A stretch of 32,000 bases of DNA, taken from positions 1 to 32,000 of the forward strand of contig WBXG01000007.1 in NCBI GenBank assembly GCA_008932965.1. Reading direction: 5' to 3'. The position numbers were made by a program, and so were the translations under genes. The notes beneath the pieces are model-generated. The model was given only the letters and a program-made list of their open reading frames with translations, was not told the origin of the DNA and did not search any database. The stretch comes from Verrucomicrobiota bacterium (GTDB lineage Bacteria; Verrucomicrobiota; Verrucomicrobiia; Chthoniobacterales; UBA6821). This document shows positions 1 to 32,000 of this stretch, piece after piece; positions within the stretch are counted from its first letter, which is position 1, and the number at the start of each line of letters is the position of its first letter.

Positions 1-1
1 G

Positions 2-340
2 AGAATGAAATACCGGAAGGCCCACAAGGGCCGGGTCAAAGGCAAAGCCAAGGCCGGCACTGAGCTGACCAAAGGCGAATTTGGCCTGATGGCTATGGAA
101 AGCGGAAAGATAACGGCGCGCCAGATCGAAGCGGCCCGTATCGCGATGACCCGCCACTGTAAAAGGGGCGGTTTTGTCTGGATTAAGATCTTCCCAGCCA
201 AGCCAATTACCAAGAAACCTGCCGAAACCCGTATGGGTAGCGGAAAAGGTGGTGTTGAGTACTACGTTGCGGTTGTAAAACCGGGCAGAATCCTTTATGA
301 GATGCAGGGCGTGGAGAAAGCTGTTGCTGAAGAGGCTCTG
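2..340 (+). CDS. rplP: 50S ribosomal protein L16 (uL16), internal fragment. The N-terminus runs off the window edge, the C-terminal ~25 residues are absent, and it reads in frame into the next feature.
   Basis: The translation [82 protein letters not shown] matches the conserved uL16 core. Codons are GC3-rich (GCC, GGC, CTG, AAG), unlike the rest of the window. Confidence 0.7.
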
Positions 341-745
341 ACGCTTGCTCAAGAAAATGCACAACGCCATCACATCACAAACATCACCTGGCATCAGGGA
401 AATCTTTTGGAACCACTTTCAAAACAAGGAAGCCCACCCACTTTTGATCTCATTGTTGCTAATTTGCCCTACATTCCAAAAGAAGAAATTCTAACCTTGT
501 CTCGTGAAATAGCACATGACCCTATGATGGCTTTAGATGGGGGTGGCGATGGACTAGATCTTATTATGCGTTTGATTAAAGAGGCGCCTGCTTATCTAAA
601 ACCAGAGGGGTATCTTCTGCTAGAAATTGGAAAAAATCAAGAATGTGAGGTGATGCAACGATTGCAAGAATCCGGTTATCAAAGCATTCATGCCATTGCA
701 GATTATCAGGGAGTATTAAGATTCATTGAAGCAGTGCAACCATGA
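341..745 (+). CDS. prmC: Release-factor glutamine methyltransferase PrmC/HemK, C-terminal ~135 aa only. The SAM-binding N-terminal half is missing.
   Basis: [28 protein letters not shown]...[13 protein letters not shown]...L..E....DP..AL.GG.DGLD....[16 protein letters not shown] matches the HemK motif IV region and C-terminus. AT-rich codon usage resumes here. Confidence 0.65.
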
Positions 746-907
746 GATACTTTTTTAATTTAACACACTATAAATCTATTGAGGCTTGTGCAAAACTCAT
801 GTGCTACAGCTTTGTTCTTAAATTGTGATTGAGGCGGTGAACTCCTACAGACCAGTATCACAATTCCTCATTCTCAATTTCTCATAACTTCGAAATATTT
901 TTTTTTC

Positions 908-2179
908 ATGGATAAAATGATTGTACATGGTGGTCGCACTCTCCAAGGGGAAGTTTTTATTAGCGGCTCAAAAAACTCTGCACTGCCGATTTTAGCGGCA
1001 ACACTCCTCACACGGGATCACTGTATCATTGAGAATGTTCCTGACCTAAGTGACATTCATTACATGCTTACAATTTTAAGCATGCTTGGATGTGAGGTGG
1101 AGAGAGCAAGTGGAGTTGTTCAAGTAAAGGCCTCCCATATAAAAACAGAAGCTCCCTATGAGATCGTACGAAAAATGCGTGCGTCTGTCTGTATTCTTGG
1201 GCCTCTCTTAGGACGGGAGCATGCTGCTACGGTCTCACTTCCAGGAGGGTGTGTTATTGGAGACCGTCCTATCGATTTGCATCTTCGTGGGTTTGAAGAA
1301 CTCGGGGCGACTGTTCAAGTCAAAGGCGGGGACATTCATGTTCTTGCATCCCATCTTCAAGGTGCCACCATTAATCTTCGTGGAAAATATGGACCAACTG
1401 TTTTAGGAACTGGAAATATTATGATGGCAGCAGTCCTTGCTGATGGAATGACTGTTATTGAAGGAGCTGCTGAGGAGCCCGAGGTGATCGACCTTGCTGA
1501 AGTATTAATGAAAATGGGTGCAAAAATTCATGGAGTTGGTACTTCACGAATCGTGATTGAAGGAGTGAAAGAATTACATGGATTTACACACACCGTCATT
1601 CCCGACCGTATCGAAGCAGGAACATTTCTCATTGCGGGAGCTATTGCTGGAAAAAAATTGACGGTGCGTCATATCATTCCAAAACATTTGGATGCCCTGC
1701 TACGTGCACTTCAGGAAGCAGGATTTGATCTTACTTCGAAAAAAGAGAGTATTACGATCACTTCTAATGGTCCTAAAAAACCGTTACACATCGAGACACT
1801 TCCGTTTCCTGGGTTTGCTACTGATCTCCAAGCACAGCTCTGCGCCATGCTCTCTACCATTGAGGGAGTGAGTACCATGACAGAACATATTTTTCCTCAG
1901 CGCTTCATGCATCTTGCAGAATTAAAACGGATGGGCGCTAATATTGAACTTAATGGTGCTACTGCCACGATTATTGGGGTTCATCAACTGAGTGGAGCCC
2001 CTGTTATGGCTAGTGACTTGCGTGCTTCTGCTGCGCTTGTGCTAGCAGCACTTGCTGCCGATGGTCCCACTGAAATTAGCCGAGTTTACCACATCGATCG
2101 TGGCTATGAAGGAATAGACAAAAAACTCAATAAGCTGGGTGCTCGTATTGAAAGGGTTAGCCCGGATATTTCATTTTGA
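908..2179 (+). CDS. murA: UDP-N-acetylglucosamine 1-carboxyvinyltransferase
   Basis: Full-length match to the MurA pattern: MDK..V.GG..LQGEV.ISGSKNSALPILAA.LL, KMRAS..ILGPLL, and the active-site LPGGCVIGDRPIDLH with Cys retained. The last 7 codons and the stop lie in a repeat-element end. Confidence 0.95.
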   Translation: MDKMIVHGGRTLQGEVFISGSKNSALPILAATLLTRDHCIIENVPDLSDIHYMLTILSMLGCEVERASGVVQVKASHIKTEAPYEIVRKMRASVCILGPLLGREHAATVSLPGGCVIGDRPIDLHLRGFEELGATVQVKGGDIHVLASHLQGATINLRGKYGPTVLGTGNIMMAAVLADGMTVIEGAAEEPEVIDLAEVLMKMGAKIHGVGTSRIVIEGVKELHGFTHTVIPDRIEAGTFLIAGAIAGKKLTVRHIIPKHLDALLRALQEAGFDLTSKKESITITSNGPKKPLHIETLPFPGFATDLQAQLCAMLSTIEGVSTMTEHIFPQRFMHLAELKRMGANIELNGATATIIGVHQLSGAPVMASDLRASAALVLAALAADGPTEISRVYHIDRGYEGIDKKLNKLGARIERVSPDISF

Positions 2180-2182
2180 TCC
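2157..2182 (+). repeat. Solo terminus of the TIR element family (TTAGCCCGGATATTTCATTTTGATCC)
   Basis: About 22/26 identity to the family end consensus YTAR-CCCGGATATTTCATNCNGATC. It overlaps the murA 3' end. Confidence 0.6.
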
Positions 2183-2207
2183 AAAAAAGAGAACTGCATA
2201 GAAAAAA

Positions 2208-3257
2208 CTATTCTAACTCAAAATTGATATTGACCGTATAAGCACTATTAGAACCAATTCCACGAGGCAATGGGGCAATTTTTAGGACCTTTTGAGCAGC
2301 TGACAAAACCGAGGCATCCATCACAGGATTTCCGCTTGGCTTAGAAAGGGCAAAATGAGAAATGGTCCCATCTGATTGAATTGTTAATTGCAGAGTGCAA
2401 ACAAAATCATGCTTATGTTCTGTTGGAATTGCAGTCGGTTGTTCCCATTGACTATAAAATCGATCATGAATGAGTTCATGATAGGCACCTAGTGCTCCAT
2501 TATCGACACCAGTCCCATTTCCCTCTCCATGCGTTCCGGAGGCTCCAGCCCCTCCATTTTTACTTTCAAGAAAAGCTGATTTTGTTGATGAGTCAGCATG
2601 ATTGCTGCTATTGATATTTTTACTATGACCCTCTTTTTTTTCATGAGAGGTCGATTCCTTGGATTTAGGAGAGGATGTGGAGTGAGATATTTTTTCCTTA
2701 GCCTCACTTTGAGAAGTAGCTTTTAAAGCTGGCTTGGGAGTCAGTTTTGGAATTGGCTTTGGAGTTGGCTTGGGAGTCAGTTTTGGAATTGGCTTTGGAG
2801 TTGGCTTGGGAGTCAGTTTTGGAATTGGCTTGGGAGTTGGCTTCGGAGTTGGCTTCGGAGTTGGCTTCGTAGTTACATCAGCCAGTGGTATCTCAGATTT
2901 ATTTTCTAATGGAGGAGGTGTACCCTCTTCCACAGGATCTTCTTTAGGATCTTCTGTAGGAGTGACTGGTGCATCTAATTTGGAATCAGGAGAAGAAGGT
3001 GTGGCAACAGGGGCTTCCTGTTCTTCCTCCTTAGTAGTAGGTACAGATTGCTCTTTTTCAGCAGTAGCCGGAGCAGGTGCTGGAATTCCTAATGTGGGAG
3101 ATGCTGAGCCAAAAGATCCTGTATCAAGCCATGTTACCTGTTCGAGAGGTGGTTTCACAGGTTGCCTCATAAAATAGATGATACTTAAAATAAGTACTCC
3201 ATGAATAGAGGCGACAATAATAAGTGCTCTTCGGAAATCCGGCCGAATATTTTTCAT
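2208..3257 (-). CDS. TonB/TolA-family energy-transducer protein
   Basis: It has an N-terminal TM helix ([19 protein letters not shown]), a long Pro/Lys/Thr-rich spacer with TPKP repeats, and a C-terminal TonB_C-like domain ([16 protein letters not shown]...[32 protein letters not shown]). The start overlaps the upstream exbD-like stop (ATGA). Confidence 0.8.
2731..2874. repeat. Tandem repeat inside the TonB-like CDS: three 36-bp units followed by three 12-bp units
   Basis: The unit ggcttgggagtcagttttggaattggctttggagtt occurs at 2731, 2767 and 2803. It is followed by ggcttcggagtt x2 and ggcttcgtagtt. On the minus strand this encodes [12 protein letters not shown] reiterations. Confidence 0.9.
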
Positions 3258-3700
3258 CGAGCAGATTCGGGAGGTGTTGTTGGTGAGCCCTCTTCAGGAC
3301 GGGTCATTACTCCTACTTTAGTAATCCCAGCTTTTTGAAGGATATCCATGATAGAAATAAATTGTTGGATTGGTAAATCACGATGAGGGCGAATCACAAC
3401 AGAAATGCCTGGCTGTGCCGTTCTGAGCTCTATTAATCGAGGGAGCAATTGATCGAGAGGGATTACCTCTTTATTGATTTTAATGATTTGATCACGATCG
3501 ATGGAAATCATCTGTACCTGAGAAGGATTTACCTCATGATGTGCCGTCGTGCTACTTGGAACTACTAGCTCCATACTGTTTTCGAGAAGTGGTGTCGTGA
3601 TCATAAATATAATGAGCAAGACAAAAGCTAAATCCAGTAATGGAGTAACATTTAATTCTGAAAGCGTATGTAACGCTCCATGACTAGAGAACCGGCGCAT
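3254..3700 (-). CDS. ExbD/TolR-family biopolymer transport protein
   Basis: [24 protein letters not shown] segment plus a periplasmic domain typical of ExbD/TolR. It sits in an operon between a TolQ/ExbB-like and a TonB-like gene. Confidence 0.85.
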
Positions 3701-3714
3701 ATTCAGAATAGATT

Positions 3715-4476
3715 TTATTTTTGATAAATATCATGAGCGACATAGCGATGTTCTAGCTCACTTGAAAATTCTGCAGCAAAATTATCACAAGAGACAATCA
3801 TCGATCGAACGGTGTTGACTAAGAAATTATAACCAAACATTGCTGGAATAGCTACAAGAAGGCCTGTCACCGTAGTAATCAAGGCACCAGAAACTCCAGG
3901 GGCCATTGCAGCAAGGTTCGCTGTTCCAGCAGCAGCAATACCACCAAAAGCATCCATAACTCCCCATACAGTTCCTAAGAGACCCACAAAAGGAGCTCCA
4001 CTCACTGCTGTTGAAAGAATAATCATTTGTGATTCTAGTTCTAATGCGGATTCACCCACGGCACGTTCCATTGCTACTGTTACAGAACGCATGTGGGAAG
4101 GACTCATACGGGGTGCCATCTGAATGCGCGCTTGAAATGTTTCATCTACTTCAGTCGATCCAAGGAGTTGAAAACAGAGTTCCCTACATCCTGCTTGATA
4201 GATTTGATAAAGCGGAGAACCTTCAAAAGTTAACTCTTGTTCAAAAATTTTTAGCGGTTGTCGATCACGACGGAAAAGCTCCATAAATTCAGCTGATTGC
4301 TTTTTCGCAAAGTTGAGAACTCGAATCTTAGTAAGCATGACCGACCAGCTAAAAATTGATCCTACGAAAAGGACGAGCAAAACTAGTTTTCCTTCAAAGG
4401 TCGATTCAAGGAAAGCATAGACAATACCGCTTGCCACAAGAGGATTCGGAAATTGAAGTAAGGAAAAACAGTTCAC
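3715..4476 (-). CDS. MotA/TolQ/ExbB-family proton channel
   Basis: The conserved C-terminal block SGAPFVGLLGTVWGVMDAFGGIA....NLAAMAPGVSGALITTVTGLLVAIPAMFGYNFL is present, with three predicted TM segments. Confidence 0.85.
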   Translation of the reverse strand: MNCFSLLQFPNPLVASGIVYAFLESTFEGKLVLLVLFVGSIFSWSVMLTKIRVLNFAKKQSAEFMELFRRDRQPLKIFEQELTFEGSPLYQIYQAGCRELCFQLLGSTEVDETFQARIQMAPRMSPSHMRSVTVAMERAVGESALELESQMIILSTAVSGAPFVGLLGTVWGVMDAFGGIAAAGTANLAAMAPGVSGALITTVTGLLVAIPAMFGYNFLVNTVRSMIVSCDNFAAEFSSELEHRYVAHDIYQK

Positions 4477-4608
4477 GGCATTATAAAAAAATCTAAAGGT
4501 CCTTGAAAAATAAAGCGTTAAGGGGAATGGGTAAAGAGTATTTCAATGATCAAGAACATTTGGTTGACCCATCGTTCTAAAAAAAATCTATTATTGAAAT
4601 AAGACAAA

Positions 4609-6696
4609 TTATTCATGACTCCTCAGTTGATTTTTCTGAGTCAAGGCACGCCGAGAGTGAGCATCTTCTAAAAAAGCTTTTTGAACATTGAAGTATTCCT
4701 TGCTTTCAGGCAAAGGATGGTAGTGTCCAGCTTGATCCATCACACGTGCTTTCACATTATCTTTCCAAAACCAATCTAAAATTTCTTTCACATGGGCCCT
4801 TACTCCTGGGGAAAGCAATGGAAAAAATGTTTCCACACGACGGAAAAGATTTCTTGGCATCCAATCCGCGCTGCTTAAAAAAACTTCAGCTTCTCCTCCG
4901 TTCTCAAAATATAAAATACGACTATGCTCTAAGAAGCGTCCAACAATACTTCGAACCTCAATATTATCACTTACCCCCGGAATACCGGGACGCAGACAGC
5001 ATGTGCCTCGAATTAAAAGTCTGATTTTAACGCCTGCTTGAGAAGCGCGGTAAAGCTCGTTAATCATGCTCTGTTCCACTAGGGCATTCATTTTAATAAA
5101 AAGACCCGCAGGTTGGCCTGCATGAGCATGAGCAATTTCCCGATCGATTAATTCGAGTAGCATTTCTTTTAAGTTATAAGGTGCAAGCGAGAGTTCGTGC
5201 AGCTCCGGAAGTTTTGAAACACCTGTAAGCACATTGAACATTGCTGCCACATCAGCGGTGAGTGTTTCACGAGCTGTTAATAATCCTAAATCAGTATAGA
5301 GACGTGCTGTTGTGGGATTATAATTTCCTGTACCAAGATGCACATAACGTCGAATTTTTTCCCCTTCCTGACGTATCACCAGCATTGCTTTTGCATGTGT
5401 CTTAAGACCTGAAAGTCCATAAATCACATTAATACCTTCATGACGCATCATGCGAGCCCACTTGATATTGGCTGCCTCATCAAAACGTGCTTTCAGTTCG
5501 ATGACAACCGTCACTTGCTTTCCATGGCGCGCAGCACTTACTAAAGAAGAAATCAGAGGGGAATCGCTGCTGGTGCGATAAAGAGTCTGCTTGATGGCAA
5601 GTGTGTGAGGGTCTTCAGCAGCATGTCCCAAAAAATCTGTCACTGTTTGAAAACTATCATAAGGATGATGAAGAAGAATATCACCTCTACGAAGATGCCA
5701 AAAAATATCTGTGTCGCGACTCACAGAAAGTACTTTTCTAGTGCTAAAACGCTCTTCACGTAAATCAGGACGATCTATTCCCAAGGAAAGTGTGATCATT
5801 TGTTTTAAATTCAAAATACCAGGAAGATGGTAGAGATCGCTCTCGTTTAAATTCAAAAGCTTTAATAAATGTTTTGCTAGTCCTTGGGGAAAGGAGTCAT
5901 GAACCTCTAGACGAATAGGAGCATTAGATTCGAGGTGGCGTAATTCCTCTTCGATTGCATGAAGTAAATCTTCTGAATCTTCCTCATCGATTGTTAAATT
6001 ACTATTACGCGTGATACGGAAAAGATGGACTGATTGAATATGCATTCCATAAAAAAGAGCTTCAATATGATGCTGGATGATACTTTCTAAAAAAACATAA
6101 TGCTCCTCTTTTTTAGAGGGCGTCGTGGAAAAAGAAATAAAACGAGGTAAGTTTTGAGGAACTGGCACAACCACTAATGTTGTGCAAAGATGTTCATCCC
6201 GGAGTTCTACTAAAAAATTCAAACTAAGATTGAGTAACTGTGGGAATGGGTGGAGAGGATCAACTGCTAAAGGGGTAAGCATTGGGAAAATAAATTCCTT
6301 AAAATATTTTGATAAATATTTCTGCTCTACGAGCGGCACTTGAGCATACTCATGAAAAAAAACTGTTTCTTCCTCCAGTGCTGGTGCGATTACCTGATCC
6401 CAACAGCGATATTGATTCAGGAGCTGTTGGCGTATTTTGAGGGATAAAGAAGATAACTCTTCTTGTGGCTCCAAACCATCCTGGTTTTTTTTGGTTGGAG
6501 AGCGTTGAGATTGCTGCTTCAACGATGCAACATGAACTTCAAAAAACTCATCCAAATTGGAGCTAAAAATACCGAGAAATTTGAGGCGCTCCAATAACGG
6601 ATTGGTGGCGTCCCAGGCTTGATCTAAAACACGTTGATTAAATTCAAGCCAACTCAACCCACGGTTGATATAAAGAGAAGATGTGCCAGCTGTCAT
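4609..6696 (-). CDS. ppk: Polyphosphate kinase 1
   Basis: 695 aa. LYINRGLSWLEFNQRVLDQA N-terminus, the autophosphorylated-His region GLKTHAKAMLV, and tandem PLD-like C-terminal domains (LGTGNYN, HSRILYF). Confidence 0.95.
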   Translation of the reverse strand: MTAGTSSLYINRGLSWLEFNQRVLDQAWDATNPLLERLKFLGIFSSNLDEFFEVHVASLKQQSQRSPTKKNQDGLEPQEELSSLSLKIRQQLLNQYRCWDQVIAPALEEETVFFHEYAQVPLVEQKYLSKYFKEFIFPMLTPLAVDPLHPFPQLLNLSLNFLVELRDEHLCTTLVVVPVPQNLPRFISFSTTPSKKEEHYVFLESIIQHHIEALFYGMHIQSVHLFRITRNSNLTIDEEDSEDLLHAIEEELRHLESNAPIRLEVHDSFPQGLAKHLLKLLNLNESDLYHLPGILNLKQMITLSLGIDRPDLREERFSTRKVLSVSRDTDIFWHLRRGDILLHHPYDSFQTVTDFLGHAAEDPHTLAIKQTLYRTSSDSPLISSLVSAARHGKQVTVVIELKARFDEAANIKWARMMRHEGINVIYGLSGLKTHAKAMLVIRQEGEKIRRYVHLGTGNYNPTTARLYTDLGLLTARETLTADVAAMFNVLTGVSKLPELHELSLAPYNLKEMLLELIDREIAHAHAGQPAGLFIKMNALVEQSMINELYRASQAGVKIRLLIRGTCCLRPGIPGVSDNIEVRSIVGRFLEHSRILYFENGGEAEVFLSSADWMPRNLFRRVETFFPLLSPGVRAHVKEILDWFWKDNVKARVMDQAGHYHPLPESKEYFNVQKAFLEDAHSRRALTQKNQLRSHE

Positions 6697-6798
6697 AAAA
6701 ACTCATTTCTTCTTCCATGAGAGCACAACAAAAAGAAGGGCATTTTCCCTTTTGCCAGAGCGCACCCAACACCATTGCTGTGCTCATCATAGGATTTA

Positions 6799-7098
6799 TT
6801 AGAGACATGAGGCTTCTTCCGTAAAGCCCACATCACCACGAATTGACTCTAGTTGACGAAGCACACGTTTCTTAGAGTGAGGACGATTGCGGATACGGCT
6901 CAAACAACTAGCCATTACAGGAACAACAATGAGTGCACCAGTTACTAGTAGAAATAGAGAGGTACGATGGCGTGCTCGGCAGCTCATTTTATCAGCAATA
7001 AGAAGTCCGACACCACACCCTACAGCTGCTTGAGTAATAGCAATTGTTCCACTCACAGGAAGGTTTTCTGAAAAATGGGAAAGAGAAAGTTGAGACAT
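6799..7098 (-). CDS. Small hypothetical membrane protein (2 predicted TM helices)
   Basis: I trimmed the ORF to the internal ATG at 7098 (MSQLSLSHF...) so it does not overlap the upstream gene. The hydrophobic stretches are GTIAITQAAVGCGVGLLIA and SLFLLVTGALIVVPVMASCL. I recognise no homolog. Confidence 0.4.
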   Translation of the reverse strand: MSQLSLSHFSENLPVSGTIAITQAAVGCGVGLLIADKMSCRARHRTSLFLLVTGALIVVPVMASCLSRIRNRPHSKKRVLRQLESIRGDVGFTEEASCL

Positions 7099-7159
7099 AA
7101 TTGGTAATAATACCTTATTTTTTTCTGAGCTCAACTGATAACTGCAGTAACTCCATGTC

Positions 7160-9340
7160 CTATGCATAATGCGAGCTAGAATTTTTTTTCTTGAAATAAA
7201 AATCATGTATCCAACAAATGATTCGCTGGATAAGGAATATCCCAGCACGTTCCAATTCAGATTTTTGCTGCCACTGATAAGCTCGCACTGGAATTGTTTC
7301 TTCTATGAGTTTTTTCCAAAATTTTAGAGTTGCTTCTTGAGTAAAAGCTTGTCCCGATCGGTGGCCATTTTGAACAAGCATAGCACGCAAACTTGGGTTT
7401 TCTTGAAGTTGTTTGAGTTGTTTAAAAACTTCTTTAAGTGATGTAGCCACGAGATAATCTATCTCAGGATTCCCATCAGCAGCATAAGCAGAATCGGATC
7501 CTCCAATAAAGGGAACTCCTGCTAACCAAGCATTATAGAGCTTTGTAGCAGGCTTATTCATATGCAAAGAGCGAGAGAAGCTGCGAATAGCAATCACACA
7601 GTCAACATCAGTATAATTATTCCACTCATGATATCCTCGTATTTGAAAATGAAGTCCAAGCTCTTCATATAGCCTGCGATGCCATTTTTGAGAACGAAGC
7701 TCCGGGGCAAGGTTTTGTATTTCCCCAAAGAAGCAGACATTTTCAAAGCGTGTTCCTCGAGTTGGATCACGTGGTTTTAGAAAAGGTTGAGGCCAGTGAG
7801 GAACATAAATGGAATTTGGAAGATAACGGGTATAATTTCTATTTTCCACTAAATGCAAATCCACACTAGGATGCGGTGTTTTATCAGCAAGAATATCGAC
7901 TAGAAATAAATGTGGATTTATAGATTTTCGTCTGAGTAACGGGTTTAAAAGCTTGCTCATCGTAATACAAATTCCAGTATTTTTTTCAAAAGGAAACTCG
8001 GTGGAAAGAGTAGAGTTGACTCCAATTTTCTTAAGCAAACTCCATGTTTGATAAATCCAACATGTAATTGTAGGGCTTTTGATTGGTTGATTTAATGCCA
8101 TTGGGTCTCCTTCTTTCCATTTTTCTCCCCAATCATCAGCAGAAAGAAAATATTCCATGATATGAAATGAAATCTTATCAAGAAACTTGATGGGAATCTG
8201 TTTCTCCATTTTTTTCTGGAAATAGTTGGTATAATACCGAAGAAAAAAAGTAGATAAGGAAGGGACCTTTGCATGAATGCTTGCACACGTTGCAAATAAG
8301 ATGGAGGCACGTTTTAAAGCGTTCGCTGATGCTTTCCAGTACCAAGAAAGGAGTGGATGTTCCGGCTTTTTTTCTTGAGCCTCTAAAGAATAAAAAGTGG
8401 CATCTATACTATTTTCGAGGGAAAATGCTGCCTTTCTCCAATATTCTGCTAACCGCTTATCTATTGTTAAAGCCTCACTTGCAGATGTGCGGTAGAAAAT
8501 AATTTTTTTATACACCTTTACCTGAGGAGGTAACTGATTATCTTCAAATTCTAATTTCTCTGCTTTGCAGGTCAGTTTCTTCCAGAGGTCATCGACAGCA
8601 TTCAAAGCTGCTAAAGCAGCTAGTGAATACTCAATAGCCTGATCTTCGTTGCCGATTTGAGTGGCCATTGCGGCTTCGATCCGTAACGCTAGAGCATTCT
8701 GATTTAATTCGAGAAGCTCATTCCAGAGGTGTTTATAGGGTGCTATTTTCTCTGGTGAAATGGATGCAGTATGAATATGGATATTGGCAAGATGAGCTGC
8801 CGCATATGCTGCTTTTACCCAACGATGGGTTAACACTATATTCAAAAAAGCATCATGGTTGTTAAGCGCTTGTGCTTTTTTAAATAAGGAAACTGCCTTG
8901 ATAGCATAACGAGAGGCTTCAGGAAGAGTCGACTCATAGTGGATTGCTGCCTGCGATACTTCTTGTATTTCTTGATCAAAATCTTTTGAGGCTTGTGCCT
9001 GCGCAAAAGCTAACCAATAACGGTACGCCGAGCCTGCTTCCCTATTTTCATTCCTATGGAAGGCCCAATAGGAGATTTCTGATTTTTGAAGCTTGTGATC
9101 CAAATAGTAATTGCCTTCTTGGTTCCAATAGGTCAAAAACGCAATCGCATCAATACTATGGGTTCGTTGAGGTTTGAGTAGCGCAGTTGCAGTTCTTTGT
9201 TGATCTACGAATGCGGCCTCATCGCTTGCAAGCCTCCAATATGCAGCAAGTCTCTCGTTTCCGAAAGCAGAAGCCCTGAGAGCTTGCTCACGATAGAGAG
9301 CAATTTCATCTCTTGCTTCTCTCTGAATTGAAAAATCCAT
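7160..9340 (-). CDS. Hypothetical two-domain protein: N-terminal alpha-helical repeat region (~390 aa) plus a C-terminal GT-B-like putative glycosyltransferase domain
   Basis: The N-terminal part carries recurring xYW(R/K)xA helical motifs (AAYWRLAS, YRYWLAFA, AEYWRKAA, SWYWKASA). The C-terminal ~340 aa is clearly paralogous to the next gene (CWIYQTW, FLVDI.AD..PHP...LHLV.NR, PHW.QP.L.PRDP.RG, NLAPELRS, KPATKLYNAWLAGVPFIGG.DSAYAADG). Confidence 0.6.
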   Translation of the reverse strand: MDFSIQREARDEIALYREQALRASAFGNERLAAYWRLASDEAAFVDQQRTATALLKPQRTHSIDAIAFLTYWNQEGNYYLDHKLQKSEISYWAFHRNENREAGSAYRYWLAFAQAQASKDFDQEIQEVSQAAIHYESTLPEASRYAIKAVSLFKKAQALNNHDAFLNIVLTHRWVKAAYAAAHLANIHIHTASISPEKIAPYKHLWNELLELNQNALALRIEAAMATQIGNEDQAIEYSLAALAALNAVDDLWKKLTCKAEKLEFEDNQLPPQVKVYKKIIFYRTSASEALTIDKRLAEYWRKAAFSLENSIDATFYSLEAQEKKPEHPLLSWYWKASANALKRASILFATCASIHAKVPSLSTFFLRYYTNYFQKKMEKQIPIKFLDKISFHIMEYFLSADDWGEKWKEGDPMALNQPIKSPTITCWIYQTWSLLKKIGVNSTLSTEFPFEKNTGICITMSKLLNPLLRRKSINPHLFLVDILADKTPHPSVDLHLVENRNYTRYLPNSIYVPHWPQPFLKPRDPTRGTRFENVCFFGEIQNLAPELRSQKWHRRLYEELGLHFQIRGYHEWNNYTDVDCVIAIRSFSRSLHMNKPATKLYNAWLAGVPFIGGSDSAYAADGNPEIDYLVATSLKEVFKQLKQLQENPSLRAMLVQNGHRSGQAFTQEATLKFWKKLIEETIPVRAYQWQQKSELERAGIFLIQRIICWIHDFYFKKKNSSSHYA

Positions 9341-9362
9341 AAAATTCTTTTTTCAAAAAAAC

Positions 9363-10376
9363 CTACCGTGTTACACGATCGAAATAACAAGAAAAGTGTT
9401 GCATGAGGTGCAAACAGGAATGTTCCAATGAGGATCGTTGCTTCCACTTGAGAGCTTCTGCAGGAAGCGTTGTTTGAACTAATTTCTTCCAACGATCGAG
9501 CGTTGCTTCCCTTGTATAGGAAACCACTGATTCCGATCCCTTCTGGACTAATTTCCAACGCATTACTGGATCTTCCTTGAGTTTTTTTAAATATTGAAAA
9601 ACTTTTTCAGCAGAGGTTCCTACAAGATAATCTTCTCCAGGATGACCATCAGCAGCATAGGCAGAATCGATTCCTCCAATGAAGGGAACACCAGCAAGCC
9701 AGGCATTATAAAGTTTGGTTGCTGGTTTATGAAGGTGCCTTGAGCCAGAAAAGTCACGAATTGCAATTACTCCATCGACATCGCTGTAATCATGCCAACG
9801 TCGTGCTTCTCTGATTTCTAGCAAAATACCAAGTTCTCTATGAAGTTGTTCTTGCCATGCTGCAGATCGTAGCTCCGGTGCAAGATTGCTACTGTCACCA
9901 AAAAAAGAGATTTTTTCAAAAAGAGAGCCACGTGCTGGGTCACGTGGAATCAGATGAGGTTGTGTCCAATGTGGCATAAAAAGGGAGCGCGGTAATTGTC
10001 TAGCATGAGCTCTGTTTTGAACAAGATGAAGATGCGCTGCAGGATGGGGCAACCCATCAGCAACAATATCGACAAGAAAGTAATTGTGAGAAATCCACTT
10101 TTTACCATTTTTTTTAAACTCCTCTTTGAAACAAGATACTATAGATGGAAAAGAGCTACTCATAGCGATGATAATACCCCCTTCATGAGGGAGGCTACCG
10201 AGAAGTGAACATGGAATCTTTTCCTGGATGAGCAAAGCCCATGTTTGATAGATCCAGCATTGAGCTGTGGCCCCTTTCCCTTTTTCTTCGAGTGGAATAA
10301 TCTGATTTTTTTCTAAGGCTTCTATCCAGAATTGGTTTGGAAAATGTTCTTTGGGCAAGATAAATGAGATAGGCAT
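9363..10376 (-). CDS. Hypothetical GT-B-like putative glycosyltransferase, stand-alone paralog of the C-terminal domain of 7160..9340
   Basis: By eye it has more than 50% identity to the C-terminal domain of the neighbouring 726-aa protein. HKPATKLYNAWLAGVPFIGGIDSAYAADG resembles the nucleotide-sugar-binding half of GT-B enzymes. It lies next to GT4 and acetyltransferase genes. Confidence 0.6.
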   Translation of the reverse strand: MPISFILPKEHFPNQFWIEALEKNQIIPLEEKGKGATAQCWIYQTWALLIQEKIPCSLLGSLPHEGGIIIAMSSSFPSIVSCFKEEFKKNGKKWISHNYFLVDIVADGLPHPAAHLHLVQNRAHARQLPRSLFMPHWTQPHLIPRDPARGSLFEKISFFGDSSNLAPELRSAAWQEQLHRELGILLEIREARRWHDYSDVDGVIAIRDFSGSRHLHKPATKLYNAWLAGVPFIGGIDSAYAADGHPGEDYLVGTSAEKVFQYLKKLKEDPVMRWKLVQKGSESVVSYTREATLDRWKKLVQTTLPAEALKWKQRSSLEHSCLHLMQHFSCYFDRVTR

Positions 10377-10397
10377 AAAAAAAGTGAGTGTGATGGG

Positions 10398-10450
10398 CTA
10401 GCCCGCATATTTCATACCGATCGTAAGGAATAGCAGGTGCAAGTTGAACT
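10398..10450. repeat. Solo or truncated terminus of the TIR element family
   Basis: CTAGCCCGCATATTTCATACCGATCGT matches the family terminus. The rest has diverged. It lies 22 nt upstream of the start codon at 10376. Confidence 0.55.
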
Positions 10451-10579
10451 CCATTTTTCAGTTTCATCCATCAATAGAAAGTCCTGGTTACAAAAACATC
10501 GATTTTTAACCTGAATACTCTTTACCCTGTACCTACCTCTCTCTATTTTTAATCAATCTTTTTTATTGCCGTTATTCCT

Positions 10580-11056
10580 GTGAATATTTTTTTCCAAGAC
10601 TGGTCTTACAATCGTGGAAATCTACGAAGTCAGAGTGTTCTTCTTTTATTTCGCATAGCACATTGCTTTCACCGACTCCCTCCTACCTCACGCTGGATCG
10701 GTTATCCCTATTTTCTCTTATACGAGCTACTCGTTGTTTGGATCTTAGGGATTGAACTCAGTTATAAAGCAACCATTGGCCCTGGACTGCGGCTCTTTCA
10801 CGGAGTTGCTACCGTGATTCATGAATCAGTAGTAATCGGTAAAAATTGCACTCTTCGGCATTCCACAACAATAGGAATGAGACATGAGACAGAGGCTGTT
10901 CCCACTCTTGGTGATCATGTTGATATTGGATGTCAAAGCGTTATTATTGGACCTATTCACATTGGGAATGCAGTCGTTATTGGTGCTGGTTCCGTAGTTC
11001 TCCATGATATCCCAGATCATAGTGTGGTAGCTGGAAACCCTGCTCGTATTTTATGA
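10580..11056 (+). CDS. Hexapeptide-repeat O-acetyltransferase (serine acetyltransferase / WcaB-like)
   Basis: Left-handed beta-helix repeats IGPGLRLFHGVATVIHESVVIGKNCTLRHSTTIG...LGDHVDIGCQSVIIGPIHIGNAVVIGAGSVVLHDIPDHSVVAGNPARIL. GTG start; the stop overlaps the next gene's ATG. Confidence 0.8.
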   Translation: MNIFFQDWSYNRGNLRSQSVLLLFRIAHCFHRLPPTSRWIGYPYFLLYELLVVWILGIELSYKATIGPGLRLFHGVATVIHESVVIGKNCTLRHSTTIGMRHETEAVPTLGDHVDIGCQSVIIGPIHIGNAVVIGAGSVVLHDIPDHSVVAGNPARIL

Positions 11057-12144
11057 AATTTCTTTTCTTCTCGGGGCATGCGCATCTAGCACTTGACCCA
11101 AATGCAGGTGAAGCCTCTGGAGGTGCAGAGTTGCAAGTAGCTTTGCTTTCAAAAGAACTTGTACAACGAGGTCATGACACAACCATCATCGCTACAGATA
11201 CAGGTCAGGAAGATGCTGTTTTTTGGGAAGGGATTAAAGTGTGCGTCGCACGTAGATTTGATAGCAGCTCCTTTTGGAAAAGCGCGTTAGCAATCCCATC
11301 GGTTTTGCGCATTATTGTTGAAGAAAAACCTGATGTGGTTGTGGTTTATGGGTGGACAGCATGGCTCTATCTCTTGGCTCAGTGGAGTAAAGTATGTCGT
11401 TATCGGCTTGTTTATGTCTGTGCTCTCGATTCAGAAATTGAAGGTACATTCTCCTACACTCATCGTTTTTGGGGATGGCTTTTTAAACGAGGAATGAGAC
11501 TCTGCCATGTACGTTTTGGAATCACAGAGCATCAAAAACAGCTCTTCCATCAACAAGGGATGAGCTGTTTTTTAACACGCCTGCTTTTACAACAAGCTCC
11601 AGCAGTCACCTCTTCTATCATCGAAAAACCGATCGATCTTCTTTGGGTAGCCCGTTGTAATCAAGTAAAGCAGCCACTTCAATTTTTAGAACTTGCCAAA
11701 AGATTTCCTCACGTACGCTGTCAGATGATTTGTTCGAATCAAGATCAAGAACTTTGGAAGGAAGTGAAGGACCAAGTTCAACATTTAGATAACATCGAGT
11801 TTCTCGAAGTTGTTCCCTACCGTGATATTCAACTCTATTTTAATCGAGCTAAGATTTTTGTGAATACCTCACTTGAAGAAGGGGTCCCTAACACCTTTAT
11901 TCATGCAGCGCTAGGACATACGGCTATTGCTTCACTACGTGTGGACCCTGATCAGATGTTTGATCACTTTGAAGCAGGTTTTTGTGCACAAGATAATAGG
12001 GGATATTTTTTTGAAAGGATTCAAAAGTTACTTCATCAGCCAGATCTTTTATCTCACGCACAATCGGAAGCGGCTCGTTTTGTGAGCACTTGGCACAATA
12101 ATAAAAAAAATATGGATAGCTTTCTTCAAGGAGTAGAGCAATGA
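11053..12144 (+). CDS. Glycosyltransferase family 4-like
   Basis: GGAELQVALLSKELVQRGHD N-terminal GT4 signature and C-terminal VNTSLEEGVPNTFIHAALG (an EX7E-like region). It is translationally coupled to its neighbours (ATGA overlaps). Confidence 0.75.
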   Translation: MKFLFFSGHAHLALDPNAGEASGGAELQVALLSKELVQRGHDTTIIATDTGQEDAVFWEGIKVCVARRFDSSSFWKSALAIPSVLRIIVEEKPDVVVVYGWTAWLYLLAQWSKVCRYRLVYVCALDSEIEGTFSYTHRFWGWLFKRGMRLCHVRFGITEHQKQLFHQQGMSCFLTRLLLQQAPAVTSSIIEKPIDLLWVARCNQVKQPLQFLELAKRFPHVRCQMICSNQDQELWKEVKDQVQHLDNIEFLEVVPYRDIQLYFNRAKIFVNTSLEEGVPNTFIHAALGHTAIASLRVDPDQMFDHFEAGFCAQDNRGYFFERIQKLLHQPDLLSHAQSEAARFVSTWHNNKKNMDSFLQGVEQ

Positions 12145-13280
12145 AGCGAGTATTGCATGTCATCGATCATCTTCAATTGGGTGGAGCTCAATCTTTATTG
12201 TTAGATTTAGTAACCTTAATGGAAAAATCAGAATGGCACTGTGAAGTTGCTTCCATGCATGGACGTGGTCTTTTTGCAGAACTCTTAGAAAAAAAAGGAA
12301 TCTCAGTCCATTCCCTCTCTCCCTCCTTATGGCCACCGTGTTATCTTGCTGCATTTGCAAGCCTCCAATCTCAATTTGATATTCTTCATTTTCATCTTTC
12401 GGGTTCCAATTGGATTGCCAAACCCATGGCAGCTCTCCTTGGAAATCAACCCCGGATATCACATGATCATGGGAGTGATGATTTTCGTTTTCGTGGTAGG
12501 GGATTTGTTTTAATGGATGCCATCATGCATCGCTTTTCAACACACACGATTGCCGTCACACCGGAGGTAAAACAATTTTTAACCCATTATGAAGCTCTTA
12601 CTGCGGAGTCAGTCACAGCGATCTCAAACGGAATCAACGTGGAAGAATTCCGTCCTTTTACTTCAGAAGAAAAAAAAGAAGCCCGTCTGTTTTTTGATTT
12701 GCCCTCGGAAGCATTTGTGGTGGGCACGGTAGGCCGTCTTGCGCCTGAAAAAAACCAAACACTTTTCTTGAAAGCCGCTAAAATTGCTCTCGAGCAAGGA
12801 TTGAAAGCTACTTTTCTAATTGCAGGGACAGGCCCCGAAGAAGCAGCTTTAAAAAAATGTGCTGCACAACTTGGCATCGAACATAGTGTTCGCTTTTTAG
12901 GACAGATTAAAGATCGCGTCCAGCTCTACCGTTCATTAGATCTATTTGTACTAACCTCACGCTTTGAAGGTTTGCCAATGGTACTTTTAGAGGCCATGGC
13001 TTCAGGAATACCAGTTGTAAGCACCGATCTTGAGGGAATTCATCATGCACTTGAGGGAGGACGACATGGTCTCTTGATTCCCTCGGAGGATGAGATAGCT
13101 TTAAGTGACTGCTTGCTGCACTCCCATGAACGAATCCAACAAGAATCTTTGCGAAGTGCACGTCTTAAAGTAGAATCAGATTTTAGCGCTCAGAAAGCTG
13201 CTAAGAAGTTAGGGGATTTATATCAGTCACTTCTGAGCCCGAATATTTCACACCGATTACCTATGGAAGCCGGAAAGTAA
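12141..13280 (+). CDS. Glycosyltransferase family 4 (GT1/GT4 RfaB-like)
   Basis: LQLGGAQSLLLDLV, VGRLAPEKNQ and SRFEGLPMVLLEAMASGIPVVSTD motifs. The last 15 codons and the stop (from 13234) are encoded by a repeat element. Confidence 0.9.
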   Translation: MKRVLHVIDHLQLGGAQSLLLDLVTLMEKSEWHCEVASMHGRGLFAELLEKKGISVHSLSPSLWPPCYLAAFASLQSQFDILHFHLSGSNWIAKPMAALLGNQPRISHDHGSDDFRFRGRGFVLMDAIMHRFSTHTIAVTPEVKQFLTHYEALTAESVTAISNGINVEEFRPFTSEEKKEARLFFDLPSEAFVVGTVGRLAPEKNQTLFLKAAKIALEQGLKATFLIAGTGPEEAALKKCAAQLGIEHSVRFLGQIKDRVQLYRSLDLFVLTSRFEGLPMVLLEAMASGIPVVSTDLEGIHHALEGGRHGLLIPSEDEIALSDCLLHSHERIQQESLRSARLKVESDFSAQKAAKKLGDLYQSLLSPNISHRLPMEAGK

Positions 13281-13511
13281 GTGTGGACGCTTTATTGAGC
13301 TCGAAGTCTTCCTTGGGCGGTAGGTATTCATACAGCCCTGCATCAAAATGCTTGCCTGCGTTGACTCACTCGCTCCCACTCGTTTCCCCCTTTTAGGGCT
13401 TCCTAAGAGGCTCCTAAGAGACAGTCTCCCCCGCGGTCTCCAGACCACCGGTGGTGCCCTATCAGTCTTCGCGACCTCCTCTTTACGATCAGTATGAAAT
13501 ATGCGGGCTGG
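13234..13511 (+). mobile_element. TIR element, long form (278 bp), with a nested ~96-nt hairpin module at 13361..13456
   Basis: The left end is TGAGCCCGAATATTTCACACCGATTACC and the right end is CGATCAGTATGAAATATGCGGGCTGG. The core TACAGCCCTGCATCAAAATGCTTGCCTGC is followed by a TTGACTCACTCGCTCCC... module. Confidence 0.85.
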
Positions 13512-13616
13512 GAGAATTTAATCTTCATTTTCTTTTTTTTACTGTTTCTTTTTTAGTAAAAGGACCCATGCTCAAGTTTGTTTGTTTTGGTCTTTTAATG
13601 TTTAATTTTTTGAAAA

Positions 13617-14120
13617 ATGCAACCGATTTCAATTGCCTGTTTTAATCAAGATATTTGGATTCGCGTTACCGGTCGTGGAAATTTTTTATGTAGTGCAGCT
13701 CTAAAACAGATAGTGCAAGAAATGATTGAAAAAGAATACTACCATTACGTCATTGATCTCAAAGAGTGCGAACAGCTTGATTCCACATTTATGGGGACAA
13801 TTACAGGAATTGCTCAACGTCTACGCCAGTATCAGCAGTCACTTTTTAAAGTGGTCAATGTAAGTCAAAGCAATCAAGATCTCATGGAAAATCTCGGACT
13901 TGATGAACTTTTTTGCATTCAATCCTTGTCGATGAAGCATCAGCTTCCACCCGATTTAAGCCCCTCCTGTTTTACAGAGTCGTCGTTTTATATTCCCCCA
14001 GCGGAGGAAAAAGAAAAAATGCACGAAGTGGTTGTTTCAGCACATCAATCATTGGTAGAGGTAAATAAAGATAATGCTGAAAAATTTAAAGATATTATTG
14101 AAGCCTGCTCGAAGGATTAA
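13617..14120 (+). CDS. STAS-domain protein (anti-sigma-factor antagonist-like, RsbV/SpoIIAA family) with a C-terminal extension
   Basis: IWIRVTGRGNF....ALKQIVQEMIEKEYYHYVIDLKECEQLDSTFMGTITGIAQRL......KVVNVS.SNQDLMENLGLDELF has the STAS topology, including the DST motif at the usual phospho-Ser position. Confidence 0.7.
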   Translation: MQPISIACFNQDIWIRVTGRGNFLCSAALKQIVQEMIEKEYYHYVIDLKECEQLDSTFMGTITGIAQRLRQYQQSLFKVVNVSQSNQDLMENLGLDELFCIQSLSMKHQLPPDLSPSCFTESSFYIPPAEEKEKMHEVVVSAHQSLVEVNKDNAEKFKDIIEACSKD

Positions 14121-14177
14121 AAATTTCATTGCATAGGCTTGTAGTTTCTATTTGGGGATGCTGTTATTAAAGCATCC

Positions 14178-15638
14178 ATGTTCTCTACTTTCGGATTTTA
14201 TCTGACGATATTTTTATTGCTTGTTGTTTCCATTGTGCTCGCAATTATTTTGAGGGTTCAGAGGCGGCGTGTTTCTCAGTTAAAAAAATCACGTCTCGAG
14301 ATTCAGGAAGAAGAGGATCGGGTTTTTGATTTCTTGCATGGTTTAGGAGAAGCTTTTTCTGGAGGAGTTCATCCTCCTGAACTTCACCGTCTTATTGTAG
14401 AGGGCGCGATTCGTATTTTAGCTGCCGAGGGAGGTGCGCTTTACCTTGTTGACCCAGAAGAAAAGATGCTAGTTCCTGCATTTTTTACCGATGGAACACC
14501 CCCGCTCGTGGTCATTCCTGATTTTGTGATACAAGCAACTCCCTCATTGCTTTCACTCTATGGTGTTAAACAAAAATTACTTTTTTCTCTTAAGAATTTT
14601 TTAAAATTACACAATGTCTCACGTCATGAAGGATTACTTGGGGAGGCTTGGGATTGGAATAAGCCTCATTTTTTTAATCATGAAACATTGCCTTCGTCCT
14701 TAATTGCACAAGGGCTTGATACAGTTTTTTTAGGACCATTGATTTATGGTGGAAGAACACTGGGTGTGTTAGCTGTGACCAATGGTGCGAATACCTCTTT
14801 TTCTCAAGGAGGGCTGGAACTTTTTTCTGCAATTGCTGAACAATCTGCTTTTGCACTTTATACTCAAGTTGTTTACAAGGAAGCAGAAGAAAAACGCTTG
14901 TTAGATCATGATTTAGAAATTGCACGTGAAATTCAAAAAATTCTTTTGCCATCAGATCCCCCTTTAGTTCCTGGTTACCAGATTAGCGGTATTAATATTC
15001 CCGCACGATCATTAAGTGGTGACTATTTTGATTACCTCTTAGTTGATCAAGAGCACATCGGTATCGCCATTGCTGATGTTTCTGGCAAGGGAATTCCAGC
15101 TTCACTTATCATGACTCTTTGTCGTAGTTCGCTTCGAGGGCATGCCTTTGATGAAGTTTCTCCCTCCAGTGTCTTGCATCGTGTTAATCGACAGCTCTAT
15201 TCTGATATGAGAGAGGATATGTTCATCAGTATGGCGTACGTCACTATTAATCTAAAGACACATCAAGCTCTCCTAGCCAGAGCAGGACATGATGCCCCAC
15301 TTTTTTATCGTGCTCGTGATTGTTCTGTTGAACGTCTTAATCCAAAAGGAATGGCTGTTGGGATTGACAGTGGAAAAGTCTTCGATAGATTCTGTACTGA
15401 CTTTCCTTTTCACTTCGAGCAAGGAGATTGTCTTCTGCTTTACACAGATGGAGTTACTGAAGCAACAGATCATCATGGTGTTGAATTTGGAATCAAACGT
15501 CTCATGCAACACCTTGAGAAAAATGCTTTAGATAGTTCCGAAAATCTTCTAAAAAGACTTGCTGATGACATCCGGGTCTTTATCGATAACCAGGTTCAGC
15601 ATGATGACATCACTCTTATTACCATTCGCAAACTGTGA
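14178..15638 (+). CDS. Membrane-anchored GAF-domain PP2C (SpoIIE/RsbU-type) serine phosphatase
   Basis: N-terminal TM helix, a GAF-like region (GGALYLVD...GRTLGVLAVTNG) and PP2C motifs SGDYFDY, DVSGKGIPASLIM, AGHDAPLFY, LLLYTDGVTEA, DDITLITIR. Confidence 0.9.
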   Translation: MFSTFGFYLTIFLLLVVSIVLAIILRVQRRRVSQLKKSRLEIQEEEDRVFDFLHGLGEAFSGGVHPPELHRLIVEGAIRILAAEGGALYLVDPEEKMLVPAFFTDGTPPLVVIPDFVIQATPSLLSLYGVKQKLLFSLKNFLKLHNVSRHEGLLGEAWDWNKPHFFNHETLPSSLIAQGLDTVFLGPLIYGGRTLGVLAVTNGANTSFSQGGLELFSAIAEQSAFALYTQVVYKEAEEKRLLDHDLEIAREIQKILLPSDPPLVPGYQISGINIPARSLSGDYFDYLLVDQEHIGIAIADVSGKGIPASLIMTLCRSSLRGHAFDEVSPSSVLHRVNRQLYSDMREDMFISMAYVTINLKTHQALLARAGHDAPLFYRARDCSVERLNPKGMAVGIDSGKVFDRFCTDFPFHFEQGDCLLLYTDGVTEATDHHGVEFGIKRLMQHLEKNALDSSENLLKRLADDIRVFIDNQVQHDDITLITIRKL

Positions 15639-16219
15639 AAAAAACATCCCAACATCACCATTCAGAATCATCTCCTGCATCTACTGTTTCAGAAGTAGAA
15701 AATAATAAGGCAGAAGCGATTCCCGTAAAGCCTCAGCCCAAGGAGGAGGAAGAAATTTCTAACTTAAAAAATCAGGTGGATCAGTATCGTGATCAAGCAT
15801 TGCGCGTGGCTGCTGATTTAGAAAATTACCGCAAACGGATGATCCGTGAAAAAGAGGATACTATTCGCTATGCAAACAGTTCGCTTTTAGAAAAGCTACT
15901 TCCAATCATGGATAATTTTGAGCTTGGTCTTCAAGCAGCACGTCTTGCTTCCGAAAATAATCCTGATTCGCGCGCTGGAGAAATCATCAATGGTTTTTCG
16001 ATGGTTCAGCATCAACTGTATGATTTCCTCAAAGATCATGGTATGGAATCCATTGATGCCGTTGGAAAGATGTTTGACCCTAAACTCCATGAAGCCCTCA
16101 GTTATCAAGTCGATCCCTCATTGCCTGAGGGCCACATTATCAGTCAGCTTCGCCGAGGTTATCTTCTGGCAGGTCGATTGCTGCGTCCTGCCAGCGTCGT
16201 TGTTAGTAAAGAAGGTTAG
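15635..16219 (+). CDS. grpE: Nucleotide exchange factor GrpE
   Basis: LRVAADLENYRKRM.REKED....A....LEKLLPI.DNFELGL, then FDP..HEA and a GY.L.GR.LRPA.V.VS C-terminus. The GTG start overlaps the phosphatase stop (GTGA). Confidence 0.95.
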   Translation: MKKTSQHHHSESSPASTVSEVENNKAEAIPVKPQPKEEEEISNLKNQVDQYRDQALRVAADLENYRKRMIREKEDTIRYANSSLLEKLLPIMDNFELGLQAARLASENNPDSRAGEIINGFSMVQHQLYDFLKDHGMESIDAVGKMFDPKLHEALSYQVDPSLPEGHIISQLRRGYLLAGRLLRPASVVVSKEG

Positions 16220-16250
16220 TATCTACTTGAAACCCTAGCAGAACTGCATG

Positions 16251-16345
16251 TTAACCCGAATATTTCATACTGATCGTGACGAGGAGGTCGCGAAGCCAGA
16301 TGTGTGATACTGTAGACTCTTATTTTGAGTTGGGCCGTCTTATCA
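16251..16345 (-). repeat. Truncated TIR element: one arm plus a diverged core, reverse orientation, other end missing
   Basis: TTAACCCGAATATTTCATACTGATCGTGACGAGGAGGTCGCGAAGCC is the reverse complement of the right-arm consensus. TATTTTGAGTTGGGCCGT matches the reversed CATCAAAATG core. Confidence 0.75.
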
Positions 16346-16444
16346 AGGCCTTCTATACATTCATCTGAGAGAGGTTCGGTTATTTTGTTATCTATTTTTT
16401 CTTTTAAATGTCTTTTTTCAATACTCCATTCCTAAACATGTTCC

Positions 16445-17611
16445 ATGACTAAACGAGATTATTATGAAATATTGGGGGTCTCTCGTACTGCCCAGCAAGA
16501 AGAAATTAAGCGCGCCTATCGTAAGCTAGCTGTCAAATATCATCCTGACAAAAATCCTGGAGATGCATCTTCTGAAGCCTCTTTTAAAGAGCTTGCTGAG
16601 GCCTATGATATTATTAGCGATGCCGATAAAAGAGCTGCTTATGATCGCTATGGCCATGCTGCTTTTCAAGGTGCCGGAGGTCGTGGTGCAGCTGGAGGTT
16701 TTCATGATCCTTTTGATCTCTTTCGTGAGATGTTTGCAGGTCAAGGAGGTAAGGCAGGAATGGGAGGAATGGGAGGAGGAATTTTTGAGCAATTTTTTCA
16801 GGGTGGGGCAGAGGCTTCCTCGCGTGATGGAAAACAACGAGGGGCAGATCTGCGTTATGATCTTCAAATTACCCTAGAAGAGGCGTTCTCTGGCTGTGAG
16901 AAAGAAATAGAAATCCAGAAACTTGATGCTTGTCAGACCTGTGATGGCTCTGGAGCTGCTCCAGGGGCTAAAACGGCATCATGCTCTCTATGCCAAGGGA
17001 GAGGTCAGGTAGCAATGTCTCGTGGATTTTTTCAGGTAGTTCAAACGTGTCCTCAATGTCATGGAGCTGGTCAAGTTATCGATAAGCCATGCCAAAACTG
17101 TCGAGGAGAGGGGTGTGAAGAGAGGGTCTCACGTATTACTCTTAAAATTCCTGCAGGCATCGATGAAGGGGCACGACTTCGCTCTTCGGGATCTGGTGAA
17201 GCTGGGATAAGAGGTGGTGGGAAAGGGGATCTTTATGTCATTATTCATCTCAAAAAACATTCTGTTTTTGAACGAGAGGGGATGAATCTTCATTGTCAGA
17301 TCCCTATTCCATTTTCGATAGCTGCCTTGGGGGGGGAAGTCAAGGTTCCAACGCTGTGTGGGCTTGTAGATTTAAAAATTGTTTCAGGAACACAGAGTGG
17401 TTCTACCTTTTCTATTCGTGGTTCAGGAATGCCTTCACTGCAAAGCCCACGAAAAGGAGATCTCTACGTACGGGTTGAAGTCGAAGTTCCAACAAAGCTC
17501 AATGCAGAACAGCGTCAGGCTCTAGAAAAATTTTCTCAACTTTGTGGGGAGGAAAATACCCCCTTACATCGCAGTTTTACAGAACGGCTTAAAGACTTTT
17601 TAAGTAATTAA
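16445..17611 (+). CDS. dnaJ: Molecular chaperone DnaJ (type I)
   Basis: J-domain DYYEILGV...[16 protein letters not shown], a G/F-rich region and four CxxCxGxG motifs ([32 protein letters not shown]). Confidence 0.97.
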
Positions 17612-17623
17612 TTTTAGCTCGGA

Positions 17624-17660
17624 TATTTCATCCTGATCTATTATGAAGCCTTCTCGTTTC
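17624..17660 (+). repeat. Solo left terminus of the TIR element family
   Basis: TTAGCTCGGATATTTCATCCTGATCTATTATGAAGCC aligns to the left arm of the copy at 28118 (TTAACCCGAATATTTCATCCTGATCTACTACGGAAGAC). Confidence 0.65.
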
Positions 17661-17736
17661 CTCAATGCCAGGAGTTATTAGTTGTGAGTTGCTCACAAAT
17701 TCTTTAGCATTACCAAAACTATCTTCATCTAAAATT

Positions 17737-18336
17737 ATGTCCTACACATTACCACTGCTTCCTTATTCTTCTAGTGCCCTTGAGCCATCCATTGATAGCA
17801 GGACGATGGAGGTCCATCATGATAAGCATCACGCTACCTATGTGACGAATCTTAATAATGCGCTCAAGGATTATCCTGAGCTAGCTGCTAAGCCAGTTGA
17901 CGAACTCATTGCAGATCTTACGCTGGTGCCTGAGGTGATTCGGACCGCCGTTCGCAATAACGGAGGAGGACATTCCAATCACAGTTTTTATTGGGTGCTC
18001 ATGACACCAGGTGGATCCAAAGCTCCCGTTGGCAAGCTCAACGAAGAACTTCTCAAAACCTTTGGTAGTTTTGAGGAGTTTAAATTAAAATTTGAAGCTG
18101 CTGGCCTTGCTCGCTTTGGAAGTGGCTGGGTTTGGCTTGTCAAAAATAAAAGTGGAGTTCTTGAAATTCTCTCCACACCTAACCAAGATTCGCCGATCAT
18201 GGAGGGACTTACTCCTATCCTGGGTAATGATGTTTGGGAGCATGCCTACTATCTCAATTATCAAAATCGCCGTGCAGACTATTTGAAAGCATGGTGGAAT
18301 CTTGTCAATTGGGATATCGCTGAACAAAAAATGTAG
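17737..18336 (+). CDS. sodA: Fe/Mn superoxide dismutase
   Basis: LP.LPY...[20 protein letters not shown] and [20 protein letters not shown] moved the start to the ATG at 17737 ([10 protein letters not shown]), which matches canonical SOD N-termini. Confidence 0.93.
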
Positions 18337-18483
18337 TTTTTTGCAAGCAATGAAGAGCTGTTGCTCTCGTTGTTCATAGGAATGGATGCCGTTAGCATCT
18401 TCCTTCTTTGGTGCACAGCACCCGTTATCTTAATCTTTTTTTTCACAAGTTTTCCAACAGAGGATTTTTAATTTTTATCTACG

Positions 18484-19716
18484 GTGTTTTCTCTTAATTC
18501 CAATTACCTTAAACTTAAAGCCGGTTATCTTTTTCCCGAAATAGCACGACGCGTTAAGGAGTTCCTTGAGGCTCATCCTGAGGCTGCGACTGATTTGATT
18601 CGTTGTGGTATTGGAGATGTTACAGAGCCTCTTCCTCGTGCTGTATGTGATGCGATGCATTCAGCTGTCGATGAAATGGGAATACGAGAAACGTTTCGTG
18701 GATATGGACCGGAGCAAGGATACGATTTCTTGAGGAAGCTTATTGCAAAGCATGATTATCAATTTCGAGGGGTAACAGTAGCTGAGGACGAAATTTTTAT
18801 CTCTGATGGCTCCAAATGTGATGGAGCGAACATCCTGGATATTTTAGGCAAGAATAATCGTATTGCTGTGATGGATCCTGTTTATCCCGTCTATGTCGAT
18901 ACAAACGTCATGGCGGGACGTACTGGTAATATGCAGGATGATGGCTCTTACGAAGGGATCACTTACCTTGAATGTAATCATGAAAATGGTTTTGTTCCTT
19001 CATTACCTCAAGAAAAAGTTGATATCATTTATCTCTGCTATCCAAATAATCCGACTGGTGCGGTCGCCTCTCGTGAAGCACTTACTCGTTGGGTGGAGTA
19101 TGCACGGAGTCACCATTCGTTAATTCTTTTTGATGCAGCTTATGAGGCATTTATTCAGGACCCCGATATACCTCACTCCATTTATGAAATTCCTGGAGCC
19201 AGGGAATGTGCTCTTGAGTTGCGAAGCTTTTCCAAAAAAGGAGGGTTTACGGGTGTGCGTTGTGCTTTTACTGTTGTCCCTAAGGAGCTCCTGGCTAGGA
19301 CTGCCCAAGGAGGACAAGCCTCTTTACATCCATTGTGGAATCGTCGCATGACAACCGCTTTTAATGGGGTTAGTTATATTACACAACGTGGAGCAGCGGC
19401 ACTTTATTCAGAAGAGGGTCAGGCTCAGGTGCAGTCTCTTATTACTCATTATATGGGAAATGCTGCTCTCTTACGTGAGGCAGTAATAGCAGCAGGGCTT
19501 ACTGTTTATGGAGGAACAAATGCTCCTTATCTTTGGGTTCAATCTCCTCTAGGAGAAAAAAGTTGGGAAACTTTTGATCGAATGCTTCATGACCATCATA
19601 TTGTGGTCACTCCTGGAAGCGGCTTTGGAAGCGCCGGTGAAGGCTATTTCCGTATTTCCGCATTCAATAGTCGGGATAATGTGCTTGAGGTAGCAAAGCG
19701 ACTTTCTCTTCGTTAA
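18484..19716 (+). CDS. dapL: LL-diaminopimelate aminotransferase
   Basis: DapL-type blocks [109 protein letters not shown] start. The stop TAA lies inside the TTAA of a repeat terminus. Confidence 0.9.
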
Positions 19717-19772
19717 ACTGGATTTTCATACCAGTGACCTAAGGAGACCGGAAAGCCAGCGTGGATACTGTT
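19713..19772 (+). repeat. Solo, degenerate left arm of the TIR element family
   Basis: TTAAACTGGATTTTCATACCAGTGACCTAAGGAGACCGGAAAGCCAGCGTGGATACTG aligns with TTAACCCGGATATTTCATTCCGATCACCTGCGGAAGCCGGGAAGCTAGGGTTGATGCTG (copy at 25500). Confidence 0.6.
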
Positions 19773-19794
19773 CAATAATCACAATTATTTCTAC

Positions 19795-20484
19795 ATGCTC
19801 ATTTCTGAGATTTTTTATTCATTACAAGGAGAAGGTATGCTCATTGGGATGCCCTCTGTTTTTGTGAGAACAGCAGGATGTAATCTTCGCTGCCGTTGGT
19901 GTGATACACCTTATGCTTCCTGGAAACCAGAAGGAGAGGAGCTCTCTTTACATGAAATTGTAGAACGTGTTTCAGAATATAAATGTCACCATGTGGTGTT
20001 GACTGGAGGTGAGCCTATGATCGCCAAAGGATTACCAGATCTTGCAGCACAACTCCGAGCAAAAGGGCATCACATTACTATTGAAACAGCAGGAACTGTG
20101 TTGCCCCATGGAATTGCCTGTGATCTTGCTTCCCTCAGTCCGAAGTTGAAGAATTCCACTCCTGATGAACATAGTGCTGGTGCATGGAGTGGGCGTCACG
20201 AAGAGCGTCGCTATGCTCCAGATATGATAAAGGCTTGGCTCAAATCAATGGAGTGCCAATTGAAATTTGTGGTCTCCTCTCAAGAAGATTTGGAGGAGAT
20301 AGAAAATATCCTTTCAGAGATTGGAGCAGTGGAAAGAGATCATCTTTTTTTGATGCCAGAGGGAATAGATCCAATAATGTTAAGAGAGCGTTCGAAGTGG
20401 CTTGCAGAAATATGTCGAGAGCGTCAGTACCGCTTTGCACCTCGTTTGCAGATCGAACTTTACGGTAATACGAGAGGGACATGA
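19795..20484 (+). CDS. queE: 7-carboxy-7-deazaguanine synthase (radical SAM)
   Basis: EIFYSLQGEG...G.PSVFVRTAGCNLRCRWCDTPYAS (CX3CX2C cluster) and VVLTGGEP. The length is typical of QueE. Confidence 0.9.
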   Translation: MLISEIFYSLQGEGMLIGMPSVFVRTAGCNLRCRWCDTPYASWKPEGEELSLHEIVERVSEYKCHHVVLTGGEPMIAKGLPDLAAQLRAKGHHITIETAGTVLPHGIACDLASLSPKLKNSTPDEHSAGAWSGRHEERRYAPDMIKAWLKSMECQLKFVVSSQEDLEEIENILSEIGAVERDHLFLMPEGIDPIMLRERSKWLAEICRERQYRFAPRLQIELYGNTRGT

Positions 20485-20641
20485 AAATCTGTAATGGATA
20501 TTTTCAGATCATAAGAAAATTTGCTTCTCCATTCCATTTTTAAAAAAGTCTACTTTCAATATAATCTTTCCTAGCAAATGCAGATTCAGAACTGTTTGCC
20601 CTTTACTCGTTACTCTTTACTGGTTTCATAAAGCCTGTTTT

Positions 20642-21664
20642 ATGAAATCACCTCATATCCTCATTGTTCGTCGAGATAATATTGGGGATCTTTTGTGTAC
20701 GACTCCCTTGATTCATGGTCTTCGTAAAAAGTATCCAAAAGCCTTTATTGCTGTGCTTGCTAGTAGTTATAATGCTGAAGTTTTGCGTGGCAATCCTGAT
20801 GTGGATCAAGTTTTTGTTTTTCCAAAACGTTATGAAAAAAAGAGTGCTACTTATTTTTTTGCGAAACTTTGGAAACGGTGGATGCTGATCCGAGAGATAA
20901 GAAGATGTCGCTTTGATCATCTTATTTTAGCCAATGGTGGCTGGCGTTATGCACGACATCTTGGTGGCAAAGAGATGATCGGTTTTCGAGAACGTCATCA
21001 ATCAGATCATTGTCAACCTGAGGTAATCGTTCCCCTAGAGCATGAAGGGAGAGAGGATCATGAGGTTGTAAAAATGGCCCGCCTTGGTTCCGTTTTAGGA
21101 GTGACAGAGGCCATGGGGCCCTTACATCTTTTTCCAGATCCAGGGGAGGTGATACGTCAACGAGAGCATCTTGTTGCTCTAGGATGGGATCCTGCATTGC
21201 CCACAATAGGACTGCATATTAGCTCAAGGCAGCCCCATCAACGATGGCCACAAGAATCCTTTGTAGCCCTTGCTCAAGAACTCATGAAAAAAAAGAAAGT
21301 TCAAATTCTTCTGTTTTGGTCTCCTGGTAAAAATAATAATCGTATGCACCCCGGAGATGATGAAAAAGCAACCTGGATTCTCGAACAACTCGATCATCAT
21401 GGGATTTTAGCCTGTCCCACAGGAACACTTCGAGAGCTGATCGCTGGGATTTCTCTGGTAGATCATATCATTTGTAGCGATGGAGGTGCTATGCATATTG
21501 CTGCAGCATTACAGAAACCGACTCTCTGCTTTTTTGGAGCAAGTAACATAGACGAATGGCACCCGTGGCATGTTCCTTATCATATTTTGAAAACTACATC
21601 CCAGCGGGTGGCTGATATTCAAGTTGAAGAGGTGATAAAACAGGTTGATTTACTAACGAGATAA
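20642..21664 (+). CDS. Glycosyltransferase family 9 (LPS heptosyltransferase-like)
   Basis: ILIVRRDNIGDLLCTTPLIHGLRKKYP N-terminal GT9 signature, and a C-terminal ...LIAGISLVDHIICSDGGAMHIAAAL.KPT..FFG. Confidence 0.85.
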   Translation: MKSPHILIVRRDNIGDLLCTTPLIHGLRKKYPKAFIAVLASSYNAEVLRGNPDVDQVFVFPKRYEKKSATYFFAKLWKRWMLIREIRRCRFDHLILANGGWRYARHLGGKEMIGFRERHQSDHCQPEVIVPLEHEGREDHEVVKMARLGSVLGVTEAMGPLHLFPDPGEVIRQREHLVALGWDPALPTIGLHISSRQPHQRWPQESFVALAQELMKKKKVQILLFWSPGKNNNRMHPGDDEKATWILEQLDHHGILACPTGTLRELIAGISLVDHIICSDGGAMHIAAALQKPTLCFFGASNIDEWHPWHVPYHILKTTSQRVADIQVEEVIKQVDLLTR

Positions 21665-21713
21665 ATTTCATTTCGAGTTCCATTTTTTTTTAAAGCGACT
21701 AGATTTCTCATTT

Positions 21714-22640
21714 ATGAAGCGTTTTCTGAAACTAAAATTCATGCTTTTCTTGCTTCTTGTTATTGGAAGTCGAGCTATCGCTATAAATTCTATTATTGTA
21801 GATAACGAGACTGGTTGTGTTTTAGAAGAACATGGTTTGAATAGTCGGGTTCCTATTTCTAGTCTCACCAAGGTAGCTCTTGCAATGGTGTTACTGGATT
21901 GGTCAACACTCTGTAAAAAGAGTCTTGATCAAGTTGTTGAAGTTCCTCCTGCAGCAGCTGCTCAAGGGCCTAGTAATCCCCTTGGATTAGCATCAGGGGA
22001 CCGATTGACCTTGCGGGATCTTCTTTATTTGTCCCTTTTGGTCTCTGATAGTCAAGCAGCACAAACCATCGCCTATAGGGTTGGCTCTCAATTGCCCAAT
22101 ACTAAGGAGCTTGGTCCTGTAGATAATTTTGTTTCCCATATGAATGCACTTGCTATGGAGTTGAAAATGAAAAGCACTCTTTTTCTTAATCCTAGTGGTC
22201 TTGATATGCCCACCTCTCAAACTCAGCCCTATTCCACAGTTGCTGACCTAGCCAGGCTCATTCGTTACGCTTATACAAAGCCAGGGCTAGAGTTTTATGT
22301 CTCACAAAAATCTCGTGAAATTCATGTAGAGCGTTCCGGCAAATCATGTTCAGTGACCATTAACAATACCAATAAGCTGTTAGGAAAAGAGTGCATTGAT
22401 GGTGTCAAAACCGGCAGTTCGCCGCTTGCTGGCGAATGTCTTATATTAACAAGTGAGCATCGGCCAGAAGTGAAAAAAGTAGGGAATACAGTCTACACTG
22501 CTCCTCGCAGAATTATTGTTGTTTTATTGAATGCCCCCAATCGTTTTGAAGAGGGACTTGCTCTTATCCAACAAGGATGGTCCCTCTATAATACTTGGGC
22601 TGCCGAGGGAAGATTAACCCATGGCCATGAAGTTTTATAA
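21714..22640 (+). CDS. D-alanyl-D-alanine carboxypeptidase (peptidase S11, low-MW PBP)
   Basis: Signal peptide, SxxK (ISSLTKV), an SxN-like NPSGL and KTG (GVKTGSS). Confidence 0.85.
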   Translation: MKRFLKLKFMLFLLLVIGSRAIAINSIIVDNETGCVLEEHGLNSRVPISSLTKVALAMVLLDWSTLCKKSLDQVVEVPPAAAAQGPSNPLGLASGDRLTLRDLLYLSLLVSDSQAAQTIAYRVGSQLPNTKELGPVDNFVSHMNALAMELKMKSTLFLNPSGLDMPTSQTQPYSTVADLARLIRYAYTKPGLEFYVSQKSREIHVERSGKSCSVTINNTNKLLGKECIDGVKTGSSPLAGECLILTSEHRPEVKKVGNTVYTAPRRIIVVLLNAPNRFEEGLALIQQGWSLYNTWAAEGRLTHGHEVL

Positions 22641-22650
22641 TAAGGCTCAT

Positions 22651-22689
22651 TGCGCTATCAAGGTGATCAGTAGGAAAGATCCGGTTTAA
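22651..22689 (+). repeat. Solo degenerate right terminus of the TIR element family
   Basis: GGTGATCAGTAGGAAAGATCCGGTTTAA versus the right end TGGTGATCAGAATGAAATATGCGGGTTAA of the copy at 23911..23975. About 22/25 matches over the terminal 25 nt. Confidence 0.55.
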
Positions 22690-22726
22690 CCCTATAGCAT
22701 CGAGCCTCAAGCTAATTGATCTCTTC

Positions 22727-23815
22727 ATGATTCAACAACGTTTTGGTGTCTTAACAAGTGGGGGAGATTGTCCAGGCTTGAATGCTGTGTTGTATTCTAT
22801 TGTTGGTGCTGCAGAAAAACTCGGTGCTGAGGTTCTCGGTTTTCATGATGGTTTTGAAGGATTGCTGCTCCCCGATTCCTTTACCAAGCTAACTGCTGCG
22901 AACACATCTGGCATCCTGAAGACCGGAGGAACGATACTTGGAACAACCAGTCGTGGTCATTTTTGTGGCAAAGTAACGCATGGAAGAAAAACAGAAGTTC
23001 CAGCCCCATTTGTACAGCAAGCTTCACAGACCTGCCGTGACTTGGGACTCGATGCCCTTATTGCAATTGGAGGAGATGGTTCAATGACAATAGCATTGCA
23101 ACTCTATCAGGCTGGTTTTCCTATTATCGGTGTTCCCAAAACAATTGATAATGATCTTGAGGCGACATCAATGACCTTTGGTTTTGATTCTGCTGTTGCG
23201 TGTGCGACAGATGCCTTGGATCGGCTTCATACAACTGCAGCAAGTCACAAGCGTATTATCCTTCTTCAAGTCATGGGACGTCATGCAGGCTGGATAGCCC
23301 TTTGGAGCGGTCTAGCTGGTGGGGCTGATATTATCTTAATTCCAGAAATACCTTTTGAATTAGAAAAAATTGTAGACGAAATTCAGCGGCGCACCTCACA
23401 AGGAAACAAAAGTACAATGATTGTTGTAGCTGAGGGGGCCAAGCCCATGAATGGAAAAGAATCTTATAAAGTCAATACCCGTGGAGAATGGCAACTAGGT
23501 GGTATTGGTGAGATGCTTTGTCAAAAAATAGAAAAGAAGACAGGCCAAGAGACACGTCTCTGCGTTCTGGGGCATTTGCAACGTGGAGGAGCTCCCACAA
23601 CACTGGATCGTATTTTAGGAATACGTTTTGGGGTGAAGGCAGTGGAATTAGCCCTTGAAAAAAAATTTGGCACCATGGTGAGTTATCAAGATGGTATTAT
23701 TCGTGATGTCCCACTTGCTCATGCGGTGCATCGGTTAAAATGCGTTCCACCCGATGATCAAATCATTGAAGCAGCAAAGGGAATTGGGATTTTTTTTGGG
23801 TCCTCATCTCTATGA
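22727..23815 (+). CDS. pfk: 6-phosphofructokinase (phosphoryl donor uncertain)
   Basis: GVLTSGGDCPGLNAV, IGGDGSM, PKTIDNDL, MGRHAGW, LGHLQRGG. Confidence 0.92.
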   Translation: MIQQRFGVLTSGGDCPGLNAVLYSIVGAAEKLGAEVLGFHDGFEGLLLPDSFTKLTAANTSGILKTGGTILGTTSRGHFCGKVTHGRKTEVPAPFVQQASQTCRDLGLDALIAIGGDGSMTIALQLYQAGFPIIGVPKTIDNDLEATSMTFGFDSAVACATDALDRLHTTAASHKRIILLQVMGRHAGWIALWSGLAGGADIILIPEIPFELEKIVDEIQRRTSQGNKSTMIVVAEGAKPMNGKESYKVNTRGEWQLGGIGEMLCQKIEKKTGQETRLCVLGHLQRGGAPTTLDRILGIRFGVKAVELALEKKFGTMVSYQDGIIRDVPLAHAVHRLKCVPPDDQIIEAAKGIGIFFGSSSL

Positions 23816-23910
23816 AAAAGAGCAAGAAGCCTCTTCTATCTTTTTAGTGCGCGCATTATTGAGTTTTTATGCTCTTAAGAAATTCAGAAAGCTGTTAGTT
23901 TAGCAGAATA

Positions 23911-23975
23911 TTAACCCGGATATTTTATACTGATCGCGGCCTTCGCTGGTGATCAGAATGAAATATGCGGGTTAA
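23911..23975 (+). mobile_element. Miniature (65 bp) deletion derivative of the TIR element, essentially the two arms only
   Basis: TTAACCCGGATATTTTATACTGATCGCGG-CCTTCGC-TGGTGATCAGAATGAAATATGCGGGTTAA. TTAA is present at both ends and the sequence folds as a near-perfect hairpin. Confidence 0.85.
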
Positions 23976-24005
23976 CCACATTATCCTACAGAATTTTTCA
24001 CACTT

Positions 24006-24503
24006 ATGATGATCCGTCGTAACACACTTCTTCTTTTGCTAGTTCTCTTTCTTTTTGGAAATTCCGGATGTTCCAATCTCACCCCCACAGAAAATGGATT
24101 GCTCGCTGCAGGAGCTGTAGGAGCCGCTACTGGAGTGGCTTTAGGGACCACGGTGAGCCCCTCTATTTCTATACCTGTAGCTATTGGCTCGGCTCTCCTT
24201 GCTGGAGGAGGTGCTTATCTTTATTCCAAAAATCGAGCAACCATTGACCAACGCCGGATTGCGGAAGCACGCGCTCGTCTTTACTACGCTAAGCTCAATG
24301 AGTCAGAACAAGAGAATACTAATCGATATTTAGCAGTGAATGCCCCGAACACTGCTCAAACACAAGGACAAGCTGTCATGCTTTATGATACTCAAACTAA
24401 GACGATGCCTAACGATGTTTATGATATGAAAAAAACACCCTCTGTTGGAGCCTCTACATCGATTGGAAATAACAGAGCCACCTACATTGGCTCTGGGAAC
24501 TAG
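24006..24503 (+). CDS. Lipoprotein with a glycine-zipper region
   Basis: Signal peptide plus lipobox LFLFGNSG|C, then a Gly/Ala-rich AAGAVGAATGVALG...AIGSALLAGGGAYLY segment. Confidence 0.7.
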   Translation: MMIRRNTLLLLLVLFLFGNSGCSNLTPTENGLLAAGAVGAATGVALGTTVSPSISIPVAIGSALLAGGGAYLYSKNRATIDQRRIAEARARLYYAKLNESEQENTNRYLAVNAPNTAQTQGQAVMLYDTQTKTMPNDVYDMKKTPSVGASTSIGNNRATYIGSGN

Positions 24504-24545
24504 AGAGACCTCAATGTTGAACGTAGTAATGATGAGCTCTCCACA

Positions 24546-24587
24546 AGCCGTAGTAGTAGTAGATTTAGTATGAAATATTTGGGCTAG
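24546..24587 (-). repeat. Solo left-arm terminus (reverse orientation), abutting the next copy and sharing its CTAG
   Basis: AGCCGTAGTAGTAGTAGATTTAGTATGAAATATTTGGGCTAG duplicates the end of the adjacent copy (CTTCCGTAGTAGATTGGTATGAAATATTTGGGCTAG at 24732..24767). Confidence 0.7.
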
Positions 24588-24767
24588 CCCAAATATTTCA
24601 TACTGATCGTGACGAGGAAGCTGCGAAGGGTGATGGGGCAAGGCAGTCGAGCATTTTGATGCTGGGCTGTATGAACACATACCGCCCAAGTCAAAATGGG
24701 AGTCTAACGCAGCATCCATCTGACTTCCCAGCTTCCGTAGTAGATTGGTATGAAATATTTGGGCTAG
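24584..24767 (-). mobile_element. TIR element, standard form (184 bp), reverse orientation, CTAG at both ends
   Basis: Its reverse complement aligns end to end with the copies at 28118 and 25500, including the core TACAGCCCAGCATCAAAATGCTCGACTGCC. Confidence 0.9.
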
Positions 24768-24771
24768 GATC

Positions 24772-25260
24772 TCACTGGCTTTCGGCTTCAATCAACGATT
24801 GTTGTATTAAAGAAAAAATTTCTATTTGAAGAAGTGCTTTTTCCTGAGCTGAGCTAAATGAGGCATGGTCGCATAGGTGGTGACCTACTTCAGTAATTTG
24901 GTGTTCAGCAGCTAGCGATAAGCGCACAATACTCATCATGCGCAACCAGGCATCTCGGTGAGCTAAGGGAATCTGAAAAGAACGAAGCTGCTTAGAAGGA
25001 TTTTCATATTCCAGTGCAGCTAAATCAGTGAGAACTTTCTCATGACATGAGGAAAAGAGCGCTTGAAGTTCGGGGACAATATATTCTTTCCAATCTTGAG
25101 AAAAGAGGGGGTCTTGTTTGGTCAGTTTTTGAAAAAGATATTCATTCACGATCTGTGAACTCAGTTCTTTTTGCTGTAATGGTTGGGTTAAAAGTGTCAC
25201 AAGAGAAAAATCGATTTCTTGAAAAAGAAGGTCACCATTAGGTTGAAGAGAACAATTCAT
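24772..25260 (-). CDS. Hypothetical protein (162 aa)
   Basis: Clean ORF with AT-rich codon usage like the neighbouring genes. I recognise no motif. It lies downstream of ybeY-clpS on the same strand. Confidence 0.5.
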   Translation of the reverse strand: MNCSLQPNGDLLFQEIDFSLVTLLTQPLQQKELSSQIVNEYLFQKLTKQDPLFSQDWKEYIVPELQALFSSCHEKVLTDLAALEYENPSKQLRSFQIPLAHRDAWLRMMSIVRLSLAAEHQITEVGHHLCDHASFSSAQEKALLQIEIFSLIQQSLIEAESQ

Positions 25261-25318
25261 ACTATTTTTTTAACAGAGCTTGATGAAAGGTGTGGAGATT
25301 GATGGAGGTTATTTCAAC

Positions 25319-25486
25319 ATGAAACTGCCTAACAGTAATCATAAAAAATCTCTTCTTTGGGGAATTGATGTAGGTGGAACCAAAATAGAAGGAGTGATTA
25401 TTGATTCGTCTCAACAAAACCGAGCTCTCCATCGGCTTCGTGTTCCAACAGAATCTCCTCAAGGACCAGAACATATCATGAGGTAG
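25319..25486 (+). pseudogene. ROK-family sugar kinase, N-terminal ~55 codons only (remnant)
   Basis: LLWGIDVGGTKIEGVIIDSSQQ....LRVPTE matches the ASKHA/ROK phosphate-1 motif (GIDxGGTK) and the following RxPTP-like strand. The ORF stops 14 nt before the element at 25500, and the remaining ~250 codons are absent. Confidence 0.5.
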
Positions 25487-25499
25487 TTACAGCTTCTTG

Positions 25500-25705
25500 T
25501 TAACCCGGATATTTCATTCCGATCACCTGCGGAAGCCGGGAAGCTAGGGTTGATGCTGCGTTGGTCTCGAATTGTGATTCGGGAGGTAGGGACTCTACAG
25601 CCCTGCATCAAAATGCTCGCCTGCGTTGACTCGCTCGCTCCCACGCGGTCTCCCATCAGCCTTCGCAGCCTCCTCATCACGATCAGTATGAAATATCCAG
25701 GTTAA
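25500..25705 (+). mobile_element. TIR element (206 bp), reference copy, carrying a 27-nt remnant of the nested module (25626..25652)
   Basis: TTAACCCGGATATTTCATTCCGATC...GATCAGTATGAAATATCCAGGTTAA. Internal hairpin CTCGAAT-tgtg-ATTCGGG (25566..25583). Core CTACAGCCCTGCATCAAAATGCTCGCCTGC. Confidence 0.9.
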
Positions 25706-25992
25706 AAAATTTGCTCCAATGCTGCTGTAAGCAAATATCCCTGGAGTTTTTCTACGTAGAGTTCTCCTTCTTCACGAGAGCCGGACCAAAGAGTAGAGCG
25801 TCCTTGTACGTGTACTTCGCGCATTTTTTTTTCTGCAATTTCTTTGCTAAATCCAAAGATCTTTTGAAATACCATAGTCACATAACTCATTAGATTAATA
25901 GGATCATCATGGACAACGACCTGCCAGACTGGCTCCAGTTCTAGTTCCATGACTGTTTCAGGATTTTCTAAAATGAGTGGTTCCGTTGTCAT
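25702..25992 (-). CDS. clpS: ATP-dependent Clp protease adaptor ClpS
   Basis: VWQVVVHDDPINLMSYVTMVFQKIFGFS.E.A...M.EVH..G......GSREE.E.YV..L. The stop TAA lies inside the element's terminal TTAA (25702..25705). The start overlaps the ybeY stop. Confidence 0.92.
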   Translation of the reverse strand: MTTEPLILENPETVMELELEPVWQVVVHDDPINLMSYVTMVFQKIFGFSKEIAEKKMREVHVQGRSTLWSGSREEGELYVEKLQGYLLTAALEQIF

Positions 25993-26456
25993 AGTATTAA
26001 TGATTTTATTTCGGTAAGCGCTTTTTTCAAAAGGGTCTCTTGCAAGCTATGCATTATTTCATATTCCTGTTTCGTTTGATCATCATAGTCAAGTAAATGG
26101 AGTAGTCCATGAATCACACAGCGTGCTACTTCATGATCCACTTTTTCCTGAAATTTCTGAGCATGGAGGGCCACGGTTGGAATGCCAATAAGGATCTCAC
26201 CAAGCTCATCACTATGAGCAAAGGTGATAACGTCGGTTGGGGTGGGATCTTGAAGAAATTGAGCATGCACTTGAGTGATCATCCGATCATTGAGAAAAGT
26301 GATTTCAATAATGTTGGGAAGTCGGCTGTGAGGATAACGAGGTTCTTTAATACAAGAAACAAGTGCTATTTCAACAAGGGATTGAATTTTTTGAAAATGA
26401 ATTTTTACTTTTCGTTGTCGTTGTGACCAGATAAGTCGTGGATAAGAAGTTTGCAT
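25989..26456 (-). CDS. ybeY: rRNA maturation endoribonuclease YbeY
   Basis: Metal-binding motif HGLLHLLDYDD (HGxLHLxGYDH family signature). Size is ~155 aa. Confidence 0.9.
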   Translation of the reverse strand: MQTSYPRLIWSQRQRKVKIHFQKIQSLVEIALVSCIKEPRYPHSRLPNIIEITFLNDRMITQVHAQFLQDPTPTDVITFAHSDELGEILIGIPTVALHAQKFQEKVDHEVARCVIHGLLHLLDYDDQTKQEYEIMHSLQETLLKKALTEIKSLIL

Positions 26457-26530
26457 AGCGATAGACTATTTTAAAATCAACAGTTGAGCGTCGCTCTTTA
26501 ATAGCATAACATTTTCAAATTAGAAATTAT

Positions 26531-27205
26531 ATGCCGCATTCCAAGATCACTCACGATACTGTTACTGCTGCAGTAAAAAAAGGAACGGGTAAAAACAAAT
26601 TACCCCATTCTTGGAAAGATCCACTTCATCTTTTAAGTCGTTTTCTTGTAAAACCTCACTCTGTGGGATCCATTTGGCCAAGTTCCCAGCACCTGGCTCG
26701 AGCAATGATTGATGGTGTTGCTCTGAAGCCCGGAGATGTCATTGTGGAGTATGGACCGGGAACAGGGCCTTTTACACAGCTTTTACGGAATCATGTAGCT
26801 GCGGGAGTCGACTATATCGGCATTGAATATGATAAAAATCTCTATAAAAATCTGACTACTCGTTTTTCAGAAATGCGTTTTCATCATGGTTCTGCAGAAG
26901 ATACAGCAGCCATTCTCAAGCATTATAAGCTCAAGCCAGCTTCTCTCATTATCTCTGGATTACCTTTTGCAAATATGCCAACAGCACTTCAGGAGCGTAT
27001 TCTCAATGCAACTCAAGAGGCACTCCTTGAGGATGGAATGTTCCGAACTTTTTCTTATCTCTTATCTTCAATGAGACCTCGTATTACTCACTTTCAAAAA
27101 ATGGTTTCTATCCGTTTCAATGAAAAGCATCAAAGTACAACAGTACTTCGAAACTTTCCTCCGGCACGTGTCTTTAGTTTTTCTCGACCAGTAATGCAAA
27201 AATGA
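26531..27205 (+). CDS. Class I SAM-dependent methyltransferase (COG3963 phospholipid N-methyltransferase-like)
   Basis: VGSIWPSSQHLARAM.....LKPGDVIVEYGPGTGPFTQ is the N-terminal signature plus motif I. Confidence 0.7.
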   Translation: MPHSKITHDTVTAAVKKGTGKNKLPHSWKDPLHLLSRFLVKPHSVGSIWPSSQHLARAMIDGVALKPGDVIVEYGPGTGPFTQLLRNHVAAGVDYIGIEYDKNLYKNLTTRFSEMRFHHGSAEDTAAILKHYKLKPASLIISGLPFANMPTALQERILNATQEALLEDGMFRTFSYLLSSMRPRITHFQKMVSIRFNEKHQSTTVLRNFPPARVFSFSRPVMQK

Positions 27206-27244
27206 GTTGCCCGCCCACAATTGCAAACATACTGCTCCGTTTCA

Positions 27245-27319
27245 AGTTATCCCCATCCGTATTGAAAAGTAAAACTAGTTTGGCTGCCTTGCATAGATTT
27301 GAACTATGACAAGCAGATT
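27245..27319. repeat. Direct repeat copy 1 (75 bp): 36 nt of tRNA-Gln trailer plus tRNA-Gln nt 37-76
   Basis: 74/75 identical to 27419..27493, with the single mismatch at 27279/27453. It contains the T-arm, the 3' acceptor strand and CCA of tRNA-Gln but no 5' half. Confidence 0.95.
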
Positions 27320-27418
27320 GACTCGCTCGCTCTCGCTCGTCTCGCCCCTTTGGGGTTGCTTTATCAAAGCAATCTACCCCGCGGCTTTGCAGCCGCCGGT
27401 GTTCAGTCTGAATCTGCT
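27320..27418 (+). repeat. 99-nt insert between the tRNA-Gln direct repeats, a copy of the nested hairpin module
   Basis: (TT)GACTCGCTCGCTCTCGCTCGTCTCGCCCCTTTGGGG-TTGCTTTatcAAAGCAA-TCTACCCC-GCGGCTttgcAGCCGC-CGGTG aligns with modules at 13361, 28505 (reverse), 28618 and 30005. It ends with TCTGAATCTGCT, an inverted 12-nt copy of the tRNA anticodon loop and 3' stem. Confidence 0.85.
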
Positions 27419-27493
27419 AGTTATCCCCATCCGTATTGAAAAGTAAAACTAGCTTGGCTGCCTTGCATAGATTTGAACTATGACAAGCAGATT
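27419..27493. repeat. Direct repeat copy 2 (75 bp), part of the intact tRNA-Gln locus
   Basis: See copy 1. The repeat boundary at 27493/27494 falls between the anticodon's third base and nucleotide 37. Confidence 0.95.
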
Positions 27494-27528
27494 CAGAGTC
27501 TGCTGTGCTACCGTTACACCACAAGGCA
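27455..27528 (-). tRNA. tRNA-Gln (anticodon CTG), 74 nt with encoded CCA
   Basis: Hand-folded cloverleaf: acceptor TGCCTTG/CAAGGCA (U1:A72, as in bacterial tRNA-Gln), D arm GTGT-AACGGTA-GCAC, anticodon arm GCAGA-CTCTGAA-TCTGC, 4-nt variable loop, T arm CATAG-TTCAAAT-CTATG, discriminator G, CCA. Confidence 0.88.
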
Positions 27529-27538
27529 ATACATTGTC

Positions 27539-28063
27539 TTATTCTGAAAAAAATTCCGGTGGAGCTGTTAAGCTCATGATGCCGCCAAATTTAGAATAAA
27601 CAAAGCGGGAGGAGGTGGTATTACCACGTGTTATTCCAGAAACCTCCGTTATTCCTTGGTTGGCTAATTGCTCGAGTGAGGCATACAAAAGAGCAGAGCC
27701 GAAACCACGATTACGATATTCCGTAAGAACCCAAGGGCCGCTCAGCAGGTGACAGGGAGCCTCCGGTCTCATATCAAGTATCGATACTCCAATAATGCGA
27801 TGACCATGAGCTATGAGAAGGCACGAAGGGGTATTGTTATCAATAAAAGCTCGTTTTACTGCTTCATGAATGGCATTAGTGGCAATAATTGTAGCATCAT
27901 GCCACTCTGTGTTCATTTTTAATGAAAGCAGAGCTACTTGTTTTACCATCTCCTTTTCATCATAGGAGGCTGGACGAACTGAAAATGGTGCTCCCAATTG
28001 AGGGCGATTAGGAAGCTTTACTGTTTTCCAATGAAAAAGATTCCAAGGTGTATTAGAAATCAT
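27539..28063 (-). CDS. GNAT-family N-acetyltransferase
   Basis: Acetyl-CoA binding motif VLTEYRNRGFGSALLYASLEQLANQGI (R/Q-x-x-G-x-G/A). Size is ~170 aa. Confidence 0.75.
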   Translation of the reverse strand: MISNTPWNLFHWKTVKLPNRPQLGAPFSVRPASYDEKEMVKQVALLSLKMNTEWHDATIIATNAIHEAVKRAFIDNNTPSCLLIAHGHRIIGVSILDMRPEAPCHLLSGPWVLTEYRNRGFGSALLYASLEQLANQGITEVSGITRGNTTSSRFVYSKFGGIMSLTAPPEFFSE

Positions 28064-28117
28064 GAATTAAATTTAATAAAAGAGGGGGTTATGAAAATTT
28101 CTTATTATAAAATGGCT

Positions 28118-28302
28118 TTAACCCGAATATTTCATCCTGATCTACTACGGAAGACGGGAAGCAAGGGTGGATGCTGCGTTAGGCTCCCATTTTGACTTGG
28201 ACAGTACCTACTCATACAGTCCTGCATCAAAATACGTGTCTGCCTTGCCCCATCAGCCTTCGCAGCTTCCTCGTCACGACTAGTATGAAATATTCGGTTT
28301 AA
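28118..28302 (+). mobile_element. TIR element, standard form (185 bp), TTAA at both ends
   Basis: TTAACCCGAATATTTCATCCTGATC...GACTAGTATGAAATATTCGGTTTAA. Core TACAGTCCTGCATCAAAATACGTGTCTGCC. No nested module. Confidence 0.9.
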
Positions 28303-28411
28303 GAAATATCGTGGCGATTCAAGTTTCGAATCAGGCAATAACACTAAGCTAGTTTTCACATTGGTCAAGTAGTGTCTGATCTCAATGAAAGCAGATGGAT
28401 CTATTTATGGG

Positions 28412-28765
28412 TTAACCCGCCTACTTCATACCGATTCTGCTGCAGCTTGCGAACACCTGATAGATACTGCGTCAGTCTCGAATTGCTCCTCGGGCAGTAT
28501 GACTACCGGCAGCGGGGAAGCTGCGGGAGAGATTGTCGCAAAGCGACAACCCGAAGGGCGAGACGAGCGAGAGCGAGCGAGTCAAACTACAGCCGTCGTC
28601 GCAATCCATCACCTTCGTTGACTCGCTCGCTCCCGTTCGTCTCGCCCTTTCAGGGCTGCCCCCTAAAGCCAGGGCAGTCTCCACCACGGTCTCCCGACCG
28701 CAGGTGGTTTCTGTATCAGGATTCGAGGCGCCTTGCGACGAACCAGTATGAAATATGCGGGTTAA
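28412..28765 (+). mobile_element. TIR element, composite form (354 bp), with two nested hairpin modules in inverted orientation (28505..28585 reverse, 28618..28707 forward)
   Basis: TTAACCCGCCTACTTCATACCGATTC...AACCAGTATGAAATATGCGGGTTAA. The left arm is nearly identical to the copy at 31368. Internal 30-nt inverted repeat GGGCGAGACGAGCGAGAGCGAGCGAGTCAA / TTGACTCGCTCGCTCCCGTTCGTCTCGCCC with a 32-nt spacer. Confidence 0.9.
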
Positions 28766-28824
28766 TTGAGGATGGACTATCAAGGAGAGCGCAGAAGTGG
28801 TAGCAATGATAACAATTATAGAAG

Positions 28825-29943
28825 TTACAAATAGAGTGCATTAACTAAACGCTGTGTTCGTGGCCCTGAAAGAACACCATGATGCATCACATTGGGTACA
28901 TAGGCGAAACCCCATTCACGTTCTGGATCAGCAAAGGCAAGAGTTCCTCCTGCTCCTGGATGGCCAAAAGCTCGAGGATTTTTTCCCATGATCTTGGAGT
29001 TATTATTTACCATTAATCCTGCTGAGAAAAAAGTTTCCTGCTGGAGTACCCGATCTATTCCAGATGCCATTGGTGTTTCCATGAGGTCGCGTGTTTTTTT
29101 ATTAAAAAAAGGACGATCCTCATCCATGGCCACAAGTGAGTAAAATTTGGCAAGTGCAGCAGCATTACTAATAGCACCTGAAGAAACAATAGAGGCTCGA
29201 CGTAGCTCTGGACGATTCATGGATGCCATTGGAAAACTTCCTCCGGGTTCTATGAATGCTCGTCGTGTCAGGGTAGTAGGATCAATGTAAGCAGCGCTAA
29301 AATCACTTGGTGGAGCTGCGGTTTTAGGTGGTATAATAGTTGCTGCTCGATCGAGATGTGCCTCCGGAAGACCAAACCAAAGATCAATTTCAAAAGGGTC
29401 TGCAAAATGTGTGCGCCAGTAGGAGGAGAGGGGGACTCCATCGCAAAGACGCCTTAAGAGTTCATCTACAAGAGAGCCGAAAGTACGAGCCCCATAACCA
29501 TGGCTCCCATCGTAGGGCCAGTTAGATGGCTGCTTAGCAAGAGCCTCAACAATTCCTGCATGATCAGTAAGCAAAAGCCCTTTTTGGTCGAGTGCAGCAA
29601 GACCAGCGCGATGCGAGAGGAGTTGAGCAATAGTAATATTTTCTTTACCGGCTTGTGCAAATTCTGGCCAGAATGTAGCCACTTTTTCCTCTAAAGAAAT
29701 GTTTTTTTCTTCAAGAGCATGAAGAAGAGTAGTAGCTGCAATTCCTTTTCCTGCTGACCAAATCAGCGAGAGTGTTCTCTCCGTCCAGGGTTTCGTTTGT
29801 GATGTATCACACCATCCCCCATACAAAGAGATGATTTTTTCTCCGCGGTGATAGAGAGCCAGAGAGGCCCCCATTTCAAGATCTTCGTCAAAATTATGTT
29901 GAAATGCACAGGAAAGTTGATCTGAAATTTTAGAATAGTTCAT
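28825..29943 (-). CDS. Beta-lactamase-fold serine hydrolase (class C / esterase-like)
   Basis: SxxK at LIWSAGKGIAATTLL and a C-terminal HPGAGGTLAFADPE (H/KxG-type motif). I chose the ATG at 29943 (MNYSKI...) over the upstream GTG at 29985. Confidence 0.75.
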   Translation of the reverse strand: MNYSKISDQLSCAFQHNFDEDLEMGASLALYHRGEKIISLYGGWCDTSQTKPWTERTLSLIWSAGKGIAATTLLHALEEKNISLEEKVATFWPEFAQAGKENITIAQLLSHRAGLAALDQKGLLLTDHAGIVEALAKQPSNWPYDGSHGYGARTFGSLVDELLRRLCDGVPLSSYWRTHFADPFEIDLWFGLPEAHLDRAATIIPPKTAAPPSDFSAAYIDPTTLTRRAFIEPGGSFPMASMNRPELRRASIVSSGAISNAAALAKFYSLVAMDEDRPFFNKKTRDLMETPMASGIDRVLQQETFFSAGLMVNNNSKIMGKNPRAFGHPGAGGTLAFADPEREWGFAYVPNVMHHGVLSGPRTQRLVNALYL

Positions 29944-29989
29944 GGTGGATAAGCTCGAAATCTTCCTCAAGTAGTGGGTGCTCACACAG

Positions 29990-30154
29990 CCACCATCGCC
30001 TTCTTTGACTCGCGCGATCCAGCTCGTTTCTTTTTTAAGGGCTTACTAACCTAACAACTGAGTTAGTAATCGCTCTGGTGGTCTTCCTGTCACGTCTGGT
30101 TTCTATACCAGGCCGCTTACCTTATAACATTTCAGTGTGAAATATCTGTGCTAG
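29990..30154 (+). repeat. Degenerate right portion of a composite TIR element (module plus right arm, no left arm)
   Basis: CCACCATCGCCTTCTTTGACTCGCGCG...TTTCTATACCAGG...CAGTGTGAAATATCTGTGCTAG parallels 28600..28765 of the composite copy. Contains the stem TTACTAAC/GTTAGTAA (30043..30069). Confidence 0.7.
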
Positions 30155-31215
30155 GCTATGGTTACCTCTTTGCAGAGATAGACATCTTGAATGGACTGAA
30201 TCAATTGAATTCCTTCAGCCATGGGGCGCTGAAAGGCTTTGCGTCCGCAGATAAGGCCTGTTCCTCCTGCACGTTTATTGATCACAGCTGTTTTAACAGC
30301 ATCAGCAAAATCGTGTTCGCCCGAAGCTCCTCCACTGTTGATAAGCCCAGCACGTCCCATGTAACAGTTGGCTACTTGATAGCGGCACAAGTCAATAGGA
30401 TGGTCTGAAGTAAGTTCAGTATATATGCGTTCATCGAGCTTTCCATAGCTGGAGTTACCTGTATTAAGAGCCTTGTAGCCGCCATTGTTCTCAGGAAGTT
30501 TTTGTTTGATGATATCTGCTTCGATGGTGACTCCGAGATGATTAGCTTGGCCAGTTAAGTCGGCCGAAACGTGATAATCCTTGTCTTTTTTGAATGCCGG
30601 ATTACGCAAGTAGCACCAGAGGACAGTAGCCATTCCAAGCTCATGAGCATGATGAAAGACCTCTGCAACCTCAACAATTTCTTTGTCGGCATCTTCAGAA
30701 CCAAAATAGATCGTGGCTCCGACTGCAGCTGCTCCCATGTCGTAGGCCTCTTCAACAGTACCAAACATAATTTCTTGATGTTTATTGGGGTAGGTGAGCA
30801 ATTCGTTGTGGTTAAGTTTTACGAGAAAAGGAATATGATGAGCATATTTACGAGCAACCATTCCAAGCACACCACAAGTAGAGGCAACGGCACTGCATCC
30901 TGCCTCAATAGCCAATCGTACAATGTTTTCAGGGTCAAAATAGATCGGATTTTTTGCAAAGCTAGCACCTGCAGAGTGCTCTACTCCTTGATCAACCGGG
31001 AGTATGGAAAGATAGCCTGTTCCACCAAGGCGGCCATGAGCATACATCCGCTGTAGATTGCCCAAAGTACGTAGATTACGATCAGAATGAGAAAAAATAC
31101 GGTCTACAAAATCAGGCCCGGGTAAATTCAAAAGCTCTTTTGCAATGGTCATCGACTTGTGCGTGAGAAGTGAGTCTGCTTCTGATCCGAGATATTGTTG
31201 AATAGTAGAAATCAT
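30151..31215 (-). CDS. fbaB: Class I fructose-bisphosphate aldolase (FbaB/DhnA type)
   Basis: ~354 aa. [19 protein letters not shown], the ADIIKQKLP Schiff-base lysine region and INSGGASG, typical of the E. coli FbaB family. The stop TAG lies within the CTAG terminus of the degenerate element (30151..30154). Confidence 0.88.
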
Positions 31216-31367
31216 AAAAAGAGTATTTAGAAGTTTGGTAATTTTTAGCTACTTGGTCCAATGAGTTTGGAATATCCTAGCGAAGTAAGTATTTAAATTA
31301 GTAGCATTAGCGGAAGTGTACAATTTCAAAATTGGAAAAAAGGAAATAAGGGTCAGGCTAACCCGCC

Positions 31368-31541
31368 CATTTCATACCGATTCTGCTGCGGCTTGCGAAC
31401 ACCTGATGGATACTGCGTCAGCTTCGAATTGCTCCTCGGGCAGTAGGGACTCATACAGCCCTACATCAAAATGCTCGCCTGCCTCACCCCATCAGCCCCC
31501 GCGGCCTCCTCGTCACGATCAGTATGAAATATCCGGGTTAA
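31368..31541 (+). mobile_element. TIR element, standard form (174 bp)
   Basis: CTAACCCGCCCATTTCATACCGATTC...GATCAGTATGAAATATCCGGGTTAA. Stem GTAGGG/CCCTAC around CTCATACAG. Core CATCAAAATGCTCGCCTGCC. Confidence 0.9.
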
Positions 31542-31550
31542 AAGTTCTGT

Positions 31551-32000
31551 TCACTTGCTTTTGTCAATATTCTTAACCTGACCCCTGTTTTTCTTGATCC
31601 AGGGAATGGTAGTTCGGAGGCGTTTTCCCACTCTTTCTATGGGATGCTTTTCTCCTTTTTTAAGAAGAGTATGATAATTTTTGCGTCCTTGCTGATCTTC
31701 ATTGATCCAATCTTGGGCAAACTTACCGGATTGAATATGATGAAGCACTTGTTTCATCCGTTTTTTTACTGAAGCATCGATAATTTTTGGTCCTACAGCG
31801 ACATCCCCATATTTTGCTGTTTCAGAAATGGAAGAACGCATCCCGCTAATCCCAGATTCATGAATGAGATCGACGGTCAGTTTTAATTCATGAAGCACTT
31901 CAAAATATGCTATTTCAGGTTGGTAGCCGTGTTCTATGAGTGTTTCAAATCCAGCATGGATAAGAGCACTAATACCACCACAGAGAATGGTTTGTTCACC
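31551..32000 (-). CDS. ilvC: Ketol-acid reductoisomerase, C-terminal part (5' end beyond the window)
   Basis: The frame is open to the window edge. [66 protein letters not shown] matches the KARI knotted domain. Confidence 0.9.

Follow-up and report, generated by a model that had tools for sequence, protein, structure and literature searches.

What keeps the hairpins of a short repeat paired while their sequences change from copy to copy, and how does such a repeat come to lie both inside and outside another, larger one? These questions are raised by positions 1 to 32,000 of contig WBXG01000007.1 from a Verrucomicrobiota bacterium, a stretch of 32,000 nucleotides that we call the window. An earlier note on this DNA had described a module of about 80-100 nt with three hairpins, independent of the larger element and not recognised as any named family. 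The window is ordinary chromosome. Its genes encode a polyphosphate kinase, glycosyltransferases, ClpS, YbeY, a GNAT acetyltransferase, a beta-lactamase-fold protein and a DeoC aldolase, and no transposase or integrase was found among the window's neighbours with Pfam. The window's polyphosphate kinase is also present in a JGI metagenome and a Logan assembly.

Six matches to TTGACTCRCTCGCTCNNNNTCGT, with at most three mismatches, were found in the window, compared with zero in each of 100 shuffles. A covariance model, trained on copies from other genomes (R1) and scored at every window position with filters off, recovered five copies and one remnant and gave no further match below E=1 (Table 1). 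Both results confirm that the module is a real repeat. Three of the copies are intact, with folding z-scores of -1.8 to -3.6, while the copies at 13361 and 30005 are degenerate (-0.4 and +0.19, respectively). The 13361 copy retains an intact 5' motif and intact hairpins 1 and 3, and a tandem TCCTAAGAG duplication takes the place of hairpin 2. The 30005 copy has two mismatches in the 5' motif, an intact hairpin 2 (TTACTAAC/GTTAGTAA) and broken hairpins 1 and 3. The remnant is the 5' motif TTGACTCGCTCGCTCCCAC fused to GCGGTCTCC.

The stems given in the earlier note were found as described. For hairpin 2, these are TTGCTTT/AAAGCAA (27356-27372), TTGTCGC/GCGACAA, CTGCCC/GGGCAG and the stem of the 30005 copy, with the duplication in the 13361 copy; for hairpin 3, they are GCGGCT/AGCCGC, GCAGC/GCTGC and CGGTC/GACCG. 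The spacer within the 5' motif, which had been put at 2-4 nt, is always 4 nt. The copy reported at 27318-27418 begins as proposed, but its true end is at 27403, and 27404-27418 (CAGTCTGAATCTGCT) is not module.

Table 1. Positions of the module copies and of the features at the tRNA-Gln locus in the window.
Feature	Position	Strand	Support and context
Module copy	13361-13455	+	66.8 bits, E=1.8e-17; nested in larger-element copy 13234-13513; aligned with empty larger-element copies
Internally deleted remnant	25626-25652	+	20 bits, E=2e-4; inside larger-element copy 25499-25707, same site as the 13361 copy
75-nt direct repeat, left copy	27245-27319	+	Repeat search: 99% identity, spacing 174
Intact module	27318-27403	+	87.1 bits; outside the larger element; DNA fold
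5' motif of the 27318 copy	27318-27344
Hairpin 1 of the 27318 copy	27345-27355
Hairpin 2 of the 27318 copy	27356-27372
Linker of the 27318 copy			TCTACC
Hairpin 3 and outer pairs of the 27318 copy	27379-27399
Tail of the 27318 copy			GTGTT
Inverted tRNA-Gln anticodon-arm segment	27404-27418	+	CAGTCTGAATCTGCT; read from sequence; same 15 nt in L018
75-nt direct repeat, right copy	27419-27493	+	Runs on into the intact tRNA-Gln gene
tRNA-Gln(CUG) gene	27455-27528	-	ARAGORN; Rfam tRNA, 64 bits
Intact module	28502-28585	-	90.9 bits; inside larger-element copy 28410-28767; compared with empty copy 31356-31543
Intact module, long-form hairpin 2	28618-28708	+	83.5 bits; same larger-element copy as 28502-28585
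Decayed module	30005-30100	+	27.6 bits, E=1.5e-6

The module is about 80-95 nt long (~87). Its consensus opens with a 5' segment, TTGAC-TCGCTCGCTCCCGCTCG-TCTC(G). Next come hairpin 1 (GCCC-TNC-GGGC) and hairpin 2, whose stem is free and measures 5-8 bp; the linker GTCTNCCCC leads on to hairpin 3, where a free stem of 6 bp carries a TCCC loop, and the consensus closes with CGGTG(N)T. In the 3'-anchored sample, the 5' segment carries the canonical, non-pairing CTCGCTCCCGCTCG in 23 of 48 copies. In 12 of the 48 it is a true hairpin, which we call hairpin 0, with six different stems and a TCCC or TCCA loop. In related longer families from metagenome contigs, the same TCGCTCCCGCTC motif occupies a hairpin loop, and the stem below it differs from family to family. 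The unit consists of three or four hairpins, with freely changing stems on which fixed single-stranded motifs are displayed. A reading of hairpin 2 as carrying UNCG tetraloops turned out to be wrong; the fold has triloops on 5-bp stems.

Pairing was first measured in a sequence-only MAFFT alignment of 73 copies, made with no structural input. Standard pairs filled 87% of the pair cells, compared with 28-45% when the partners were slid by 1-3 columns, and 250 cells showed a double change against 79 +/- 8 in shuffles, none of 500 shuffles reaching 250. A second test used 132 model-aligned hits, 124 of them distinct. Among the distinct copies, 91% of pair cells were Watson-Crick or G-U (35-47% for slid controls), 442 were double changes (126 in shuffles, with 0 of 500 as high), and covariation was seen in 17 of the 17 modelled pairs, many with four or five pair types. 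The covariation score was 0.50, and slid partners reached at most 0.07. Hairpin 2 has about 38 different uninterrupted stems in these 124 sequences and hairpin 3 about 40, and copies from the same genome can be separated by a single compensatory pair, e.g., GCATTG/CAATGC vs GCATCG/CGATGC. Pairing is thus kept while the sequence changes, as the earlier note had claimed. Shared ancestry cannot explain the compensatory pairs because the slid controls keep relatedness, and these controls, together with about 40 self-complementary stems per hairpin, contradict it.

An exact-pattern scan of one genome per species found the module in at least 99 genome stretches with a GC content of 40-67%. Of the matches listed, almost all come from Verrucomicrobiota MAGs under the labels Chthoniobacterales, Terrimicrobiaceae, Spartobacteria or Chthoniobacter; one is a Limisphaerales. 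A second scan, anchored on the 3' half only (GTCTNCCCCG-N5-TCCC-N6-CGGTG), found at least 114 metagenome stretches, with soil and freshwater among the habitats; the related longer families are abundant in these metagenome contigs. Seven copies lie in four viral contigs, between phage-type genes. One copy was found in a contig binned as Burkholderiales, whose GC content and repeats match low-GC Chthoniobacterales loci. The window itself is assigned to a low-GC freshwater member of the Chthoniobacterales, from the larger element that it shares with low-GC module genomes and from an orthologous tRNA-Gln locus in L018. The canonical, low-GC and soil variants gave no module match in Rfam 15 at the gathering threshold. 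At a permissive threshold, only chance miRNA and snoRNA matches appeared, far below gathering scores, and the window's true matches were tRNA only. The sequence string retrieved only an unrelated primer from the searchable literature, and a search for Chthoniobacter and Verrucomicrobia repeats retrieved only general REP papers. The Rfam and string searches agree with the earlier note in finding no named family. The module is apparently an undescribed, large repeat family of Verrucomicrobia, mainly Chthoniobacterales, and of some phages.

The larger element is about 190 nt long, has 27-nt inverted ends (TTAACCCGGATATTTCATnCTGATC) and occupies the window's intergenic spaces. Four module copies and the remnant are nested in it. 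The earlier note had placed nested copies at different sites of the larger element. This is correct for 28502-28585, the only nested copy clearly at another site, but the 13361 and 28618 copies occupy a homologous site in two larger-element subfamilies. Filled and empty larger-element copies were compared in two subfamilies, with flank identities of 95-98% and about 88-94%. The first junction reads CACCTTCCTT^GTCTGCATC when empty and CACCTTCGTT[GACTC...CCGGTGGT]GTCTGCATC when filled, and the second reads GTCTGCCTT^ACCCCATC when empty and GTCTGCGTT[GACTC...GGTGGT]ACCCCATC when filled. The two clean insertion points are ..CCTT^GTCTGC and ..CCTT^ACCCC, and no target duplication longer than 2 nt was found in these filled/empty pairs. 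In both clean comparisons, the base three positions before the junction is C in the empty copy and G in the filled one. The comparison puts the 3' end of the module at GGTGGT, module ends being placed with an uncertainty of 1-3 nt. A further candidate pair, L076 against L048/L084, was dropped, as these loci are paralogous protein repeats.

The composite of larger element and module (28618 type) has multiplied in related genomes, and its flanks are identical in many Tobar2m-G38 loci. The larger element is also found in the low-GC module genomes Tobar2m-G38, Kiruna_bin-02438 and Deming_bin.170, whereas high-GC genomes have the module and lack the larger element. Together with the near-identical filled and empty copies, these high-GC genomes uphold the proposed independence of the module. 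The reverse nesting also occurs: in L035, hairpin 2 of a module is the site where the larger element has inserted. Modules also enter one another, as in L017, where one interrupts the hairpin 2 of a second that is whole in L099. A composite of larger element and module sits in frame within a PBP1A-type gene in L007 and is absent from that gene in L013.

In high-GC genomes the module forms perfect head-to-tail arrays (L042 has three 87-nt units, L071 repeats with a period of 94 nt, and L080 has units of 174 nt that are fused), and many copies abut heptamer tandem repeats such as CACCATT. The five resolved insertion targets, CCTT^, CCTT^, GATT^, GAGT^ and GACT^, show no specificity beyond ..T(T)^. 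Neighbouring genes are ordinary housekeeping genes. By crude gene calls, all four orientation classes relative to them are occupied (26, 16, 14 and 13); the module runs with the upstream gene in 55 cases and against it in 35, a mild excess, and with and against the downstream gene in 45 and 43. In 64 of 97 genome loci (64:33, p=0.002), the C-rich strand of the surrounding 8 kb is the one that holds the module's top strand. This bias is independent of gene orientation (coding-strand skew about 0, r=-0.01) and would fit single-strand transposition. We do not count it as evidence because it was not replicated in metagenome loci (26:31).

The filled and empty sites, the two-way nesting with the larger element, the head-to-tail arrays and the presence of both gene orientations indicate that the module is most likely mobile. 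With moderate confidence, we propose that it is a non-coding, non-autonomous mobile repeat of Verrucomicrobiota, moved in trans by an enzyme that would read folded single-stranded DNA.

The pairs and loops bear on whether the structure is read as DNA or as RNA. Among paired cells, G-U and A-C each occur 51 times, and the sign of their difference varies between helices. The TNC triloops of hairpin 1 and of short hairpin 2 are closed by C-G and so read C(GNA)G on the other strand, with all four N. C(GNA)G is a motif of unusually stable DNA mini-hairpins. The loops of hairpin 3 and hairpin 0 read GGGA on the G-rich (bottom) strand, and with DNA parameters this strand is 2-3 kcal/mol more stable in four of the four intact copies tested. 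Because G-U equals A-C and the C(GNA)G and GGGA loops lie on the G-rich strand, a DNA-level structure is favoured. We therefore lean towards a structure read at the DNA level, probably single-stranded, over a strand-specific RNA. The equal G-U and A-C counts could also be the result of neutral decay after insertion.

The alternative that survives best, although we consider it unlikely, is that the module is a functional structured RNA whose spread is secondary. In cis, it could stabilise an mRNA, be the site of its processing or give entry to Rho, with a C-rich unstructured 5' segment followed by hairpins. In trans, it could be a protein sponge, with the GGGA and GNA loops shown by the bottom strand. 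The strong covariation and the conserved loops and linkers are as in real RNA families, and the GGGA loops of hairpin 3 and hairpin 0 on the bottom strand are GNRA-type tetraloops. Modules co-oriented with genes inside tRNA arrays would be transcribed there, and the co-orientation of the upstream gene (55 vs 35) fits as well. Against an RNA speak the equal G-U and A-C counts (51:51), whose difference varies in sign between helices, the presence of all four orientations relative to genes, and the copies nested in repeats, inside coding regions and in perfect tandem arrays. On reading the sequence, neither promoter nor terminator features were seen, the hairpins are not followed by a T-run, and an Rfam match is absent.

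Other assignments were tried and rejected. The TTGACT start has no -10 hexamer at the proper spacing for a promoter, as read from the sequence. An intrinsic terminator was discarded since no hairpin is followed by a T-run and co-orientation with the upstream gene holds for only 55 of 90 cases. A CRISPR-like reading would need spacers, which the arrays lack, and the module is not one long imperfect palindrome like an integron attC.

The ends of the module bear on how it moves. No terminal inverted repeats of about 10 bp or more were found in the window copies, so the earlier note's claim that there are none holds in the window. Elsewhere, some subfamilies end in TTGAC...GTCAA, an inverted repeat of 5 nt at most. 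A pair of inverted module copies brackets 0.9 kb of unrelated DNA in L041 and 0.76 kb in L106. The module could then be an ordinary MITE, cut and pasted by a DDE transposase that reads such short ends, with incidental hairpins. The ..GTGGTCAA ends of many copies in one subfamily and the composite-transposon-like inverted pairs speak for this, but we find it improbable. The GTCAA end is missing in the window copies and most other subfamilies, and filled/empty comparison gives GGTGGT as the 3' end. Target duplication was not seen, incidental hairpins would not covary at every pair, and the DNA bracketed in L041 and L106 contains no Pfam match and no transposase. Recognition of a folded single strand in trans remains the preferred reading.

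The 27318 copy requires separate treatment, as it lies 51 nt downstream of the tRNA-Gln gene, in antisense orientation, at a 75-nt direct repeat that is unique to this locus within the window. In the left repeat, 36 nt of the tRNA-downstream spacer are joined to the 39 nt at the 3' side of tRNA-Gln, and the repeat finishes with AGCAGATT. Read on the plus strand, the locus runs from a spacer and a tRNA 3' half finishing with AGCAGATT through the module (GACTC...GGTGTT) and CAGTCTGAATCTGCT to a second spacer, a second tRNA 3' half that also finishes with AGCAGATT, and the remainder of the tRNA, which starts with CAGAGTCTGCT. The segment CAGTCTGAATCTGCT is the reverse complement of AGCAGATTCAGA(C)TG, a tRNA-Gln anticodon-arm sequence, and forms with the AGCAGATT left of the module an 8-11 bp inverted repeat that brackets it. 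The left junction, AGCAGATT^, is two bases into the anticodon loop of the tRNA-Gln sequence. An orthologous locus with 84% identity (L018) has the same junctions and a duplication of only about 45 nt, and L045 has the same tRNA-fragment/module junction. We infer that the module entered the anticodon-loop sequence of an ancestral partial tRNA-Gln duplicate, and that the repeat was later extended or homogenised in the window lineage. Modules also lie just downstream of tRNA-Gln genes in L011 (once) and L175 (twice), with no duplicated tRNA fragment there, and L175 and L126 are tRNA arrays carrying co-oriented modules. The association with tRNA-Gln comes to about four independent cases and may be due to chance.

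An alternative explanation of this locus is that the module, here and perhaps generally, is cargo of a miniature integrative element mobilised by a tyrosine integrase, with the duplicated tRNA 3' half as its attachment-site repeat. The flanking 75-nt direct repeat, with its 39 nt from the 3' side of tRNA-Gln, speaks for this, as do the identical junction in L018 and L045 and the further modules downstream of tRNA-Gln in L011 and L175. We judge it very improbable, since tRNA 3'-end direct repeats flank the module only at the window locus and in L018, all other well-resolved insertions have no flanking direct repeats, and L011 and L175 have no duplicated tRNA fragment. The junction AGCAGATT^CAG lies in the anticodon loop and not at the usual T-arm/3'-end crossover, and the accompanying inverted anticodon-arm copy resembles insertion into a partial tRNA duplicate. 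Finally, that the stems are under no selection and each subfamily merely inherited its own palindromes deserves almost no credence: many copies do come from few recently expanded subfamilies, e.g., the larger-element composite, but with relatedness kept, slid partners pair in 35-47% of cells instead of 91% and give a covariation score of at most 0.07 instead of 0.50, each of the about 40 stems per hairpin is self-complementary, and some copy pairs differ solely by a compensatory double change (GCATTG/CAATGC vs GCATCG/CGATGC).

If the module is moved in trans, an enzyme might be found near it. The earlier note had suggested looking for a protein-coding element with the module's ends, and none was found in the loci examined with BLAST, Pfam and tblastn. 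In an all-against-all BLAST of the ORFs of 100 loci, the recurrent flank proteins were limited to ABC transporters, orthologous neighbours and translated repeats; a transposase never recurred beside the module in about 100 loci. The tblastn queries were the sequences of IS608 TnpA and E. coli RAYT. They found an IS200-like tnpA of low GC 5 kb from the module in L011, with flanks unlike the module, and no full-length IS with a TnpA (Y1) sharing the module's ends in 1.3 Mb of loci. They also found a RayT-like gene (HUH motif HYH, then YIHLNP) at the end of L091, about 1 kb from a module. Homologues of this gene are common, and several are named 'REP element-mobilizing transposase RayT' by JGI, but no module lies within 3 kb of them in the five contigs encoding the closest homologues. 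Y1/RayT as the module's enzyme is unsupported, as the RayT-like genes examined are not flanked by the module and the flanks of the L011 tnpA are unrelated.

The mode of movement that we infer is as follows. The selected trait would be the recognition and copying of the element by an enzyme supplied in trans. This enzyme would read single-stranded motifs, namely the TCCC/GGGA loops, CTCGCTCCCGCTCG and the GTCT-CCCC linker, displayed on hairpins of any sequence. The recognised form would most likely be folded single-stranded DNA, more probably that of the G-rich strand, and its recognition may resemble the handling of REP and IS200/IS605 ends by HUH/Y1 enzymes. New copies would enter unpaired DNA behind a T or TT. 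The element's own end, ..T(T), could serve as such a target, and reinsertion there would produce the tandem arrays.

More tentatively, the module could represent a new class of structure-guided mobile DNA without inverted ends, target duplication or a gene of its own. Such an element would be copied from a folded single strand showing C(GNA)G and GGGA on the G-rich side and would insert in unpaired or loop DNA, such as a tRNA anticodon loop, the hairpin 2 loop of another copy or heptamer tracts. It would depend on an enzyme that has so far not been connected with transposition in Verrucomicrobia, and the element would be shared with phages. We think this stronger version less likely than not.

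Verrucomicrobia of the Chthoniobacterales group are among the most abundant soil and lake bacteria, and their repeat content is essentially undescribed. The module family is a driver and marker of genome plasticity in them, occurring at 40-67% GC, nesting with repeats, entering genes in frame and reaching phages. It probably also causes assembly breaks and mis-binning, as in the contig binned as Burkholderiales. Fixed loops on free stems offer a clean substrate for finding the reader protein, which could be a new structure-specific nuclease or recombinase, and the covariance model makes annotation of the family possible at once.

Among known systems, REP/REPIN/BIME repeats (RAYT, Y1 HUH) are like the module in being short, non-coding, mostly intergenic and present in tens to hundreds of copies, with compensatory hairpins and fixed unpaired 'tag' nucleotides beside free stems. 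REPIN hairpins are kept by compensatory changes (PMC3116915). REPs are defined by one imperfect palindrome of 20-40 bp that has GTAG or CGTC at its head, and they occur as singlets, inverted pairs and clusters and occasionally inside genes (PMC3733652). The module shares these arrangements, including occasional genic copies, but in contrast to one 20-40 bp palindrome it has three or four hairpins in fixed order and a 27-nt non-palindromic head. It has no GTAG; a CGTC is found 2 nt before hairpin 1, whose stem is 4 bp and not 8-9 bp. Head-to-tail arrays, which are rare for REPs, are formed by the module, and unlike a REPtron, in which a RAYT gene is flanked by repeats, the RayT-like genes examined here are not flanked by it.

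BOX of Streptococcus pneumoniae and bcr1 of the Bacillus cereus group are structured interspersed repeats of roughly 100-150 nt. They are modular, with internal units that can be repeated, and have stable predicted folds with reported compensatory changes. bcr1 makes a TTTAT duplication and BOX has inverted-repeat-like ends; neither is known to have a dedicated transposase, and none was linked to the module. BOX elements are also treated in PMC3049150. The module resembles both as a modular structured repeat with stable predicted folds and compensatory changes, but it shares no sequence similarity with them, belongs to another phylum and has neither a duplication nor long inverted ends.

PATEs derived from IS200/IS605 share with the module the absence of terminal inverted repeats and target duplication, a short T-rich target, and subterminal hairpins that are likely recognised as folded single strands. 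PATEs share their ends with a full-length IS; for the module, no such IS was found in 1.3 Mb of loci, and the one tnpA (L011) has unrelated flanks. PATEs also have a 4-5 nt target and a lagging-strand orientation; the module shows ..T(T)^ at five sites and a skew of 64:33 in genome loci and 26:31 in metagenome loci. Elhai and colleagues reportedly described, in 2008, SDRs of filamentous cyanobacteria, 21-27 nt long, that nest in MITE-like elements and in each other. Like the module, these are very small mobile nesting repeats with conserved secondary structure, but they are 21-27 nt long and cyanobacterial. MITEs such as Correia/NEMIS and RUP match the module in size, copy number and intergenic position and can sit in genes in frame. 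They have terminal inverted repeats of 20-30 bp and fixed target duplications, and the module has neither; the larger element of the window is of the MITE kind and the module is not. Because the module lacks the defining features of REP and MITE elements and matches no Rfam family, we assign the module to no named family and file it as behaving like the structured interspersed repeats REP/REPIN, BOX, bcr1 and PATE.

Many of the intergenic spaces in the window are occupied by the larger MITE-like element, which is ~190 nt long and carries inverted ends of ~27 nt (TTAACCCGGATATTTCATnCTGATC). Its fold is a long hairpin, with a z-score of -5.5 in the copy at 28117-28304. At least two subfamilies of the element were found, and it is common to the window and other low-GC Chthoniobacterales MAGs. 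Two further repeats in the window lie within ORFs. A 12-nt/36-nt tandem repeat (TTTGGAGTTGGC...) at 2686-2889 is probably a repetitive, low-complexity protein stretch of ORF 2208-3257(-). The 240-nt stretches at 7385-7624 and 9558-9797, which are 71% identical, are a paralogous segment common to the neighboring genes 7160-9340(-) and 9363-10376(-).

Coordinates of repeats and module sites in the window and in the L-numbered genome or metagenome stretches that carry the module or related repeats
Feature	Source	Position	Remark
Larger element copy	Window	13234-13513	
Larger element copy	Window	23910-23977	
Larger element copy	Window	24585-24769	(-)
Larger element copy	Window	25499-25707	
Larger element copy	Window	28117-28304	
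Larger element copy	Window	28410-28767	
Larger element copy	Window	31356-31543	
Larger element, partial ends	Window	2156-2186, 10399-10449, 16250-16307, 17612-17643, 30130-30156	
75-nt direct repeat, two copies	Window	27245-27319 and 27419-27493	99% identical
Module within PBP1A-type gene	L007	414-496	
Heptamer/nonamer tract beside module	L042	6487-6530	
Heptamer/nonamer tract beside module	L001	7075-7110	
Heptamer/nonamer tract beside module	L023	6675-6700	
Heptamer/nonamer tracts beside modules	L021; L032		
Longer related families	L107, L110, L121, L127 and ~45 more metagenome loci; L109, L113, L116 and others		

The composite of larger element and nested module can also enter a gene. A PBP1A-type transglycosylase/transpeptidase gene (L007 1-1626(-)) holds it in frame, and the insertion adds ~100 residues that are absent from the L013 homologue. 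Another composite, in L054, is of the low-GC Chthoniobacterales type (GC 0.43), with flanks identical to those of the copies in the related genome Tobar2m-G38. L054 had been binned as Burkholderiales, and this contig is probably mis-binned; L046 was binned as Limnocylindria.

In high-GC genomes, modules directly adjoin short tracts in which a heptamer or nonamer is repeated in tandem (the units being CACCATT, CTGACTTT and CAGTCAATC), and the module often appears to have gone in after a ..TT of the tract. Modules also lie, together with another conserved spacer of ~90 nt and all in the same orientation, between the genes of tRNA arrays on metagenome contigs (22 genes at L175 6186-9581; 8 genes at L126 31-1220). 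At the tRNA-Gln locus of the window, the 75-nt direct repeat comprises the 3' 39 nt of the tRNA and 36 nt of downstream spacer. The duplicated part spans only ~45 nt at the orthologous locus, L018, and therefore the repeat was extended or homogenized in the window lineage.

Inverted module pairs with their 5' ends inward flank 0.92 kb of unrelated DNA at L041 4820-5905 and 0.76 kb at L106 2363-3290, the latter being lower in GC. The ORFs between these modules had no match in Pfam. The bracketed DNA may be cargo captured by the module pair.

Two longer repeat families in metagenome loci are related to the module. They share its TTGACTC start, TCGCTCCCGCTC motif (located in a hairpin loop in the longer families), GTCTACCCCG linker, TTCCCA-loop hairpin and CGGTGTT, and these common parts are followed by an additional GCCC-TCGC-GGGC hairpin. 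Their GC content is 52-58%.

The RayT-like Y1 transposase gene of L091 is adjoined by an Rhs-type toxin region. Two direct repeats, AACAGCCGAAGG(A/G)GTC(C/A)GTCC(T/C)ATAA, are located immediately upstream of this gene (L091 7500-7616) and may be REP-like sequences belonging to its RayT.

Follow-up and report, generated by a model that had tools for sequence, protein, structure and literature searches.

Probable IS1380-derived MITEs with duplicated YTAR targets are associated with stop codons in a Chthoniobacterales genome

Why should the codon that ends a gene lie in the flank of a dispersed repeat? In the 32,000-nucleotide stretch of Verrucomicrobiota DNA analysed here (the window), the dapL ORF (18484–19716) terminates with a TAA (19714–19716) that lies inside a TTAA (19713–19716), and this tetranucleotide is also the flank of a decayed left-end fragment of ~60 bp (19713–19772). 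The fragment can be aligned over ~62 nt to full-copy ends, differs from them by a 1-nt deletion within the repeat, and is found 100% identical in the sister species L196. A preliminary description of this DNA had placed the clpS and fbaB stops, like that of dapL, inside a flanking tetranucleotide, and the coordinates are confirmed in all three cases: the clpS stop (25702–25704, minus strand) falls in the right TTAA (25702–25705) of a full copy of 206 bp including flanks (25500–25705, TTAA/TTAA at 25500/25702), and the fbaB TAG (30151–30153, minus strand) in the CTAG (30151–30154) flanking a decayed copy that takes up the spacer from fbaB to a beta-lactamase-like gene (29986–30154). The hyp165 stop (24501–24503), omitted from that description, also lies within a CTAG (24500–24503) at the edge of an element cluster. 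In our reading, to which we give a probability of roughly 0.8, the window copies are MITEs derived from the IS1380 family that insert at YTAR, duplicate four base pairs and are enriched at stop codons by passive survival.

Palindromic elements and their ends

We searched the window with the end motif CCCGGATATTTCATACTGATC and obtained 14 sites with at most 3 mismatches, where 0 were expected; a looser scan combined with inspection yielded 15 element loci with 22 genuine ends. An apparent end at 16457–16477 was discarded as a false positive, since it consists of the dnaJ codons for DYYEILGV. The sequence CCCGNATATTTCATACYGATC is present at both ends as terminal inverted repeats, and a YTAR tetranucleotide stands directly outside the CCC of the inverted repeat CCCGNATATTTCAT at 20 of the 22 window ends; YTAR occurs at 1.2% of window positions (binomial p ~1e-36).

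Canonical copies are non-coding and 176–177 bp long, and they fold into a long, nearly perfect palindrome; longer copies (up to 354 bp) contain nested inserts. No transposase is encoded by any window copy. As RNA, the copies are much more stably folded than shuffled sequence, with one strand invariably the stabler: copy 24584–24767 forms a ~90-bp hairpin (−96 kcal/mol, z = −11) and copy 25500–25705 a long hairpin (z = −5.9). A terminal stem of 20 bp is kept across 17 aligned copies, and it is the only structure recovered in a MAFFT/RNAalifold consensus. An Rfam scan of the window matched only the tRNA at 27458–27528, with no RNA family over the repeats.

Canonical full copies are found at 28118–28302 (177 bp plus TTAA on each side, at 28118/28299), at 24584–24767 (CTAG/CTAG, 24584/24764) and, 9 nt from the ilvC stop, at 31358–31541, where the flanks CTAA/TTAA (31358/31538) are one transition apart. 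The left CTAG of copy 24584–24767 is common to an abutting right-end fragment (24504–24587) that starts just past the CTAG containing the hyp165 stop; beside this fragment, homology with other strains ends exactly at 24499. Two further copies have TTAA/TTAA flanks, a full copy with a nested internal insert (28412–28765, flanks at 28412/28762) and a 65-bp mini-copy consisting of two inverted repeats only (23911–23975, flanks at 23911/23972). The TTAA, CTAG and CTAA/TTAA pairs thus stand as first described, except that the start of the ilvC-proximal copy had been given as 31368 and should be 31358, a slip of 10 nt. The full copy at 13234–13511 contains a nested insert as well as a variable tandem repeat of 12 nt and has decayed, non-YTAR flanks (TGAG/CTGG); the glycosyltransferase ORF 12141–13280 reads 46 nt into it, with no stop in the flank.

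The remaining loci are fragments. Left ends are present at 2157–2207 (flank TTAG), where aroA (908–2179) runs through the flank and 20 nt into the fragment so that its final 7 codons lie in the element; at 10398–10460 (CTAG), 22 nt upstream of the start of a minus-strand gene (9363–10376); at 16251–16312 (TTAA), 31 nt past the grpE stop; and at 17614–17655 (TTAG), 2 nt past the dnaJ stop, of which L196 has a more decayed version. A right end (22645–22689, flank TTAA at 22686–22689) lies a few nt past the dac stop. Altogether, about 6% of the window is MITE sequence, and further copies occur in L001, L002, L196, L222, L226 and dozens of metagenome contigs.

By size, terminal inverted repeats, dispersed copies, duplication seen in empty/filled comparisons and ends common to an autonomous element (see below), the window repeats are MITEs in a Chthoniobacterales (Verrucomicrobia) genome. 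Correia elements of Neisseria, ERIC and RUP are likewise small, non-coding, palindromic, intergenic, multicopy elements, often co-transcribed and with short target duplications. The window MITEs resemble them in size, palindromy and intergenic multicopy habit and differ in parent family and target: Correia elements duplicate TA, whereas the 4-bp target used here itself carries a stop codon on both strands. The family shows no visible activity at present. No copy was polymorphic for presence/absence over the ~20 kb compared with ~99% identical strains (L081–L087), which therefore supplied no empty sites; their only large differences are a tandem repeat with a gap in the assembly, a change in repeat number of 174 bp and a replaced segment of 1.2 kb.

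A four-base target duplication

Is YTAR a duplicated target or a part of the element? Comparison with the sister species L196 provided empty and filled versions of the same sites. Where the window has the copy 28118–28302 (TTAA...TTAA), L196 has just one TTAA between homologous flanks (...aaaataact TTAA gaaatagag...) and, reciprocally, the window has just one CTAG where L196 has an element (19888–20072, CTAG...CTAG). Exactly one tetranucleotide is therefore present at both clean empty sites, the outcome sought when a check in relatives was first proposed. Copy 28412–28765 is also absent from L196, where the site has diverged (TTGGA) and its length is consistent with one tetranucleotide. The mini-copy 23911–23975, in the spacer between PFK and hyp165, was not counted as an empty site in the L196 comparison because an extra 30 nt differ and the junction is unclean. 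The window also contains an unoccupied CTAG target adjoining the tRNA gene (27449–27452, with a duplicate of the site at 27275–27278), which is element-bearing in L196 and, independently, in L222.

In a survey of more than 100 loci, YTAR flanked 82 of 108 validated ends (TTAA 36, CTAG 25, TTAG 12, CTAA 9), and concordant pairs included about 10 TTAA/TTAA and 7–10 CTAG/CTAG. Concordant pairs of non-palindromic flanks were direct repeats in 7 of 8 cases: CTAA/CTAA in L196/L081 and TTAG/TTAG in L125 for MITEs, and five autonomous copies (TTAG/TTAG in L198; CTAA/CTAA in L199, L201, L218 and L221). Moreover, abutting copies have one common tetranucleotide between them at window position 24584, in L100, in L110 and twice in L222. 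Flank logos revealed no target motif beyond YTAR, positions −12 to −5 being unconserved; abutting copies account for the GGG that often precedes YTAR.

These observations support YTAR as a duplicated target lying outside the inverted repeat, and the initial proposal of a target duplication is borne out by the two reciprocal L196 sites, the direct non-palindromic flanks and the tetranucleotides shared by abutting copies. If YTAR were instead the outermost part of the inverted repeat, with no duplication on insertion, the palindromes TTAA and CTAG would look alike as direct or inverted repeats, and the L157 copy indeed has CTAA at both ends in inverted-repeat orientation. However, empty sites hold exactly one tetranucleotide, abutting copies are separated by one and not two, non-palindromic flanks are direct in 7/8 pairs and the flank type varies inside element subtypes; for practical purposes, this possibility is refuted.

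Discordant flanks bear on a second alternative. In about ten MITE pairs the two flanks are one transition apart (e.g., CTAA/TTAA three times), and two autonomous copies have discordant flanks (L157, CTAA/TTAG; L219, TTAA/TTAG). We assume that these reflect decay, recombination between copies and chimeric metagenome assembly, and L203 is a demonstrable assembly chimera. Alternatively, only the central TA might be duplicated, as in the IS630/Tc1-mariner or IS711/IS427 type, the inner R/Y belonging to the element and the outer Y/R to the target context. Six to seven mismatched pairs fit such a scheme (CTAA/TTAA three times, TTAG/CTAG twice, CTAG/CTAA and L157 CTAA/TTAG), IS711 is reported to duplicate TA within YTAR (PMC2266754), and at palindromic targets empty sites by themselves do not tell a 2-bp from a 4-bp duplication. 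Yet several features speak against it: (i) the inner base matches the outer base of the other side in 25 of 27 YTAR/YTAR pairs; (ii) 'A-type' ends are nearly confined to TTAA and 'G-type' ends to CTAG, both (i) and (ii) being expected for four bases and not for independent targets; (iii) the combinations TTAG...CTAA and CTAA...TTAG, predicted at about 25%, are absent among MITEs; (iv) the 4-bp direct repeats of five autonomous copies are perfect and non-palindromic; (v) a single arm subtype is flanked by TTAA in the window and by CTAG in L196; and (vi) the associated transposase belongs to the IS1380 family, whose members make repeats of 4–5 bp. The L157 flanks, considered as evidence for either alternative, are outweighed by the seven direct pairs and by the L203 chimera. 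Duplication of TA only is thus improbable and, where the first description had left 4 bp or TA open, 4 bp is retained.

A probable IS1380-type parent

Which transposase moves these elements? In L157, a 1581-bp element with ends CCCGGATATTTCATAATGATC contains a 464-aa ORF that matches PF13701 (E = 3.8e-163) and NF033539, the IS1380 family transposase (E = 2.7e-119). A Pfam scan of this cognate transposase returned PF13701 and PF01609 only, with no piggyBac domain, and all homologues (P0121–P0240) carry PF13701. A related element of 1588 bp is multicopy in L198–L207, with identical transposase. L157/L198-type elements and MITEs do not differ in the first 14 nt of their ends, and 22 of 25 nt equal the MITE 'A' arm; L157, L198–L202, L218 and L221 all contain elements that share the MITE ends exactly over these 14 nt. 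Complete metagenome elements with MITE ends are 1.58 kb long and have a single ORF.

No transposase gene was found in the window, in the ~21 kb examined per same-species contig (L081–L087) or in L196. A 365-aa ORF beside an element in L081/L196 was considered and set aside, as it has no Pfam/NCBIfam match and its position is conserved; an IS1634-family transposase beside an end in L179 was judged to belong to an unrelated neighbouring element. Because the window lacks a transposase gene, we infer, from the ends in common with complete elements, that an IS1380 transposase mobilises the window copies in trans.

The preliminary description had favoured the IS5 group, with IS630/Tc1 as another option, and neither parentage is supported, given that the complete elements with these ends encode IS1380-family transposases and that the duplication is 4 bp and not TA. 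In ISfinder terms, IS1380-family ends start with CC and the family makes direct repeats of 4–5 bp, and IS5-family ends start with GG or GA. An origin from the IS5 group of the IS5 family does have the target in its favour, as IS5 duplicates all 4 bp of YTAR (PMC5009759). Against it, every complete element with these ends has a PF13701/NF033539 transposase, the ends begin with CCC as in the IS1380 family and not with GG/GA, and no IS5-type transposase or protein was found beside any end. We therefore consider this origin very improbable. IS5 and the IS711/IS427 group are alike in the YTAR target consensus and unlike the present elements in transposase family and ends; IS711, in addition, duplicates only TA (PMC2266754).

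Set beside the IS1380 family (IS1380, IS1247, ISEcp1, ISPme1), complete elements with MITE ends are alike in their NF033539/PF13701 transposase, and the window MITEs in their CCCG ends and in 4-bp repeats that fall within the 4–5 bp range. The window copies differ as 176-bp non-coding palindromic derivatives. Unlike the window MITEs, ISEcp1 and IS1247 make 5-bp repeats without YTAR specificity (for IS1247, PMC3281130). In the literature that could be searched, neither MITEs derived from IS1380 nor an IS1380 clade specific for YTAR turned up.

The eukaryotic-type comparison is with piggyBac, which duplicates a 4-bp palindromic TTAA target and has ends of the form 5'-CCC ... GGG-3'. The present elements likewise have CCC...GGG termini, and TTAA is the commonest of their flanks, with CTAG, TTAG and CTAA in use as well. 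They differ in their looser YTAR target, with CTAG about as common as TTAA, in their PF13701 rather than piggyBac domain and in their bacterial host. IS1380 transposases have been treated as the prokaryotic outgroup and distant relatives of piggyBac (PMC10140906, PMC10813416).

Stop codons as insertion sites

Are stop codons hit more often than other available sites? When 35 insertion events were pooled, with genes outside the window approximated by ORFs of at least 100 aa, a gene stop lay within the flank in 9/35 insertions versus 66/797 free non-coding YTAR sites (OR 3.8, p = 0.0025). In the window, 7/12 occupied sites were within 10 nt of a stop compared with 4/60 free sites (p = 1.3e-4). 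The association with stop codons is thus real and moderate, about 4-fold over other non-coding YTAR sites.

Relatives indicate that the stops preceded the elements. In L001, which has no element at dapL, the stop is at the same codon position (TCG TAA G); in L081–L083 and L196, a divergent element-free clpS allele has its stop position unchanged; and in L226 (FbaB 91% identical) the sequence ATCGC-CTAG-GGCATTTT is element-free at the stop and represents the empty native site. Stops are thus unchanged in element-free relatives, so native stops were the sites of insertion. L222, on the other hand, has an element at the same fbaB CTAG as the window, and in L001 the dnaJ stop is enclosed by the TTAG of an independent copy whose arms are of a different type. 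Stops hit repeatedly and independently are those of dnaJ and pfk in L001 and that of fbaB in both the window and L222.

Could a YTAR-specific element in short intergenic spacers meet stops by chance, with no special niche? By strict overlap in the window alone, 3/13 intergenic insertions were at stop-embedded sites; about 10% was expected (7 of about 71 candidate non-coding YTAR sites), and this excess is not significant. The crude ORF-proxy gene models used outside the window may also understate the null. However, both the pooled comparison and the window proximity test speak against chance, as do the repeated, independent hits at dnaJ and pfk (L001) and at fbaB (window and L222, empty in L226), and we regard it as unlikely. 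The near-neutral niche at stop codons that had been proposed is accordingly supported with a moderate effect (p = 0.0025), the stops of dapL, clpS and fbaB being kept in relatives.

A non-passive origin of the excess was also considered, either through an active preference for 3' ends (terminator structure or transcription-coupled access) or through retention of the hairpins as terminators or stabilisers. The strong near-stop excess in the window, the very stable element hairpins, a strand asymmetry in RNA folding energy of 7–25 kcal/mol in 19/19 copies and one CTAG hit twice independently are all in line with it. Nevertheless, flank logos contain no motif beyond YTAR, the stabler RNA strand is not that transcribed from the upstream gene (6 concordant, 9 opposite) and many copies are also located upstream of genes. 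We consider targeting or functional retention unlikely. The likeliest cause of the stop excess is survival of harmless insertions rather than active targeting.

How would passive survival operate? An IS1380-family DDE transposase, supplied in trans, would insert the element at YTAR, mostly at the palindromes TTAA and CTAG, and repair of the staggered cut would duplicate all four bases, which would explain why matching YTARs bracket each copy. Any TAA or TAG stop that follows a pyrimidine is such a site. As the duplication restores YTAR on both sides of the insert, an insertion in a stop leaves the reading frame and protein length unchanged, and it puts the element in the 3' UTR, maximally far from the promoter and ribosome-binding site of the next gene. 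Being harmless, stop insertions might then persist preferentially in a compact genome, giving the ~4-fold excess.

These MITEs are of a known kind, and as a fairly ordinary finding they do not overturn current understanding. For annotation, they define or abut many gene ends and extend two ORFs (aroA and the glycosyltransferase); they also coincide with breakpoints of rearrangement between sister species, and gene callers and assemblers will be confused by them in Chthoniobacterales genomes. For genome evolution, they offer a small, clean case in which a target with stops on both strands, together with its duplication, makes a harmless landing place in a compact genome. For transposon biology, an IS1380 clade with strict YTAR (TTAA/CTAG) targeting and MITEs is a useful comparison for the TTAA specificity of piggyBac. 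It is possible, as a tentative proposal, that a widespread bacterial IS1380 clade and its MITEs share with piggyBac a duplicated, TA-centred 4-bp palindromic target and CCC...GGG termini. If so, the IS1380/piggyBac superfamily would have inherited the TTAA/CTAG target chemistry from its ancestor and, if excision were precise as in piggyBac, stop-codon insertions would be passengers at the 3' ends of genes that could be reversed completely and without a footprint.

Repeat copies and variable regions of the window

The window belongs to Verrucomicrobia (Chthoniobacterales/"Spartobacteria"); its phosphofructokinase (pfk) is at most 74% identical to that of any species representative, and freshwater metagenomes hold contigs ~99% identical to the window. 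NCBIfam and Pfam identified grpE, dnaJ, sod, dapL, queE, a heptosyltransferase gene, dac, pfk, clpS, ybeY, fbaB, ilvC and aroA, among others. A TonB-like gene (2208–3257) contains a 12-nt periodic repeat of at least 10 units (2686–2889), which presumably encodes the proline/lysine-rich linker that TonB proteins usually have.

The end motif CCCGNATATTTCATACYGATC matched the window 14 times at ≤3 mismatches (0 expected), and inspection yielded 22 genuine ends over 15 loci. Full MITE copies lie at 13234–13511, 24584–24767, 25500–25705, 28118–28302, 28412–28765 and 31358–31541, and a 65-bp mini-copy, made of the two inverted repeats only, at 23911–23975; the remaining loci are 8 one-ended fragments, including the 60-bp fragment (19713–19772) named in the preliminary description. 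The canonical MITE measures 176–177 bp and forms a hairpin of ~90 bp (−96 kcal/mol, z = −11). YTAR stands immediately outside CCC at 20 of the 22 ends, against a background of 1.2% of window positions (p ~1e-36). The paired flanks described earlier were recovered, with one start moved from 31368 to 31358, but that list had missed the copy at 13234–13511, whose flanks have decayed (TGAG/CTGG). An apparent end at 16457–16477 was rejected: it is the stretch of dnaJ that encodes the conserved motif DYYEILGV (GATTATTATGAAATATTGGGGGTC), also found in a relative's contig, L001 (3743–3763). Because these codons score as a MITE end, they are a trap for automated MITE finders.

In all 19 full copies compared (from the window, L001, L002, L196 and metagenome loci), RNA of the strand that starts with the 'A/D' arm is 7–25 kcal/mol more stable than RNA of its complement, implying many G.U-type positions between the arms; this asymmetry is not correlated with transcription direction. 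The two ends show covariation at inverted-repeat position 5 (GC 9, AU 3, CG 2). A second repeat module, TTGACTCGCTCGCTC...CGTCTCGCCC... (13361–13402, 25625–25650, 27318–27359, 28556–28659, 30005–30046), is nested in several MITE copies, at times as an inverted pair, which explains the 'long' forms; it also stands alone beside a tRNA gene. This module is perhaps a small mobile or recombinogenic unit in its own right. A 12-nt tandem repeat in one MITE (GCTTCCTTAGAG, 13403–13420) differs in copy number among strains and breaks the assembly of the same-species contig L081 (4770–4940, a run of N), and another copy, in L001, carries a (CCCATTA)n array (11290–11400). MITE density and inter-copy recombination can be much above the window level, as in L222, an 8-kb contig of a close relative, where positions 1–7300 hold 12 element ends, among them head-to-tail arrays with one common tetranucleotide and a chimeric copy that has two 'D'-type arms and CTAG/TTAA flanks.

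Other regions vary among strains and species. The segment 27245–27493, at a tRNA gene (27458–27528, minus strand), contains a tandem duplication of a 174-bp unit composed of a 75-nt direct repeat with the 3′ 36 nt of the tRNA gene and a 99-nt insert starting GACTCGCTCGCTC. Three units are present in the same-species contig L082, and one 75-nt copy without the insert in the sister-species contig L196; the repeat looks like a remnant of integration at the tRNA 3′ end, its unit number changing between strains. The dapL-queE spacer with its MITE fragment, together with the first ~100 nt of queE, is 99–100% identical between window 19707–19900 and L196 11230–11420, whereas the two species are otherwise ~85% identical and other spacers 65–70%. 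Two same-species contigs (L083, L087) have a 4-nt deletion there (AGCC at 19754). Either a recombination tract of recent date or a so far unrecognised regulatory element preceding queE would account for this conservation; Rfam gave no riboswitch match for the spacer. A hypervariable segment spans 1.2 kb in the window (24499–25709) and 2.36 kb in other strains and L196 (L081 16015–18373), the homology break falling exactly at the hyp165 stop, within CTAG. In the longer version there are a conserved 365-aa ORF (no match in Pfam or NCBIfam), a DUF2017 allele that has diverged and a MITE copy distinct from the window's; the window version contains a truncated ROK-kinase-like N-terminus (~25325–25486) ending at a MITE. 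Over 2157–6713 and 6812–13616 the window differs from L196 (1–5100) in two ways: its ppk-exbB-exbD-tonB block is inverted, and it has an inserted glycosyltransferase cluster of ~6 kb. Both breakpoints bear MITE copies or fragments (2157–2207, 13234–13511), which suggests recombination between copies.

The parent family

A complete element of 1581 bp was found on L157, one of the metagenome contigs that have the end motif; it runs from CCCGGATATTTCATAATGATC... to ...ATGAAATATTCGGG, and its 464-aa ORF matches PF13701 (3.8e-163) and NF033539, "IS1380 family transposase" (2.7e-119). Homologues of this transposase are abundant. A related 1588-bp element (ends CCCGAATATTTCATGAG / CCCGGATATTTCATAACG) was recovered from five or more locations of a single metagenome, its transposase identical throughout and its 4-bp YTAR direct repeats perfect; elements of further homologues behave alike, and a more distant relative (ends CCCAGAAATTTCAT) is flanked by CTAG in every case. 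Autonomous elements and MITEs have identical ends over the first 14 nt, and 22 of the first 25 nt equal one MITE arm. Judging from these common ends, the window repeats are IS1380-family MITEs, and not, as initially proposed, of the IS5 group or IS630/Tc1.

IS5 likewise has a 4-bp YTAR target (PMC5009759), but its ends and transposase differ; IS711 also uses YTAR but duplicates TA alone (PMC2266754), and again ends and transposase differ. The TTAA/CCC...GGG anatomy recalls piggyBac, of which IS1380 transposases are treated as prokaryotic relatives and outgroup (PMC10140906, PMC10813416), although CTAG is used about as frequently in the MITEs. No IS1380-derived MITE or YTAR-specific IS1380 clade was found in the literature searched, though bacterial MITEs as such are well known.

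Duplication of the YTAR target

Is YTAR a duplicated target? Empty sites, a flank census, non-palindromic flanks and abutting copies all say that it is, in agreement with the preliminary description, which had looked to empty sites in relatives for confirmation. L196 is syntenic with the window (dapL 92% amino-acid identity, ~85% nucleotide identity) and provided two clean reciprocal sites: TTAA-element-TTAA (window 28118–28302) faces a lone TTAA with matching flanks in L196, and CTAG-element-CTAG (L196 19888–20072) faces a single CTAG in the window (27449–27452). A third window copy (28412–28765) is missing from L196, the site length being consistent with one tetranucleotide. In the metagenome census, for which the search pattern left the flank out, YTAR was found at 82/108 validated ends (TTAA 36, CTAG 25, TTAG 12, CTAA 9), with no conservation at flank positions beyond it; both-ended copies chiefly have TTAA/TTAA or CTAG/CTAG. 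Only non-palindromic flanks tell direct from inverted repeats. They were direct in 7 cases (CTAA/CTAA in L081/L196 and TTAG/TTAG in L125 for MITEs; TTAG/TTAG once and CTAA/CTAA four times for autonomous elements) and inverted in 1 (L157). Abutting copies have one tetranucleotide in common (window 24584, L100, L110, L222), as expected when a newcomer inserts into the duplication flanking a resident copy, and impossible were YTAR part of each element.

Duplication of TA only would suit several of the ~10 pairs that lie one transition apart. We consider it very improbable, because flank positions 1 and 4 are correlated between ends (position 4: 25/27 pairs), the predicted pairs TTAG...CTAA and CTAA...TTAG are missing among MITEs, and one arm subtype has TTAA in one genome and CTAG in its sister. 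The duplicated target is the whole YTAR.

Insertion at stop codons

The dapL, clpS and fbaB stops do lie in a YTAR flank, as first described; the reading frames of aroA and a glycosyltransferase gene enter element sequence (20 and 46 nt), and neither stops in the flank. Any in-frame TAA/TAG in a flank must be the copy of a stop that preceded the insertion, and relatives without the element confirm this: dapL in L001 has the same stop position, a clpS allele keeps its stop unchanged, and in L226, another relative's contig, fbaB ends in ATCGC-CTAG-GGC, exactly the CTAG at which the window and L222 carry an element. In L001, the dnaJ and pfk stops were struck independently, and the tRNA-adjacent CTAG was struck twice (L196 and L222), in opposite orientations by different subtypes.

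With elements removed in silico and genes curated, the window test comprised 7 stop-embedded YTAR sites as well as ~60 free and ~9 occupied intergenic ones. Three of the 7 were occupied (4 with the ambiguous 24500), and strict stop overlap in the window alone was not significant. Within 10 nt of a stop lay 7/12 occupied vs 4/60 free sites (p = 1.3e-4), although 2 of the 7 hinge on fragment delimitation. At independent loci, genes being approximated by ORFs ≥100 aa, an outside ORF's stop fell in the flank of 6/26 both-ended copies (23 copies once three double-counted entries are dropped) vs 63/737 free non-coding YTAR sites (p = 0.024). Pooled, the figures were 9/35 insertions vs 66/797 free sites (odds ratio 3.8, p = 0.0025), and the stop-codon niche suggested earlier appears to be right.

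All copies are fixed among strains ~99% identical and several insertions differ between sister species; the family looks old in the window species. Active 3′-end targeting, or retention as terminator/stabiliser hairpins, is an unlikely source of the stop excess, as the flanks hold no extended motif and the more stable RNA strand favours neither orientation with respect to transcription (6 vs 9). The best reading is passive survival: YTAR carries a stop codon on both strands, which duplication would rebuild, and an insertion at the stop would be furthest from downstream regulatory signals, so that copies at such sites would survive.

Follow-up and report, generated by a model that had tools for sequence, protein, structure and literature searches.

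Short palindromic repeats in a freshwater Verrucomicrobiota genome are probably MITEs derived from IS1380-family insertion sequences

A freshwater Verrucomicrobiota genome was found to carry, within the 32-kb window analysed here (the window being the whole stretch of DNA under study), repeated copies of an element of about 180 bp with the ends CCCGNATATTTCATAC...GTATGAAATATNCGGG, which encodes nothing and is flanked by the 4-mers TTAA, CTAG, CTAA or TTAG. We consider these repeats to be copies and decayed relics of one MITE family, a non-autonomous derivative of the IS1380 family, with a probability of about 0.87, since about 30 full-length elements (1.7-2.2 kb) found in other genomes and metagenomes have the same termini (CCCGGATATTTCATA[C/G]), the same YTAR flanks and an IS1380-family DDE transposase. 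A sequence-only reading of the window had recognised a non-coding, MITE-like TIR family, and this agrees with the TIRs, the 4-bp YTAR direct flanks, the many copies, the absence of coding capacity and the presence or absence of copies at matching sites that are described below. The same reading had been unable to assign the repeats to any known IS family; that view no longer holds, as transposases of the IS1380 family are encoded by full-length elements whose 16-nt termini and YTAR duplications are the same, and such elements were found, as that reading had proposed to look for them, in other genomes and metagenomes.

Allowing up to 3 mismatches, the 21-nt terminal repeat CCCGGATATTTCATACTGATC was matched 14 times in the 32-kb window, where 100 shuffles gave an expectation of 0.00, and the 29-nt core gave 4 matches (0 expected). 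Repeat finding, an alignment of 8 copies and an nhmmer profile built from family copies recovered all of the two-ended copies that had been listed earlier and most of the relics. The tally for the window was 7 two-ended copies and 8 relics (15; Table 1), whose spans add up to 1,977 bp (6.2% of the window), in line with the approximately 2 kb counted by hand before, and their GC content was 0.50, compared to 0.42 for the remainder. Two-ended matches to the profile were at 13232-13514, 24583-24768 (minus strand), 25498-25708, 28116-28304, 28410-28768 and 31357-31543, with relic matches at 10397-10430, 16250-16337, 23934-23977 and 29943-30155, while the relics at 2157-2182, 17614-17660, 19713-19772, 22651-22689 and 24546-24587 were found by eye or by short BLAST. 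Past 13 kb, a copy or relic was present in 12 of the approximately 17 intergenic gaps (counted from the ORF list), which bears out the earlier remark that most gaps from that point contain one. The start of the last copy, previously placed at 31368, was corrected to 31358 (CTAA at 31358-31361, with the terminal repeat running from 31362). Across all of the sequence searched (the window and sequence from other genomes), the profile gave 90 non-overlapping matches.

Table 1. Copies and relics of the element family in the 32-kb window
Feature	Position	Strand	Score or remark
One-end relic	2157-2182		
One-end relic (right arm, reversed), CTAG on outer side	10398-10450	-	
Long-form copy, 278 bp, degenerate flanks TGAG/CTGG	13234-13511	+	170.6 bits
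Right-arm relic, 95 bp, grpE-dnaJ spacer	16251-16345	-	45.4 bits
One-end relic, 3 nt past dnaJ stop codon	17614-17660		
Degenerate left-arm relic	19713-19772		TTAA = 19713-19716
Degenerate one-end relic; repeat at 22665-22685, then TTAA	22651-22689		
Mini copy, 65 bp: two terminal repeats, near-zero interior, TTAA/TTAA	23911-23975		
Right-end relic abutting the next copy; one CTAG common to both	24546-24587		
Two-ended copy, 184 bp, CTAG/CTAG	24584-24767	-	188.9 bits; DNA fold z = -8.0
Two-ended copy, 206 bp including TTAA/TTAA duplications	25500-25705	+	profile 183.7 bits
Two-ended copy, 185 bp, TTAA/TTAA	28118-28302	+	186.7 bits; RNA fold z = -4.3
Long-form copy, 354 bp, TTAA/TTAA	28412-28765	+	139.6 bits
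Decayed long-form relic, outer CTAG at 30151-30154	29943-30154	+	18.3 bits
Two-ended copy, 184 bp, CTAA/TTAA; mosaic of type-B left and type-A right arm	31358-31541	+	171.9 bits

The copy at 25500-25705 reads TTAA-CCCGGATATTTCATTCCGATC ... GATCAGTATGAAATATCCAGG-TTAA. The two long forms (278 and 354 bp) add a module, GACTCGCTCGCTC...GCCC-TTT-GGGC, which is present on one arm of the 278-bp copy (extra module at approximately 13360-13457) and on both arms of the 354-bp copy, as inverted copies at 28554-28585 and 28618-28649. The extra stretch of the 278-bp copy also includes a 12-bp variable tandem repeat (GCTTCCTTAGAG, window 13400-13425), which was present in 1-3 units among 99%-identical strains (counterparts at 9047-9339, 9071-9339 and 9059-9339 of strain contigs L001, L002 and L003). 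The module occurs a further time as GACTCGCTCGCTC...GCCCCTTTGGGG, the form also nested in the long copies, within the 99 nt that separate two 75-nt direct repeats of 99% identity (27245-27319 and 27419-27493). The second of these repeats includes the 3' 39 nt of a tRNA-Gln(CTG) gene (27455-27528, minus strand), and the pair resembles an att-type duplication of the kind that an integrating element leaves behind. The two left-arm subtypes, the extension of the arms to about 45 nt and the size range of 65-354 bp (by internal deletion or by the added module) that had been noted from the letters were all seen again in our alignments. Variable-length indels between copies leave no common reading frame, as had been proposed, and the ORFs lying mainly inside copies (28372-28803, 24330-24791 and 31316-31576) had no Pfam match.

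To characterise the termini, 65 MITE-size end pairs were collected from all of the sequence searched, with a modal length of 176-180 bp from tip to tip. A YTAR 4-mer adjoined the left end in 53 of the 65 pairs and the right end in 52 (background 1.2% per position), and the two flanks were identical in 31 of the 64 readable pairs (19 TTAA, 6 CTAG, 5 CTAA and one non-YTAR flank, TGGA/TGGA). As non-palindromic 4-mers, CTAA/CTAA and TTAG/TTAG, were found on both sides of elements, the duplication is of 4 bp and not of 2 bp. Neighbouring copies abut with a single YTAR common to both, as would result from insertion of a new copy into the flanking duplication of an older one. The terminal repeat is 21-25 nt long, its helix is paired in 85% of cells (32 copies), and the ends read CCCGG...CCGGG, which is in agreement with the 5'-CC...GG-3' termini described for IS1380 (PMC10045372). 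The variable base at position 5 of the terminus (columns 13 and 194 of alignment A2) co-varies between the two ends of a copy, with C-G in 7, G-C in 7, A-T in 6, a G-T wobble in 1 and non-complementary bases in 11; the same matched variants (G/C, C/G and A/T) were observed in full-length IS copies.

The interior of the element had been read as asymmetric; it is better described as a palindrome, imperfect and running the whole length, built of exchangeable modules. In 38 aligned copies from several MAG lineages, the left half resembled the reverse complement of the right half up to a central GTATG-loop-CATAC, and compensatory differences between subtypes keep the pairing. The central module exists in three self-complementary subtypes (CATTTTGA with TCAAAATG, GAATTGC with GCAATCC, and GAAGTCT with AGACTTC), and single copies folded into one long hairpin (RNA fold z of -2.8 and -4.3; DNA fold z of -8.0). 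When a 71-pair hairpin model was applied to 32 copies, 78.8% of cells held a standard pair, compared to 74.0% after shuffling (a value of 78.8% being reached in 0 of 500 shuffles) and 33-40% when the partners were slid by 1-3 columns, these pair counts being biased towards the full hairpin as the model was derived from single-sequence folds of the same copies. Double-sided pair changes numbered 37 under this model, compared to 26.2 ± 2.4 for shuffled alignments and 22-29 with the partners slid. The short hairpin that had been noted at a fixed place inside the element does show a standard pair in 71% of cells (32 copies), but is an alternative local fold of a stretch that also pairs within the long hairpin.

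The family was compared between genomes using contigs from NCBI, JGI and ENA metagenomes that matched the window at about 99% identity over 20 kb, with identical window proteins, and using two contigs of a lake MAG (Kiruna_bin-02438, 'uncultured Spartobacteria') that were syntenic with the window at 74-83% nucleotide identity. This places the host, uncultured and from freshwater, within the Verrucomicrobiota as a bacterium of Chthoniobacterales/Spartobacteria type. Mean identity between copies within a genome was 72-75%, with maxima of 84-95%; copies of the same subtype in different MAGs reached 95.5%, and no pair of copies in the window was more than 84% identical over its whole length. No gain or loss of a copy was found among the five 99%-identical strain contigs over 20 kb, which differed by the 12-bp VNTR and one synteny break only. 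Together with the identity of at most 84% between window copies, this gives no sign of recent activity; the copies are old. The window relic at 2157-2182 is orthologous to a full copy in the Kiruna MAG (L062 1467-1653) and the relic at 17614-17660 to a near-complete copy there (L031 5186-5355), so that these insertions, present as full copies in one species and as relics of 26-47 bp in the window, predate the species split and have since decayed by deletion. Presence and absence also differed between related MAGs, a comparison that had been suggested from the window alone: the relic in the grpE-dnaJ spacer (16251-16345) is absent from the orthologous spacer on L031, and the Kiruna and Tobar MAGs differed at 3 further sites, one of the filled sites having perfect TTAA/TTAA flanks. 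At the copy-free sites of related MAGs, which had diverged by 20-25%, no single intact YTAR could be read.

Several genes of the window take their stop codons or last codons from the element. The stop codon of clpS (assigned by Pfam; 25702-25704, minus strand) comes from the right TTAA of the copy at 25500-25705, that of a DeoC-family aldolase ORF (30151-31215, minus strand) from the outer CTAG of the relic at 29943-30154, and that of an aminotransferase ORF (18484-19716; stop at 19714) lies within the TTAA of the relic at 19713-19772, while a glycosyltransferase ORF (12141-13280) terminates within the copy at 13234-13511. For aroA (908-2179), the final 7 codons and the TGA are supplied by the terminal repeat of the relic at 2157-2182 (SPDISF*), and the Kiruna aroA gene (L062 1655-2908) has the same 3' end inside the orthologous copy (SPDISY*); an insertion of the element replaced the 3' end of aroA before the species split.

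All three of the synteny breaks observed coincided with copies of the element (at approximately 2.2 kb, 13.3-13.6 kb and 24.5 kb of the window). Between the window and strain contig L001 the break is at 24499, a point with copies on both sides (L001 20320-20610), and the copy at 24584-24767 is located where this synteny ends. In the Kiruna MAG (L031 628-1335) a single copy separates the adjoining TonB and STAS genes; the window has these two genes 11 kb apart, each bordered by a copy or relic. This points to recombination between copies as a source of genome rearrangement. Two other features of the region were observed. The TonB-like ORF (2208-3257, minus strand), which has a TonB C-terminal domain and adjoins exbD and exbB, contains 12-bp tandem repeats at 2686-2889 that encode a Pro/Lys-rich spacer. 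At the start of the window (5-745, plus strand), ribosomal protein L16 (PF00252, residues 2-117) runs on in one ORF, with no stop codon in between, into the C-terminal half of a methyltransferase that resembles HemK/PrmC and has an NLPY motif; this may represent a chimeric gene, the junction of a rearrangement or an artefact of assembly.

Besides being, or having been, mobile, the element might be retained by the host for its structure as an RNA or DNA hairpin, with roles such as stabilising the 3' ends of mRNAs, providing an RNase III site, blocking transcription between adjacent genes or, through its conserved core, yielding a small RNA; this we regard as quite unlikely. The excess of double-sided changes over shuffles would fit such a role, but palindromic master copies founding the subfamilies would give the same covariation signal without selection; RNAalifold, when run on the 32 copies, retained the terminal stem only, and mosaic copies that mix modules, such as that at 31358-31541, break the complementarity of the arms. 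The uniform size of 176-180 bp and an interior that is recognisable, beyond the ends, across several MAG lineages also favour a host role, against which stands the fate of orthologous copies, which are not preserved but are full in one species and reduced to stumps in the other. Many copies lie directly past stop codons, a position that a 3'-end function would predict but that follows from a TTAA or CTAG target. No match to the element passed the gathering score when Rfam was searched, as the sequence-only reading had proposed: at gathering and permissive thresholds only the tRNA-Gln passed, and the element matched only plant and animal miRNA-precursor models, far below threshold, as generic hairpins do. 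A promoter and terminator scan showed no enrichment tied to the elements.

To relate the MITE family to autonomous elements, one genome per species was scanned with the 16-mer GTATGAAATATNCGGG. Chance matches aside, hits fell mainly in Verrucomicrobiota MAGs, some also in Planctomycetota, and many formed opposite-strand pairs 160-190 bp apart. In a Pedosphaerales MAG, two ends 1.8 kb apart (L058 4914-6722) read CTAG|CCCGGATATTTCATAC...GTATGAAATATCCGGG|CTAG and enclose an ORF that matched PF13701 (E = 2.7e-97) and NF033539, 'IS1380 family transposase' (E = 1.6e-72; 244 bits with a cut-off of 180). A Pseudomonadales MAG contained a complete element of 1.57 kb with the same termini, CTAA/CTAA flanks and an IS1380-type transposase. 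Searching metagenome contigs with an IS1380-type transposase gave 80 loci, 26 of which had both ends, 1,735-2,173 bp apart, with the termini CCCGGATATTTCATA[C/G], and 19 of these 26 had identical 4-bp flanks (mostly CTAG, with some TTAG/TTAG or CTAA/CTAA). An element annotated as IS1380-family on the P. putida plasmid pKF715A was of similar layout (CTAG|CCCGCATTTCTCACAG...CTGTGAGAAATGCGGG|CTAG; 1,655 bp), and a search within 400 bp of the gene of an Acetobacter ascendens IS1380A-like element, at up to 4 mismatches, gave no inverted repeat of 16 nt that starts with CC. With full-length elements sharing both the ends and the duplications and encoding IS1380 transposases, the window elements are therefore read as non-autonomous IS1380-type derivatives.

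In one IS group, the similarity of the MITE arm to the left ends of the IS extended to about 48 nt (E = 3e-4 to 8e-4), and a direct parent was not found when the profile was compared with 83 IS sequences (82 loci and the joined Pseudomonadales element), the similarity being at most about 48 nt. The window itself lacks a transposase, as had been stated, by tblastn with an IS1380 transposase and by Pfam on its ORFs and called genes, and tblastn found no IS1380 transposase gene in approximately 300 kb from the MITE-rich Kiruna and Tobar MAGs. The MITE family was spread over several Verrucomicrobiota MAGs, with one diverged copy in a Phycisphaerales MAG, and a viral contig collection gave 0 matches to a terminal pattern of 22 positions (19 fixed, 2 two-fold degenerate and 1 N). 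A separate AT-rich element of 143 bp was observed in an Alcanivoracaceae MAG (L017 6873-7013), with termini as in the MITE (CCCGAATATTTCATAC...GTATGAAATATTCGGG) and an unrelated interior; it is a miniature derivative of this IS1380 subgroup that arose independently, in another phylum. This element and the diverged Phycisphaerales copy suggest that such derivatives arise repeatedly.

Other IS families with a TA-centred target were considered as the source of the MITE, namely IS5 (4-bp YTAR, in the IS5 group) and IS630/Tc1-mariner (TA within NTAN). YTAR flanks are typical of the IS5 group too, and CTAG is a preferred target of IS630 by the ISfinder descriptions, so that the family cannot be told from the flanks alone. 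However, an IS1380-type transposase is encoded by every full-length element found with these termini and an IS5 or IS630 one by none, and identical non-palindromic 4-mers stand on both sides not only of the MITE (CTAA/CTAA, five times) but also of IS copies (CTAA/CTAA or TTAG/TTAG at L135, L138 and the Pseudomonadales element), where IS630/Tc1-mariner elements would leave a 2-bp TA. An IS5 or IS630 origin, which we rate as highly improbable, was excluded on these two grounds, the transposase between the ends and the non-palindromic 4-bp duplications. The probability that the repeats, intergenic, palindromic and abundant as they are, represent a REP/BIME family spread by a RAYT (IS200/IS605-like) or a chance or low-complexity repeat is negligible, as the unit is about 180 bp rather than 20-40 bp, its defined termini match IS1380 and chance predicts 0 of the 14 terminal-repeat and 4 core matches, and a REP/RAYT origin was refuted by the target duplications and the matching full-length IS.

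If the elements are IS1380-derived MITEs, an IS1380-type transposase, encoded elsewhere in the genome or formerly present, would act on them in trans, binding the terminal 16-20 bp and inserting at YTAR sites such as TTAA or CTAG with a 4-bp stagger that gives the 4-bp duplication. Insertions at gene ends would be tolerated because TTAA and CTAG contain stop codons that the duplication restores; in a gene-dense genome, this would account for the accumulation of copies right behind stop codons or overlapping them. The copies would later decay by internal deletion and may serve as substrates for rearrangement. If co-transcribed with a neighbouring gene, a copy would give a long hairpin, with any effect on the host hypothetical.

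MITEs are commonplace and the IS1380 family is known, so no new kind of system is revealed here. For annotation, one repeat family accounts for about 6% of the region and for most intergenic spacers, breaks assemblies, marks three synteny breakpoints and supplies stop or C-terminal codons to several housekeeping genes. For the biology of mobile elements, an abundant MITE family is tied to IS1380, a family for which no MITE was described in the literature that we searched, although this is not proof of absence. Bacterial MITEs such as MITEPye1 of Paracoccus yeei, which is linked to IS1182, are small and non-coding, with TIRs, target duplications, a mostly intergenic location and a long stem-loop (PMC11578231). 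The window family is like these and like Correia/NEMIS and ERIC in such features, and was likewise assigned to an IS family through common ends; it differs from MITEPye1 in its parent family and in abundance, with 1-3 copies per chromosome for MITEPye1 compared to 6% of the DNA here.

Members of the IS1380 family (for example IS1380A of Acetobacter and the pKF715A element) have CC...GG termini and a 4-bp duplication, as do the window elements, and environmental IS1380 members have termini identical to those of the MITE. The window elements differ in being about 180 bp long, without a transposase gene and palindromic over their whole length, and the transposases of the elements with MITE termini share only 43-47% identity with the annotated IS1380 transposases from plasmids. 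IS1380 and piggyBac have 4-bp duplications and 5'-CC..GG-3' termini in common (PMC10045372), and their transposases are distant relatives (PMC5718144; PMC10045372). The layout TTAA|CCC...GGG|TTAA with a 4-bp duplication, known from piggyBac and from TTAA-specific MITEs, is also that of the window family, which differs from piggyBac in being bacterial, in a target relaxed to YTAR (TTAA, CTAG, CTAA and TTAG) and in the transposase of its relatives (PF13701/NF033539). Seamless excision is a hallmark of piggyBac. It is conceivable, although we think it unlikely, that this IS1380 subgroup and its MITEs are the closest bacterial working analogue of piggyBac, in which transposition might use seamless excision or a hairpin or cruciform form of the element and the hairpins, with their pairing kept by compensatory changes, might have been co-opted in these streamlined freshwater Verrucomicrobia to punctuate mRNA 3' ends where genes are tightly packed. 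Across MAGs of Verrucomicrobiota, Planctomycetota and Pseudomonadota and in environmental metagenomes, a set of IS1380 members has in common one 16-nt terminus, a target of the TTAA/CTAG type and a piggyBac-like layout of end and target.

Follow-up and report, generated by a model that had tools for sequence, protein, structure and literature searches.

An old repeat linked to a tRNA-Gln gene in Verrucomicrobiota: a probable dead partial tRNA copy holding a dispersed three-hairpin unit

How does a second 3′ half of a tRNA gene come to lie directly downstream of an intact one, separated from it by little more than a trailer and a short structured spacer? The window (the whole 32-kb stretch of DNA that was analysed) contains a single tRNA gene, a tRNA-Gln(CTG) on which ARAGORN and Rfam agree, and a repeat search recovered two direct repeats of 75 nt at 27245-27319 and 27419-27493, 174 nt apart and identical at 74 of 75 positions. 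On the tRNA strand the order is tRNA, 36-nt trailer, 99-nt spacer (27320-27418), 39-nt copy of the tRNA 3′ portion and the trailer again (Table 1), each repeat consisting of 39 tRNA-derived nt (canonical positions 37-76) and the 36-nt trailer. The orphan copy contains the 3′ strand of the anticodon stem, the T arm and the 3′ strand of the acceptor stem. An earlier note on this DNA had described these repeats and their spacer correctly; the inverted match that it reported to the anticodon loop and the 3′ strand of its stem is also real and grows to 18 nt at 89% identity (27407-27424 against 27480-27497). A GNAT acetyltransferase gene ends, stop codon included, 10 nt upstream of the tRNA gene, a linkage kept in all relatives examined, and the homologues of the flanking methyltransferase carry the names Chthoniobacterales or Verrucomicrobia. 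A decayed 5′ half of a second tRNA gene was sought by eye in the trailer and rejected, as 5 of 24 matches is the chance level.

Table 1. Coordinates of the tRNA-Gln(CTG) locus, its neighbours and related repeats in the window
Feature	Position	Strand	Basis
Class I SAM-dependent methyltransferase gene, convergent with tRNA unit	26531-27205	+	Homologue names; synteny in L019, L122
Terminator-like hairpin and T-run on tRNA strand, beyond whole repeat	27208-27229	-	Consensus scan only
Distal 36-nt trailer (T2)	27245-27280	-	1 difference from T1 in window
Orphan tRNA-Gln copy, positions 37-76 with CCA, 39 nt	27281-27319	-	Repeat search
One canonical three-hairpin repeat unit	27318-27401	-	Covariance model R1, 82.8 bits over 27318-27418; folds; family alignment; covariation
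Purine-rich tail of that unit; final AA overlaps direct repeat	27318-27344
P3 of that unit	27345-27355
P2 of that unit	27356-27372
P1 of that unit (GCAA loop)	27378-27399
17-nt junction AGCAGATTCAGACTGAA	27402-27418	-	Inverted repeat match to anticodon arm
Proximal 36-nt trailer (T1), within repeat copy 2	27419-27454	-	Repeat search; homologous to L019, L135 trailers
Working tRNA-Gln(CTG), CCA encoded	27455-27528	-	ARAGORN; Rfam RF00005, 64 bits
GNAT acetyltransferase gene, upstream of and co-oriented with tRNA	27539-28063	-	Pfam PF00583
Second repeat copy, nested in MITE-like element	28487-28585	+	R1, 91.6 bits
Third repeat copy, inverted relative to second, same MITE-like element	28618-28723	-	R1, 81.5 bits; inverted arms
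Fourth repeat copy, nested in MITE-like element 13234-13513	13361-13470	-	R1, 65.5 bits; sequence
Weak repeat copies	25626-25702, 30005-30115	-	Covariance model
MITE-like elements	13234-13513, 24585-24766, 25499-25708, 28118-28302, 28411-28767, 31356-31543
MITE-like fragments	near 2156, 10399, 16250, 17613, 23910-23977, 30130

We retrieved same-species contigs (L001-L011) by an exact-protein look-up of both flanking genes. The duplication and its spacer are present in all of the roughly ten independent metagenome contigs obtained, which derive from different samples and pipelines, and the distal copy carries its own SNPs and a unique junction to the downstream DNA; the duplication is thus not a misassembly, the first doubt that the earlier note had raised. 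That assemblers created it from repeats is extremely improbable, even though contigs of relatives and strains do stop inside the repeat (L055, L131 and L008), as expected of a locus that is hard to assemble. The breaks fall within the tRNA 3′ half or the module, at the contig end in L131 and L008 and at the contig start in L055, and the L131 lineage, whose GNAT is 75% identical, may therefore also carry the duplication.

Comparison of the strains also bears on the age of the duplication. The distal copy always has A at trailer position 2 in the same-species contigs, and one strain group has four further differences in the distal trailer (ATACCAATGGGA versus ATACGGATGGGG), such that T2 differs from T1 at one position in the window, at five in the L001 group and in mosaic fashion in L006. 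The 39 tRNA-derived bases show zero differences between copies in any strain. The L002 contig contains three copies, equivalent to two 174-nt units (2.43 periods, versus 1.43 in the window), a state that could be an assembly or strain effect. Taken together, the differences between copies, the mosaic in L006 and the three copies in L002 indicate an older duplication whose copies evolve in concert, through gene conversion and unequal exchange of units. The 74/75 identity had been read as the mark of a recent event, but it provides no date, since other strains show 70/75 and one is a mosaic, and the event was not a recent one, the architecture being common to three species-level lineages. Within the spacer, P1 is polymorphic: GCAAAGCC is replaced by GCAAAACC in L001, L007, L009 and L010 (window position 27385), a G-to-A change present in about half of the strains that gives the tRNA-linked module a C·A mismatch beside the loop of P1.

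What lies between the two tRNA portions is a composite of 17 nt derived from the tRNA arm and 82-84 nt that constitute one unit of a dispersed repeat. The 33 nt at the 3′ end of the spacer recur at 97% identity elsewhere in the window (27315-27347 against the second copy, 28556-28588), and a scan of a genome collection using the 26-nt module tail as the query matched at least 99 stretches, essentially all in Verrucomicrobiota MAGs (L020-L118). The core of what the earlier note treated as a 99-nt island module is therefore one copy of a dispersed chromosomal repeat. Its unit of ~85 nt reads CACCGG, P1, CGGGG-nAGAC, P2, P3 and a purine-rich tail ending in GAGTCAA, where P1 is a variable 6-bp stem with a GGGA-type (GNRA-type) loop, P2 is a variable hairpin and P3 is CCC-GAA-GGG. 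The unit boundary, GAGTCAA|CACCGG, is visible in tandem arrays (L052, period 87; the arrays in L081 and L115 have a period of 174), and the repeat also occurs singly and nested in MITE-like elements. A covariance model, R1, found six copies in the window, and further copies in relatives that have no tRNA-linked one; among those in the window, the copies at 13361, 28618 and 30005 are each nested in a MITE-like element.

The hairpins of this family are maintained by compensatory change. In the family alignment, 13 of 14 pairs show double changes; 87.1% of cells are paired, compared with 65.7% in shuffles and 33-44% when the partners are slid; and 133 double-change cells were observed against 44 in shuffles, none of 500 shuffles reaching as high a value. 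The three tRNA-linked copies of the module fold alike despite having different stems. A permissive Rfam scan of the locus and three other module contexts gave no matching family for the repeat, returning just tRNA and long-hairpin miRNA false positives. The inverted module tails at 28554-28585 and 28618-28649 form a 32-bp hairpin at 94% identity with a 32-nt loop, which explains the spurious matches to plant and animal miRNA precursors. A crude count suggests that most copies follow the end of a gene and point the same way as that upstream gene (32 versus 15), and counts of G·U against A·C pairs, used to judge the strand of the module, were ~13 versus 18.

Structured dispersed repeats of bacteria include REP/BIME, the pneumococcal BOX element and Correia/MITE-type elements. 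The spacer core is likewise short, intergenic and multi-copy, with conserved hairpins and a position mostly after gene ends; unlike them, it has three hairpins, a GNRA-type loop and a 27-nt purine-rich tail, is confined to Verrucomicrobiota as far as seen, and is absent from Rfam. We know of no transposase associated with it. Some subfamilies end in TTGAC...GTCAA, and pairs of filled and empty sites show no clear target-site duplication. MITE-like elements of 190-360 bp with the terminal inverted repeats TTAACCCGGATATTTCATaCtGATCG occupy many intergenic regions of the window; the one at 28118-28302 is ‘empty’, others hold one or two modules, and the same family is found in L019 and L119. In IMG/VR the module tail occurs in five stretches (L136-L140) on four predicted viral contigs with a GC content of 52-57%; all belong to a Terrimicrobiaceae-type subfamily with AGGACACAGAG flanks and none adjoins a tRNA half.

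Three lineages share the architecture at the tRNA gene, with pairwise PFK identities of only 70-77%. L019 (NCBI MAG GCA_049314455.1; GNAT 79% and PFK 77% identical to the window) has the same layout, in which the tRNA, the first 17 spacer nt and the orphan half are identical to those of the window, the trailer is ~70% identical and the module 94%; five of the six differences in the remainder of the spacer fall in the three hairpin loops. The third lineage, GCA_019747735.1, has a PFK 70-76% identical to the other two, and its locus was pieced together from the end of one contig (L135) and the start of another (L055). Here the order is tRNA-Gln, trailer, ACAGATGAAGAGTCTGACTCTGAA, a module with different stems, nt 39-76 and the trailer again, in a unit of 184 nt whose copy of nt 39-76 is that lineage's own tRNA variant (G57, G67). 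L055 represents a second copy or an allele, which differs by one substitution and lacks the CCA, and this second copy could be an assembly or strain effect.

Other relatives (L120, L122/L123, L124 and L132-L134) have just one plain tRNA-Gln and lack both the module and the orphan half; they provide the unduplicated locus with which the earlier note proposed to compare the window; L122/L123 keep the GNAT-tRNA-methyltransferase synteny, with a gap of 191 nt. The tRNA-Gln sequence is the same in the window, L019, L119, L120 and L122. L119 is the sister of L019 (GNAT 90% identical), yet no module is recognisable downstream of its tRNA, where local alignment to the L019 unit scored 17 against 17.2±2.3 for shuffles. 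L119 does keep CAAGCAGATGAAGAG..GACTGAA ~50 nt past the tRNA, including an 11-mer in common with L135, which we read as a putative decayed remnant of the unit; as the alignment is no better than shuffles, loss by decay rests on these short matches. The simplest history is one origin before the lineages split, followed by decay in L119, and the inverted junction and homologous trailers common to all lineages point to such a single origin.

The junction between the proximal trailer and the repeat unit is the 17-nt AGCAGATTCAGACTGAA, which is outside the canonical unit and consists of tRNA nt 33-44 in reverse complement, to which nt 34-38 are joined. The terminal AA of the unit coincides with A37 and A38, so that the boundary in the window is ambiguous between 36/37 and 38/39. 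L135 carries GACTCTGAA, corresponding to nt 30-38 with the anticodon, upstream of the module, which places the true junction at 38/39. The start exactly after the anticodon (36/37) that the earlier note described is thus the appearance in the window and does not hold once L135 is considered. The 16 nt AGAGTCTGACTCTGAA of L135 match exactly a palindrome in which a T joins nt 30-35, in reverse complement, to nt 30-38, indicating that the pseudo-copy contains the entire anticodon loop and that the module is between nt 38 and 39. A longer hypothetical junction, built in the same way but with nt 30-50 as the reverse-complemented part ahead of the T and nt 30-38, is present almost whole in L135, and the form in the window and L019 corresponds to the L135 type minus the 8-nt palindrome centre. 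The inverted arm copy at the proximal-trailer junction reaches to about nt 46-50 in L119 and L135, and the trailer ends in ATAACT, which is similar to ATGACA, the reverse complement of nt 45-50. An intron in the anticodon loop, such as the bacterial group I type, does not fit the locus: positions 1-25/29 are missing from the interrupted copy and Rfam returned no intron family match there.

These observations bear on the reading in which the locus is the scar of a tyrosine-integrase element that entered the tRNA-Gln anticodon loop and has since lost nearly all of its content, with attL in the working gene and attR in the orphan. A working tDNA and a displaced 3′ fragment in direct orientation (27419-27493 and 27245-27319) are the classic signature of such islands, many islands have att sites centred on the anticodon (2083 of 3919; PMC4383910), and the repeat apparently begins in the anticodon loop. 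We nevertheless regard this origin as very improbable. Pfam scans of the window ORFs detected no transposase, reverse transcriptase or integrase anywhere in the 32 kb (the earlier note, too, had seen no integrase), and these scans and the precomputed Pfam annotation of L001-L011 showed housekeeping genes only, with no tyrosine integrase or remnant of one by the copies. At this site the relatives carry the same small unit or just a plain tRNA; none has an island, integrase-bearing or otherwise, and neither they nor the strains show an occupancy polymorphism. The interval between the copies is chromosomal dispersed repeat plus an inverted tRNA-arm piece rather than foreign cargo; the orphan half had no match in the viral collection, and the unit had none among phages and plasmids by blastn. 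The apparent 36/37 start, which might be taken for an att crossover, is due to the terminal AA of the module, and in L135 the pseudo-copy goes back as far as nt 30 and has its module lodged where the loop meets the stem, which is not the layout of an att core. Compared with Islander-type islands (PMC4383910), the locus likewise combines an intact tRNA gene with a direct 3′ copy seemingly starting in the anticodon loop, but it has no integrase, no cargo, a 99-nt interval of resident repeat and, in L135, a 5′ extension of the copy. The resemblance to an attL/attR pair is therefore superficial, and the suggestion that a larger integrated element was deleted here finds no counterpart in relatives or strains.

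The explanation we favour, and consider on balance probable, is that the locus is an old tRNA-linked repeat in which a dead partial copy of tRNA-Gln, located downstream of the working gene, holds one three-hairpin unit. The anticodon arm forms a natural quasi-palindrome. A template switch during replication of this arm would have re-copied nt 30-76 and the trailer and left part of the arm, inverted, at the junction. Such an inverted arm copy where two tandem copies meet is the expected trace of a switch to the opposite-sense template and back. A repeat unit would then have inserted between nt 38 and 39, in the anticodon loop of this harmless pseudo-copy, and the palindrome centre would later have been deleted in the window/L019 lineage, such that the repeat now seems to begin directly after the anticodon. 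Gene conversion with the working gene has since held the tRNA-derived part identical, and unequal crossing-over alters the number of 174-nt units. The architecture, its age, the place of the spacer in a repeat family and the concerted evolution are thus established here, and the template switch and the order of events are reconstructions from only three lineages. Of the three mechanisms offered in the earlier note, template switching at the anticodon hairpin best fits the inverted copy at the junction; the proposed insertion of the module into the anticodon loop is right in part, the loop being that of the dead copy and not that of the working gene.

Short-range template switching is documented (PMC7954356), and the quasi-palindrome mutations described there have the same inverted copy of an adjacent hairpin arm at the junction. 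Here the switch would also have yielded a tandem duplication of 80-90 nt, which is above the size typical of the cases described. A tandem duplication of the whole gene followed by loss of its 5′ part (nt 1-29) could also have produced the pseudo-copy. Compensatory changes in P1 and P2 between lineages suggest a constraint that a purely neutral pseudo-copy does not predict, although gene conversion from other family members could be their source.

The repeat unit might itself have made the duplication, by an insertion that targets the tRNA-Gln anticodon hairpin and generates a long duplication of its target, as widely staggered cuts could do, in which case the structure could arise repeatedly in different lineages. 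There is a precedent in the window for insertion in a hairpin loop (GTATG-AAA-CATAC, inside the MITE-like element 28411-28767), and the structure is present in three lineages and absent from some relatives placed between them. We judge this improbable all the same. Among 148 module tails, only those at tRNA-Gln are followed by a tRNA part; no other tRNA among 27 (0.97 Mb) has an extra 3′ copy, so the search for further examples that the earlier note recommended yielded none; and comparison of filled with empty MITE sites revealed no long duplication of the target. The unusual inverted junction and the homologous trailers found in all lineages also argue for one origin rather than several. A metagenome scan for the module tail together with any T-loop gave five chance matches, on unrelated AT-rich or GC-rich contigs; it did not recover the species of the window, and is thus uninformative on other tRNAs.

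If the structure is an old, dead copy, is the unit nonetheless used? The earlier note had suggested that a chimeric transcript may arise here. The module and tRNA half may form a selected functional RNA, transcribed together with tRNA-Gln and then processed in the manner of the E. coli rtT RNA, a proposal that is compatible with the origin by template switching and adds a function to it. In the proposed layout of such a chimera, a three-hairpin domain closed by a restored anticodon stem would precede the T arm and CCA; AGCAGAUU can pair with AAUCUGCU to close the domain in this way. The unit is kept in three lineages that have diverged to 70-77% PFK identity, the module stems are kept through compensatory changes while the loops and trailer drift, and the only terminator-like site on the tRNA strand comes after the distal trailer. 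An annotated sRNA, rttR, is located inside the analogous 178-bp repeats of E. coli (PMC3318445). Against this, the unit has decayed in the L119 lineage, the change in about half of the strains leaves a C·A mismatch in P1, gene conversion alone predicts the identity of the half, and the orphan is without a 5′ acceptor strand, such that no tRNA-like acceptor stem can form. On this evidence we think a selected RNA unlikely, if well worth keeping in mind. The fuller version, in which the unit is a conserved gene whose chimeric RNA would be transcribed from the tRNA promoter and trimmed to its mature form by the tRNA 3′-end enzymes, acting as an rtT-like regulator or as a transcribed master copy, appears more doubtful still; were it true, the master copy, as the alternative to a regulator, would be the source of the hundreds of modules dispersed in Verrucomicrobiota.

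The closest known case is the tyrT-tyrV locus of E. coli, whose architecture the present locus shares without being homologous to it. We based this comparison on our own TRF run and on the RefSeq annotation. In K-12, a 178-bp unit is present 3.1 times and overlaps the last 19 nt of tyrV (TRF, L130 905-1463), and RefSeq annotates rttR inside this array. In both systems tandem units follow directly downstream of a tRNA gene (178 bp × 3.1 in E. coli, 174 bp × 1.4-2.4 here), and in both the unit begins with the tRNA 3′ end and contains GC-rich hairpins. The present locus differs in repeating 39 tRNA nt, from the anticodon loop onward, instead of 19, and in that most of its unit is a genome-wide dispersed repeat with an inverted arm at the junction. 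The two loci show no similarity in sequence, and Rfam found no RtT (RF00391) match at E<=10 on 27150-28850. Whereas rtT/RttR is an RNA known to come from the E. coli repeats, the present locus is known from its DNA.

A tRNA gene with a displaced 3′ fragment can thus arise and persist without an integrase, and pipelines that find islands by this signature should expect false positives of this kind. The locus also provides a second, phylogenetically remote example of a tyrT-type tRNA-linked repeat, one that comparative data date and in which concerted evolution is visible. In addition, it brings to light an abundant family of three-hairpin repeats in Verrucomicrobiota of fresh water and soil, with strong covariation and no Rfam entry, and this structured family is a more novel by-product than the tRNA-linked locus itself.

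Some features of the window are unrelated to the tRNA locus. The ORF at 5-745 (plus strand) combines a Ribosomal_L16 match (aa 2-117) with a methyltransferase domain (aa 108-210), and may be a fusion or an artefact of ORF calling at the window edge. Two adjacent large ORFs, 7160-9340 and 9363-10376 (both minus strand), have no Pfam match; they are probable tandem paralogues, with a stretch of 240 nt in common at 71% identity (7385-7624 and 9558-9797). Finally, within a TonB-like ORF (2208-3257, minus strand), a 12-nt periodic repeat of ~10 or more units at 2686-2889 probably encodes the proline/lysine-rich spacer typical of TonB.
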